Both the position numbers and the translations under genes were made by a program. A stretch of DNA of 61,993 nucleotides, the filler included, from Sluysia triapertura (taxonomy: Eukaryota): assembly GCA_046118255.1 (NCBI GenBank). It is 5 parts of 5 records of this genome, joined end to end, with 100 filler letters (N's around TTAATTAATTAA, not from the genome) between each part and the next. Parts side by side here need not be neighbours in the genome. Positions count along the whole stretch, not along the records: positions 13,422 to 25,768 come from JBJNIA010117751.1; 4 more parts are not named here. One strand, 5' to 3'. The notes beneath the pieces are model-generated. The model did no database searches and was not told the origin of the DNA. It saw only the letters and a list, made by a program, of their open reading frames with translations. Shown here piece after piece: positions 1 through 61,993 of the stretch; within the stretch, counting starts at the first letter, position 1; the number at the start of each line of letters is the position of its first letter.

Positions 1-175
1 ATCGAGTGCAGACATATATATATATATATATATATATTCAAAAACCGTACATCCAATAGCCGTGAAAATTTGGTAAATTGTTAGGTATATCCCCGAGGTT
101 TTTGAAAAATTTTTTTTAAATCAGAGTCGGGGTTCTAGGTGCAACCATGGTAACCATGAATATAAATGTTTGGTA
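1..175. mobile_element. Non-autonomous Helitron/Helentron-like (HINE-type) repeat fragment with internal (TA)n
   Basis: Locally GC-richer block with (TA)n at 14-37 followed by aaaaccgtacatccaatagccgtgaaaatttgg, a layout resembling DINE-1/HINE-type elements. Truncated by the window start. Confidence 0.3.
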
Positions 176-269
176 CATATATGTAGGGACAATTTTATTG
201 TTAATTTTCATTTTGATGTATTGTATACATTTGATCATTAATAATTTATGTTTGATGTATCAAAACTGT

Positions 270-520
270 CTTTTAACACAGTTAATTTATTATAAGAAAA
301 AGAATTTTGCCTTTCCTTAAATATTTCATAATCTTCCAGTAATTTAACATTTTCTGGTTTTTGTTTGTATATTTTCGAGACATAAGCAGCATGTAATCTA
401 ACACCTATCTTATTGTTACTGTTGTTTCTGTATAAATTATTATATTTTAACGTCATTCAACTTGGTTACTGAAATTTTTACCATTTCTAAGAAATATTCA
501 GTACTTGGTATTGATCTATT
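270..520 (-). mobile_element. L2/CR1-clade LINE ORF2 C-terminal remnant
   Basis: Minus strand reads STEYFLEMVKISVTKL ... RLHAAYVSKIYKQKPENVKLLEDYEIFKERQNSF, matching the LINE 3' pattern P.YL..L ... K.WN.LP..VK......FK. DNA similarity to 2920-3000, 3255-3330 and 30780-30885. Confidence 0.5.
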
Positions 521-1850
521 CTTAACAACTAAATAATCCCGGAATTAATTTCTCATTAAACCGATGCTTTACAAAATTTTTGTATTTTAAAGGTACGTGC
601 TTATCTAAATAAAAGATAACTTCTTGTTGTGCATTCTATGTCATCTGTAAAATTTATTATTTCAAATTTAATCGATAAATATGTAATAAGCTCATAGATG
701 TTAATGATAAGTTTTGCTTACTTTAATTCTACTTTAAGAGTAAATAAACAATGATTAGATATATTTACAAATTCATTCACTTTCATAATACTATCAATAT
801 TAGTTATTCAAATATCTAATTTGCGAGTTTTAAATTTTACGCGGTTCATTAAATTGAATATATTTAGAAATTTAATTAAAACATTTTTCAAACATTTTAT
901 ACAATTTTAGTGTTTGGATTTTGATTCAAGATTTTCCTTTTTTAAATTTCCATACATTTTGACATTTATGTAAATTAGCTGTATGATTAAAATCACTTTA
1001 ACTTTTGACACAATCTATGCACGTGAGAAAGTGTTCGTTTTGTTTATTTGGACTATGATTTTTAGAAGAGCATAAATACATTGGTTCAGTTGATTGTGCA
1101 TTCATGTGCATTCAAAAGATAAGTAGTGATAACATTGTATAATATGATAATAATTCGTAACTTTACATCTTAAAAAACAACATATATCTTATTATTCGCA
1201 TTAAAATGTTTTTAATTTTGTGTCCTTTAATAAAAACAATTATAGAAAATCAAACTAAAGTATAAAATCTAAAGTTTCACTGCCCTTAACTAATCGATCA
1301 GTATCTACATTTTATTAATAATATTAGTGATTATATACTCTCACGAATATCGTTACTTAAATTATTAATCACAAGTTTAGGTAGAATGAACTGCCGATTT
1401 TAATTAGAAATACATTTAAGAACAAACATGAAATTTTTATAAAATTTATCTTTTATGCAAAAATTAAAATCATATAATAGAAAAAAATTACCAGGAATAA
1501 TATAAGTTAATTGAAAAAAATAAAGTTTTGTTTAATAAGCATAAACATATTTACAGAATTACAGTTGTAGGCAATAATTTTCAAAATAAAAACCAAGTTG
1601 ATAAACAGTTGTAATCATCGAGAATCTTATCTAAATGCTAGACTTAATTATACCTCTTAATTGGATTACAATAAAGAGGTAAGGAATATAAAAAAGAAAA
1701 GTTCACAACAGGTAGAAAATATTTTAACCAAAATAACAATTACGATAAGAAATAACGACATAAAACTGAGCACGAAATAAATTTTTAATTCTATATAATT
1801 TTCTAGGAAAATCAACTTGCTTTTTTGGTAAGATTTTTGAATTTTATTCA

Positions 1851-1886
<36 letters not shown>

Positions 1887-1994
1887 CATTATTATTATTT
1901 TATTTATTTCAATATTGTGATCATTATAAATTTATTAGTTGTGATTAAATCTATTAATGAATTAGGATTTTTATCTATCTTCGATTAAATTATG

Positions 1995-2350
1995 TTTTAT
2001 GTTCGTCTCTGATACAGTAACTGTAGTTTGAAAATCATATAATCATATCATCTTCTTCAGTATTTAAATATGAATCTTCTTTTCCCAACAATAAAGCGTG
2101 TCCTATATATTTTGCAAAAATTGCTGCAGGTTTTATTTTAGAGAAAGGACTTATATTATATTTGTAATACCTAAGTTATATTTAATGAATATAAATTTGT
2201 ATGCACTTTGCTGAAGAATTTAATTCACAATAAGAATAATCTTTTAGTAAATTGCCAAAGACGACCAAAAATGACTCTTTCATTCTATGTAGATTGATAA
2301 ACTAGACCTTATTTTTTGCTAAATATTTTGCTAAAGGGATGAATGTAATT
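1995..2350 (-). pseudogene. Decayed two-exon coding fragment, product unknown
   Basis: Acceptor at 2351-2352. A GT-AG intron at 2171-2206 (36 nt) joins ...ELNSSAK to YYKYNISPFSKIKPAAIFAKYIGHALLLGKEDSY in frame. In-frame stops are present. Confidence 0.25.
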
Positions 2351-2358
2351 CTAAAATA

Positions 2359-2583
2359 TTAACCACCTGATAGTTTTGCCCGAACTGCACTCGGGCGTGA
2401 CATTTTCCCGTACACTGACGATCCCGAGTCTTGTTCGGCAAGTTTTGGTTTAACTTGTAGATAGTGATTTGCTCGAGTATTTAATTTTATTGTAATTAAT
2501 TAATTGTATTAATAAATGTAGTCAAATAAAAATAAAAAGTGACAATTTGTTTAACCATTTTCTCAAAAAATTCCGACTGTTAA
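2359..2583 (-). mobile_element. ~225-bp non-autonomous Helitron/Helentron-like repeat, copy 1
   Basis: Aligns over its whole length with the reverse complement of 6761-6986. Subterminal GC-rich hairpin GCCCGA-actgcac-TCGGGC at 2378-2396. TTAA at both ends. Confidence 0.55.
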
Positions 2584-2789
2584 GTGATTAATGCAAGTAA
2601 AAAATTTAGTCAATTTTATTATTCAAATATATTAAAACAATATTTTTCTAATATATTGCAATAAACATACAAATAATGAATTTTATTTAGATTTATTTCT
2701 TACAATTTATAACCAAATCTCTCAATTTAATCAAGATTACTTTTGATAAACGAAATTTCTTATTTAGACAATCTGCTCAAATTGCATTT

Positions 2790-3330
2790 TATCAATGCTT
2801 TAGTCAGAAAATTATTTCCTGTAAGATTTCACATGACATCTTATCTTAAAAAATTACATTGCTTACCAATAAAATCAAGGGAGGAAATCAAAATTCTTAG
2901 TTATTCAAAATATTTTATAAGTTCTGAATATCTCTTGGAAATAGTAAAAATTCCAGTAACCAAATTAATTATGGCTTTAAGATACAAGAATTTTTGCAGT
3001 GATATATTACGTAGTTTGTTTCAAAAATACAATCACCTACCAAGGAATGTTAACACTTAAAACTTTACATCCATTACCGACTATTTTACGGAATCTAAAG
3101 ACATGCATTTTTATACATAAGATGAAATAACTCCTAAACAGCACATCGTTGAAATCAAATCTTCACACGATTTTAATAAATAGATAAACTTTTTTAGACA
3201 TTTGGCTTCTATAAATTTTTCTATAAAGTCCATGTTAATGCGGGCTGGCGCTTTAAGTGTTAAATTACTGGAAGATTATCAAATATTTTTAGAAAAAGGC
3301 AAAGTTTATAATGAATTATATTTTAAGCGT
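2790..3330 (+). mobile_element. L2-clade LINE ORF2 C-terminal remnant ending in a short-repeat tail
   Basis: RFHMTSYLKKLHCLPIKSREEIKIL matches the L2 motif HITP.L..LHWLPV..RI.FKI. It is followed by SEYLLEIV, KYNHLPRNV and VKLLEDYQIF, then (att)/(gattat)/(gtt) repeats at 3342-3390. Confidence 0.6.
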
Positions 3331-6300
3331 TTTCGAGTATATATTATTATTATATATGATTATGATTATGATTATTGTTGTTGTTGTTGATGAGGTTTCA
3401 AAAAAGTTTCACAATTCTGTTAATTTTGTTTTGAATGTAATATTTGACCTACATCATTTTCCATCAGAAAACTTTTCATATCTTAAACACGATTCATACT
3501 TTTGATGTTTAGTAGGGCTAATTTTTAAAAACTAAACAAATTACACTAAATTGTGGCAAGGCTTATTTTCAAAATAGATAATATTATCATTAATGAATGC
3601 AATTGCAGTAACACATAGAGAATTACACAGGATATATGTAAAAACGAAATACTTTTTCAACTTTTTTAGTTAAATGTTTCGGTTTTCTTCTTTTCACCCA
3701 ATTTTTATATTATTCATAAATTATTTAACTTCTTTTCGTTTTTCCTTTGATTGTTATATTCTTAGAGAAATAACTCTGTATAATTAACTCTGTATAAAAA
3801 AATTACCCTCACACAATAAAATAACCTTATTTGGTTTATTTCGGAAGTCAATAATGTATCCTCAACAAAATCTAGCATATCAAGATAATTAATTTTTGCT
3901 TGGATTTTAGTTTTTAATTAAAGATTTTTATTGATAAAATGAATAATGTATTATATATTGTATGTAATTATTTACATAAATGTAGCTTAATAAATAACTT
4001 AAATTATAGCTTAGAAATTAAATTCAAATTATTCAATATAAGATAGACATGTATTCACAAAATAAATATTTTCCTATTCTATTTGAAAAATGTATTTGTA
4101 GGGCTTTCTTGTTAAACGTGAAACTTTACAAAACGTTATGTAGATATTTGTAAAATTGCTTATGGTTAGTAAAATAATAAGGTTTAAATAATAAAATCTT
4201 GATTAGTGTATGTAAAATAAAACAAACATACTTCTAATCCATAATTTTAAAATATCGTTTTCGAATTTTACAGATTTAAAACCGAGCATAAATAAAGCAA
4301 GTATTATTGAAATTATTAAAATTATTTTCCAATAATAAGTACTGGCAACGCGAGCGTAAGAAGAATACTGATTTCTTATCCAATCATTTATTTTTAACGA
4401 AAACTTAAATGACGAACAGCCCTAAAAGTAACATAAGTACAAGGTAATAGAAATAAATACTTGAAATTGATATGAACTCATTAGATTTAAGGTTCATTTA
4501 GCGTATAAAAATAAACATTAAATTTTCGTGTATAAAAAGTATTTGTTATTTATACCAAAATAGAATCAGATTTATATTTAAAATAACACAAAGTATTAAG
4601 TTTTAAACACAAGTTTTCATTACAACTGCATTTTAAGTCACAACCAATTAAATTTATTTAAACTTTATAATTTTATATAATTTGATTTGGATGGTCAATG
4701 TAATTGATGCGACTAAACAAATCATAAAAGGACAGCCAAAGAATCATTATAAATCTCTAAAAAATGTGATGGAATGCTTTTCTTGAGGTCACTTTTCAAA
4801 AAATGAGGTTAGTTGATTTAAACTGTCAATAGGTAATTTATGTTATTCGGTACATTAACCGTAGTAATGCGTTATTGAAGATGCTTGTGTTTCTTGCAGT
4901 TATTATTAGCTGCACATGTGTATTATAGATAAAAGTAGAAACAAATGTAAGGACATAACCATTTATTTATATCTACATCATAGTGACTACTTGGAGGTCT
5001 TGCTCGTTTTGTCTACAGCCACTTATAAATAGACCACCTGTATAAAAATATTTTAAATAAAATGTGCCAATAATAATGAATGTGAAAAATATGATTTTAT
5101 AAATTGAAGGAAAAAATTAAAATTTTACTTTGTAGCTTAATAAAATTGGTTCTGTATATTAATTAATTTAAATTCAATGCTTAGAAAATCAAAATAACAT
5201 TTAAGCTCACTTAAAAGAGTTTTATAATTATCACAATAAATATCAATAATCGAGAAGAAAAGTTAAATATTCCAAATGAATATTAAATTATAAGTCGAAT
5301 AACAATTAACTTTATAAAGCATAAATATGATAATAATCACACACTAGAAATTCAACAAAGGACAATCTGCCAAATCTATAAATTAAATTAAATCAGTATA
5401 ATCCATTTCCTCTAACAATATAACTCGAATCTGGCGCACAGTCGAAATATAATTATTCATTCACGATCCCAGTAATTTTTCTGTGAAATTTAGAAGTCAA
5501 ATCAGCTTGCTTATGTAATAACTTTTAATCACATCGATTCATTTAATCTATATTTATCAAATAACCCACAATGGAGCACATGATGAGTTTCTTCTGCTGT
5601 ATGAAACCGATATTAATTAGTCAAACCAACTTAGATTTAATCTACAAAGTTTGATTTGGTAATGTTGCTATATTATAAACTGGTTTAATACCTTGAAAAT
5701 GAACCGAATGACTTTCTTTAGGCTTAAGGCCTTTACTTTTTTTGCCGAAATTCAATTTGGGCTTAAGGCTCTTGATTATCGACTGAACGAGAGTACCTTA
5801 AACCATTAATTAACAATTTATATTGAGTTTTAATATCACTACAATATTATTTAATATTACTACAGACTCAAAGCCTTTTAAACATGAGAAAAATAACGCG
5901 CATTACTAAGCTCTGAAATGAATTTAACAAGTAATTAAAAATAAAATTTAAAATTTACATATTACGTGGTCTTATTTAAAAATAACTTCAATCACAAATA
6001 GAATAATGCAAAGCTGTGAGTCCATCTACTTAAGGGCTAGTCCGTATGATATAAAATAATTTACGGAGGTCTAATTTAAAATGTGAAGATTAAATTCAAC
6101 TGTAAAATTATTTCTTGTATAAAACTTATATTTCTCACTTATATATCTTATATATCTTTAACTTAACACTAGATAACTGAATTTAGTAATGCATTTATTT
6201 CATGCAATAATGCTAGGTATTTTGAGCAAGATTAAAAATAATATAATTTTATATATGATTCCAATTAAGCAGAATCTAAAAAATAAATGGAATTTACTAT

Positions 6301-6760
6301 CGATATGATAACATAAATAAGATTAATTGTAATATTTTAAAACTATATTTGACAACTACTTCAAATAAGGTAAATTATATTTAATTGTTATAAAAGAATA
6401 TACAAGAGTAATAATAATATATAAAGTTTACTAGATTAACATTAATGTACTTATGAAAATTTTAATAAGAATTTTAAAAGGATTTAAAAATCCTTGAAAT
6501 GAATTCAGGAGATTTTAAGATTATTTTGCTGTACTATTTAAGCAGTGTAAAAAAAACTTAGAATAATTAGCTAACGGTTAATAATGATAATTTTATAAAT
6601 GTTTGAATATCCCTTTATCCAGTAGCGAAAATCATAAGAGTTTGTAAATTTGCAGAATTCCAACAAAAAAGAACACTCGACAACGTTTTAAAACTTTAAA
6701 ATCAATATTGTCATAACTCTGATTCAAAAACTCTTGCTATGTTGTGGGTTCAATAGATTT

Positions 6761-6986
6761 TTAACAGTCGGATTTATTTAAGAAAAGGGATAAAAATTGT
6801 AACTTTTATTTTTATTTGACTACATTTATTAATACAATTTATTAATTACGATAAAATAAATTTACTCAATAAGTAGCACATCACTATAAACAAGTTAAAA
6901 TAAAACTTGTCCTAAAGAGACTCATGATCGTCAGTATACGGAAAAATGTCACGTGTGAGTGCAGTTCGGTTAAAAGTAGTGGTTAA
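6761..6986 (+). mobile_element. ~225-bp non-autonomous Helitron/Helentron-like repeat, copy 2 (inverted relative to copy 1)
   Basis: Shares ccgaactgcactc, gtgacatttt.ccgta.actgacgatc, attgtattaataaatgtagtcaaataaaa and tccgactgttaa with 2359-2583 on the opposite strand. Confidence 0.55.
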
Positions 6987-7144
6987 ACTACTTTTTATAT
7001 GAAATTTATTGACCTTAAAAGGTCTTAATTATTTTCATTATTGTTGATCTTAAAAGGTCGTAGCAATTATTTAGTATTAGTATTTAAAGTACTATTTTTA
7101 TTTTATTATTAATATTAATATTTTCTATTATTAATAAAATAGTT

Positions 7145-7296
7145 NNNNNNNNNNNNNNNNNNNNNNNNNNNNNNNNNNNNNNNNNNNNNNNNNNNNNNNN
7201 NNNNNNNNNNNNNNNNNNNNNNNNNNNNNNNNNNNNNNNNNNNNNNNNNNNNNNNNNNNNNNNNNNNNNNNNNNNNNNNNNNNNNNNNNNNNNNNN
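7145..7296. other. Within-scaffold assembly gap (152 N)
   Basis: N run without the linker motif. Confidence 0.95.
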
Positions 7297-9440
7297 CTTA
7301 TATTTGTTATTGATTTTTCCCTGAAATCTTACTAATGATCTTTAAATTAATTACATAATAGAATTCAATTAGTTTCTGGTTTTATTTCGAAAATTTATGT
7401 TTTTTGTAATGAAAAGCTTGTTTTATCACTTTACTGTCACAAATGCTGTTTACGCTAATTCGAAATCAATTTATGACTCAATTTTTGTAATTCGGATAAA
7501 CTCTAATTGTAAATTTTTAGTCGATTTCCTATATAATCGAAATTATTTAAAATCAAGTTTCAAATTCCTTATATCCGGCAAATAATTGGCAGCATTAAAT
7601 TATGCATTAGAAGTCATGCATATTTGAATATTTTCAAAAATTACACTTGTTTTCGATTTTAAATTACGATTTTATTTCGAAATTTGATTTTGCTTGATGA
7701 ATCCTTCGTAAGAAAACAATGTTGCCAGAGTTTAACTTTGGAGAAGTGACAATTTAAGTAGGATAATATTTTTAAAGTTTGACTTTTATCAATCGTTTTC
7801 AATATCGATCGATTTTATTATGATTTGTATTTATGTACAACTTGTTAAATTGAGCCCTCCATTTCAACATATTTATTTTTGGCGCCCCAAACAAAAAAAT
7901 CATAACGCCAATATAAAAAAAACAAAAAATAAAATGTACTTTTCTGCTTCTTATAAATTAAATAAATTAATATTAATATTTTTTCAACACGTCGCTGTTA
8001 TTTAACAGCTGCTGTTTCGCGATTGTGATAGCAGTGTCTGCTAACGTTAGTTTAAATTAAATATTAGGAACAATAACAGTTCTAATTATTTAACAAAAAT
8101 AAATAAAAATTAACAAAATTAAATTTTAATTCTTTATATCAAAAATGCAATATAATGTCTGTTAATATTTCGCTTCTGTTATTTGGCGATTGTGATAGCA
8201 TTCTGCTAACATTATTTTTATTTAACACCCAAAAAATAGAATACCAAATAGTATAACACCTCTAGTGCACACGTATAATTACTTTATGAATTTGTAAGTA
8301 TATTTGCTTTGAGATTTTATTCTTGATGGTTGTTCTACATCAAGATCGTAAATTATGGAATTAGATGATGGAATTACTTGAATTGGTAAAAACAAAACTT
8401 TGTTTGTAAATTCTAACATTTTAAAAATTTTTAGCGCACCTTTGCAATACTGAAGTCTGGCTAATTATTACTCAATAATTTCTTTATGATTTTTGTATGA
8501 AACAAAGATTTATAAAATATTTTCAATTAATTTTATTCTCGCCAAAAATTTATAAAATTTCATTCTATAATTATAGTTAAGTTATCCACATAGCTGATTT
8601 TATTGTATGTTCGATTTTATTCGAGTTATATATATACACTGAAACACGTCCAGTTTCAGGAAAAAGTTTGTTTTAGTTAAAATAACAGATTTGCAAAATC
8701 AACTAAGTGTGTATTTTGTTAACTGTGTGTGCATAATTACAGATACTTACTGAAAATTAGATAATTAATGTATTTCACACACTTAAATTAAGAAAAATAT
8801 TCTCTAAACTGAATAAATAGTAAATTTTGACGGCTTTGAAACTTCTGCTTAGCTATTACTCTTTGCAGTCTTCTGTAAAATTCTCTATGAATTTGGGCAC
8901 AGTCATCCATGATTTCTCTTCATCCTCCAATGATACCTGTTTTGAACATTTGAACCAGAATCCTCTGATTTATTTTCGGAATCATTACTTCCCTGATCAT
9001 TAGTTACTGTTTCAATTCTTTTATCATAATTATCCTTGTTTCAATATTATTTGCATCAAGCAGATTCATAAATGATCTATTTTTAAGCTAATATTTTAAA
9101 AAAACACAATCATCCGTCCAGTTTGAGAATGTTCCAGTTGCATGGTCAATTTTATTATTTATTATATTTTTACCGTTATATGGCCAAATTTTCTTCACAT
9201 AATATTCAATTTTATTTCATAATTTTACTTATAATTCTGACCATATTTTCATCCGATTTATTTATCTGTTATTTATTCTATGTATATAATAGCTTTTTTT
9301 ACATCCGCCTTCTGCATTGTTCTAAACTCCATTATTCGTTTTTGTTAATCCATTTTCGAATTTTTTTGGCTTTTCTTGACGAAATTTATTTTAATTTGTA
9401 TACTTACAAAATTTACATGCATTATTATTAATTGTTTTAG

Positions 9441-10134
9441 AATCCTTTCATATCTACGGTGGAATAGCAGCTCTAGATTCGGATTCTCTATGTCCACCAG
9501 TTGGAAGCGACGCGAATTCCAATTTTAATGCATTTTCTTTTTATCAAGTCAGCAATAATAATAATTTCAATTCACCGTTGATTCAGAATAATAATACTCT
9601 TAACAAGAAGCATTATTGGGCCAAAGGAACTGGCTTCGGTACTGGTAATATGTATTCAGCTTGGGATACTGAACGTTATTTAAATCGACAGAAATTCGAA
9701 GAGAAGCATTCGACGATAATAATTTCTAGTTTAACAGCATGTATTAACTGTACTGATAAATTACCGATGTGTTTTGTGTCAAAATTATACGAATTTGGAT
9801 TGATTCATGATTTTGTCTGTAGTCAGTTACGCAATGACTCTGTCTTAGATATATCGAAACATGTACCTTTATCGAAAGCGTTGTTGGACTTTATCAGAGC
9901 GTTACTGAAGCATGGGTGTTGTTTTGGATTATTATTACCTGAACTGGTTAAGTGGAACGGAGATTGTGTTGGCAAAGGCTATTGTTTCCTTGACGATAAT
10001 GAAATAATGAAATCGATTAAGTTTTCGTACAAGTATGATCAAAATACCCACTCGGTGATCAGTAATGAAAATAGTATACGTCAGCTGATGATCAAATTTC
10101 AAAATTGTGTTGATACTTACATCAAACGACTGAA
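9441..10134 (+). CDS. BIRC6: BIRC6/BRUCE internal exon (DUF3643 region)
   Basis: Acceptor ttttag ends at 9440; donor gtaggc at 10135. Encodes HYWAKGTGFGTG, LRNDSVLDISKHVPL and CVDTYIKRL, all characteristic BIRC6 motifs. Confidence 0.93.
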
Positions 10135-10809
10135 GTAGGCATTTTAATTTTATTAGCAACAACGAAAATTATTAAAAAGGCACTCTTTTATTGAGCTTAT
10201 AATTTAGAAAAGTTCCTTCAATTGTTAACTTCAAATCAAAAGAACAGCCTCGGAAATTAACTCGTCAACTTTCAATTCGTCGAAAATCAAATTATAATTG
10301 GTTGTTAGTTAACTTTTGTTTTGCTGTTTAGTGAAATACTTTCTTTAATCAAAAATTAGAGTGTTACGTAGAATTTTCAAAATGATCCTTCATTGGACAT
10401 TCAAAAGATTGCATACCTCAAAATTTTTCAATTAATTTAATAAATAAACAATTTTGTTGAAAAAAACTGAAATTCAATGATAAACTTTGCATTTTGATGC
10501 AGAATAATTAATAAGATAAGATAAGTTCGGACAAGTTCTGATTTGAAATCAGAAATTATGAAATCTCATCTTTAAACCCCGAACTATTCTGGACATAGAA
10601 CAAATCATGATTCCCAGACTTAATAATTGAAATACTGATCAAATACTAATTATATCGCTTAGATAATTTTATTTCTTTGTGAAAATTTGGACTTCTAAAG
10701 CTACGATTGTTTCTTAATCTTGATAGCATGCAAGGATCTTCGAAATTTGAATAGTAATTTTCAAATAAAGCTAATATTTTAGCACTTTTGACTTTCATTT
10801 TCTCGACAG

Positions 10810-11138
10810 ACTATCAAGAAATTGTTCTGGCATTCGTCAGTCGTCACGTTCGAACAACAACGAAACCGGAGATCCGAATAAAGAAGAAATAAATTCTACA
10901 GAACAATTAGTTCAATTGCTTCCAGAAATAACTGAAACAATAAAATTATTAGAAGATACGGTCACTCGTTTATATGCAGAACGAAATCAATACATTGAAG
11001 AAAAACAAAAAGAAATCAATTGTGCTACATCGAATAACAATGACGTGAACACTTCATCTTCCGGTGGATCACAGCTGCACTCTAATACTAACATGGAAGA
11101 GACCATTTATGTGAATACTTTGAAAAATTTACAGTTCA
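10810..11138 (+). CDS. BIRC6: BIRC6 internal exon
   Basis: Acceptor ctcgacag and donor gtaagt at 11139; phases match both neighbours. Encodes LLPEITET ... EETIYVNTLKNLQF (cf. BIRC6 LVPDIQKT ... EEKYVAVMKKLQF). Confidence 0.9.
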
Positions 11139-11178
11139 GTAAGTTGTTGTTATTTTGTTTAATTTTATACTATTTAAG

Positions 11179-11674
11179 AAATTATGGAAATCATTCCTAG
11201 AGTCAAAAATGCGAATGAATTAAGTCGGGAAGATTTCTTAACTCATCAAAAAATGATCAGATATCGAACACCGTATTATTTCATGAGACATTTGGAATCA
11301 GGGTCAATAGGTGGTCCGAATACTTCGAATTCAGCCAGTTCCAATTATATGATTCGTGCTCGTCGATTAGCTCAAGAAACTGTGACACTAAGTACCAGTT
11401 TGCCTCTCACTTATGATAGTAGTGTGTTTGTGCGTTGTGACGAAAATCATCTCGATGTCATGAAAGTTATCATCACTGGTCCCAGAGATACTCCTTATTC
11501 CAATGGTTGTTTTGAATTCGATGTCTATTTTCCGAGCGAATACCCACGAAATCCACCTATGATCCATCTACAGACAACTGGCGGTGGTTCTGTTCGCTTT
11601 AATCCCAATTTGTACAATGAAGGCAAAGTGTGCTTATCAATTTTAAATACTTGGCACGGAAGACCAGAAGAAAG
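11179..11674 (+). CDS. BIRC6: BIRC6 exon encoding most of the UBC (E2) domain
   Basis: Follows a 40-nt intron (11139-11178). Encodes [39 protein letters not shown] and [26 protein letters not shown] with the catalytic Cys intact. Probable donor AG|gt at 11675. The remaining exons were not found before the contig ends. Confidence 0.96.
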
Positions 11675-11929
11675 GTTACATTTTACATTGGATTAGTCTA
11701 TGTTGAGTTGCATTATTTAAAAACTACAATTTTTATCGAGTAAAATTTCGTATTTTAAAAGGAAATTAATTATTGAATTAAATTTATTTTCAAAACTTAT
11801 TAATCCTTTCGGGACGGGCTTTTTCTAAAAATCAATTCTTTGAAAGATATCAAAAAGTGTCAAATGTAATTTTTATTCATCTAAAAGTTTTTTTTCCTAT
11901 GATATATATAGTGAAACAGTCGAGACATC

Positions 11930-12650
11930 ATAACCTAACATTACAATCATTACACATATCTACTCGCCTTTTTTCATTTTTACTTCCACTGCATACAATA
12001 CAAACATTTTTGAGAGTTTTTGGTAAGGCCAGATACAGGAATAAATGATGGAAAATGTCAATAATTTGATGGCCAACCTTTTTAACTTAAAAAATTCAAA
12101 ATAATCATTTCATTCATAATATCTCATTTACTAACATTTCATATTTTGTATCCTATTTTTTAGATCCATCATAACCATTTTTATTTTAAACACTTTAAAT
12201 TCACAACTTTACATCAAAATCAAACTTACATTCAAACTATTAAACTGCATTTCAAATCTCATTTAAAGCATTCTTAACTCACAATCCCACAACATTTGAA
12301 TCACAATTTACATCTTAAATTATCATAGAAAACGTTAAAATCAATCCAAAATATTCCAAGTTTACATTTCTTTAACAACTTTGAAAAACATTAAATTCAC
12401 ACTTTAAAACCATTTTAAGCTTTCCAATCAAAAATGAACTTTGTCTCTGATATTTTATTTATATATAAAGAAAAAAATATAGATTATTTAAAGAAAGAAA
12501 CAGAAATATATGTAAAGTTTATGCATTACATTTTTGTTTTTATTATTTTATTATTATTATTGTCATTATTATTTTATTTTAGTTATCTTATTATAATTAT
12601 TATTATCAACTCTTTATTTCATTATCATTATTTTTATCAATTTTAGTTAT
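11930..12650 (+). repeat. C-rich strand-skewed 'WWPT' repeat, copy A, with (ATT)-rich tail
   Basis: tgatggccaaccttttt at ~12067 and downstream sequence align with 32537-32850 (I*WPTFL..NISFTNISYF vs LW*PTFL..NITFLNISHF). Strong G depletion on this strand. Confidence 0.7.
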
Positions 12651-12792
12651 ACTATATGTTATTGTAACTATTTAACTATATTCAAAACAGATTTGCCTGT
12701 CACCATTTTAATTATTATTTAACTATTTTTGTAAACTTTATGGTCATAGGCACATAAATCCACATGCATTCATTAATATGCTTTTTAGTTAA

Positions 12793-12862
12793 TTGATTGG
12801 ATGTCCAATCAAATCTGTTTTTATACTATACTTATTGATACTACTGCTGGACATCCAATCAC
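12793..12862. promoter_or_regulatory. CCAAT-containing palindrome downstream of repeat copy A
   Basis: TTGATTGGA-tg-TCCAATCAA at 12793-12812 and a second tggacatccaatca at ~12848-12861. Confidence 0.35.
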
Positions 12863-13321
12863 AGCACATTCCAATTAATATTGATATCGTAATAGACATA
12901 ATATAAAATTTTTCAATACTCAGTAATTGGTTTAATGTTATTTTTAATAAATTAACTTATCCGTCTATTTTAAGACAAATATTTAACCAGTCTAGTAAAA
13001 TATCACAATATTTAGTTGCTAAATCAAAAATAAATCTAATACAAATTGTGATTTCACATTATTTTAGTTAATTATTAATTCATCCATGTTGCTCATTAAA
13101 TCAAAAGAATTCAATAAATTAGTCAAAGTGAATATAAGTATTTCATGTAATCTTTTAGTGTCTGTACGCAATGAAACAAAACCTATAGATTTTCAATTTA
13201 CTGATTATTATCAAATACCTAAAATATTATGTTCTGCTTCAAACAATTGTGATTTTTCAACTCAAATTAGACCAAATACAAACGATTCATCCTTTAGTTT
13301 TTTAGGTTCGTTTACAATGTC

Positions 13322-13421
13322 NNNNNNNNNNNNNNNNNNNNNNNNNNNNNNNNNNNNNNNNNNNNTTAATTAATTAANNNNNNNNNNNNNNNNNNNNNNN
13401 NNNNNNNNNNNNNNNNNNNNN
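13322..13421. other. Artificial contig linker
   Basis: 44 N + TTAATTAATTAA (stops in all six frames) + 44 N. Confidence 0.97.
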
Positions 13422-13949
13422 ATTGGGTTTTAGATAATTTAAATGTGGCATTGAATATTTACATCATTATTTTCTCATGATGTATATTACGAAAAAGTAG
13501 AAATAGTTTAAAATAATTGAAAAATTTAATTAATAGAATAATTAATGAAAAGAAATTAATATTTGAATGATATAATAAAAATGTATAATTAAAAATTATG
13601 AAGTATTTATTTTATTCTTATATTTAATAAAGTTTTATCGTTACATTCTAAAGTAACTTAAAGTTTTAAATTTTAATACATATGTGGAAAATCTTCAAAA
13701 TCCAACAAGTTTATTTCTCAAAATTAAATAAAATTCAACATATGCTATGTAACGTTAATACAATTGAATGGGGTTTATGATGCACATAACAAATTATTAT
13801 TTCCGTCATATTTAATGGCACCTTTAAAGGTTTTGTTTTGTAAACTTCAATTTTTAAGAATCTTTACAAAAAATAACCTCAAGTAATAGATCTGTTATAT
13901 TTCATACATTTTGTCATTATCTAGTGCTAATTTTCTTGATTTCTAATAA

Positions 13950-14290
13950 ATCTCTTAGTGTTGTCACTCAAAATACATTTTCATATTTACATCCGCTTTA
14001 CATTCAAGTATATCCAAAAACGAAAATGGAAAATAATTCGTACAAAAAGCAATATATCACATTTTAATAAGTGGTGAATTCAACCCCAAAATACAATCTA
14101 ACACAATTAAAAACTTAACAGATTATAAACCATCAAAATACCTAGCTAAAGTTTTTTAACAAAATAACTCCTCTCACATTATTTCCACCTCTTCAAGCAT
14201 ATCAACTACTATCACTAACAACCTAGACTCAACATTACACGTTACCAACAATAACCACTTTTTCATAATAATCCAAAATGTGCAAATCTA
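13950..14290 (+). repeat. C-rich strand-skewed repeat fragment (same family as 11930-12650)
   Basis: catatttacatccgctttac ... aaaatggaaaat resembles catttttacttccactgcatac ... tgatggaaaat at ~11975-12056. Same base skew. Confidence 0.4.
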
Positions 14291-15811
14291 AAGTTTTATT
14301 AATGCTGTTGTTATCTTACTTTTTTATTGTTTCCATTTTTTAATTGTTTTTGAACCAGGATAATTAAAATATACTATTCAGATTTAGCATATACAATTAG
14401 AATTTTAATAGAATAAAAAGAGCAAATAAAAATAAAAGAAGCAAATAGTAAATCTATTCAGAATGTAACAAACAATACATTATTTCAATTAAATAAGATC
14501 AAAAATAAACGTTGATTATTTAGATGTGTTCAGATTACAAATGATGTGATTAAAAATTCAATAAAAGGTAAGAAATTAAATGAAGTACATGAACCCAATA
14601 CAAATATAATTTGGCAATTATATCAAGTTTGATAAATATTCTAAATAATGAATTATCAAACAAAATATCGGAAGCTTAACCAAATAAGAAGCACCAGATA
14701 AAAAGGAAATATTTGGAATTCGTTGTCATAATTTTTTGCTTATAAAATAAAAATTTCTAACCAATAAGGATTAATATGAAAAAAATCAATATTTTTATTA
14801 ATCCATAAATGTAAGTAAATGCTTCAATAAAGTATAGTTCTTCTTATGAATAACACTACTTCAATGCGAAATGGTGATTATATATCAAATGAAAAGTTGT
14901 TTTGTAAAATGTTGAAAATACTTGGGTTTTAGTAGCACTAATAAATTATAAAATCATATTTACTCTTATAACCGACTCAGATAAAATCTTTACTAAGCTG
15001 AAAAAAATAAAATTTTAAGATAAATCTATGTTTGTCAATCAAAATCCGATAAGTGAAAAATTATTATCTACTTCAAAATCAGATCCTGATATATATTATA
15101 AACATAATGAAATTGAGATTAAAACCTCATGTGAAAGAAATTGTAATTTGCAAAAATATTTTTTGATGTGTTGATCCATTAAGACTTTATTGTGCAATTA
15201 CTTTATTCAAGTGGATATTCATACGAGTTCAATGTAGCTATATTGTAACCATTATTTCTATTACTGAATGTGGTATAAGACTAATATGAGCTGAGGACGT
15301 AATAAGATCTTGACCTAACTATGAAGTTAATGTAAGTAACATCAAACTTTTCATTCAAACCATTCTAGTTAATACATAAATCTTGTTTTTAAATTATAAA
15401 CCTACAATAAGTTTCAATAAATGATTCTAACATCTTTCATCTCACTTACAACCTAAACCGTTACATCTGTCAAAACTAAATTTATGATAACCTTAAAGAT
15501 TTCATTATCATACTGTGAAGCAACAATAACCCATCTTGCATTACACACTGTGTTACTCTTGTTCCTTCACAGTACAACAATCGTTTTATCTCCTTTTATC
15601 TCATGTATATGAGAAGGTAAGAATTGAAAGAACAAGATCGTGTTAATAGCTGCAAGGATTTATGCGTTTTAATTTCCGTAATAATAATAATGACAACAAT
15701 TTCACCATTTTTATTGTTATTGTCAATATTGTCATTATTATTATTATTATTATTATCATCATTACTGATATTAATTAAAGCCATTTTGAATAGATTAATA
15801 AGACAGTTGCT

Positions 15812-15963
15812 ACCGTCATCAGTATTTTTCATATAACTAAAAAATTGTCATTTTTATCACATTACTGATGACGGTCAGTTGCACATATTAAATTTAGTTA
15901 ATTTGTTTACTGTCCAATCAGAGAGTAGTTCTGAATATCATTAAAAATACTCTGATTGGACAG
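15812..15963. promoter_or_regulatory. Two perfect inverted repeats upstream of the 397-aa ORF
   Basis: ACCGTCATCAGTA (15812-15824) / TACTGATGACGGT (15863-15875), and CTGTCCAATCAGAG (15910-15923) / CTCTGATTGGACAG (15950-15963). Confidence 0.6.
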
Positions 15964-16055
15964 ACAAAAAGTGTAGCCAAAGATTTTTATAACGAAAATT
16001 GATTTACAGTTGAAAGAAATATAAAAGAATTTTGATTTGTCTTTGTTGAAGTGTC

Positions 16056-17249
16056 ATGATGGATGAGGACTTTAGCATACGATGCATAACCACCGATGCG
16101 ACATCAATACTGCTATCAACAAATGTCTTAGCTACAGTTTTATATCATTTTGATCAATATATGATAATAATCGATATGGAAGAAAAAGACAGAGAAATAT
16201 CTTGGTTACTGCGAGCTATTCATATTATCAACGTTGCCAGTGATTTTGTGATTACATCAAGAATCAAGAATTTTAAAGTACATGGTTTGGATTTAACAAA
16301 GAAGTTACCTGAAGAGTTAAATAGTCTGATTTCACTTTTAAGCAAAGTTATCAACAACAGCAAAAGAAATGATATGCACTCACCCATCTTCTTACCAATT
16401 CTCAAGATAAATATGACCTTCCATAACCTGTTTATTCTAAAGCATCAATCCCTAAAGTCATCTATATCAAGAAAGTGGGCCCACATCCCAAATCCATTCT
16501 TTTCTGATAACAGCAATTATATATGCAATCATGAAGGACATGGTTCCAGTCCAGTAAATTGTGGTCAACATGTAATTGTTACATCTAGAATTAGTTTGAT
16601 GAATCCACTGATTAGATTTTTGCTACACCAATATGAACCAGTATGTTTAAGAATTGAATCCTTTTTAATATGTGCAAGAAGAACTGGAAGCATGAAATGC
16701 CGGCGAGTACATAGAGAATATAATCTAATACAAAAATCCATTAGTGTTCAAATATATAAAAATAAATTGTATATTTTAATTCTTATTTTTGCAAAGATAA
16801 AATTAACAAAAGGAGTCATAAAATTCAGATTTGGATCATATATTAAAGTTTTTACTATAGTCTGGAGTATTAAACATATGATAAATAATAAATTTATTAT
16901 TAATTTAAAAATACACTATGATCGACGTTATTTTAAGTATCTATGTCATATGCATGACAAAACTAAGAACTTTTACACAAGTAGTATCCATAGATCAATT
17001 GAAAGATATTACAATCGAATATCAAATTTTAAGTTGAATAATAACTTAATAAATTCATTGCATTTGATTTTATTCATAAAATTATTAATTAACACAATTC
17101 CTTGTTACAAAACTATTATGATGCCCTCAAACTCTACTTACCTGTTAAACACCAATTTTAAATCAAAAGACTTAATTTCAGAACATCTTTTAAAATACTA
17201 TTATAATTCAGTTTGTATAATAACAACCCCCACACAAAGTTTTACTTAA
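16056..17249 (+). CDS. Uncharacterised 397-aa single-exon ORF, probable member of the YSPIF / Cys-His motif family
   Basis: By far the longest ORF in the window, ATG to TAA, unlikely by chance at this AT content. Motifs MHSPIF, RIES, CARRTGSMKCRRVH and NRISNF recur in the same order in the decayed ORF at 33.5-34.6 kb. Confidence 0.6.
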   Translation: MMDEDFSIRCITTDATSILLSTNVLATVLYHFDQYMIIIDMEEKDREISWLLRAIHIINVASDFVITSRIKNFKVHGLDLTKKLPEELNSLISLLSKVINNSKRNDMHSPIFLPILKINMTFHNLFILKHQSLKSSISRKWAHIPNPFFSDNSNYICNHEGHGSSPVNCGQHVIVTSRISLMNPLIRFLLHQYEPVCLRIESFLICARRTGSMKCRRVHREYNLIQKSISVQIYKNKLYILILIFAKIKLTKGVIKFRFGSYIKVFTIVWSIKHMINNKFIINLKIHYDRRYFKYLCHMHDKTKNFYTSSIHRSIERYYNRISNFKLNNNLINSLHLILFIKLLINTIPCYKTIMMPSNSTYLLNTNFKSKDLISEHLLKYYYNSVCIITTPTQSFT

Positions 17250-17299
17250 CTAAAGATAGTTGAAATAATATAACCATTATAATTAAAAAACGCCTGATA

Positions 17300-18165
17300 T
17301 ATTACTAGCCCCAGGATTTCCATATTCATTTCTTTCGATGCTGCCATCTATGCGTTGGCCCTTTAGTGAGTAAGCCCAGTGTCATAGAGAACTAACATAA
17401 GAGATATTAACAAATATAAAAACTAAGTAGCAAAAATATCCACATAATATAACAGGTGCCCGGAGTTAAGACCAGCAGCATAAGGATACATTAAAATAAA
17501 AATAATAGAGAAGTGAGAATTTTATAAAATATAACTCAGTTTTGAATAAGTTCTTATACGTTTTAAAGTCTATAAGTGACTATTTTATAAGTTTTGCATA
17601 AACAAGTTTATAAATGAATATTTTACACTAGTTTAAATAAGTTAAGAATAAATTTTACACGAATCGATTATATAAGCTATAAGTTTACAAGTGTTACAAT
17701 AACTCCTTTGAATAAGTTTTAATTTTACACGAATAAGTTTTTATTATTGAATAAGTTTTACAAGTTTTGACTACGAATTTATACGAATTGATTTTATAAG
17801 TGATTACTGAACCAATACGAGTAAATTACATTACCAAATCCTAAACTGATAAGTATTGTAACATTTAAATAAAATTGATAAACAAATTGTACTATTTGAC
17901 GATTATAGAACTGAATTAAGAAACTACATGGCTTTGCCAAATGATTTTAGAGATTGTATTTCACAATTAACAAGAGAAACGCGTCCTTTAATGGCCTTAT
18001 CAGAAATGTGCAAATTTAGTGGAGCAAAGGAAGAACTCTGCGATTTCTTATATCAATATGATAGTATCGCTGAAGCTAACTGGTGGAACGAAGTAGAAAA
18101 AGTTAAAAGAATACAAAATTATCTTACTGGTGTGGCAATCCAGATTTATAAAGAGATAAATGAAC
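17300..18165 (+). mobile_element. gag: Ty3/Gypsy LTR retrotransposon 5' remnant (possible LTR end and PBS, leader, gag N-terminus)
   Basis: ORF from 17928: KFSGAKEELCDFLYQYDSIAEANWWNEVEKVKRIQNYLTGVAIQIY matches the retrotransposon gag capsid pattern F.G......FL..FE......W....K......L.G.A..WY. ...aca|ggtgcc at ~17453 is PBS-like. The leader has repeated gaataagtttt. Truncated by C-rich sequence at ~18165. Confidence 0.7.
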
Positions 18166-18468
18166 ATGTGTGGTGTTACACCCCACTGTATCACATACAT
18201 TTCATCCATTATAACCATCAATCACATAAACCTCATCACAAACAAAAATCATATCAAAATAAAACACATTTACAATATCTGCAGTAACACACTTCTATCT
18301 CCGTCAAATCACAGACGCGTAATAAAATCTTTTTTAGTAATACTTTCTTATACTTAACGCTTGTTGCCATTTCGTCATCACTAAAGCACTACCTTTTTAT
18401 TGTATCTTTTATTGTACTTTTTATTGCATTTATTATTGTAAATTCTAAAACTTTGAATGCGTTTTTGA

Positions 18469-18802
18469 GAAGTCAATGTACAATTTCTATTTTATGTACT
18501 GGATCAAGAAAAAGACAAGGATCAACTGAATGATGATCGAAATCATATTTATTATTCATTTATTACTCATATTTATTATGGTTATCCATCATTTCGGTGG
18601 ACAAAGGTTTTCGCTGAATCAGAAATTCCTTTGTCGGCTGCAACATCAACTAATGATAAAGAGATTTGCAAGCAAATGGCTAATATCGAAAGAGATACCA
18701 AAGAAAACACAGAACGAATGATCGAGGAGATGAATGCAGATTCTGAATTGATGGAAAATTTTATGGATCCTGAAGAGAGAATTAAGAGATTTCGAACGTA
18801 AT
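18469..18802 (+). pseudogene. Isolated exon-like open frame (~110 codons), product unknown
   Basis: Stop-free frame not in the ORF track: VLDQEKDKDQLNDDRNHIYYSF...GYPSFRWTKVFAESEIPL...MIEEMNADSELMENFMDPEERIKRFR, ending at a donor-like gtaatt. Higher GC than its flanks. Confidence 0.4.
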
Positions 18803-19267
18803 TGGTTTTAAAAAAAATAATTAGATTTTTTTCTGTGTTCATTAATATAATAGCAAAAACATTGTTATCTTTCGAGCATTTAAAATGGATCATGTTAAAG
18901 TAGAAATATTTTTATATCAATTTAAAAATTACCAATTATGATTTCATTGATTTTTTTGTGTAAAATACATTTAAATGCTACAATTATAATATCAAATTGT
19001 AAATTAATTATCAACTGGAATTAATTAAAAATAAAATCAATATTTTTCATTAGTTGTAAAAATTCTAAAGTTATTATTGTTCATTTATGCTTACATGTTC
19101 TCATCACATCAAAAAGTGGAAACAAATTTTCTATACAGAAATGTTCTACTTAGCGTAAATCTAATGAACATTATATTAAATACGGATAATCATTATTTAT
19201 ATGCAAAATCGAGAAGAGATTATCATGATAATGACGTATGTTATTTGGATCTATACATGTTTTGTAG

Positions 19268-19687
19268 ATCCAGAGATGCCGAATTAAAAAATATACAATA
19301 ACGCAAAGAGTTATTTATGAAATATAAACCAACTATTCATCTAGCTGCTAAAGTTGGTGGTCTGTACAATAACGAAGAATAATTTTGATCTTTCTAGAGA
19401 TAATACGAAAATTAATGACAATGTTTTATACTGTGTTTGTAAATATAATCTTTCCAAAGTAATATCATGTCTTTCTACATGCTTATTTCCTGATAAAACA
19501 ACATGTGCTATAGACAAAACTACGGTATATAACGATCCTCGACAAGATTCCAATTGCGGATATTCCTATGTAAAAGGAATGATAACCATTTTGAATAAAG
19601 TATGTCATAGTCAATGTTGTCGCATATTTACATCGGTTATTCCAACGAAGGTGCACGTCCCGTATTACAATTTTAATAGTGATGATG
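19268..19687 (+). pseudogene. GFUS: GDP-L-fucose synthase (GFUS/TSTA3/FX) pseudogene exon
   Basis: SRDAEL...YKPT-IHLAAKVGGLYNN [frameshift] ...NDNVL...KVISCLSTCLFPDKTT...GYSYVK...FTSVIPT...NFNSDDG. In-frame TAA at 19299-19301 plus one frameshift. Acceptor tttgtag and donor gtaata are retained. Confidence 0.88.
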
Positions 19688-19949
19688 GTAATATAATTTA
19701 TTTATTGTTATTTACATTTTTCTTGTTTTTTTATTGCTTAAATTTTCGTTAAGTGTTAACAAATTTCGTTAATGTGTTAAATTTTGTTTTAATGTTGGAT
19801 TTGCTAATTTTCACAGGCATTACGCCTATTTTGTTAAATATAATAAAAATATGTTTAAATCGCTTTTTAATTATAGTTTGTCTAATTCCAATCTTTTATA
19901 ATAAAAGTTTAAAAACAAATAAAAATAATGATAAATTGTATAAATTAAA

Positions 19950-20649
19950 ATATTTTTTGCCCTCCACAATATATAAACTAGTTTTATACATTATGTCAAA
20001 TATATTCTTATTATACATTCATAGCGACGAATAAAAGATTTAGTAAATATTAAATTGCCTTCCCTTACTCCTTGTAAAATACCGAAAGGGTTAGTAGCAG
20101 TTAAATTTTTAACTAATATCAAATACATATCTAAATTTTTCGTAATATCACTTATATTTACACAACACTTTTCTTTAAGCACATCATTTATTTGTAATGT
20201 TATGAATCTAATATGTGAAGAATACATTAAAATACTATTTATTAATTGTAGATTATTAATACGAAATAACATATTTCTAACACATGATTCAATAGTCTTT
20301 AAATCAATTTCTAAAGTATTAGATAACACAAGTAACAAAACTTTATACAAAATATTATTCATTAATTGCAAAATTTTATAACGAAATAACATATTACTAA
20401 CACATAATTCAAGTCTTTAAAGCAACTTCTAAAGCATTAGATAACACGAGTAATGACACTTTTGGATTTTGTAGTTCTATTTCATCATATATTTCATTTA
20501 ATATCTAATAACAACTTTAACTTGTTATTAGATATCAAAAAATTTATTGTATCGATACAATTCTTTCCGCTTAAATTATTAATTGATGAGACTTCTTGCG
20601 CTCTATTAAAATCAGAGGCTAATATCTTGATTTCATTCCGAGTTGTCAT
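19950..20649 (-). pseudogene. UFL1: UFL1 (E3 UFM1-protein ligase 1) N-terminal pseudogene with internal tandem duplication
   Basis: ATG at 20649: MTTRNEIKILASDFNRAQEVSSINNLSGKNCIDTINFLI (cf. UFL1 WEEIRRLAADFQRAQ....QRLSERNCIEIVNKLI) ... INDVLKEKCCVNISDITK ... GNLIFTKSFIRRYECIIR (cf. GVIFTEAFVARHKARIR). Has a deletion/frameshift after LLD and a ~120-bp duplication (~20230-20340 vs ~20350-20455). Confidence 0.85.
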
Positions 20650-21014
20650 TTAACAAATTACCAAAGACAACATTTTAAAATTTTAATAAATTATTAATAA
20701 TTATTATTAATTTTTTACATGCAAATAATTATGCTGTTTTATTATATTAAATTCAAATTTTGTAATAAAACATATCCATTTGATATCGTCTGTTCTTCTA
20801 TATTTCAACGTCTCCTACTGTTGAAAACAATTATCATTAATTTATATTTTACAACATAACACAATTATAAGTAAATTAAAACCAAAAAAATAATAATGAT
20901 ATAAACTATTAACATCAACAAGTATAAGTTAAGTAAATTTTATTTTTTATTACTGATAATCAGTTGACTATAGAAAATAGTATATAAAATGCATAAAATT
21001 TTACGATTCGTTAT

Positions 21015-21600
21015 TTAATTATTAGGCACTAAAACGGTGTCGTTATTATTGTTAACATTATTAAAAGACGAAACACGTTGAGTATGTTTTCTTAACTGAT
21101 TCATATGCTGATCGATTATATTTCTAATTGTTTGGTCCGTTCACGTCCTTCATTAAAATAACAAGCTGCCGCTAAAGTTGGATATACATTCATTTTAGAA
21201 TTAGTATCATTTTGTTTGTGCTTACAAGTTGTTTCAGTATTCGATATTTCTCTACTATTTATTTTTGTTTCGATTCGGGTTCAATCAAAGTATATCGATA
21301 ATTTATGATTCTTTATCATGCAGTACCGGATATATGATGGTTTTATAGTTTGAATATTAACACTTTGAGAATTTCTGCAGTAGAACAATAGGGATCACAT
21401 CGAAATTATAAATGAATATTATATAAATAAATGTATTGTTTTTACTATCGATATAACTGCTTCTGCTAATATTTCTACTAATACATCATTACTGTACAAA
21501 CTTTTATTAAAGTAATTCACAGCCGAAATATTATTTGAAATTCTGATTCCTTTGCGTGATAAAATACCATCAATAAACTTTTCATCAGTCTTCAAATTTC
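21015..21600 (-). pseudogene. Coding-like fragments, product unknown
   Basis: Two stop-free stretches: NLKTDEKFIDGILSRKGIRISNNISAVNYF...ILAEAVISI and IETKINSREIS...MNVYPTLAAACYFNEGRERTKTIRNIIDQHMNQLRKH...PNN*. Confidence 0.3.
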
Positions 21601-21959
21601 ATTTACATTTAGTTTAAAATTGAATACGAAAAACGACGAGTAACGCAAAATAGATAAAGTATTTAATATAACTAGGACATTTATTTGTTACGTAGTTTAT
21701 GTAATCTTTAAACAAACAGGCTAAACTAAAAAGTTTACATAATGCCAAATGTCTAAGAATTTTTGAACATACTTATTTCCATATACCACTATTATTCCTG
21801 AAAGAATAGAGTAAATCATGATCATAATAATTAAAATAAAGCTTTGAAATATAAAAGTTTACCTCGAAAATCGAATTCTCAATTTTACTATTGAGTCCTA
21901 AATTATCTATATTTTGACCATTTATAATTTCAGGAAATGTATTGGTAATGAAGAAAACG

Positions 21960-22460
21960 ATTTTTGCTTCAATGTAGTGAGTAAATTTGTAATTCTTTCT
22001 GAATGAATTTAAAATACATTATCGTCATCTGTGGTAAAACCTGTAAAACCATGGAAATATATACAATGTTTTCCATACGTGAGGCACTCGCCATCATTTG
22101 ACCAGATTTATAAGGTAGCTTAATCAGTGTTTTTGTATTACTTGTATTATAATGATAATGATTATTATAATCGAACATGTAGGTAGGTGCACCTTTCACT
22201 AATTTCAAGTTCTTATTTAAAAGGTTTTCACCATTTAAACTAGGTTTCACTTCAAGAATTTTATTGTTCGTAATTAAATTAGGAAAAATAGGTGAGTATA
22301 AACAATCAATACGAAAAGTACTCGGATAAAAATTACAATTTTCAATTTATTTAACATCATAATTATCAATCAATTGACTTGATCATTTGTTTTGTTTTTG
22401 AACATGGAATCGGATAACAGATTTCTTTATTCAAGTTAAAGGATCAATGAATTGTTGCAT
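21960..22460 (-). pseudogene. Decayed member (copy C) of the YSPIF / DGxCxxYGxxCxYxH ORF family
   Basis: LYSPIFPNLI at ~22284-22301; after a frameshift, NDGECLTYGKHCIYFHGFTGFTTDDDNVF*IHSERITNLLTTLK (motif at 22051-22095), which aligns with 34384-34520. Confidence 0.65.
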
Positions 22461-22744
22461 CAATACTTTATTAGGTTAGTTATACATTTTAAAATTTTAA
22501 TATTGAACTTCATTTAATTAACTTTAATATTCTAAAAGGTAAGTTTTAAAATTTAAGCACAAAATCTTTTTTTTAATAATGATTTTTACAAGAATTACTG
22601 TGACATCCAAAACAATTGTGTTGTCAAAAATAATTGGTGAACGATTTTTATTGAACTATCTTAACTATGTTTTAAATTAAAATGATTGCAATTAATTGAC
22701 CAATAAGGATAATAGTTAGACGAAAACTGTCATTAGTTGACAAT

Positions 22745-22785
22745 AATGGTAATAATAATAATGATAATGAAATTGTAATAATGAA

Positions 22786-22823
<38 letters not shown>

Positions 22824-23500
22824 AAAATAAAATTAATAGTAATAAAATAAAATAAAATGGAGTTATAAAAATAAAGACATAAAAATACACAAAATTCTTT
22901 ATTTCTTTGAATATTATTTATCTTTTCTTTAAAATATAAACAATGAAATAAAGTAAAATTACATAAAATCTTTTAAAACTTAATTCTTATGATTCTTGAA
23001 TGTACTTTTGTTTTATAAAAAATCTGTAAATGTGAAGAGTGTTCGTGTCTTTTCACAATTAGTGCTTCTTTGTTACTTACATCTTGTTGAATAAGTACGT
23101 TTCTTGTGTTTCTGATACTATGTATGTTTCAATTACTTTACAAGTCTTTTAGGTATTGCCTAATGCTAAATTAATTAAGCTTGAATTTGTTGAATTTAGA
23201 ATTTGTGTTATAAAATACATGCTGTGTTTAATAAAAGGATATAAAAAGAAATTAATGAAATTGGAGATGTTAAAGAGATTTCATTTACATCAGCATTATA
23301 TTTCGTTTAAAATTCAATTTTAATGATGTTTTTAATGATTTTAAATGGAATGAGTGCGTTAAGGGATATAAGAATTTGATTTTTGGTGTATTGAGATGAA
23401 TTTAAAATTTTAGTGACTTAGTTGGCCACCATAAAATGACACATTAAAATCTAAATATGGTTTAACATTAATCCATTATACGCCAATGTCCATTTCTTGG
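22745..23500 (-). repeat. C-rich 'WWPT' repeat, copy C, with (ATT)n tail
   Basis: Reverse complement reads VILWWPT at ~23420-23440, continues C-rich, ends aaagaaaagata...aaagaaataaagaattttgtg, then (att)n at ~22745-22880. Confidence 0.65.
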
Positions 23501-23739
23501 AACACACTTTCAAATCTTATTCTTTTACTAATGGCAATTATAACAGCCATTAAATTTAAAACAACAATTATGGCAAAAATAGTTCGAGTTGGTTAGCGTG
23601 AGTATCATTATACACTTTAATTTTGTTTTTTTTGAATCGCAGCGGATGAGTTATGTTTATTTTAAACTTATAAGAAAATGTAAAACTATTATTACATCTA
23701 ATACTGTGTACTTTAAATGTATTACTAAATGATTTTAAT

Positions 23740-24170
23740 TTTACTTTATCAAGCATACATAAATCACAAAAAATTTATAAAGCATAGTTACATATATTGT
23801 CATCAAACATGCATTTACACTATCGTTATTTATCTCTAATCTGATAACCACTTCTACAATGAGGTATGCCATGAAATTTCGAGACTGCAATTCGCGTAAA
23901 GTTACTTCTTTTCTAATTGTGTTATCGTCGATGAAATTTGCACATACTGCTCGTGACAGCTCCTTACTAATCTTTCTCATATTTTTCAAACATGTAAAAC
24001 AATTTCTCGAAATCTTTGAGATTTCCCTCTTTCACATAACCCAAAATTGTTTTGGATTTCTGATGGGTACTTTTTCAATTTTTCAGAAAATTAGACTTTT
24101 TATGATTTATAATGGATTTCTAATGAAAATAATTCTTTCTTTCTATCACGGCTAAGATTCATTATACTGG
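23740..24170 (-). mobile_element. Possible LINE ORF2 remnant (EN-RT linker)
   Basis: KIEKVPIRNPKQFW resembles the NPK.FW motif upstream of LINE RT domains. Multiple stops. Confidence 0.25.
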
Positions 24171-25768
24171 TGAACGTTTCGAATTCTATTATAAAATAAT
24201 CGATGTCAGTAGTTTCACAAAGAGGTTCATATTCTAAGTAATACCAAAAGATATAGTCACTACGTACTGAAAATAATTTAAATTCTGTTTAAAATATTAA
24301 TTATATTGCACTTACCTTACAACATCTGAGAATATGCGACGAAAATATATCACTAAAACAATATTATATATTTAACTAGCATGTAAGTAGAAATTGGCAG
24401 AGTATAAGATATAGAATTAAATTGGTTAGAAAATGAAATATTAATGAAGAAAAGGATCTTATGTGATGAAAATTAAAGAATTACTGGCTATAAAACCTGA
24501 ACGGAGAAACATAATATAAAAACATAAAAAATTTCTGCAACAAACATTAATATTTCAAATTTGCTAGTTGATACATATTCTAGCATTAACAATTATATCT
24601 ATTTTTTGTTTGGTACGTATTTTCAATTGTGACAATTTTTAAATTAGTACTTACTTTTACTAACAATTACATTGAATATAATTTCAACGTAAATGTAGTA
24701 TATTGAATAAATAATTTTAATAATAAAAGACAAAGTTTAACGCGAGAAATTGAAAAAATTAAATTTAAAGATCCAATTTGATGTCGATCACACGAAGTGA
24801 AAGGAATAACTAACTCATAATAAGTCGTCGGCCTGACAATTATCAAAACTATTCAATATCTTATTACTAAAAAATTTTGCTAGCAGTTTGTTAACCAGGA
24901 AACCATTGAACACTGAGTGTTAAGTCCCGCATTATAATAAATTCATCAAGCAAATATGAAATGCTAACTAACAACTTTTAAAAAACGTATTCATAATTTT
25001 TATTTATATAGGTGTTTCCATTCGTTAATCTAAAGTTTAAATTCGTACCCAAATTATTTTCATTTGTCACAGATACATTAAACTAGGATCAAAATATTAT
25101 GAATACCAACTGACTTGCTCCTTATTTGTGTATTAACTGATGGACAACTGTGTATTTGACGTTTATTTATTTATTTGTGTATATAGTTACAAATAATGTA
25201 TAAAGTTGTAAAATAATCTCTATAAATTATATTTATAATGTTGTATAATATTTTAATTGTATTTAAATAATTTTAAATAACTTTAATAATTGGATTTTAA
25301 ATTTTAGTTTCTTTTTGATTATACATTATTTAAATACTTTGTTTAGTAAAATTATTTTGTTTCTTTAAAAGGATGTCAAGGTTAAGCTAAAATTAATATA
25401 AATATAATCACAATTCATACAAAAACAAAATAATAAAAATCTTAACAAAAATTTTAATAATCTTTGGAAGGAGATTTGTTAATATCATCAAGGTAACAAT
25501 TTTTTGAAAGAAAATTTTGTGAATCACATACATAATTTTGCCGTTAGTTATTTTCAATTAACTTAAAATATATTTTACGTACATAGTAATTTTTGACGTA
25601 AAATCTTTATAACTCATTGTGGAACCACTTAAAGAGGTTCAACGTAAATTCTAAAATTAAAATACATTTTGATAAGATTAACGACACTGTTAATCAAGCA
25701 AGCATTTATTATCTTAACCTTGATTCTTAATTTGTGTGAACATTTTATTCCTGATTTTAATTGTGTTT

Positions 25769-25868
25769 NNNNNNNNNNNNNNNNNNNNNNNNNNNNNNNN
25801 NNNNNNNNNNNNTTAATTAATTAANNNNNNNNNNNNNNNNNNNNNNNNNNNNNNNNNNNNNNNNNNNN
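25769..25868. other. Artificial contig linker
   Basis: 44 N + TTAATTAATTAA + 44 N. Confidence 0.97.
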
Positions 25869-26044
25869 GTCTATTTAGATATTTTAATTATATGTTTCTT
25901 TTTAATCATTTCGGGCCTTAAGCCCTTGTTAAAATTTAAATTAAAATTAGTTAATTGTTTTGTTTTAATTAAAGTTATCTTTTTAAAATTAAATATTTAT
26001 AAAATAAAAAATAAAATCAAATTAATGTGGCCCTCCACACTTTA

Positions 26045-26228
26045 ACAATAATAATAATAAAATGATAATAATAATACAGTAATATTATTATTATTAAAAT
26101 CACATAAATTCCCTTTTTCTTTTGGACAAACACGATTGTTCTTTTATCTTCTTTATTTTCTCGACATATCTGAATTAACGATAAAGAAAATTAAAATAAT
26201 AATAATAAGAAGAAAAACGACAATGTTG

Positions 26229-26263
<35 letters not shown>

Positions 26264-26900
26264 AAAATGCATAAAGTCTTAGATTCTTAGTTTAACATGG
26301 TCTTACTTTAAATCCTTTTAGATTCTTAACATATTATGAACCTTACAGAATTATAAATTTGCGATGTTACGGCTGAAAGATGTAAGGTAACGCGTAAGGC
26401 GTTTTAATATAAATGTTACCTGCTGTTTTCTAGTTTTACGTAAATTTTAGATACTTTAGCCTAATGTTCTAAATGAAGTAATTTTTCTAGATGAAAATGT
26501 GAATAGATCGTGAGTTACTAATATACTATAAGGGTGTAGTTTTGTGTGTAAAAGTAGATAAGTTATAGTCTAACTTTTGATGTGTTCAAAAGGTGATTAT
26601 ACGATGTTGATGTTTTTAAGTAATCTTGTCCTTTTGTGCTGTTAGGGATTTAAATTGGCTTTAGCAGATGAATTGTTTTCGTTGATGTAGAGGAGATAAA
26701 TATGAGAATGTTAAAATATTAGAGAGTATGGATTTATGATTTAGTTTAATATTGTTTTATGTTGATTTTTGGATGTAAATTGTAGATTTTGAGTGTGTAT
26801 GTGTTTTGTTGAATTATGCAGAGAAGATTTTTATAAAATTTGATAATAGTGAAAGGTTAGCAAAAACTTCTGTAAAAAGAATGTTTTTGATGAATTTTTT
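26045..26900 (-). repeat. C-rich strand-skewed repeat, copy F, with (ATT)-rich tracts
   Basis: G-rich plus strand. Reverse complement aaaatctacaatttacatccaaaaatcaac matches ~12199-12226 aattcacaactttacatcaaaatcaaac. Similar aaagaagataaaag...aaagaaaaagggaatttatgtg end motif. Confidence 0.5.
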
Positions 26901-27360
26901 TGGGAATGTGAAATATATTTTTGGCTAGTTTAATTTGTAACTCTTACACAACTTGAAACTTGTTATTGTAAATGACATTTACTGGGACATGAGAACTAGC
27001 TTTGAAAACATATTTGTATGTGACATTCTTAAGCATCTTAAGTAATAGACTGCCTTCGACGTCTCTGTTAGGTGAACTCTCCAGGATTTATTCATTTTGT
27101 AAGAATAAGCTAAAACTTTTAACATAAATTCTTGCAATATTAATAATTTTTCCGCTTAAAGAGATCGATTAAACTTTAGGATGACCCTCTAGTTATTTAA
27201 AATGTATTCTTATGCGCCTACTGAACTCAATCCATGTATAAACTGTTTTTCAATAAGAAAACTACAGCATAATAAAACTAAGAAAGAAAATTCATTTTTT
27301 ACATTAAAAAAGTAATCTAGTAGGTAATAGCTGTAAAAAGTTTTAGAACTTCTTATTTAA

Positions 27361-27839
27361 CCCTTTCGCCGCCGCTGGGACCAATTGGTCCCACTCGTAT
27401 TTCTTCAAGTTTCTCAGGCTTAAGTAGGTCATGTTACATATTGTTTTAGAGGATTAAATAAGGCCAATGTTTTACGTAATCGTTTCTGCTTTTAAAGCAT
27501 GTGCACAAAGTTATTTCAATATTATACAACCATTTTGTGAAAAAAATATTTGAATCAAAAATAATCAGTGAAAATATTAGTCTAAATTTATTATTACTTT
27601 AGTTAGAAGATGGCAGATTGCTTTAGAACATTCCACACTATATTACACTTTGATTGGTAATACACAGTTTATGCTATTTTATTGAAAAATTAATGAAAAA
27701 TTATACATTTTCTATTAATTTTGAAATTAATACTTACGCAAGCGACGCCAGCTTTGTAATGGCTTTTCTCACATATATTTCATTATAATCTCTCAAATAA
27801 ATTTATGTTCGCAAAATGCGCTCGCCGACGGTTAAAGAG
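27361..27839. mobile_element. piggyBac-like non-autonomous element (MITE)
   Basis: TTAA|CCCTTTCGCCGCCG ... CGACGGTTAAAGAG|TTAA: imperfect TIRs with TTAA on both sides. Subterminal palindrome TGGGACCAATTGGTCCCA at 27376-27393. Confidence 0.65.
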
Positions 27840-27962
27840 TTAAGTGATCTCATTTGTACGTTTCCTAGACTAATTAATAATTTTAAAGAATTATTTAGTA
27901 CGATTATATAAAATCAATAAAATAAAATTTAATTAGTTGTTGATACAATGTATTTTTTCTAA

Positions 27963-28226
27963 ATGGTACTTTTTCTTTATTGTAATTTTATTTACTATAA
28001 ATGTAGCAAGAAATTATTTGCATACATTTGGGACAATCAGGTGTTCAAATTTCCAATGCTGCTTGGGAGATATTTTGCATAGAACATGGAATAGAAGCTA
28101 ATGGAACATTAAAAGAAAGTCTTCGTGACACAGACAGCCAAGCTTTCACAACCTTCTTCTCAGAATCCCCTACTGGCCAGTATGTACCACGATGTTTAAC
28201 TTTAGACTTAGAACCAACAGTTGTAG
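27963..28226 (+). CDS. TUBA: Divergent alpha-tubulin, exon 1 (ATG 27963-27965) and exon 2 (28007-28226)
   Basis: ATG|gt, then a 41-nt intron, then ag|QEIICIHLGQSGVQISNAAWEIFCIEHGI...TFFSESPTGQYVPRCLTLDLEPTVV|gtaagc. Both intron positions match the common animal alpha-tubulin structure. Downstream exons were not found in this contig. Confidence 0.92.
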
Positions 28227-30779
28227 GTAAGCAATAATTAAAAAATACTTTGTAAAATTAAATAATCGCCAATATAATATTCAGTATAAATATGTAAAAA
28301 AACTGTTTATTTATGTTTGAATATTTATAAATGTTCATGCCAAGGTGTCATAAAAAGGCCGGATGACCTTAAATCTGTGGCTACTTAAATAATTTGAAAG
28401 TACAATTTCGGTTTTACAAACTTGTTTTTTTATTAAATAGTTTTGTTTAATTTATGTATAAAATCTAATTAATGTTTTCTGAAATAAGTATTTGATTCCA
28501 AAATTGAATATATTCCCTTTTATTGTTAGCCAGTAATTAAACCGTTTCCAATTAAATTAGATAATTCAATCTTCAATTCGATAATTCGCACCTATCTTCA
28601 CTTGGATTTACGTTTTTTAACTTGTGGTGATAATTACTTGCGTCACTCATACTAAAATTTTTCTCTTATTATTTGGTTTTGCAAAGTAATATGACCAATT
28701 GTACATTGCAGTATTTCCTCATCTCAGTTTCTATAATCATAAACGTTTTACATTTTCTATAATGAATTTTCGAAAATTTTATCAATAATTTTGTTAGGAC
28801 ATTATTATCATTTCATAATAATAATAAAACAATAGTAATTTAATAATTCATAATATAATAATACTAATTTCAATAATAATGAAAACATAATAATATTAAT
28901 TTAAGTCTAGTCACATTAATAATTATAAATATCAAGTGGAATGACATATGGTATCACACTTAAACGCTTTTATATCCACAATTTATCTCTAAACACAGTT
29001 AATTTTTGCATCAGTTTATCAAATACAATTTTATGTTGGTTAATTTATTGAACTGGCAAAGCTAAAAACAAATTTAATAATTATTGTTGGCAAATTCATT
29101 AACAGTCTTGACAAGAGTTCCAATAGATAACGAATTTCATTATAAAACAAATTTTATTATTTGCTTGACTCTGGTAAACACCTGAAGTGCTGCTGCTGCA
29201 CTATATCGCCTTTTTATTTCAATGTGGTTCTTTAAAGAAAACCTCATATCACGATTCTATTAATAATTTAAGGTTTCGACTCTTATCCGAGTCTTACACA
29301 ATTAAGGGTTCCTCAACATGATTTTTAAATAAAGTTATGATGCTACTAAGAAGCTTATATATATGAAACTACTGCTTCGCTATTAAGAATCACTATTGTA
29401 ATTGAATCTTAATACTCAATTTGCGTTTAATAAATCTCGTTAATTCCCTATCTTCGTATTATTAAGGATAATTATTGTAGATTTTATAATCCTATTTAAA
29501 GGATTTAAAAAGTGATTTTATCACCGCATTTAAACCAGTGTGAAAATTGGAATCAAAATTGTTTAAAATGCTTTTTAAAAAACAAAATTAAACTAAAATT
29601 GAAAAACCACAACAATATGGTGAATTGAATGCGCTTTTGAATATGGATTTATTCGAGTACATAAATACTCTTCATTACACTTACTTTATGTACATGTGTA
29701 TTCCTTATTTGACAGAATTATATTGATGACTTTCAAAAGAGTGGATAATCACTATTTTAGTAATTAATTCAGGCTACAAAGCCTAATTAAAATCATTATT
29801 GCGTCATTTGTATTATATTTTTTGCATTATATATTATATATTTTTGTATTATATACTATTATATATTATATATTATATAGTATTATATTATTTTTATATT
29901 ATTAAAATTATTATAAGAGAACGTTATTATATTATTTGTTATTATTATTACTACAAAAACGTTAGTGTATTAAATTAAGCTGACATGTAAGTTTATATAT
30001 GCAAATTTAGCCTCCTTGTGAGGTTAAAATTCATTACTTTTCCAAGGCAATTTAATACAAAATCCATTTTAAAATTCTCAATTGATATTAAGATGAAAAG
30101 AAATCTTAATATTTGACTGTTATTATTTGAGTCTTGTAATTTGATCTTACTGCTGATCATTTATTAAATTAAAGAAGTTGTCTATAAATAAATTTTTCTT
30201 AGTATTTATTTAATTTTAATTATTTACAAATTAATTTGATCGAAGTATTACTTGTTTGTGTTTAGGTTGCATTATATTTCATTAAAATAGCTATTCGCTG
30301 ATTAGGTTCAAAGAACCCCGTGACATTTAATGTGGTCAGAGACACTCTAACAATTGCAAAATTTAACGAAGTCATTATGTAAAATCCTGTAGGGTTGTCC
30401 ACCAGTAACGTCATAAAGCACCAACTATAGGCGAACCGGTTTAAATATATTTTTCGCAGTACTACTTCGGAATAAAGTACTCGTACTTATATTTTTGGCT
30501 ATTTTTGTGAGTTAATTGTTTCAAACCCATTCTATCAAGGGCGTTAGATAGTAAGTGTCGGTGAAATTGCTTACCTATTATGTATCTGAGTTTTGAAACG
30601 ATTTGAATGAATTGTAAAAAATTAAAGTTTATATGAAATACATGTGTGCTTTGATAACAATAAATAAATTTCAAAGATAAATCAATAAGTAATTAATGTT
30701 TTTTATAACAACTTTAATAAAAAATTAATAACGAAAATTAATAATAATAATATATTAATTAATATTATACTCATATCTT

Positions 30780-31410
30780 CTGCGTAAGCACTCAAAAGCG
30801 CTTAAAGTAAATCATTAATCATAATATTTCTGAAACAGAAAGAACTTTGCCTTTTTCATAAATATTCCATAAATCTTGTAATTTGAAATTATGTGGTAAC
30901 TTGTATATTTTTAGCTGTTCAGCTGTTTAATTTATTAATAAATTTTCGAATATGTGATATTTTATTTAATTGATATTTAAACTTTTTCGAAATACAATTA
31001 ATATGTTCTTCCATGTTCATTTTTGAATCAATATTTCGTACTTTTTGCTTCGAATCTAGTGTCTTACCACCTACAATTAACTTTGTATCATTTATTTTTA
31101 CTATTATTTTTATTACTGAAGATTATAAATTCTGACTTTTCTTGATTGATTTTTTAAGAATTTATTTCCAAACCATTTATCAATTCTGATACCAGTTCTT
31201 TTGTTATTTGAATAGTATTTTCTATGTTCATTTCAAATTCAGTATATATTTGATTCGATTACACTTGAAACATCATTGATATATATTATAAACAATAATG
31301 GACCAAGTATTGATCCCTGAGAAACTCCATACTTTACATATATTTCATATGTAAAACATATTGCTTTCTTTCTTTTAAATATGATTCAAACCATTTTATT
31401 GCACTAAATT
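30780..31410 (-). mobile_element. L2/CR1-clade LINE remnant (RT core plus 3' end)
   Basis: AIKWFESYLKERKQYV, then KYGVSQGSILGPLLFIIYINDV (RT motif GVPQGS.LGPLLF..YIND), then IDKWF. The 3' end at 30780-30885 matches 3255-3330. Confidence 0.85.
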
Positions 31411-32529
31411 GAACTTGATTTATAATTTATTGGTTTACAATTTACATTTAATATATTTATTTACAATTTACAATTTAATATATTTCACATATTACAATTA
31501 ACGCAAATATTAATTGTGTTTATTTTTTTATGATTTTATTTTTATAATTTTATTTATAAATATTATAATTTATCACAAAAGGAAAGAAAAACAATTTTAC
31601 AATTTATATTTATTGAATTTTATAAATAAATAATTTTAACAATCAATATCATTTAATTTTGTTTTACTGAATAAAAAAGATAATTTCGATAAATAAACAA
31701 AAATAAATAAATAACAAACATGGTGGAATTAAAATAAAAGAATATAAAAGAATGTTTTTTGGAATTAACTCACATTAACAACAATCGTAACAACTTCATC
31801 AGTAGCAGTTAAAAAAATTTTTCTGGATCCTCTCAATTCCACGTCCATGTTTAAGTAAGGATATTTTAATAAGATTTATGAAATCCTAACTTTAAGGTAG
31901 TAGGATAAATTAAAATCATACTTAAAATCATTAAATCTAATCCTAGACCTTACAGGATAGGTTAATTTATACTAAAATTGATTTTAACCTAAGATTTAAT
32001 CTTAAGCTTTTAAATTTCATATTATTATTATTATACCATTGTAATTATTGTATTATCGTGAGCTATCTTGTTAATAAATATTAGCTCCTCGATTTTAATT
32101 TGATTCAATAAAGAAATCTAAAATCTATTATTATTTGTTAGACCGTAACAGCTAATACAACAAAAAAAACGATATTATTAACATTAAAATACTCATTATA
32201 TACGTGACCACGTCACTACTTCTCTAAAGTACTATACAACTGCTTCGATAAAATCTTAATAGGACTTAAGTAGTACTTACTAGACGAACGGACTTCCAGA
32301 CATTTTGCTAAGATGTAAGATAGGCTCTTTCGTAGTAAAACACTTACAGTATTCAAAGATATAGTCAATAAATTCATTTTCTAAGTCGATTTAACGAGAC
32401 AATAAAATATACAACGAAATTAAAATTATTTGAAATTTTAATAATCACTTTCTTTTTATTATTTTTATACTATTTTTCTTTTAAGTAAAATATTAATTAG
32501 AATTGTTAAATTTTTATTACATTCAGTTA

Positions 32530-33130
32530 TAGTCACTGTGGTGACCAACCTTTTTATTCAAACTTTAAATCATTTTATACATATTTAATATCACTTTTCT
32601 TAACATTTCACATTTTACATTTCACTTTTTCAGATTTATTAAAATTCTTTTATATTTTAAAACATTTTAAACTCATAATTATATAACATTAAAATTTTAT
32701 TTAATATCTAAAATCAGCGAATGTATATTTCAAATTTTATTTAAAACCTTTTAACATTCAACCATGGACATCATTGGAAAACACTAAACTCACATTTCAA
32801 AATCAATTTTAAACATTACAATCAAAATGAAATTTCTTTTAACATCTTTAACTACGTTATTACTTTCATTTTAGTCTTTACCGCGTAAATTCTTTTTCAA
32901 AAACAATACGAACTAAAATATATTCTTAAAGAATCTACGTTTAAAGAAAATTACAATAAGATCGTATTTCAAGAAATTTATGTTTAAAGAATTTTATATA
33001 AAGCTATAGAAGCAAGCAAAGAATTATTTAAGCGTTTTAATTTCATTTTTTATTTTATTAATTATTTTATGTTAATTTTATATTTATTATTAATTTTACT
33101 TTATTATTATTAAAATTATTATTATACCGA

Positions 33131-33167
<37 letters not shown>

Positions 33168-33170
33168 GCC
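32530..33170 (+). repeat. C-rich 'WWPT' repeat, copy D, with (ATT)n tail
   Basis: gtggtgaccaaccttttt at ~32538 aligns with 12067-12440. ATT-rich tail at 33040-33167. Confidence 0.7.
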
Positions 33171-33252
33171 AATATTATATAAAACCAAAATTTTAATTAG
33201 TTTAGTTGTTGCTAACTCAGTCAACAGCGCTGCTTCTATTCATTTCATTTCC

Positions 33253-33439
33253 AACTGTCACCACCTGACAGTTCATGGTTAGAGTTGTAATTGTCGCCAA
33301 GCTAAAAATAAAAACATTGAACTAATAAAATCTACGCTTGTATTCCAGCATTCAACCGACTAAACAGCACTTTTTTTCTAGTACAAAATAAGTATTATTG
33401 ATCAGCGAATCACATTGCTGTCAGCATTCAATGTGATTC
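33253..33439. promoter_or_regulatory. Two inverted repeats upstream of decayed ORF copy D
   Basis: AACTGTCA-ccacc-TGACAGTT at 33253-33273, and GAATCACATTG (33407-33417) / CAATGTGATTC (33429-33439). Confidence 0.5.
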
Positions 33440-33499
33440 AACTATACAAAACAACTTCACAATTAATTTAGACACGAATTTGTTTAGATTAAAAATTAG

Positions 33500-34581
33500 T
33501 TAATAAGATTAAAAACAGATAGTTAATCAAAAAGTTTGAACGTGTTAATAATTTAAATACTGTTGAAAATAAGTCTTCCAGATAAAAAGTTATTTAGACG
33601 TAATTGTAAAAGATTGGTATTTCATTTAAAATTAACTCCATCATTAGAGTTTACTGAAATTAAACAATCAATAGTTGATAAAACAAAAGATGGTTTCGAT
33701 GATTAATTTGAAAATTGTATCTTATCTGTGTGTCGACATAAAACTCAAATAATCGATTCAGATTATTTTTTAGTAGAAAATAAAGTTAGTTCTACATATC
33801 CGATTGAACTGTTGTCGCAAAGCAATTATGATTGCGACAAATGTTTGAAGCAAGATCATAATATCGGTGTTATACATTCTTTAGAAAACATAAATTTTGA
33901 TTATAATACTAAGAAAGTATATTCTTAAGGCATCTGAAAAACCAACAATAACTACGGTCATCACTAATACATTGAATTATACACTCCAATGTTTTAAATT
34001 ATCTTGCCAAATTTTCACATACCAGCCATCGTCACAAACACAAAACAATTCAAAATGCTATTAGTATGAAACAATATCTTTTAATTCATCTAATGTGTAT
34101 CAATACATATCAGTAATTAATTCAAATCCTTCCAGTGTATACTTAATGTCAAGTAATATTCCTTTAATCTACTTGACAGATATGAATTTTGATCCAACAT
34201 TCTCACATGTTGTAACAGATGATGTAAGAACTAATTTGGTGATTAATGCAATTGAGCATGATCAATACGTATTTAACTCACACAAGCTATATCGTTCCTA
34301 TTTACCAATTAGAATAGAATCTCTTAAAAAGATCATTCAGAATGACCATTAGAGAAGTGGCATGTCTATATGACATGTCGTTAGATGGAAGATGTTCAAA
34401 GTACGGTGCTAGTTGCAAATATTCGCACGTCTATGAATTAAGACACGATGCAAACGACGAGGACTCTTTCTACAGCAATTCTAATCGAATCTCAACTTTT
34501 ATATCCAGTTTACAACTTAATCCAAGAACTATTCTTGTCAACAATTTATTAAGTTTAAAAGTAAATAATAATGTTTTATAA
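33500..34581 (+). pseudogene. Decayed member (copy D) of the YSPIF / CCCH-like ORF family
   Basis: Frameshifted ORF pieces 33728-33928, 34095-34352 and 34342-34581. LYTPMF at ~33977; YRSYLPIRIES; CLYDMSLDGRCSKYGASCKYSH (C-x9-C-x6-C-x3-H, CCCH-like); DEDSFYSNSNRISTF. Confidence 0.65.
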
Positions 34582-36889
34582 AATTAGTAACTTTATAACT
34601 TTGCTTTTAGAGTCGTGTATCCAAAATAGCGAATGGACAATAAAGATAAACAAACCTTACCATTATAAAGATTTAAAATTCACAATTTTTATTGATATGC
34701 TATTTCAATCAGTGTTCAATAAATGTTTTCGTATTCATTTTTATCATATCTTTAATAAAGTTTTTGTAACCTAATGATTTTTTTATCGATCGTTAAAGAA
34801 TTTGTTAATCATAATTTTTTTAATTATATTAAGAAATTTTGTAATTTTAACTTTAATTTTATTAATAATTTTCATAATTTTAAATACACTTAATAACAAA
34901 GTTCAATTTAATATAAATTTTAAATTTAATCATAAATCAATATTATATCACCTACACTCACGAATTAGACTATAAAGTTTAGCTTAGTAACTGTAAGTCA
35001 ATTATTTTCGAATTGAATTTTACAGATATAAGCATTGATTTGTTAATCTGGGTTATATATACGCTTATTGCGCATTGTGTTATAATCTGAACTCTACAAT
35101 TTTGCTTATCGGTTTAAAAACTCAGAAATAATATTATCATCAATATTGCATTATTGTACAATTTAACTTTGTGATACTTTTTGGTGAATTATAAATTTTT
35201 TTCTTTATTTATTTATTTATTTAATTCTTTTAATTCAAATTACTCAAAGTTTACTCTATAATTGTTTTACTGATTTAGCTCTGAAATCTTACTGCAATTT
35301 ATTTTGGAGGTTCTGGTCAAATAACTTTTTATTTAATTTACTTAAAGCTTATTTTATAAAATTTTTTTATTCGCTTAATATTAAATTCTCTTTTATTTTG
35401 GAGGTTTAGTTCAATATTCGTCTCTGAGGTTAGAGTTGGAAGTGCTAATCAAATTTTTGTAATCTATGGTTTTTAATCGGATTCTATTTCTCAATTCCCG
35501 ATTAAGAAATCACGAAAGTATTAAGCTTTAATAAAATTTTTGGTATAATACATTAATGAATTACAATATAAACTGGATACTCAATTACTATAATTTAAGT
35601 TTACAAAATTCAACAGTTTAAGTTTTTAAAAAGTTATCCCACAAAAATTTATAATTGAATTTCAATAAATATTTAACATATAGAGTTATTTTAATTTAAA
35701 TTTATTTTTACATTAAGTTTTAACTGTTATTTGCTGAAATAAACAAAACGTATTTTAAGTATAATTCAATAGTAGAAACAATAAGTATCAAAGTTATTAT
35801 TCAATCAATAATCAATATGTGACCAAGAAGTCAACCACCGAATAAACTTGAATCAATAATAGATTTAAACTCTTACTGCCGAATCACGAAATAATTCAAA
35901 CAAAAATAATCAACTATTATTAAATATTTGATCAAATCAACCGGCAAATATTTAGTCAACCATTGCTCTATTTATAGTCGTATTATTTCTATAATATTCA
36001 CTTAAACAATTTAATAATTCACTTTCAACACATAGTGCATAAAGTTTTTTCAGCAAATATTTTTCTTTAATATAACGTTATTTCAGTAAATACGTTTAAA
36101 TTTTCTATAATTTTATATAAAACATTATAGTAACATGCATTATTAACAAATGCACTGGTACTTTATAAATGCATTTTATTTAATTATATTATTGTTCTTT
36201 TTAAGCTGCATTCATAACCCATCTTAAGTTGTTATAATTGATGTAGTTTCACTTAAATGCGATGAACCTACAACTATCATAGATAATTTAAATTTTAGTG
36301 AGTTCGCCTTATATTCTTTAGATAATTAAAGTCTTGTCCATAGGCTTTTTAATCAAAGAATGCAATATAACAGTCAATGGAGGTCCTTTATTTACGCTAT
36401 ATTAATATTATATTAATTTCTTACCAAGGTAAAAAAATTAATTTCTTGCTATAATTATCACAATGGAGTTTATGATTGTGTTAAGTTATTACAATAAGAT
36501 TCAAATGTTTAATTTATAAATATTTTGTCCTTAGCGGACTTGAAAAATCAGATTTTAAGGGTTTATTTAAAGTAACCCGTAAAATAAATAATGCAACCTA
36601 TTTTAAAGCTATGTAAATTAATTTACTGTCCATTAATTATGGACTTGTTTAAAATAGTCCTTTAAAGGTGCTGATATTTTAAATTATTGGTGGAAAATTA
36701 AATAAATAATACAAAATAACTGGGAAGATTAATTACTTAAATGTAAATTATAACACTAATAAAGATATAGTTAAAGATTGTCATAAGGAATTTTGCTGTT
36801 TATAATATTAAAGATATTATAAATTTTAATTGTTTATAATTGATTTTAATAATAGATTTTAACAGCTTATTTAAAATGATCGGATAAAT

Positions 36890-36971
36890 CAGCCATGTCC
36901 AACGTGCGGCCCGATTGCGATTTTTGTGCGGCCCGATAACAAAAAAAGGAAATCACACAAATTAATATTTA
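36890..36971 (+). mobile_element. hAT (Charlie/Buster-like) transposon terminus, cut by contig end
   Basis: CAGCCATGTCCAACGTGCGGCCCG with a second GTGCGGCCCG, typical of hAT termini and their subterminal repeats. Confidence 0.6.
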
Positions 36972-37071
36972 NNNNNNNNNNNNNNNNNNNNNNNNNNNNN
37001 NNNNNNNNNNNNNNNTTAATTAATTAANNNNNNNNNNNNNNNNNNNNNNNNNNNNNNNNNNNNNNNNNNNN
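36972..37071. other. Artificial contig linker
   Basis: 44 N + TTAATTAATTAA + 44 N. Confidence 0.97.
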
Positions 37072-37155
37072 TTTGTATAATACCAATTGTGATATTAAAT
37101 TATGATTAGGTTCTTTTAAAGAGATATGGGTTTGTTCTTCACAAAACTAATTATC

Positions 37156-37320
37156 TCCAGATAATTGTCAAGCAATCTAAAGTCGGAAATTCATTGGAAA
37201 TTAATATTGAAATTCCATTTAGTAATGAGTCGGCATAAAACCGATTCTAAGAAAATAGCATGTGTAGTAAACATGCAAAATAAATGAATTGAATTTCCGA
37301 TTGTCTGACAATTATCTGGA
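37156..37320. mobile_element. MITE with ~30-bp terminal inverted repeats
   Basis: TCCAGATAATTGTCAagcaatc...tcggaaattca / tgaatttccgattgtcTGACAATTATCTGGA. The internal part recurs inverted at ~38248-38282, and a TIR scrap occurs at ~24833. Confidence 0.65.
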
Positions 37321-38444
37321 TACTATATAAAGAGCTAATGTTTTGCAACAAAAGACACAGAAAGAGAAAACGATAACAGTAATAAGCGTCAAAATAGTCA
37401 AAAGCCAAAGATCAGAACTACTGAAACAACTTCATTCTGTAAGAATACCGGATTCAATTGAATTGTGGATAACACTCATTGAATCTTTTTTCAGTAATAA
37501 TACTAAAATAAAGACAAGTTTACGTGGTTAGTAGAGAGCTAGGATCTATTTTATTTTTATCATTACTTTATATTTTATTTGTGGTACCAAAATTTATGTT
37601 GTGTAACCCCTGTGATTTTTAAAAAAGTTGAACAATAATTTATCAAAAAATTTGATTTAAAGAATTAAAAGTTTGATCTATAGAAGAGGTTGATTTATAG
37701 AATTATATTTGTCATATAAAAGATTAGATTTTTGTAATTGTTATATGAGAATATGTCGAGATTCAGTTTTATTTGATTTTTAATTAATGACGAGGGATAT
37801 CAGTAAACAAAGCAATAAAAACAACATTACTGATAATTTTTACTTGATATAGTGAGTTCTGAAATTATTGAGATTCTATTTAAGGTGTCTAAATTGGTAT
37901 TGATTTGTCATAACTAATAATTTTCATAGGCGCAACAATTCAATAAAACTTAAAATAAAGTCAATATTCGCTCAATAAATAATTACAAATTACTAAAATA
38001 TAATACTTACGCTCAGAAATAAGGCAAATTCTATTAACCAAATAACAATAAATTAACAATCACAATAAAATAATCGAATAAAAAAATAAAATTTAGTCAC
38101 TTGCTGAAGAAACAAAATTTCCTAATGAAGTGTTTCTCACTACTGCGTTGAAACAGCCTTTTGACAGCAGAACTCCATAAATTATTGCAGTATTAGGTAG
38201 TTTTTATGTAGGATTTAGATAATTGTTGTATAATTTGACTTAATTAATGTGCTTATTCCGTAGAGTCGGTTTTATGTAGACCAATTTTAACATTCAAAAT
38301 ATTGCTGGATTTTTATGCGAAAAGATTTAATTTATCATAACAAAATGTCTAGAGTTAAGTGCGCCTTATAAGTACGATTTACACCTATTAAGATGACGTC
38401 CGTAGTTGTTTATAGTACCTTTACGACAATTGCTGTCAAACACG

Positions 38445-38870
38445 TTGTGGTAGCCAACCCAATATCCTAAAATTATATTTTAATAATATATAACAAAATC
38501 TCTCTTCAGAACATTCCACAATCTTTAATACTTTCAAGCACTCTAAACATAAAATTTCATAACGCCAAAATCATATTCACCATCGAAAACAATCAAACAT
38601 ATACTTAAAAATTAATTCAAAGCATTGCAAATTTAATTCAAGACATTGCACATAAAATTACGTTCCACTACATTTAATTATGTTTCCATCATAACCTTTT
38701 TCATATTTTATTTCCTTTACATCTACTAAAACTTCATCCTAACTTTCTCAAAACATTTCTATTTCATAACTTTATAATATTTAATTTAAGTTATTTTCTG
38801 ACAAGCATAAATTGTTTAATATTTTTATTTTATCAAAATAAATTCTTTTAAATTTCTTTTACTTCCGTGA
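38445..38870 (+). repeat. C-rich 'WWPT' repeat, copy G
   Basis: ttgtggtagccaaccc (LW*PT) followed by G-poor sequence similar to copies A and D. Confidence 0.55.
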
Positions 38871-39599
38871 ATTAAAACACAGCAACTAATTCTTTTGAAG
38901 ATCGCTTTAAATAAAGTTCAGCAAGAAAATATATGTTAATGTTTTGCTTTTTATTTTCTTATCTTACTTATGCTGTGAGTCCCTTACAATCTTAGACTTA
39001 CTCACTTAAGGGCTAAAATGTAAGCCCATTATCAACTTACGTATTCTATAAAATTTCTCGAGTCGAGGAATATTTCCAAACATCAAGGTGTTTAACAGCA
39101 CGTAGATTGCGTGACGAATTTGAGTTAGTATTCGATAATCCAATTCCACGAGAATGATTGTTTTTTCGCACGAGAATTCCACAAGAAAAATTTTTCAATA
39201 ATTAAGTTTCGTGAATAAGCTTGTCAATATTTTTTTTGTGTGTGCATTTTCACATGAACTAGTCTTTTATATATGTTTTTAACATTGTAGCGAGATAAGA
39301 AAATTTTTTATGTATATTTTATTATTTTTTACTCCATTAATTTCCAATAAAATTATTTCTTTACCACATTAATTTTTGAGTTAAAAAATTTTTTGTGTCC
39401 ATAAAACTTTTGTAAATTTTTATTACTAATATAATTCTTAAAATTTTTATTAAATTTTTTACTAATATAATTTATTAATTTTTTATAAATTTAAATTTAC
39501 AATTTAAAAATCTTTACAATAAAAATTATACAAATTTAGATCATTTGCAATTTAAATATTTGTAAAATTGTTTTGTTTTTATTCTCTACACACATAATC

Positions 39600-39990
39600 C
39601 TCACAATATGTTGGATAACATCACATATGGATTGATATATTTCATCTATCGGGGTGTCACTATTTTTTTGGAGTTAGTAGTACAGGGACTGGATTGAAGT
39701 AGGTAGTTGTTTAGGTTTAGGGTTGACCTGTTGGACCAGGATATTGCATATGAGCTGCAGGGTGGCTTGGATGTCAGGCGTGATAAGGTTTCTTAGGTCA
39801 GAATTTCGTTTGTATTGTAATGCAGCATCGCATATATAGGGTCCGCAGTCAGTTGGTCCAATATGTATAGGATATTGTGTTGGTCGATACCTGTAATCTT
39901 GTAGTACAGGCTATATTGGTAGTGATGTATGGGTAGATACGACATTGCTAACGTATTATTATTATAACTCTTATTATTCTATTACTACTA
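39600..39990 (-). other. GC-richer decayed Pro/Tyr/Gln-rich coding-like island (possibly retroelement gag tail)
   Basis: Minus frame PVLQDYRYRPTQYPIHIGPTDCGPLY ... HPSHPAAHMQYPGPTGQPLNLN with stops. Clearly higher GC than its flanks. Confidence 0.3.
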
Positions 39991-42149
39991 CTGTTATCGC
40001 GATTATAAGAGTTTTGAATTAATAAGTTTTCGTTAAAGCATAAATAACGTCTTTTACTAATGCACTGGAATAAAATTAAAATGAATTATGCATTGCCGTG
40101 CATAAAACTGAGATTTTACCCATAATTCTATAGTCGCAAAAGCTTTTATTTATGAATAAAATTCGGTATACGAAATATTGTAAAAGTACAAGCAAGCATA
40201 TTTCAATCACAGCCGATATTATAATTTAAATGTTAATAAATTGTCGAATTTTACCTATTTTGTTTTTGTATAATTTACATATTTTTAATCATTTTACTAA
40301 ACCAAATATTTTAAAATATAACATACTGTGATTTTATTATCTGGTTCTTATGAAACTTAAATTATTTATCAAAAACATTTTTATCAAATCTTAATTCATC
40401 TGCAGTATCATTGAAATATTTTTCATTAGTTAAAATCAACTATTTCATGTTATTGATGTGTTTCGTACTATTTCGTCGTTATGTATGCTAATTTATTATG
40501 TAAAAGGACCATGCACAAAGTTATTGAGTCGAAATTATAATCTTTTAGTTTTAATTAAATTAATTATTAAATATTCAGGTAAAGTTTTCTCTCCAATTTT
40601 TTTTAATTTAAACATTTTATTTAACCATCGCATACACAAACACAACTAATTAACAAGCATAATTTATCATGCTGTCTCTATCAAGAGTACAAAAATTATA
40701 ATAAGAATAATAATAATTCTACTATAATAATTTTAATATTAATAATTACGTAAAGATAAGAGTACTCATTAGCTATTTATTGTTTTGACCTTATAAGGTC
40801 ATTTGAAAACAAATTAACGTAAATAGCGCAGTGAAGATAATGTTGGTTTTATCTTGACTGAATGTGTGGGTACCTTACGATCGTGCATTTAGTCACTTAA
40901 GGGGCAGTTCATAAGTGTTAGCGAAAAGATAATTAAATGGAAAATAGGTTTGTCAAGTACTTTTTTGCAATTAAGTTCTTTTTTCCGCTGTTACAGCGAG
41001 TTTATTTAGAAGTTTTTTGTATGATCCTGAATTAAATGAAAATTTATTATATTATTATGATATGTAAATAATATCATTTCGATTATCAACTTTCGACTAT
41101 AAATTAAATTTTGTAAATAATATTTATCAATTATAATTTAATGAAATCATTATATTGTAAATTTAGGTATTTGAAAGTATAGTATTGCGAATAACATCAT
41201 TTATAAATTAAATTTTGTATTATTTATTTTATATTAATTATATAATAAAACATTCAATATAAATAATGTTATAATAATAATTAATTAGAACCTTATATGA
41301 AAACCTATTCTGTTTATGTAAATTAAGTCTATTATAATCTGTTCTATTATTTATACAAATTTAATTATGCAAATTAATTATTTATTTATCATCCATATGT
41401 CTATTATCTTAATTGGTAATTAATTAACACAATTAGTTATTGATGTATCCTTATAGTATATAAAGACCAAAAAATGACGCATAAATCAAGCAGACATTCT
41501 AAGTTATTTAAAAATTAGTGGAACGAAGATCCTTCGGAGCTACAAGGAAAAAACTTAACAATTTTAAATACGCTTTCTCCCAGAACCAATTAATTTTGTT
41601 TCTATTCATTTCTATAATCAAGACGCTGTTGTTTTATTTTTTTCTCTTATCAAGAAGCTGATAATCAACTATTTGGCATTTTTATGTATAACAATAAGTA
41701 AGCATGTTGTTTGTAATAATTTTTGCGTCAAAATCTCAGATAAAATCACAGACACTTAAAAAATCCAAGCATTCGCCTGAATCAAAATCTCAGTTAAAAA
41801 TTATATATATTTCATTAACTTTATTCGCAATAATAAAACTTATTCATAATATTTGTTTATTTGACATTTTCTTAACGCTTTGTTTTATACGTTTATCTGA
41901 TAATTGTTTTGTATGTTTGATATATATATATATCAATTTTAGGCGTTTATTTAATAATAAAACTTATTTTTTACGAATTGATTTTTATTATTAATTAAGG
42001 AATTAATAATTGTATAAAATAAAAATTGAATTATTCTGCAAGATAAATAAACTTAAAGAGAACTCCATATTCACAGATAATGCCCCTCATTTTTATAGCT
42101 ATAAAGAATAATTTTAATATTGGTACACTTTTGTATTGTTAGATTTTAA

Positions 42150-42500
42150 AATCAAAGTATATAAAAGGAGAATTTAAACCAAGTTATGAACATAAGGAAA
42201 TAAAGTAAAATAAATTGATATACAATCAATATCAGGATATACTGATCCTCGTTCGTTATACCGCATCAAGAATTAAGATACTCTTTCGTAGGTTTGACTT
42301 TATCTATATATACGTCTTTCTTGAAATATAAATCGTATTGCACAGGCGGACCCATATCATATTGATATCATAATTGTTCCAAACTTGAACAGATAATTTG
42401 GATTATTATATTCCTGGACTTTAAATTACGCTAAAGCTATATAAATTATTCAGTCTGCGTAAGAGAGTAATTTCAACTTCACCAAGTTAAAAAGGCTTCC
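42150..42500 (-). mobile_element. Highly decayed LINE RT remnant
   Basis: LRKPF*LGEVEITL (cf. L..PFT..EV..AL), then a KSPG-like aagtccagga, and a later CGI...GS-like stretch. Confidence 0.35.
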
Positions 42501-43141
42501 TTAATTTCAATATTTTTATTAATTGTTGCACAAAGTTTTATAATAATACTATCAACAAATATAAAAATTAGTTAAATACAATAAATGTTCATTTAGGATA
42601 TCAAAATTTATTTATAATTTCGATAAATATTTTAGTGTTACCAGTTGGTAATAGTAGTATATTCTCATTTTAAAAATTATTTTGAATTTGTAACTGAAAT
42701 ATTGCGGAAAAAACGTAGCAAAAATTAAGTAGAATTTATTTACTTTTATAAAACAGTTTGACTTATGTAATTTAAACTAATAATGATTTTTCAATCACAT
42801 GCAATTGATTATTAGTCTATTAAAGTTCACCAAACCTTGAATTCACGAATTTACAAGAAATGATGATATTTTAACTAAGATTTGTAAATACAATCAATGG
42901 TTTAAAATTTATTAAATTAACTAATAACAATTAGCTCAAAATGTTTTACTAATCAGTTCAAAAAATGTGTTCAACAATTCACTCTAAGTCCATTTATAAT
43001 GATTTTAATGTTTAAGGCGATGACCTTATTTATGACTAATTTGCATAATTAATTAAGATCATTTATAATGTGATATTTTCAATAATAATAAAAATAATAA
43101 TAATAAAATTTTTACAAACAATACATGTAATTTTAATAATA

Positions 43142-43382
43142 TTATTGGGATACAGGCCTAAAGTGCTATACAGTTTAATTAACTATAATTATCTAAAAAT
43201 TGTTAGACAGGGCTGTTAGCTCCGTGGGTAAAGCATCGAACTGCGCAGCGAGAGGTCCTGGTTCAATCTCCGGTGAGTTCATTTTATGAAGTCTAACACA
43301 TCACCCATCTAACAATTGTGTTTTATTAGTCAATTATACTATCATTATTCTAAATGGCACTTCGGGCCTTTACCTCAACATT
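43142..43382. mobile_element. ~240-bp element with long imperfect inverted arms enclosing the tRNA-like core
   Basis: Left arm tattgggatacaggcctaaagtgc...ataatt...aattgttaga versus reverse complement of the right arm tgttgaggtaaaggcccgaagtgc...ataatt...aattgttaga. Confidence 0.5.
43210..43281 (+). ncRNA. tRNA-derived sequence (pseudo-tRNA or SINE head) with Pol III A and B boxes
   Basis: GGGCTGT-TAGCTCCGTGGGTAAAGCA (A box) ... GAGGTCCTGGTTCAATCTCC (B box) ... GAGTTCA; 72 nt. Anticodon and T stems pair poorly (nominal anticodon GCG), so it is not called a functional tRNA. Confidence 0.7.
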
Positions 43383-44869
43383 AATAAAAATGAGTTGAAT
43401 TTTGGATAATAGTTTATGCACATTATTTTTTTTACTATTGCTTGTTAGAAATTATTTTACGATTGACAATTGATTATTCATTAAAATAACTCTTGGAGTT
43501 TTATTTTTAACAGTTTACTTTAAAATGCACTAAAAATAGTGAATTTTATTTGCTCCGATTTAATGAAAAAATTTTTTTATAAAAATTAAAATAAATCATA
43601 ATTTTATATTAAAGTTTAAATTTTATTTTAATATTTATTATTTGAGTAAGCCGTAATTCCTTTTGCTATTGTGCTTAGTGAGTTTATAGTTTATTTTATT
43701 TTTACTACTACCTGATTGTAATAAAATAACATTCAATTTTCTGTTACGTTTTAAAAAATATTTAATTACTCGAATAAAAACGCGCCTAGTTTAGTTATAA
43801 GTCGTATTGTAACGGAGCTTTTTTTAAATTCTAACAATTCTGTTTCAATAAAACAGAAGCATCATTAATATAACATTAATGAGTTATTTTAACAAAAAGC
43901 GCATAATTGGTAATGATTATTACTACATTAAAATTTCGAGTGCATGAAATTTCTTCACAGTGATTAAGTGTAGCCAATAAAAACGAATTAATTTATACCA
44001 AGATAAATTAAATATGAAGGTAACAAATGTAATTATATCATAAACTAGTATTATTGTTATTGAACGTATAAATAAAAAATTAATATTTCCTTTCAGTTAT
44101 AACTATTTATTTTATTAATTGGAATATAATATAAATAATACATTAAAAAAATAACTGACTGTATTAAAAAAATGATCAAAATGAATTAGTGAAATATTAA
44201 ATTGATACTTGAAAGACAATATCTGGAATCAACTGCCAAAAAAATATGCATTAATATGAAAATAAGATATTTAAAAATAGATATTATTTATCATTTTTAA
44301 CAATCTACCAGTTTTTTATAAATTCCTAAAATTATCGTACTTCAAACTCACCGAACTTTATACAAATTAGAGACATTTATGCATAATAATCAATTTAAAA
44401 AAATTACACATTTCATGAACCCTTTTACTAGGCATATGGTTACAATAAGTAACGGGGATTTTCGCCTTTATTTGTAAGGGAAATAAGGGTAATTTTTTAC
44501 TGATCGATTCAGAAGTCTTTCTTCATTATAAACGCGATTGCTGGTCATTTTTTACATTCATAAACATATGCACTTGAAGTGAAGTTGTGTAAAAATAATT
44601 TTTCCTCTTTAATTATAAATGAGCATGAAAATGTTTATTAAATAATGTCATTCTTGGGCGATTTGATTTCGCATCTGAATAGACTAAAAACAATTAAATT
44701 ATTAATAATAATTCAAAATTTGATATTTTACATTTAGAGTGACACCAATTCTAATCATAAAAGGTTGCAAGACAAATCAAAACTCACTTAAGATATCATT
44801 ACATTTATCATTTTAGCTATTAAATAGATATCTTCACGGTTAATCGTTTATTTCCTTACGTATTACACA

Positions 44870-46290
44870 GAAAATCAGACATGCCTGTCGCATGGTTGTC
44901 AGCCGCCTTCCATAAGTGGATCCGACTGGAGTTTAATAAAACATGGTTGAGCCGAACGTAATCGTGTTTGTAAGTAGGATGGATAGGCATTGATTAACAA
45001 GTAATTGTCAAGATATTTCATTCTTATAGTATTATCATCATGTCTTAAGTTGAAATTAAACATATCTGCTGGAGTTGTAAGATACAAAACCTTATTAATA
45101 TTTAAATGCATTTCACTAATGAATCTTACTAAAGCGTTATCATTATTAGACCTGCTTAAAATGATTGTTTCGATTAATATTTTATTTCATCACTTTTATT
45201 TTTACTTTATTTCTTGACTGGTTCATTAAAATTAGATGCTAACTTCAGGCTCGGATTTATTTCATAATTGAATTGAATAAACGTTATTTCTTTACAGCCT
45301 TTATTTCTACCATCATTTAAAATTTCTAGACAATAATACCAAAGAATACTTAATACAAAATTGGCAATAAATAGAATTGCTAATCCATGGCAATTTTCAT
45401 TTATTTGAAATCTAAAATTTAAGGACATGTCAATTTGATAAAGGGCAGATTCATCTACTTCACGAAAAATTACTCATGTGCATTTGATATAGTCATTGTA
45501 ATTGATATATCAAATGTATCTACAACTGGTTGAGATAAGTTTTCTACATTTGCTGCTTCATAAATCAACACCGTAAAAGGACTGTAGGTACCAAAAATTT
45601 GATTTACTTAAAACTTCCATATACTAAACATCAGAAGATGGTGATATACATAAATTGCAATTGCCGGATTGATCATTAGACATAGTCCCCTTGACCTCTT
45701 TAGCATGAGCATATTTTTCAAGCATTCGTACATAAAATAACGTATAACCCATAAGTTCAGAAATAAGAACATAAATTGGTTCTAGACTATTTATTTCATC
45801 AATTTTACGATTAACAACTGTTTTCTAAAGCGGTGTAAGTGTATTTAGACATATTTGTGAATTCTACAGCATATATCTTCTTTGTTCCTGCATGATATTC
45901 AAGAAAACTCAATATACTAGTAACAGCATCAACATCTAGCACCATGTCTTGCGTTGATCATCCAAATTATTTAAAACTTATGACTCATAAGTAGAAACAC
46001 ATACATAATCTTGCATCTTAATTTGTTGTTGATTTAAGTTAAAATAAAATTGAAAATATTGAGTAAAAGAGTACGATAATCAAAGTTATTATTCGGTATA
46101 TTTAGCCAATCTTTAGATAACTGTCTTTTGTTTAATAAGGATTTACATCTTGAAATATTTGAATTGGCTTTTAAGACATCATTAACGTTCTTAAATTCTA
46201 ACAAAAATGAGTTTAATTCAATATCATTACAATTATTATTTTTAAAATGCTCCAAACTAAGTAAATCGTAATCATATCCATTTAATTTAC
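44870..46290 (-). pseudogene. Long decayed ORF (copy E), unknown product, weak Ulp1/C48-protease-like motifs
   Basis: Co-oriented ORF pieces 46034-46255, 45207-45428 and 44899-45111 plus intervening frames: KTWLDVDAVTSILSFL, GTYSPFTVLI, RFQINENCHGLAILFIANF and YPSYLQTRLRS. Confidence 0.4.
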
Positions 46291-46749
46291 ATCAAATTCA
46301 ACAAATTACATATTACATAAAATTAAATATAAAGACTTAACTTTTAACTTCATGATAAATTTTTATTCGTGAAATTTTTGCTAGCTATTACTTTTTTCGT
46401 GCTGTATCGCCTATCTTTTCATATATTAAGTTAACCAAAACATTTTTTTCAATTCTGACGTCAATTCTTCACATTGTCGTAATAATTTTTTTACTATTAC
46501 TTGCCTTCGACTTTTTATAGGCCTTTTCCATTTTTGCTTCATTAATATTGTGCTCCATTATAAATTTTTTAATTACTTTTCTCCAATGAAATGTTGATTG
46601 GCACTGACCTATACTGATTCTTGATACCAATATAATTTTATTTTATTATGTGGCTATTATTATTACTATTATTATTATGATCAAGATTATTATTAATGAC
46701 TTCATTACTAATTTACTCTATCTTTTACTTAATTTTTTTTACTTATTTT

Positions 46750-47290
46750 ATTCTTTAAGATAAACATAAAAGAAACACATTTTTTGATATTTAAATCTAA
46801 GGTATAGAGTATGAAGTATGGAAGCTTCACAGATGATCTCTGAGAGTTGTTAAGAATGAGTTTCATTGACCGTCTTAGAGTTCAAATGTTTCTTTTCGCC
46901 TGATGAATTTTTTATATGTAGCACTTGAATTTTAAATATTCTGTTTGTGAATTTTCTAAATATTGTTAATTTTCTTCTGTGAAATATTATTAAGTATTCT
47001 AGAAACGTACATCTGAAGTGAATTCAATAGGTTATGTTGTAATATTGCTTTAATATTATATAAGGAGAAATTGTTCGAGTTTGTGGATGATTTATAGGGT
47101 TAGTTTGTCTAGTGTAACATTATTGCCAAATGATTTAAAGTTAAAATGTTTTATTGAATAATGTTGCGAGTTTCTTGATTGCAAAGGTTGTGTTGTATAG
47201 AATTCATGAAGGACTAAGAATATGTGATTTAAATTGGGAATTTTGTTAATGATGTTATGAGTAAAAGATTCATTATGTATTTATTCAGTA
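46750..47290 (-). repeat. C-rich strand-skewed repeat, copy E
   Basis: G-rich plus strand. tgtgatttaaattggg matches ~26645 gggatttaaattggc. The minus-strand end motif tgtttatcttaaagaataaaataa resembles copy C. Confidence 0.45.
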
Positions 47291-48034
47291 ATAAAATCTA
47301 ATGGCTCATGAAATGAGCCAACGCAGCATCATTTAAAAGTATTTTGTGTTCGTCTTAGGTAGAAACAACAAACGCAAAATGAGCCCCAATTTAACAAATC
47401 GGTGTTTAATTATCGTCAAATGCCCAGCAATAGGAATTCCCTTATAAAGTCGCCCAAAATTTTTCCGTAGGACAAGATAACTTTTACATACATGAATCTG
47501 CTCTAATATTTGAATTTGAGAATAAAATTATTCAATATTTTTCAGAAGGCATACTGTTACCTGAGTTTTTTTGCTTATTATTTAATCAGTCCAATTGCTC
47601 TAAATTACATCACTTTAATTTTACTGATTTTTCTTTATAATTTATAAAATGTAAAATATTCAAACATAAGTTATAATACTCGTTAGAAAAAAGTTATTTT
47701 AAGTGGGATCCAGAAAGACCATATGTTTTGTTTCTATGGTGAAAATTTTAGTGAAATTTTTCAAATTACTTTTTTAAAAAAGTTAACGTAATTTTGTAAT
47801 TTAATATATTGTAATTAAGCAGCATCGAAAATAAAATAACAAATTAAACTAAATTAAAATGCATCCATTTTTCTTGTAAATAATAAATATTTAATCATTT
47901 TTAGAATTAAATATCACCTTAAGTTTGTTTTCAATTTATTAATATAATTACTCAAGTAATCTTTAGGCGATACTAAAATATAAATATAATAATATTAACT
48001 GAGATTTAAAATAAATATTAATAAAACTTACAAA

Positions 48035-48720
48035 TCATTTACAATGGTAATCATAGTGACAAACTTCGGCAATGATGATGGACAGAACGAAAATTAAAAC
48101 AAAAAATGATACGACAATAATAAACAAATTATTTTTTCTAATTAAACTTAGAAATTTATTATTTCGTTTATCCCTAATTAAGGAAACATTTTCAAAATTC
48201 ATCTAAAAGGTATCTAATTAGGATAAGAAGTTACCGAATATTGTGTATTTTCTTGTAAGATAAAATCATAATTTGATAAATTTATATTTATGTCTTCTAA
48301 AAAAAGTATTAAATAAATAACAATTAACCGAATTTTCTTATTCTAGAGTCATTCAGACAGTACCTTTTCTTATGCTTATTTAAATTATTGTAACTAGACA
48401 TATACTTCAATAGTACTTTTAGCATTAAAGGTTTACAATTATATTTATTATAATTCTTTTTCCATTTACCTTTTATTTTTTCCGAGTAAAGAAATGATCT
48501 AGGGCGATCAAAAATCAAAATCTGTTATACACAAAAATAATGTTCTATCATTAATAATATAGTGGACACGAATATCATCATTAACAAACGTTGCGCATTC
48601 ATTTCTAAAAGTTATTCTATTAATCAAATCTTCACATAGAGGAATAAAATTATATAATTCATGAGATTCATAACATATAATACGACGATTAACAGATATC
48701 AATGAAAATATAATAGGCAT
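48035..48720 (-). pseudogene. VAMP7: VAMP7-like longin membrane protein, 3 exons (48720-48329, 48296-48235, 48202-48035), two frameshifts
   Basis: MPIIFSLIS...NFIPLCEDLINRI...VHYIINDRTLFLCITDFDFDRPRSFLY (cf. VAMP7 MAILFAVV...NFLEVTEQILAKI...FHYICQDRIVYLCITDDDFERSRAF). Two 32-nt GT-AG introns. C-terminal TM FIIVVSFFVLIFVLSIIIAEVCHYDYHCK*. Extra T at ~48511 and a second shift in exon 3. Confidence 0.8.
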
Positions 48721-48779
48721 AAAAAAATTATTGGTGAAAAATATTAAAATCTAACAATAATAAAAAAAGTAAAAATAAT

Positions 48780-49148
48780 AATGACAAAAGGAGAGAGAGT
48801 GTAAAAGTTTACACAAGGTTGATAAAGTAAGAGAAGGTGATTACGGCGGACTAAAGGTGGTGTTAATAATAACTTATGGTAATTTTATAAAGTTATAATT
48901 TATTTAAAGTAGAGTAAATTACATATATTATATATTGTTTAAGTTATAGAAAAATATATTATATTTTATTTAGATTATTATATGTTGGTGTAGTATGTGA
49001 TGGAGGTTTGTGGTTGTGTTAGGAGTTTATGTGTAAGTTGAACACTACAATATAAATATTACTTATAAAGTGAAAAGATAGAGAGTTTATACAGGTAAAA
49101 GTTTATACGATATAAGGTACATAATTACTAGAAAATTCAAGTTGTTAT

Positions 49149-49205
<57 letters not shown>

Positions 49206-49210
49206 TAATA
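48780..49210 (-). repeat. C-rich strand-skewed repeat fragment plus (AAT)n microsatellite (49151-49205)
   Basis: G-rich plus strand. Reverse complement cacataaactcctaacacaaccac resembles ~18223 cacataaacctcatcacaaac. Confidence 0.4.
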
Positions 49211-50140
49211 CTAATAAAAAGATATTTAAATTATCAATGAATACCAAAAGCTTGAGTTAGCAAAAGTTAAGAAGTTATTACATAACATTAAAAGAGTAAT
49301 AACATTTTGTAATTCACATATTAAAGAGTTCTAAATTTTATGTTCGTAAAGAACTATAGTCAAAATTAGAACACAGTAAGAATATTGATAAAAAGATTTA
49401 GAATATTAATAAGAAAAAGAATCCATAAAGAAACTTATATTCATTACAAACATATTAAATCTATAGAACATAAGGAAGCAGTTGAAGACATTTAATTTTT
49501 TTATGGAGAACTACGTTTAACTTGAATTTTAAATTTTTTACACTATCAATAATACCAGTTATTGTATGACCATCACAAATATATTTACTTATATTGTTAA
49601 TTACAACTTTAATTAAGATAATATTTGTTAATGTCATCATTATTTGAATAATACTTTTTTATATACAAAATTAATTCTTCATACTTTCATATTCTGAATT
49701 TTTTAATAATACTTTGAATATTCAGTGCATTTTCAATATTTTTTTATCTTTATCCAATATTAAAACCTTTCTGTATCTTTTATTAAGATTAATGGTTTTT
49801 CTGATTAAATTGATTGTTACCTAATTTTTATTTTCATTTGATTTTTTCATCCGTTTATTCTTTTTATCATCAATCTAGATACAATTTAAAGTTGATAAAT
49901 TTTCACTTAAAGAAATGTCCACTGTTTTTTAATTACTTTCTTTTACGAAACATATTTCACTAATATAATAAATGACTTTCATCAAATAATTTATAAATTT
50001 CACTACTTTTTATTAACAAATTATCTTATTTTATTTTCTTAGTATTTTCTATTTTTACCGTCTAATATTTACTTTAAATATTTACCATTCGATTCACACA
50101 ATAAATACTTCATTTCCAAACTATCAAAAAACTTAAATGA

Positions 50141-50189
<49 letters not shown>

Positions 50190-50596
50190 TCAAATAAATC
50201 ATTTTTATCAAAAAAAACAAAAATAGAGCACATTAATTTCAATTTATAATTATTATAATAAAGAATAATTTATCATTCACTGTTTATAAAATGCTATACC
50301 AAATGCAAAAGCACATAAATAACAAAATAACTTGTTTCATAAATTAATATAATATATTTATAATTTTAAAATAATCTTTATAAAACATAAAATCAAACAT
50401 TGTAAGTAATTTTTATAGTTTTAAAATTAAAATAATTTTTAATTATTTATAATTTTTCGTTTTAAATATTTAATTACAAAGTTTAACAAATATATCAATT
50501 AATTTTATGAAGAAACTTGTTTATTTTTTAATTGGCAAGCTTGTGCTTTTTAATTTATTGAGAAATAATTGTGCACATGTGCATATCGTATGTCTA

Positions 50597-50696
50597 NNNN
50601 NNNNNNNNNNNNNNNNNNNNNNNNNNNNNNNNNNNNNNNNTTAATTAATTAANNNNNNNNNNNNNNNNNNNNNNNNNNNNNNNNNNNNNNNNNNNN
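50597..50696. other. Artificial contig linker
   Basis: 44 N + TTAATTAATTAA + 44 N. Confidence 0.97.
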
Positions 50697-50743
50697 TAAG
50701 TTTATTATTCAATTATTATTCAACTACATCATTATCATTATTA

Positions 50744-50803
<60 letters not shown>
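50744..50803. repeat. (AAT)n microsatellite
   Basis: Perfect trinucleotide run. Similar runs at 1853-1898, 26231-26262, 33132-33167 and 50142-50188. Confidence 0.95.
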
Positions 50804-50804
<1 letters not shown>

Positions 50805-51355
50805 TTAAAACTTAAATAATGCATAAAAAATTAATGAACAGGTAATGCTCAACAATAATATTTTATTTCTATCTCCTACAAAAGTAAACAAATAAGTTGA
50901 AAAGGTATCTAACATAAATCTTAAGAAAAATATATATAAAAAAATTACAAATAAAAGCAAAATAAATAAGGTTTGATCTCTGAAACGAGTCAATGAAAAG
51001 TAAAAATCTTTTTGTTAATCGTACAAACAAGTAATAACTTTTATCTTAAACATGGATCTTCTCTTTTTCCATGGTTATATCAAGAAAATTAATTTAACTG
51101 AAGTATTTTTAAATTATCTGCATCGAAATGTTTCGTAAAATTTCGATATTCACATTACTGATGAATTTCACCGTAGTACATTGTTACATGTGCTACTTCT
51201 CATTGCTGAATCAAAATGATTTTCAAATAATTTTAATTAAATTAATTAATAAATGTATTTTTAAATTTTTATAAACATTAGAGAAAGTTTACTCCCATCT
51301 TTTCTTTTTAGTTTGAATATACATACAAACAAATTTATATATATCATGATATTTA

Positions 51356-51690
51356 TTACTTTTTAATAATCATCTTTTGCGCTCCTACTTCTTTTGTATT
51401 ACAAGCAATATAATATTGCTAAAGTATTGTAAATAATGTTGAAAATAAAAAAATTCCAAATGTATTGTACATAAAATTGTATTGTACATACTTTACGATA
51501 TCTACAAATATCCGAAAATCTACGAATATTCACCTTATAAGCGACTAACAAATGGCTAAAATCTCCAAAAGTATCTTCATAAACCTCTTTAAATAACAAG
51601 ATAGAAATAAACAGAAAAGTATAAAATATTGCAATAATTCATCACACTTACTTAGTTTCCAAAGAACACCAATAAAGCATGGAAAAACTA
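51356..51690 (-). pseudogene. Small spliced orphan gene or gene remnant (exons 51690-51652, 51586-51492, 51418-51356)
   Basis: Canonical donors (gtaagt, gtatgt) and acceptors give 65- and 73-nt introns with matching phases: VFPCFIGVLWKLK VYEDTFGDFSHLLVAYKVNIRRFSDICRYRK QYYIACNTKEVGAQKMIIKK*. A further donor/acceptor pair lies at 51292-51207. Confidence 0.4.
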
Positions 51691-54099
51691 CTGAAAGTGA
51701 ATATTAACAGATACTAACAGACACTAATTAGCAAGGAGATATAAATAATACATAGTGAAATTATATTACCAAAGCTGTAATATGTACTGTAATTAATTAA
51801 TGTAGAGAGAAAATTTGACTCTAGATTATCATAAATTATTATCAAATTAAATTAGTTAGAAAATACAATATTGATTAAAGGGAAGATGATTATACAGTAG
51901 ATCTTATGGAATGAAAATTAAATAGTTATTGGTTATAAGTCGCATGGACAGAGAAAAAATAAACATAAACATCGAAAATCTGAATAAAGTTTTATTAGTT
52001 ATTTTCAGAATTAATTGTAGATATCATATATATGATCAAACACAAAAATATTAGGCATTGGAATAAGGAATTTTTAAGTATGTGCCATTTTATCACGGAA
52101 GAAGAATTGAATTAGTAAGGATACCGTTTTTAATTATACAGTAGAAAAATCTTACTTAAATTAATTTAAAATTTTTAACATTTAAAAACATCAATAATAA
52201 ACGAGTCCAAAATAAATACCGAAACAACAATTATAGACTACATCAACCTCCACTAACTATTCTTATTGCTACTTACGACTTAGCCCTTAAGTGTTTAAGT
52301 CTAAGATTGTAGGGGACTCGAATCATGTTTCGTATTATATTAATTTACCAAAACTTTGCAAATGGATATTTCAAAATAAATTATTTTATTTATTGGAACA
52401 TTTCCAAAGATTATATAAAAGAAATTATAAAATTAATAAAGTAAAATATAGCCGAATGGAACGCTTACAATTTTCTATTCAGACCTATTGCTACAAAGTG
52501 TACCCTAGGACTAATTCCATCAAATTCCAAATCATTTATATGGTTTCATAAGTTTATTTTGAATAAGAATTTTGTGAAAAGAATAAAATACGCGAAAAAT
52601 CTTTAGTAATATTTAGCTATCTTAACACTATTGTTACAAAACCATTTTTAAAATCATCCTCAGTCTAAAGCGAAAAAATTCTTATTACAATTAATTTTTA
52701 GGAATATAAAATCTTACTTAAACTTATTTGAATTTGAGCTATTTTTATATAATAGCTACAAAATCACTACCTAAAATCTTATTTCATTAAAATTAACTCA
52801 CATTGGAATAGCTTATTTGATAATTTTTTTATTGTTTTTACTGACATTATTGATATTTTTAATTGTTCAAATAGACATTTTGATCTCAAAATTTAGTGAC
52901 ACTAGTCCTTTGCTCATTATTACTTTATATAGTTTGAGTTTAATAACATAATTGTTATTTTAACAGACATTTTATTATTAAATACTGTTGTTATTCGTGA
53001 TAATTAACAAATTTGTCATTGCAGTGAATATATATTCCAAGATATTGTGTTAGTTACTAATTAACATGACGAATAAATTATTATTCCTTATAGAATCATA
53101 TATAACTTAAATTGAGACCATATTTGCTAACTTAATAAAAATCCTACAAGTACGCCTTTCGTAAGAATATAAGATGTAAACTGTAAGCGGATACTTAACA
53201 CCAATAAGAATATTTATCAAGATAAAGTCAAATTTCCCTATCCACTATTTAATTACAGTACATATTATTATCATTGTAATAATATATTTTCATTATAGTT
53301 CCTGTAACTCTAACTATGTACTTTATTCAATTATGTCATTCTTGCCAGTTTGGTATTTGTTTGTATTTGTTGGCGTTCACCTGTTACTGGATTTTTATTA
53401 TATAATTGGTATCTGTGTTTGATCCGTGATCTTATACAAACAAAAAAATAGAAAAATCATAGAAAACTATGATACGATTTGTACTCGAGTAGTTGAAAAA
53501 AAATAAAAAATAAAATTTATTCAAAACCTTCAAATACTGAATTTTCGAAATCCAACTCACAAATATTGAGGAGTCTTAAAAACTTCAACATTAGTGGAGC
53601 TTATGTACAAGATTTTAGAGTAAGTTTTCAGCGAAACGTAAATATTAAAATAGTTATAATAACATCACAATATTAAAGCTGAAAGTAATAAATTAAACTT
53701 TGAATGTTAGTATCAATATTAAAATTAGTTATTTACTTATTTAAATCGTAATTACGCTCTGCCGAAAGCAACACTATTCAAACATTATTAAACAAAAAAA
53801 TGTTTGTATTATAAATAACACAACAAAACAATTAATATAAAAACAAATTTAAATTGTTAACTAAATATTAATAATCTTCTATCTTTATTCAAACAAACTT
53901 GCTATTTATTAAGAACACATATTAAGCGAAATGATAGTGAAATAAAAAAGCTATTTCTAACAATATTTAAGAGAATAATATGCACAATAAAGGTAAAATG
54001 AAAGGTGAATATCTGTAGAAATATTATTTATGTGTATGTGTGTATTTACAACTTTTGTAAAACCATATATGTGCAATGAAAATATCAATATTTTAAGTC

Positions 54100-54290
54100 T
54101 CCTTTTTCTCTGACTACAGATTCCTAACTAGGCACCATGACTGATGTTGCATCGTGAATACGATGAACTAGTTTTTATCTGGTTATTGAAATTCGTTTGA
54201 CATTTTGCCTGATGAATGGATCTTTGATTAATCGATGTTGTTGCTTTCATTGCTTTGTATTGAAGATGACAATTCCATTTTGAAAAGAAA
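54100..54290 (-). mobile_element. Possible Tc1/mariner transposase remnant
   Basis: KLVHRIHDATSVMVP...REKG resembles the DDE-domain motif V...QHP.SVMVW..I...GK. Confidence 0.3.
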
Positions 54291-55047
54291 GTCGGTATAA
54301 CTTATGCAAAAAAAAGATTAAAAATTTTATGTTTTGTTATTTCACAACTGTTAAGCATAGAGGAAATAAAGTTGATATAGAATTGAACAAATGCAATCTT
54401 TAGTATATAACATACATGAAATGTTAGATATATATAACATTCGTCTATTTTGATCATTAATTTAAATATTAGGTATATCTAACATCCGTACACTAAATGT
54501 AACATAAAACATTATTGAAGAAGAATAAAGATGAAATTACCTAGAATTATTTTAATACTTTAAGTATTAAAGAATATTTTAGAGGTTTCAAAAATCTTTA
54601 TAACTATGCCATTTCTCTGAGGAATGTTAAGAATATCCTTAAAATTTGGCATTTTCGAGTACTTTTGAACTTGTGAACCTTTAAAAATTTCGGAATGTTT
54701 CGTACTTTAGTAAGTGTTTAAGATCATTAAATAACATTGTAGAATATCTAAAATCTTTAAAATACTTGTGAAATAGTATTCATTTTTTGGATGACAAAGA
54801 AATGTCTTAATAACTTTATCTCAGGATTCTTAAGATTTATGGAAAATTATATTCGGGTTATGTTGCTGTATTCGAATGACCTACAATAAAATCATCTGTC
54901 ATGTCTGACTCTAAAATTAAATTAATAAAAAAAATGAAAATTATAAAGTTAGTAATTTATTAATAGAATTAATAATTAAAATTGAAAAGTAATAATAATA
55001 AAAATAATTATAAAAATTAATAAAACTATTTAATAATACGATTATCG

Positions 55048-55126
<79 letters not shown>
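55048..55126. repeat. (AAT)n microsatellite
   Basis: Longest perfect run in the window. It produces the poly-L and poly-I ORFs in the track. Confidence 0.97.
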
Positions 55127-55128
<2 letters not shown>

Positions 55129-57993
55129 CGTGCACGACAGAAAAGCTCGTAATTAGACATTCCCATTTTTAAAAAGCATATTAAAAAATTTGTAAAAACT
55201 TTGAAATATGTTTTAAAGTACAAAATTGATAAATGTACATTTATTAATTAACTTAATGAGATAAATAAAAAACCTTTTGTATGATAATGTTACATTAATG
55301 TATTATTTTTTGAAAACTCTATATTAATTAAATAACCTAATCATCCATGAAAATAATGGATTAACAAAAGAAATCATAATTTTAATTAATTCTAAATGAT
55401 TTTAAAAAGAATTATTTATGATAGATTAATTGAATAAACTAGAAGCATATAGATGAAATTCATAATTCAACATTTATTGGTGATATTTAATAATTATATG
55501 TGATTAATAATTTTTAATTTTGTTATATTTGATAATATAATTTCGGTTAAATCTTATTTTGATTTTGCGCTTTTGTTGCATCTTAAATCTTTAATCTAAT
55601 TTAAATTATTTTTAAATTCAAAATTTTATAAATTAGAATAAACTTCGAACTTAATTATATTTAGTAACTACAGATATTACAATTATAATAAGAAAATCCA
55701 AATAATCTTGAAATTAACAATAAATCAAATATGCGGAACAGCCAAAATATTATAAATTGATATTAGATAATTAACAACTAAATTTATGATAATGTTAGCA
55801 ATACAAAGGTCAATATAATCAATGAACCAAGAATTTCTTCAAGTAATTGAAAATTTTCCAAAAAAATGCAACTTGACAGGAAATTTTTAAAAATTATTCA
55901 AATTAAAATAACTGGGAGATTCTCCAATATACTGAAAATATTCCAAAATATTCAAAATTCCAAAAATATTATAAGCCCAAAAACACTTACGGGTAAAAAT
56001 TAAATTAACTTAATTAAAATAAATTAAATTCCCAAAAATAGCTGAAAATACTCTAAATTAAAAAGGGATTACCCCAAAACACATAAAATTATCATAAATT
56101 AAAAAATATAATTTAAAATTTCTTTGAAATTGATTTTCTCTAACACATTAATACAAATCATTAAACCTCCTTTGAGGTTTAAACCAACAATAATGACTTT
56201 GACAATTACATGACACGGCTTGTCTAACAGAAAAATACAAATAAATGATTAATGATCAACCATTATTTTCATTTACTCTACTAGATCTTCTTTTACTTTA
56301 ATTACTTCTCACATTAAATTAATAATAATCAGTATTGTTAGCATACATAAAAATATAATGAATTTAATTTTTGTTTTGAGAATTCAATTAATTTTCTAGT
56401 GGAACAATGTTTAAGGTTCTTGTTATCAAACAAATCACTCTACAAAGATTACAAACTTACTTCCAATTCTTCTCTTAACAGCAATCATCTCATATTCAAT
56501 TAATTATCTGTTCATCATTCTAAGTATAAAAAATTCAACATTCCATAATTAAGAATTAATTAAAATTTGACTTTTCATGAACTCGGTCAAACCATACCTT
56601 TATCGAAAGGTTTTTTTAAAACAATTACATACACTGTTTCAATTTTGGCAAAACATTCTACATTCAAACTTTTTCTTTAATTAATCTACTTTTAGACTTA
56701 TCTTATTTTATGTTAAAAGTTCTATTAAAGTTCTGAAGTTAATTAGTATTTTATAAAACACCGATGGTTTCTAGATGCTTTCATCTTCAGTACTCTGATT
56801 CCTTTTTCTAGTTCTTTATATTAATCATCAATGTTTCAAATTTATCTTCATTATTCGTAATAATAACTCTATTTCTCGAACGTTTTAAAGATTTTAAATA
56901 CTTTTTTAAATTGCCCAAAGATCTCAAACACCTATCAAGACTACTTAAGGATCAAGGTACAAAGGTACCAAATGCCTCTAATCGCTTATCAAACTCATTT
57001 CAAACTTCCGTAAAATCTCAACACCTTATAATGGTCCTTTGAAATCCAAGGTATTCTTCAACATTACTATAGATATTTTCATCTTCATCAATCTTATTCC
57101 AACAATGATTATAATGTTTTATCCATCACTTATGTCACTTCTTCTTACATATTTTTTGTTCTACATTCAGAACCTCGATAAAACATAAAGTAGGATAAAT
57201 TCTAAAAGTTTATTAATTAATTAAAGTCGTTATTAATATAATTAAAGAAAAATATGAATGTGCATAAGTTCATTGAATTCATCCACCGAAGATCTTGGTA
57301 CTGAGAAAAAAATTGTAATTAATTCTAAAAACTAAAACATTGAATTCTTCATGTTTGTAAGAAGAGTGAATCAAATATGAGATGATGGTATGACTGAGAG
57401 TATTTTGAAAAGGGCTTGAGGTGTTTGAATCTTAAAATTGGTCATAAATAAATGAATAACGAATGGATTCTGATCACTCAGGTTAAAATCATTATTTGTT
57501 GAAAACCAAAACTGATGATAGTGATTGTTATTTTAATTTGAGAAGTTATTCGGATAGAAAATGATCCAGAGGAGCGAGTAAAAGTAATACATGTTAATTA
57601 ATCAAAGTTTTTAGAGACGAATAGTTCTGCGTAATTGTTCGAACTGTTGTAGTAGCTCAGATATTCAGGTAATTTGTGATTGGAGGAAGGGTTGTAAAAA
57701 TTTAATTCAGTTAATGATTATAATATAATATAATTATTAAATTACGTTTGGATAAACATTAATAAATAAAATTTATTCTTATTTTTATTAATAAAATAGA
57801 ACCAGCATAATCATTTATTAATTGTTTTCAGAAATTTTATTACTTTGTTGTTTGTTAAGGTCAGTAAAGAAATTAATATAAAATCCTAATATTTACACTG
57901 TAAATATTCATTTTCTGTGCATTTCAAAAAATTCAATTTTCTAGAATATTTGATTGGATATTGAGAAATGAGAACTTTATAATTTTCATTTAA

Positions 57994-58402
57994 CCCTTAA
58001 ATGTCCATGTGGGATCTCTTAAGAATCCCAGACATACAATTTTCGCAATAACGTGTTTATTTGTACATTTCGACACAATTACCATTAGCTATTTGCAATA
58101 ACATGCTTAAGCACTTTAACATTTGTCATCAACCTACAACCTGGAAGATGTTATCAGTGTTCAGAAAAATATGATAAAAAGGTGAACGCAATATGCAGCA
58201 AGTGTAAAAGTTTGTATGTGAATTGTATAGAAAATTGAAGCAAATTGTCACATGAATCATATATGAAAATTTAATTACCAAATCATAATAAAAATGTTTA
58301 AAACATTTCGTTTTTATTTCAAATAAATTCATTTTTATTTGAAAATATATTCATATTTATCAATAAACTAATTAAATTAAGCGGGATCGTGACATTTAAG
58401 GG
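57994..58402. mobile_element. piggyBac-like non-autonomous element (MITE)
   Basis: TTAA|CCCTTAAATGTC ... GACATTTAAGGG|TTTAA: perfect 12-bp TIRs. Imperfect subterminal palindrome tgggatctcttaagaatccca. Confidence 0.75.
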
Positions 58403-60644
58403 TTTAATACGTGAAATTATCCAAGATAATGAATGTAATACTAAACAATATATTAAACATAATTATGTAAAGTTTGTGTTACTTAAATTTAAGTGACTGT
58501 GTTAAGCCAACACCTTAAGCTTTCATTAATTTTAATTGATAAGCTTCAAACATCCGATAATCTATCTAAAATGTTAGTTTTAATTTGAATATTCACATGA
58601 AACTTAACAAACTTTCTAAAATCCTAATTGTACTACTATTTTTGTTGTCATTATTATAATTACTGTCACTAATACATAAAAATAACAAAATAAACATTTC
58701 ATATTAGCTTTTTACGTATTGTCACTGATGGAAAATTTGAAAAAAAATTGAAAACACAGTTATCGCGAAAAATATTTTGGAAGTCGAGAGATAAAATATT
58801 ATTTAAATATGACAATATTTTATATGATTCATATATTAAAATGATTTACATGAATAATCAACCTTATATTACATGTTCTTTCTATTTTTAATAAATAACA
58901 CTTTGTAACATTTTCTCTAATTTTTGTAACTTCTAAAAGAGTAAAATACATCTACATTATTTTTTGATTATATGTATTTCCAGTTTATTCGATTATTTTA
59001 TTTTTAATTAATTTTTTATTATTTTTATTAATTTTAGATCCATACTTTGCTTAGTTAAAGTACGAAGATAAATATATAACATCATGAAAAATGTTCAATT
59101 TATTTATGAATCATCAAGATTGAAGTATGTTTATAGATTATCAAATTCTCAAATTCCACATTAAATGTTACCTAAATTTTAAAGTTCATTCTATTACGTG
59201 TGAACAAATATATAAAACAAATTTATGTAAAATATAGTTACTCCACATAGATAATTATTTCTTTTTAAAAATTTCATATATTATGTAAAATAAAACTTAT
59301 ATTTATTTACTTTTTGACACATTCCCAAAAAAAATCATCAAAATAATTTAAAAGTACCGAAAATTAATATAACTGATTGTTAAAAATTAAAAAAGATATT
59401 TCAGTACTCCTTGAGTTTTTAATAACGTCTGGTCTCAATTATTTCTTTAACGAGCAGTCTCAATTTTGGATAATTTTGTTGTCTCAGCTATTTAAACAAT
59501 ATTTTAAATAATATTTAAACATGCTTAATATTATTTTTAATGTATAATTCAATATAGACAATTTTCATCATATGACAAATTTCATTCTATAGTAAATTAT
59601 ATATAATTGATCTGAAACTAAGTATTTTTATAATTATGTGACGAATTTCTTCCACATAATAGGTGTTTAGCATTATTATTTTGAACAAATAATTTATGTG
59701 TACTTGTCTTGTGTTAGTATTCATGTGTTAGTAATTACTTTTCCGTGCAATCCACAAGTATTCTGATGTGCCAATTTAGTGTGGAGGATTTCTCATTACT
59801 TTTTCTACAATTTGCTTTTAGTTTCTTGTACTTATCTTATCGTTTAAAGCTAGTGCTAAGCATAAAAATATATATTTTAAAAAGTTTCTGAAACGTTTAA
59901 ATATATTTATGATATTTACAGTATCTTGCACTTCAAAAAAATTTATGATGTGTCTCAATTATAACGAAACTAAAACCACAAGAGTTACAAATCTAAATGA
60001 TTAAGCACTGTTTTTCTTTGTATAAGAAAACCATATAAAAAATCGATCAGTTTCGGTAAAATTATAAAAACTATCTGTTTTAACTGTTGGATTCTGAATC
60101 GAATCAAATGGAATACAATAAATAACTTTTTTGATCATCACAGATATTTCTTTCATGTTTTTTATCCTTTTATATATTCACAACATTTAATTGAATCTTA
60201 CTCACAATTTCATTCATTTATGAAGATCTTCTTCATTCTTCATTTTTTAATTATTTAACAAATTATATTTAGTTACACAACTTTTAAAACAAAAGTTATC
60301 GTGTACATTATTTAATTTAGATTCAGATAGAATGTATAATAAATTTGTATCTCGCTCTAATTTATTCGTCTAATTATGATCTTATTTCGAATCTTGTTAG
60401 ATTATGTTAAACTGAATTTTTTACTTCCACAAAAATAAATGATAGATACTACTGTCTTTAGAATTATATTTTTCATGATTGTCTAAAAGCCTTAAATATT
60501 TTATAAAAGTTTTCGTTTCTATCCGCATTAATTGTGCGATTATTTTCAAATATTACACAGACATTGTTGTAAATAATAATTCTGAATTCTAAAGTAATAA
60601 TTCTTAAAAAAATGAAATTCGAATAATTCAAATTTTAAACAAAC

Positions 60645-61036
60645 CTTACCGCACCTAGTAAAGTACCGAAAGTTAACCACCAGACGATATTATAATCAGC
60701 AGCTAATTTCATCCAATCTTTAAACATATGAAACAATAGTTTACGACTTTTTCGAGGTAAACAATCAACAGATGTTGAAGTATCATAATACTTATTTAAT
60801 TTAACATTTTTATTAACATCCCACAATTGTTTCGGTGATAAATCATATTTAATATATTTTATTGTTCTATTTAATATATCATAACCAAGATTGATAAATT
60901 TTTTATCAGTACTATCATATTCGGGTAAATCTTTGATTGATTTCAAGAATAATCTGCTTTTTATTTCGTATAAACAATACACAAATAGTAAAATAAATGT
61001 AATACTAGCAAATATTATTTTATACGACAAATTCAT
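60645..61036 (-). CDS. LicD/fukutin-family nucleotidyltransferase-fold protein, first coding exon (type II membrane protein)
   Basis: N-terminal TM (IIFASITFILLFVYCLY), a stem, then LFHMFKDWMKLAADYNIVWWLTFGTLLGAVR, the LicD signature W(W/L)..GTLLGAVR, ending at a splice donor. The DxD-containing exon was not found. Confidence 0.85.
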
Positions 61037-61993
61037 AATTAAGTTTGTGCTAATGTTAAAACTGAAAATTAACCAACCAATTACATGTTGAAAATTATAT
61101 ACTAAAAATATGGGTCAATTTTTCACTAATTTTTAAAGTTCAGAATTTTAAAATTAATACTAAATAACGATTTAGTTAACTAAATATTTTTATTTTTATT
61201 TGTAAATATGTACCGGTACGTTGTATTTTAAATTAATGTGTTGAGGTACCAGTTAAAAATCAATTTATTAAATTGAAAATATTTGTAATTATTTTAATTT
61301 ATAAAATTCGTAATTATTTTAATACCACTATGAAGTAATGGGTATCAAGATCAAATATAAAAAGATCTTGTGGAAGTTATAATAACTACTTTACCAAATA
61401 TCGTGCCTAATTTTTATATCGAGTGTCGTGTCGAATACTATATTGTACGAAAATTTTGTGACTAAATATTGTAATAGTCACTTTCGATTAATCTCTAAAG
61501 AATTAGTTTCATTCTTTGTCTATCATATATTGCCAGATTAAGTGACATAAGATTTATTGTTCTGATTAAATAGTCATAAAAATATATTCTAATTACCATG
61601 AAATTATTGTAAAATAAATCCAGCAATATGTTTACCCTGAGAGTTTACAGCTTATGTGCCTATATTACTCCATGTGTTAGGGTGTCATCATAACCCCTAA
61701 TATATTGAAAATTTTACGAAAGAAAGCCATTTAATAAAAAGACAAATGATTTTCTATAAAAGAAACTCAATTTCTAAAAAAGAAATCGAAAATTCTGGAA
61801 TTTTCAAGAAATACTTTTGATATTGATTGGCTGATGATTAGTATATATACTTTCATCAGAAACATTTAGAAGCACAATTTATATTCAGTTTCATCTGTTC
61901 GTTTTTTACTTCTAAAAGAACAATTATAAAAATTCTTAAAATGGGTTCGCCTACGATAAACGTTTTATCTTATATGAAAGGACGTTTTCGTAG

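Follow-up and report, generated by a model that had tools for sequence, protein, structure and literature searches.

Zinc fingers are common in the first ORFs of retroelements, as described in the available text of PMC4120745 and PMC4157794, and giant elements carry accessory ORFs according to the accessible part of PMC6431247. The window analyzed here, the whole 61,993-nucleotide stretch of Sluysia triapertura DNA (GCA_046118255.1), consists of five contigs with four N44-TTAATTAATTAA-N44 spacers between them and comes from an AT-rich animal genome with a GC content of 24%. It holds repeated units that combine a terminal motif, a G-depleted block, an ATT tract, hairpins and an ORF; no account of such a layout or motif was found in the literature.

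The units resemble the 5' ends of Ty3/Gypsy and BEL/Pao elements in a terminal module that has a T-rich end, a TATA-like word and, in some copies, a TG start and a short inverted complement of it, and in their leader hairpins, Cys/His finger in the first ORF and block-only copies. They differ in that no paired LTR, TSD, convincing PBS, CCHC knuckle or pol was found, and the finger is CCCH, whereas retroelement gag knuckles are normally CCHC. CR1/L2 LINEs (Jockey superfamily) have a G-poor sense strand, ATT-type tail, variable 5' extent and zinc-finger ORF1s in common with the units, but the block does not score with ORF2 profiles built on 79 fetched LINE loci and CCCH is not an ORF1 type listed in the available text of PMC4120745. 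In PAT, Ngaro and DIRS elements, which the units resemble in this respect, a gag-like ORF that may contain a zinc finger comes after a terminal repeat (PMC4157794, available text); the units, however, gave no RT/RNase H, methyltransferase or tyrosine recombinase hit, and no split direct or inverted terminal repeats were found. P-element/THAP9 transposases are approached by the ORF of the copy at 15335 (+), hereafter the focal copy, in its nearest Atlas clusters, mostly helical character and motif order by eye, but alignment tests were all negative, neither a THAP domain nor a catalytic triad was identified, terminal inverted repeats were absent, and no partner end of P or hAT type was found for the motif. 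Penelope-like elements show a similar microsatellite association and partial-tandem layouts (accessible part of PMC8557442). In contrast to these, no RT, GIY-YIG (Pfam) or hammerhead was detected in the units; Rfam returned no hammerhead at E ≤ 1 and the core pattern was absent from the supported units. Some Penelope-like clades are without a hammerhead. Burro, the giant Gypsy of planarians, also has accessory orphan ORFs and an AT-rich host, but gag CCHC, MATH, BIR, ankyrin, env and pol were not found in the units, which are short and abut host-type genes.

The features on which the comparison is based were as follows.

12067-12861 (+): copy assigned by motif and block homology; motif at 12067-12078, block to ~12500, ATT-rich tract at 12530-12606, CCAAT hairpin at 12794-12861
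13068-13319 (+): 84-codon ORF remnant at the contig end, borderline
15335-15680 (+): G-depleted non-coding block of the focal copy, assigned by alignment to 12216-12478
15683-15781 (+): AAT/TGACA...TGTCA/ATT hairpin entering the (ATT)n tract, arms at 15683 and 15729, fold z -5.3
15812-15875 (no strand): 13-bp inverted repeat with TGATGACG, fold z -4.8
15910-15963 (no strand): inverted repeat with CCAATCA in each arm, fold z -5.4, also in the 12067 copy
16056-17249 (+): intact 397-aa orphan ORF, ATG at 16056 and TAA at 17247-17249
21967-22346 (-): broken ORF (frameshifts, stops) with a CCCH finger at 22101-22051 at its end, Pfam zf-CCCH_UNK E 0.0086
22742-23431 (-): copy with motif at 23431-23420, block to ~22900, ATT tract at 22856-22742
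26234-26317 (-): possible further relative, G-depleted block end, p=0.01
32537-33439 (+): copy with TGT start, motif at 32539-32550, block to ~33045, ATT tract at 33050-33180, TATATAAAG at 32995, GTCACCAC (inverse of the copy's own start) at 33257, hairpins at 33253-33273 and 33407-33439
33707-34581 (+): broken ORF (one stop, frame changes) with a terminal C-x9-C-x6-C-x3-H finger, Pfam zf-CCCH_UNK E 4.8e-4
38448-38800 (+): copy with motif and block, without ATT tract or ORF

The G-depleted block is ~450-520 nt long and starts at its 5' side with a 12-nt motif similar to TGGTGGCCAACC. The motif was located at 12067+, 23431-, 32539+, 38448+ and 30404-; the count at ≤2 mismatches (5 against 0.21 expected, 0/100 shuffles) is post hoc because the pattern was drawn from the copies themselves. 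The four sites at which the original prediction had read WWPT were thereby recovered, but neither the focal unit nor the one proposed at 47290 (-) has the motif. The blocks at 12067, 23431, 32539 and 38448 are homologous to each other. Alignment of the 12067 and 32539 blocks scored 174 (null max 85); shuffles scored as high as 23431 against 12067 in 0/500 cases, as 38448 against 32539 in 0/500 and as 23431 against 32539 in 1/500. Leave-one-out nhmmer searches recovered the 12067 and 32539 blocks at E about 3-5e-5 and the 23431 and 38448 blocks marginally (E 0.14 and 0.16). Sequence upstream of the motif was unrelated between copies in 21/21 pairs, and the motif therefore acts as a boundary. 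Homology between the 12067 and 32539 copies ended at the ATT tract. The 30404 site was discarded as a further copy, since pairwise and profile comparison gave no homologous block there.

Compared with the other copies, the focal block lacks ~150 nt at its start together with the terminal motif. It aligned to 12216-12478 with a score of 61.5 (0/500 shuffles), showed no similarity to the 32539 block (p=0.57) and, like the 47290 block, was not matched by the four-copy nhmmer profile; on alignment, the focal copy is tied to the family solely via the 12067 copy. Its post-tract region was also similar to 12640-12950 (0/500 shuffles as high). The words AAGATCGT and TTTATGCGTTT, at 15634 and 15659 towards the 3' end of the focal block, recur in the 32539 copy at 32958 and 33027. 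The sequence at 26234-26317 (-) has pre-tract words and an AAT/TGACA hairpin in common with the focal copy; its block was missed by the profile. The 47290 unit was rejected as a member: its block gave p 0.03-0.65 with no motif and no profile match, the repeat of its tract, taken on the strand of the unit, is AAT, and its weak links (block with focal ORF tail, p=0.01; ORF with 13020-13319, p=0.01) came from many pairs.

Judged by these alignments, the window contains a genuine interspersed repeat family, represented by decayed copies of unclassified mobile DNA at a density of about one per 10-12 kb. ORF remnants are all on the module strand. The original prediction of an old, high-copy unclassified family with five ordered, co-oriented units was borne out for four to five copies, with a CCCH link between the 23431 and 32539 copies and a CCAAT-hairpin link between the 12067 and focal copies, but its 47290 member fell away.

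The block had been described as a decayed ORF. In a 122-nt gapless block segment mismatches were 14/13/14 by codon position, codon periodicity over 18 segments gave p=0.28, and stops were depleted in 2/11 blocks only. One stop-poor frame was seen in the 38448 block (3 stops in 156 codons; p=0.004, 1 of 11 tests) and no stop depletion in the focal block. In these comparisons the block evolves like non-coding DNA, and a decayed WWPT ORF is thus unsupported.

ATT tracts are common, with 13 in the window. A tract lies 3' of the block in 4/5 supported copies, and by TRF the focal tandem tract spans 15707-15764. Same-sense coupling of tracts was found for 4/16 G-depleted blocks against 0.78 expected (p=0.002); the four include a block outside the units (46176+), and the 12067 tract fell below the threshold. 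The palindromes originally reported beside the tracts are real: all four perfect inverted pairs of at least 11 bp in the window (12794, 15812, 15910, 33407) fall within units (shuffles 0-2, n=5), and the three focal hairpins fold with z -4.8 to -5.4. Candidates tested at two other places, the 23431 unit (z -0.8) and the region 3' of the 47290 tract (z -0.3), gave no significant fold. TGATGACG in the 15812 repeat is presumably a CRE/ATF-like word, and CCAATCA in the 15910 repeat, for which there were 3 exact matches against 0.12 expected, is taken to be CCAAT-box-like. The focal module has TGACA/TGTCA words at a density of 8.2 per kb, compared with 1.8 per kb.

A Cys/His-motif ORF had been expected in each unit. 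The 23431 and 32539 copies have the CCCH finger, but there is no single common ORF and that of the focal copy has no detectable relation to the CCCH protein (E ≥ 3). The two finger ORFs were linked by 22101-21967 and 34378-34515 (score 60; null max 48, n=200), other downstream ORF pairs giving nothing significant; the link is carried by the finger itself, the tail alone giving p=0.125. In the 33707-34581 ORF the finger is followed by an acidic/helical tail. Every PDB match of this ORF was a CCCH protein (best E 0.087), and its 228-residue X-read protein (33894-34579) had no homolog among 125-399 aa proteins. C-x4-9-C-x3-H matches in the window fell in unit sense strands, 5.5% of the sequence, in 4 of 11 cases (p=0.002, post hoc). 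The 13068-13319 remnant weakly resembles 46255-46070 (-) (p=0.01) and 33360-33437 (+) (p=0.06), both borderline. No link of a CCCH finger to a transposon ORF was found in the literature.

The focal ORF lies in 399 codons without a stop (16050-17246), compared with a longest run of 137 in 2000 shuffles. It has a C-x8-C-x8-C-x3-H pattern with the second Cys at 16671, and its final ~170 codons are G-poor. Nothing significant was returned by phmmer against 1.84 billion representatives, by word-seeded search at near and longer lengths, by PDB sequences, GTDB contigs and plasmids, or by Pfam, PHROG and NCBIfam. For residues 1-235, a single-sequence AF2 model reached a pLDDT of 31.

Our preferred reading, held tentatively, is that the units come from an old and probably LTR-like retroelement family, of which they represent the terminal promoter or leader and the first ORF. 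The family is unclassified and its transposition machinery is not in view within the window. It would be a high-copy family with diverged subfamilies, of which the units would be front-end remnants. The terminal non-coding module, with its TG start, G depletion, TATA-like word and T-rich or ATT tract, would function like an LTR or promoter, with a short inverted complement of its start ~630-730 nt downstream. Leader hairpins with CCAAT/CRE-like words would come next, then a first ORF that in two copies may encode a CCCH-finger RNA-binding protein acting as a gag/ORF1-like nucleic-acid chaperone. Transcription starting from the module would give an RNA bound by this protein, with RT and integrase coming from parts not preserved here or supplied in trans. 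A block-only copy such as 38448 would represent a solo or truncated end, whereas the focal copy would be a divergent and probably younger member of a subfamily, its intact ORF being a different one.

This reading is favoured by the onset of homology at the motif with unrelated flanks upstream, the CCCH finger of two copies and the common strand of the ORF remnants, together with the TGT, the inverse of the start, TATATAAAG and the focal hairpins and ORF described next. The motif starts TGG and is immediately preceded by TGT in 2/4 copies and by TAT in one, with the preceding three bases varying; TGTCA lies 5-9 nt upstream in 3/4. After the tract, 2/6 regions have an inverted version of the start that resembles G[TC]CACCAC (12699, 33257; a post hoc count, with 0.06 expected in each region), and TATATAAAG was found in 2/5. 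In the focal copy, perfect hairpin arms are followed directly by the intact 397-codon ORF. Against the reading, no second LTR was recovered in 5 upstream-versus-downstream direct-repeat tests (0/5 above null), where copies may be truncated, and self-blast of the window gave no block repeated 3' of its own ORF. Shared flanking repeats of at least 11 nt were absent around 3 units, and no TSD was evident by eye around the units, whose ends are not defined. No PBS followed the inverted word, tRNA 12-mers of the errantivirus PBS table matched the motif over at most 8 nt, and the window has no tRNA genes. The CCHC norm of gag knuckles, the lack of relation between the focal and CCCH ORFs and the DNA-transposase lead of the focal ORF also speak against it. 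Gag, protease, RT and integrase were not matched in unit ORFs and X-read frames (Pfam, PHROG, NCBIfam); the domain and profile scans agree with the original prediction that the units hold no RT, integrase or transposase.

It is rather unlikely that block and ATT tract form a non-autonomous non-LTR retroposon, SINE-like or a long LINE 3' UTR, with the hairpins and ORFs beyond the tract as target-site neighbours. Such an element would have a fixed 5' end, variable 5' truncation, a microsatellite tail and some preference for another repeat. The tail-adjacent words common to the focal, 32539 and 26317 copies, the shorter 5' side of the focal copy and the end of 12067/32539 homology at the tract are consistent with it, as are the ATT-type tract ends of the L2-type family of the window and of fetched LINEs L033, L036 and L056. 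However, the CCCH and CCAAT-hairpin links would then need chance or targeting, the 38448 copy is tailless, and the ends are not those of the L2-type family in the window (p at best 0.03 over 21 pairs). ARAGORN and Rfam gave no tRNA-like or Pol III A/B-box head in the units, and no B-box-like word was seen in the block.

Also unlikely is a DNA transposon in which the motif is a TIR (hAT/Charlie-like or P-like), the block subterminal and the ORFs transposase or cargo, with the focal ORF as the C-terminal two thirds of a divergent P/THAP9-type transposase, possibly module-interrupted. The sharp terminal motif, which we take to resemble a hAT/Charlie-like end, the TGACA/TGTCA density and P-like stretches read by eye point this way. 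Atlas queries with the whole focal ORF and residues 190-397 both led to P-transposase GTP-binding-domain clusters (10/10 named hits), but the scores, 0.82 and 0.78, stay below the 0.9 threshold of the tool, and one in three shuffled proteins attains 0.8. The likeness is a weak lead only. Pfam P-transposase models gave no match at E ≤ 10, and three published CTD motifs chained no better than in shuffles (p=0.25, 0.66), by which a CTD read by eye at the C-terminus was rejected. The focal ORF did not match the other P-like stretches of the window, no opposite-end repeat was found, and the three bases before the motif vary.

It is distinctly improbable that the units belong to a class of mobile element not recognised before. 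Here a single conserved terminal promoter module, made up of the G-depleted block, the ATT tract and the CCAAT/CRE hairpins, would be combined with exchangeable orphan ORFs, among them those for the intact 397-aa protein and the CCCH RNA-binding protein, and would depend for its movement on an enzyme acting in trans. The accessory-gene segment originally proposed is highly unlikely when read as a cassette of promoter and gene that is repeated inside a giant element such as a Burro-like Gypsy, a Maverick, a terminon or an endogenous virus. A common leader with differing orphan ORFs would suit it, but the upstream flanks are unrelated and copies adjoin host-type genes (BIRC6-like, UFL1-like, epimerase): the 12067 copy appears to be intronic in a BIRC6-like UBC gene, and the 23431 copy gives way to a UFL1-like gene after only ~1.3 kb. 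No Rep-helicase, polB, capsid or integrase match, as would be expected of a Helitron, Maverick or endogenous virus, was found in unit ORFs or 85 fragments of the window, nor any to env.

Derivation of the block from a decayed CR1/L2 ORF2 C-terminal or linker coding part plus tail, with the CCCH ORF as ORF1 of the next LINE, is extremely unlikely and by profile comparison appears largely refuted: 23574-23422 (-), ending at the motif, matched a Crack-type profile (0/60 shuffles), the 32539 copy gave p=0.02 with one profile, the four-copy sum was 68.8 (null max 68.0, one of three profiles) and the motif occurs in the coding sequence of fetched LINE L012, but the registers of the positive matches disagree, the 12067, focal, 38448, 47290 and 26317 blocks were null with three profiles that detected both in-window LINE controls, and motif-anchored downstream scores and linker profiles were null. 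The profiles were built from the 79 fetched loci and were the usable test, pairwise LINE comparison being underpowered (in-window control also null). In simulated decay LINE coding was detected in 20/20 cases at 20% and lost at 40%, so that only heavy decay or another clade escapes. By-eye readings of the block as CR1/L2 C-terminus or LINE linker (profile scores at null) and of an endonuclease after the CCCH ORFs (Pfam and N-terminal profile negative) were discarded. Resemblances by eye to Penelope endonuclease, Academ, Sola or RTE motifs were dropped. The 3' LINE coding end named as a possible refutation was thus mostly absent, the exception being just upstream of the 23431 motif.

At its density in the window, the family could make up a large unannotated share of the genome. 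A true retroelement with a CCCH first ORF would represent a gag/ORF1 type not found in the literature searched. The 397-aa ORF, if a remote P-type transposase or intact orphan cargo, would be a candidate for a gene that is active or domesticated. Should the family turn out to be a solo LTR or SINE-like, this would be a matter of routine repeat annotation. By eye, P-like stretches were seen at ~15160 (+), 24900-23740 (-) and 52000-51800 (-), with a blastn pair. The window also contains a true L2-type family.

The recurrent unit of the original prediction (a G-depleted block, an ATT tract, hairpins and then an ORF) is real, but smaller and looser than first described. It is an old, unclassified family of repeats in which a non-coding module at the front is followed by ORFs of two or more kinds; this does not yet amount to evidence for a new class, as had been suggested. 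The copies were named as follows.

12067, +, copy U1
15335, +, focal copy U2
23431, -, copy U3
32539, +, copy U4
47290, -, U5, a copy proposed originally
38448, +, copy U6

The window (24% GC, five contigs with N-spacers between them) is dense with decayed repeats and contains host-type genes that mark the source as an AT-rich animal: a BIRC6-like ubiquitin-conjugating gene (UQ_con E 6e-22), an epimerase, UFL1, and tubulin and LicD pieces. The epimerase (19345-19749, +), UFL1 (20649-19994, -) and tubulin (27960-28234, +) pieces look frameshifted and are probably pseudogenes; the UFL1 piece has an internal tandem duplication of 120 bp. Further interspersed repeat pairs of 80-88% identity were seen at 2359-2583/6986-6761, 38977-39024/52319-52272 and 428-506/2999-2919. 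A tRNA-like A/B-box sequence, possibly a SINE head, was noted by eye at 43205-43285 (+), where ARAGORN and Rfam made no call.

The 12-nt motif opening the block was matched five times in the window at ≤2 mismatches against 0.21 expected (pattern post hoc), in U1, U3, U4 and U6 and at 30404 (-); downstream of the last site no homologous block was found by pairwise alignment or profile search. The block downstream of the motif is G-depleted (G 5-9%). U1 and U4 blocks aligned with a score of 174 (null maximum 85; 68% identity), and shuffles scored as high in 0/500 cases for U1-U3, 0/500 for U4-U6 and 1/500 for U3-U4. Leave-one-out profiles recovered U1 and U4 clearly, U3 and U6 marginally. The 300-470 nt upstream of the motif were unrelated in 21/21 pairs of copies, so the motif marks a boundary. 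A 277-nt segment with an 8-bp perfect inverted repeat at its bounds (38162-38438, +), which could be a short LTR or a MITE, stops 9 nt before the U6 motif. A gag-like frame was seen by eye at 17928-18155 (+) and 18163-18500 (+), with no Pfam support; the segment interrupting it has a TGTGGTG start, is G-depleted then T-rich, and looks like a miniature unit (4 mismatches to the motif; p=0.018 against U1).

In U2 the motif is missing, as are the first ~150 nt of the block. This copy was linked via U1, by the block and by the region after the tract, which holds the TGTCCAATCA hairpin (0/500 shuffles each), and has two short pre-tract words in common with U4; its block was missed by the block profile search and did not align with that of U4 beyond chance (p=0.57). 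Of the five copies originally proposed, U1, U3 and U4 (and, in addition, U6) are joined by block homology and U2 via U1 alone, but 47290 (-) drops out: profile search and shuffle-tested block comparison did not support U5, whose tract is reversed in sense. The region downstream of U5 was linked weakly to 13020-13319 (p=0.01), and several ORF fragments of 66-95 codons, with no database match, lie at 46291-44902 (-).

The block is non-coding. Mismatches in a gapless 122-nt U4/U6 segment fell 14/13/14 by codon position, dependence on codon position across 18 segments gave p=0.28, and only 3/15 U1/U4 gaps were divisible by three. Stops interrupt the WWPT frame in 3/4 copies, and the earlier reading of the block as a decayed ORF is not supported. 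Stop depletion was found in two of the 11 blocks tested, U6 and the focal ORF tail; one frame of 156 codons across the U6 block (38372-38840, +) has just three stops (p=0.004; 1 of 11 tests).

With 13 in the window, ATT/AAT tracts are common. A tract was coupled in the same sense to 4/16 G-depleted blocks, against 0.78 expected (p=0.002); this count missed the degenerate tract of U1, and one of the four blocks lies outside the units. Hairpins are more specific: all four perfect inverted pairs of ≥11 bp with short loops in the window lie within units (U1, U2 twice, U4). Palindromes had been claimed for every unit, but the U3 candidate and that after the U5 tract folded no better than shuffles. 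Words in the unit sequence resemble a CCAAT box, CRE and TATA.

A CCCH finger ends the U3 (Pfam E 0.0086) and U4 (Pfam E 4.8e-4) ORFs, both broken by stops and frame changes. Their ends matched with a score of 60 (null maximum 48); the tail beyond the finger alone was not significant (p=0.125). An intact ORF, far longer than chance, occupies 16056-17249 in the focal copy; it has a looser C-x8-C-x8-C-x3-H pattern and had no homolog among 1.84 billion representatives or in further database searches. Cys/His patterns of this kind were enriched on unit sense strands (4/11; p=0.002, post hoc). Alignment found no relation between the focal and CCCH ORFs.

The order of boundary motif, promoter-like non-coding module, hairpins and co-oriented ORF with an RNA-binding finger would best suit the front end of a retroelement, our tentative reading. 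LTR-like hints are a TGT start (U4, U6), TATATAAAG (U1, U4) and a word after the tract that is the inverse of the start (U1, U4). Counting against LTR membership, no second LTR, pol or CCHC was found in the units, no TSD was evident by eye, and the motif had no match beyond 8 nt to tRNA entries in the PBS table of PMC13524379. A SINE-like retroposon plus neighbours is unlikely.

Likewise unlikely is a DNA-transposon end whose ORFs are P-like or cargo. The motif has what we take to be a hAT-like look, and Atlas, a protein-cluster lookup, returned P-transposase clusters for the whole focal protein (0.82) and its second half (0.78), weak scores that shuffled proteins often reach; neither Pfam nor three published CTD motifs chained on the ORF (p=0.25) confirmed the likeness. 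Decayed stretches at 24900-23740 (-), 52000-51800 (-) and ~15160 (+) look P-type by eye; 24415-24532 and 51845-51979 within them are 70% alike, and Pfam and motif tests were negative. A cassette inside a giant element is quite improbable. The literature searched yielded neither a CCCH-finger ORF in a transposon nor a transposon paper featuring the motif, which is weak evidence of novelty because most subscription papers and Repbase reports lie outside its coverage.

A CR1/L2 coding end, the refuting case, is very improbable. A true L2/CR1-type RT remnant lies at 31417-30931 (-) (Pfam RVT_1 E 2.4e-4; profile iE 1.7e-13); its 3' end (30910-30750, -) is common to 3180-3340 (+) and 400-250 (-) (z 8-12), and 2731-3260 (+) scores as an L2 C-terminus. 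With the remnant, 79 loci with CR1/L2-type ORF2s were fetched from GTDB assemblies and turned into frameshift-tolerant profiles, other LINE clades being outside the panel. The best-powered test detected both in-window controls; U1, U2, U5, U6 and the 26300-27100 block were at null with all three profiles. The U3 score arose upstream of the motif, from an adjoining Crack-type C-terminal match (23574-23422, -; 0/60 shuffles) not seen in other copies. U4 gave a weak score (p=0.02) in another register, and the four-copy sum reached 68.8 against a null maximum of 68.0 with one profile; anchored and linker tests downstream of the motif were null. Simulated detection was 20/20 at 20% decay and lost at 40%. 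Together, the nulls and the simulation indicate that, among CR1/L2 coding ends, only a very decayed one could account for the block. Many of the panel's bacterial and archaeal MAG contigs, from species-representative genomes, carry intact animal-type CR1/L2 ORF2s as host contamination.

Follow-up and report, generated by a model that had tools for sequence, protein, structure and literature searches.

An unrecognised CCCH finger variant with its own tail, found as two broken copies in Sluysia triapertura DNA

Tristetraprolin is a cytoplasmic tandem-finger protein, and fingers of the tristetraprolin and Unkempt types read A/U-rich RNA by stacking of the bases on conserved aromatic residues. According to the accessible part of PMC9698766, members of the tristetraprolin family contain two C-x8-C-x5-C-x3-H fingers, which are located 18 residues apart, and a lead-in of the RYKTE type. 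M2-1 is described in the accessible part of PMC8162694 as having one CCCH finger, located near the N-terminus, and an oligomerisation region behind it. A CCCH motif in a mobile element is described for the Gag of the Schistosoma mansoni gypsy element Saci-2 in the accessible part of PMC2582038. In the accessible parts of PMC10770923 and PMC10418960, CCCH occurs in reference titles only, and in that of PMC2864245 it is part of an element name. No description of the spacing C-x9-C-x6-C-x3-H, or of a family of the type reported here, is found in the literature searched, which excludes most subscription papers and, for the family, also repeat libraries (Repbase).

The window, which is the whole stretch of DNA analysed, is 61,993 nt long, is made up of five contigs with N spacers between them and has a GC content of 24%. 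Its gene content is that of an intron-bearing eukaryote, most probably an animal. It contains two copies of a domain that is an unrecognised CCCH finger variant with its own tail, both of them broken, which is a real but small finding. Copy A is located on the contig at 13422-25768 and copy B on the separate contig at 25869-36971, and the motif strings reported in the original prediction are present on these two contigs as described. The features are listed in Table 1.

Table 1. Coordinates of the two copies and of the features around them
Feature	Position (nt)	Strand	Remarks
Copy A, shared domain	21925-22125	-	CCCH-like finger without first Cys, and tail of about 40 residues; alignment with copy B spans 22125-21925
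Copy A, breaks of the domain		-	In-frame stops at 22110 and 22011; frame closes at stop 21924-21922
Copy B, shared domain, open	34354-34581	+	Full finger 34363-34428, tail, stop 34579-34581; aligned to copy A over 34354-34557
Copy A, upstream frame	22107-22463	-	LYSPIF at 22301-22284; open from 22346; three stops in the first 39 codons
Copy A, downstream frame	21119-22018	-	300 codons, six stops
Copy B, upstream stop-poor frames (two)	33557-34349	+	LYTPMF at 33977-33994; without family match
19-nt exact direct repeat, 5' copy	22484-22502	.	Candidate target-site duplication; ATG 23 nt inside, at 22460
19-nt exact direct repeat, 3' copy	20670-20688	.	UFL1-like frame starts 20 nt beyond, on the minus strand
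Candidate poly(A) signal and decayed tail	20689-20743	-	AATAAA at 20743-20738, 21 nt, 28-nt A/T-only run opening with six A; read directly

The shared finger and its tail

The finger of copy B is complete and has the spacing C-x9-C-x6-C-x3-H (C 34363, C 34393, C 34414 and H 34426). In copy A the second and third Cys and the His are retained, and the first Cys is absent. The finger type proposed in the original prediction is supported, but copy B has the whole CCCH finger and not only its tail. The absence of the copy A motif from the ORF lists, which had been ascribed to a frameshift, is mainly due to the two in-frame stops (22110 and 22011), which leave 32 open codons, although a frame change is also present upstream. 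A finger scan of six frames and profile searches detect one finger per copy and no further finger at either locus. The best Pfam family for both copies is zf-CCCH_UNK (PF25427), with E-values of 5e-4 for copy B (20.4 bits) and 3e-3 for copy A (18 bits). None of the five CCCH families that match copy B reaches its curated cut-off, the best score being 20.4 as compared with 31.1 bits. The nearest PDB chains are those of tristetraprolin, MBNL and Unkempt (E 0.04-8). A structure predicted for the finger and tail from a two-row input contains helices at 47-67 and 69-83, and with a pLDDT of 40.4 and a pTM of 0.27 it is given little weight. Judged from the motif, the finger would bind zinc and RNA, and the domain probably acts like a CCCH RNA-binding finger and belongs to no named family.

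The local protein alignment of the two copies covers 67 codons with a score of 72. When the 87-residue open piece of copy B is shuffled 1000 times and compared with the six-frame window, the best score is 67, the mean is 52 and none reaches 72, so that the pairing withstands the shuffled controls by which it was to be judged. When the finger is excluded, the local score of the acidic/RI tail behind the His is reached in 54 of 10000 shuffles, and in 6 of 10000 when the register is fixed by the His. Because the tail is significant without the finger, copies A and B share a finger-plus-tail domain, not merely a generic finger. The E-values of the pair in a tblastn search within the window range from 8e-4 to 4e-3. 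Outside the 67-codon block, no likeness between the two copies is detectable by frameshift-aware or frame comparisons.

Identity between the copies is 34, 40 and 19 of 67 at the first, second and third codon positions respectively, and the synonymous sites look saturated. Sixteen of the 20 identical residues are encoded by different codons. In 150 chance alignments with scores of 45-89, which served as controls for the codon pattern, the fraction of different codons is 0.47 +/- 0.14, and two of them reach 0.82. A third-position identity as low as that of the pair is present in 25 of the 150 controls and is not unusual alone. The codon pattern supports a long constraint at the protein level before decay, and together with the tail shuffles it bears out the past purifying selection that had been proposed for the motif and tail.

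The LYSPIF and LYTPMF strings had been taken for a shared upstream block as well, but this block is not significant. They are located about 69 and 136 codons ahead of the motif, respectively, in other frames. The best score of a frameshift-aware comparison of the upstream regions (50) comes from a different pair of frames and is reached in 20 of 136 control windows. A 399-aa ORF at 16050 was considered as a third member and is rejected, because its scores of 55 with copy A and 64 with copy B come from unrelated registers and an unrelated pair gives 67.

Frames, flanks and relatives

Both copies are located within stop-poor stretches of 1.0-1.4 kb, each composed of three frames (22346-21119 for copy A and 33557-34581 for copy B), and in both the frame ends 40-50 codons past the His. 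The downstream frame of copy A has its six stops where about 25 are expected from the background of 0.084 per codon. This region is decayed coding sequence of no known family, either a continuation of copy A or a second ORF. In the upstream frame of copy A, stops are not scarcer than in the background over the 39 codons that follow the ATG. When the surroundings of both copies are read through stops, no Pfam, PHROGs or NCBIfam family is detected, and no transposase, reverse transcriptase, integrase, Gag, protease or capsid family is present in these frames or in the flanks. Decay reduces the sensitivity of this search, which in Pfam also missed the LINE relic at 31 kb. Neither terminal inverted repeats nor LTRs are found around either copy above AT-rich noise. 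The last residues of the downstream frame of copy A (21119-21200, minus strand) presumably resemble a DNA-transposase C-terminal motif, without Pfam support. A reassigned stop codon is rejected as the cause of the breaks, since exons of 247 and 172 codons in host genes remain open in the standard code and the frames are broken by all three types of stop. A 19-nt GT..AG mini-intron across the second stop of copy A is also rejected, because it would disrupt the collinear match to copy B.

Several other features are observed on the contig of copy A. An open frame of 399 codons at 16050-17249 (plus strand, 28% GC) contains a C-x8-C-x8-C-x3-H string and has no Pfam, PHROGs or NCBIfam family; its Atlas leads, at 0.80-0.82 and with low recognition, point to P-element-like transposase clusters. 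The region at 17862-18290 (plus strand) presumably resembles a fragment of LTR retrotransposon Gag, without a Pfam match. An intronless Epimerase-family piece of about 450 nt at 19300-19749 (plus strand, E 1e-6), which we take to resemble GDP-fucose synthase, contains one frame change and looks like a dead copy. It is followed by a UFL1-like copy at 19874-20649 (minus strand, Pfam E 6e-14 and 1e-7) with frame changes and an internal duplication of 120 nt. A decayed LINE reverse-transcriptase relic, presumably L2-like, is read directly at 30900-31450 (minus strand) on the contig of copy B, and a strongly diverged alpha-tubulin-like exon is located at 28007-28234 (plus strand, Pfam Tubulin E 5e-14). 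Host DNA in the window has introns. A gene with a ubiquitin-conjugating domain (Pfam UQ_con) at 9395-11700 (plus strand), which we take to be BIRC6-like, contains an intron of 40 nt at 11139-11178, and such short introns may be helpful for placing the lineage. An exon at 60476-61114 (minus strand) has a start resembling a signal anchor and contains the first part of a LicD domain (E 0.005, below the cut-off). The first contig contains a repeat of about 220 nt in two inverted copies (2371-2593 and 6751-6978), which is possibly a small non-autonomous element.

The family had been predicted to be an unrecognised one, and this is borne out to the reach of the searches, in which the protein and contig databases yield no relatives other than generic CCCH fingers. 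No member with both finger and tail is found at the protein level outside the window in protein, viral, metagenome or prokaryote searches. Word-based protein searches, which provide weak evidence, give none of 70 candidates for the open piece of copy B, none of 393 for copy B read across one frame change and none of 534 for the downstream frame of copy A. A profile search of 1.84 billion representatives gives two matches with E <= 0.001, which are rejected as tandem-repeat proteins that lack the finger and whose scores are summed over nine and three stretches. The profile consists of two rows and 87 columns, so that relatives near 30% identity would escape it; the domain is an orphan at that sensitivity, which is not the same as absence. 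The Atlas matches listed are all below 0.9 and are mostly CCCH clusters, with two unnamed viral clusters, and serve as leads only. In viral contigs, no relative is present among 25, 40, 12 and 8 candidate stretches. Four of 61 stretches from metagenome contigs passed, but they are multi-finger proteins on eukaryotic contigs of 48-51% GC and match 14 finger residues only; the single hit among 17 from prokaryote genomes is a chance match of 13 residues without the motif. PHROGs and NCBIfam contain no family for either copy.

Copy number was probed with one public run of unrecorded type, X1, which is possibly derived from the source sample and is then not independent. X1 carries 0.74 of the sampled words of copy B, and no RNA run is present among the listed holders of these words. 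X1 contigs were mapped to 15800-22730 at 80% likeness, with 8 of 3412 pieces and 15 of 37 joints among the matches listed. One contig covers 21970-22222 of copy A without differences at a depth of 18. Because of this identity, the stops of copy A are not a slip of one assembly alone, although X1 may be the same sample. A contig of 253 nt aligns with 21772-22009 with 22 differences and 17 gaps. The summed depth over the 5' kilobase of copy A is 173-353, as compared with 18-20 for identical contigs, but it is not a copy number, since all 30 bins have a summed depth of at least 66 at 80% likeness in this AT-rich DNA. Copy A has relatives, of which the divergent 253-nt contig is a firmer sign than the depth. 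No joint that skips the 1.8 kb of copy A is present among the 15 of 37 joints listed. The summed depth is 1068-3345 over the UFL1-like copy, which suggests that this piece is a fragment of a host gene within a repeat, and 19004-33690 over 17862-18290, the highest value of the mapped stretch.

Origin of the two copies

The reading preferred here, with a probability of roughly 45% and therefore held tentatively, is that A and B derive from two old paralogues of a lineage-restricted, multi-copy family with a single CCCH finger and are now dead, that copy A was retroposed, and that the parent was a host gene or the cargo of a repeat. In the shared unit, which would close the frame or lie close to its end, an acidic linker and a helical tail would come after a single CCCH finger. 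The ancestral finger would have bound zinc through its CCCH ligands and probably read A/U-rich RNA, with the bases stacked on conserved Tyr/Phe positions, and the tail may have served as a surface for dimerisation or for binding of a partner. The family would have expanded long ago, because the synonymous sites look saturated, with dead copies remaining. A polyadenylated intronless transcript may then have been reverse-transcribed and inserted by a LINE just upstream of the UFL1-like start, where 19 nt would have been duplicated, to give copy A. The most likely parent is a host-lineage gene transcribed by Pol II, or else cargo in the repeats of that lineage, and not an autonomous element.

The 1.8-kb intronless and stop-poor stretch that contains copy A and is bracketed by the 19-nt repeat is weakly retrocopy-like. 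This repeat is the longest of ten non-microsatellite exact repeats of at least 15 nt at a spacing of 300-6000 nt in the window, and a repeat of at least 19 nt occurs somewhere in 7 of 40 block-shuffled windows. Ahead of its 3' copy there is an AATAAA with an A-rich run behind it, and both are common in this AT-rich DNA. The decayed copies of host genes nearby (UFL1-like and epimerase-like) and the LINE relic are counted for retroposition, and the failure to find a parent gene is counted against it. The bracketing repeat was recognised only in retrospect, and its perfect match over 19 nt is odd beside a much-decayed frame, which also argues against a retrocopy. No such flanking repeat is found around copy B.

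It is possible, though doubtful, that the domain comes instead from a mobile element that is abundant and undescribed (DNA transposon, giant LTR element, Polinton-like element or DNA virus) and in which it forms an accessory or structural ORF, with A and B as relics of two subfamilies; the finger would then bind the RNA of the element for its packaging, export or stability. The presence of two members with about 30% identity on separate contigs of a 62-kb sample suggests that the family is more abundant than host retrocopies usually are, as is typical of a mobile element. The related copies of A in X1, the long intronless stop-poor frames that flank both copies, the Gag of Saci-2 as a precedent and the transposase-like end of the downstream frame of copy A also favour this origin. 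However, neither the element-specific families searched for nor TIRs or LTRs are found around the copies, and the viral contigs contain no relative. The proposal that the family is element-borne is plausible, being supported only indirectly by the X1 copies of A and the candidate target-site duplication, and no transposase, reverse transcriptase, integrase or capsid family is detected within or next to either copy. It is unlikely that A and B are relics of an undescribed, abundant mobile element or virus within this animal lineage, encoding a single Unkempt-spaced CCCH finger with a helical tail as an RNA-binding accessory protein similar to M2-1/VP30, and with its transcripts also scattered by host LINEs.

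Copy B could also be a live spliced host gene, with GT..AG introns at 33917-34064 and 34224-34317, the first of which would include LYTPMF, and copy A its dead paralogue. Each candidate intron begins with a GTA-type donor and ends with a TAG acceptor that keeps the joined frames in phase, the finger and tail of copy B are open, and the host introns are short. This origin is nevertheless improbable, because the candidate introns have a GC content of 31%, as compared with 26%, 26% and 32% for the supposed exons and 17% and 26% for host introns, because 34 of 53 chance pairs of frames in the window can be joined likewise (13 of 53 with a GTA-type donor), and because the upstream exons have no start codon.

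A still smaller chance is given to the origin of A and B as endogenised genes of an RNA virus, which would encode a viral transcription or RNA-stability factor with an M2-1/VP30-like CCCH finger and an oligomerisation helix. Both copies are intronless, orphan and decayed, and their single finger and helix recall the layout of M2-1, although the helix is derived from the pLDDT 40 model and is given little weight. The finger is located 120-250 codons into the frame and not near the N-terminus, no M2-1/VP30 chain is present among 6, 5 and 8 PDB matches at E <= 10, no such Pfam family is detected, the AATAAA ahead of the A-rich end is indicative of Pol II, and no relic of a polymerase or nucleoprotein is located nearby. 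Finally, chance or convergence of generic CCCH-like strings is hardly credible. The shared block is short, was picked by eye and has modest tblastn E-values, but the shuffles, the tail alone and the codon pattern are all against it.

Comparison with known systems

The family is at present represented by two broken copies to which no function is assigned. If it is element- or virus-borne, it marks a class of repeat missed by library searches, and it is a rare further example of a selfish element with a CCCH RNA-binding protein. A host origin would make it a further fast-evolving CCCH expansion with dead copies, an ordinary finding. The 67-residue block provides a probe for intact members.

Copy A is similar to LINE-mediated processed pseudogenes in that it is intronless and broken and has a candidate target-site duplication of 19 nt and a candidate poly(A) signal and tail (AATAAA and A-rich end), but each of these hallmarks is weak in DNA of 24% GC, and copy B has none of them. 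Saci-2 shows that an invertebrate element can carry a CCCH motif, and is likened to the two copies by its description in the accessible part of the source, not by sequence or spacing; unlike in Saci-2, no Gag, protease or pol is detected around them. In pneumovirus M2-1 and filovirus VP30, a helical region comes after a lone CCCH finger (PMC8162694, accessible part), as is predicted with little weight for A and B, but the finger of A and B is placed differently in the frame, and sequence match and viral gene context are absent. Tristetraprolin/TIS11 (PDB 1m9o and 1rgo; PF00642) is the best PDB match for the finger (E 0.04-0.09) and is similar in the wording G-x-C-x(1-2)-YG-x-x-C-x-aromatic-x-H, and in copy B also in an ELR-like stretch behind the His. 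A and B differ from it in having one finger with the spacing x9/x6 instead of x8/x5, and in lacking the RYKTE-type lead-in. They differ from Unkempt (PDB 5elh; PF25427) in the absence of neighbouring fingers and in the tail, which is dissimilar, and the PDB search gives E 1-5, but the finger of copy B has the same C-x9-C-x6-C-x3-H spacing as finger 2 of Unkempt and aligns with the Unkempt finger without a gap.
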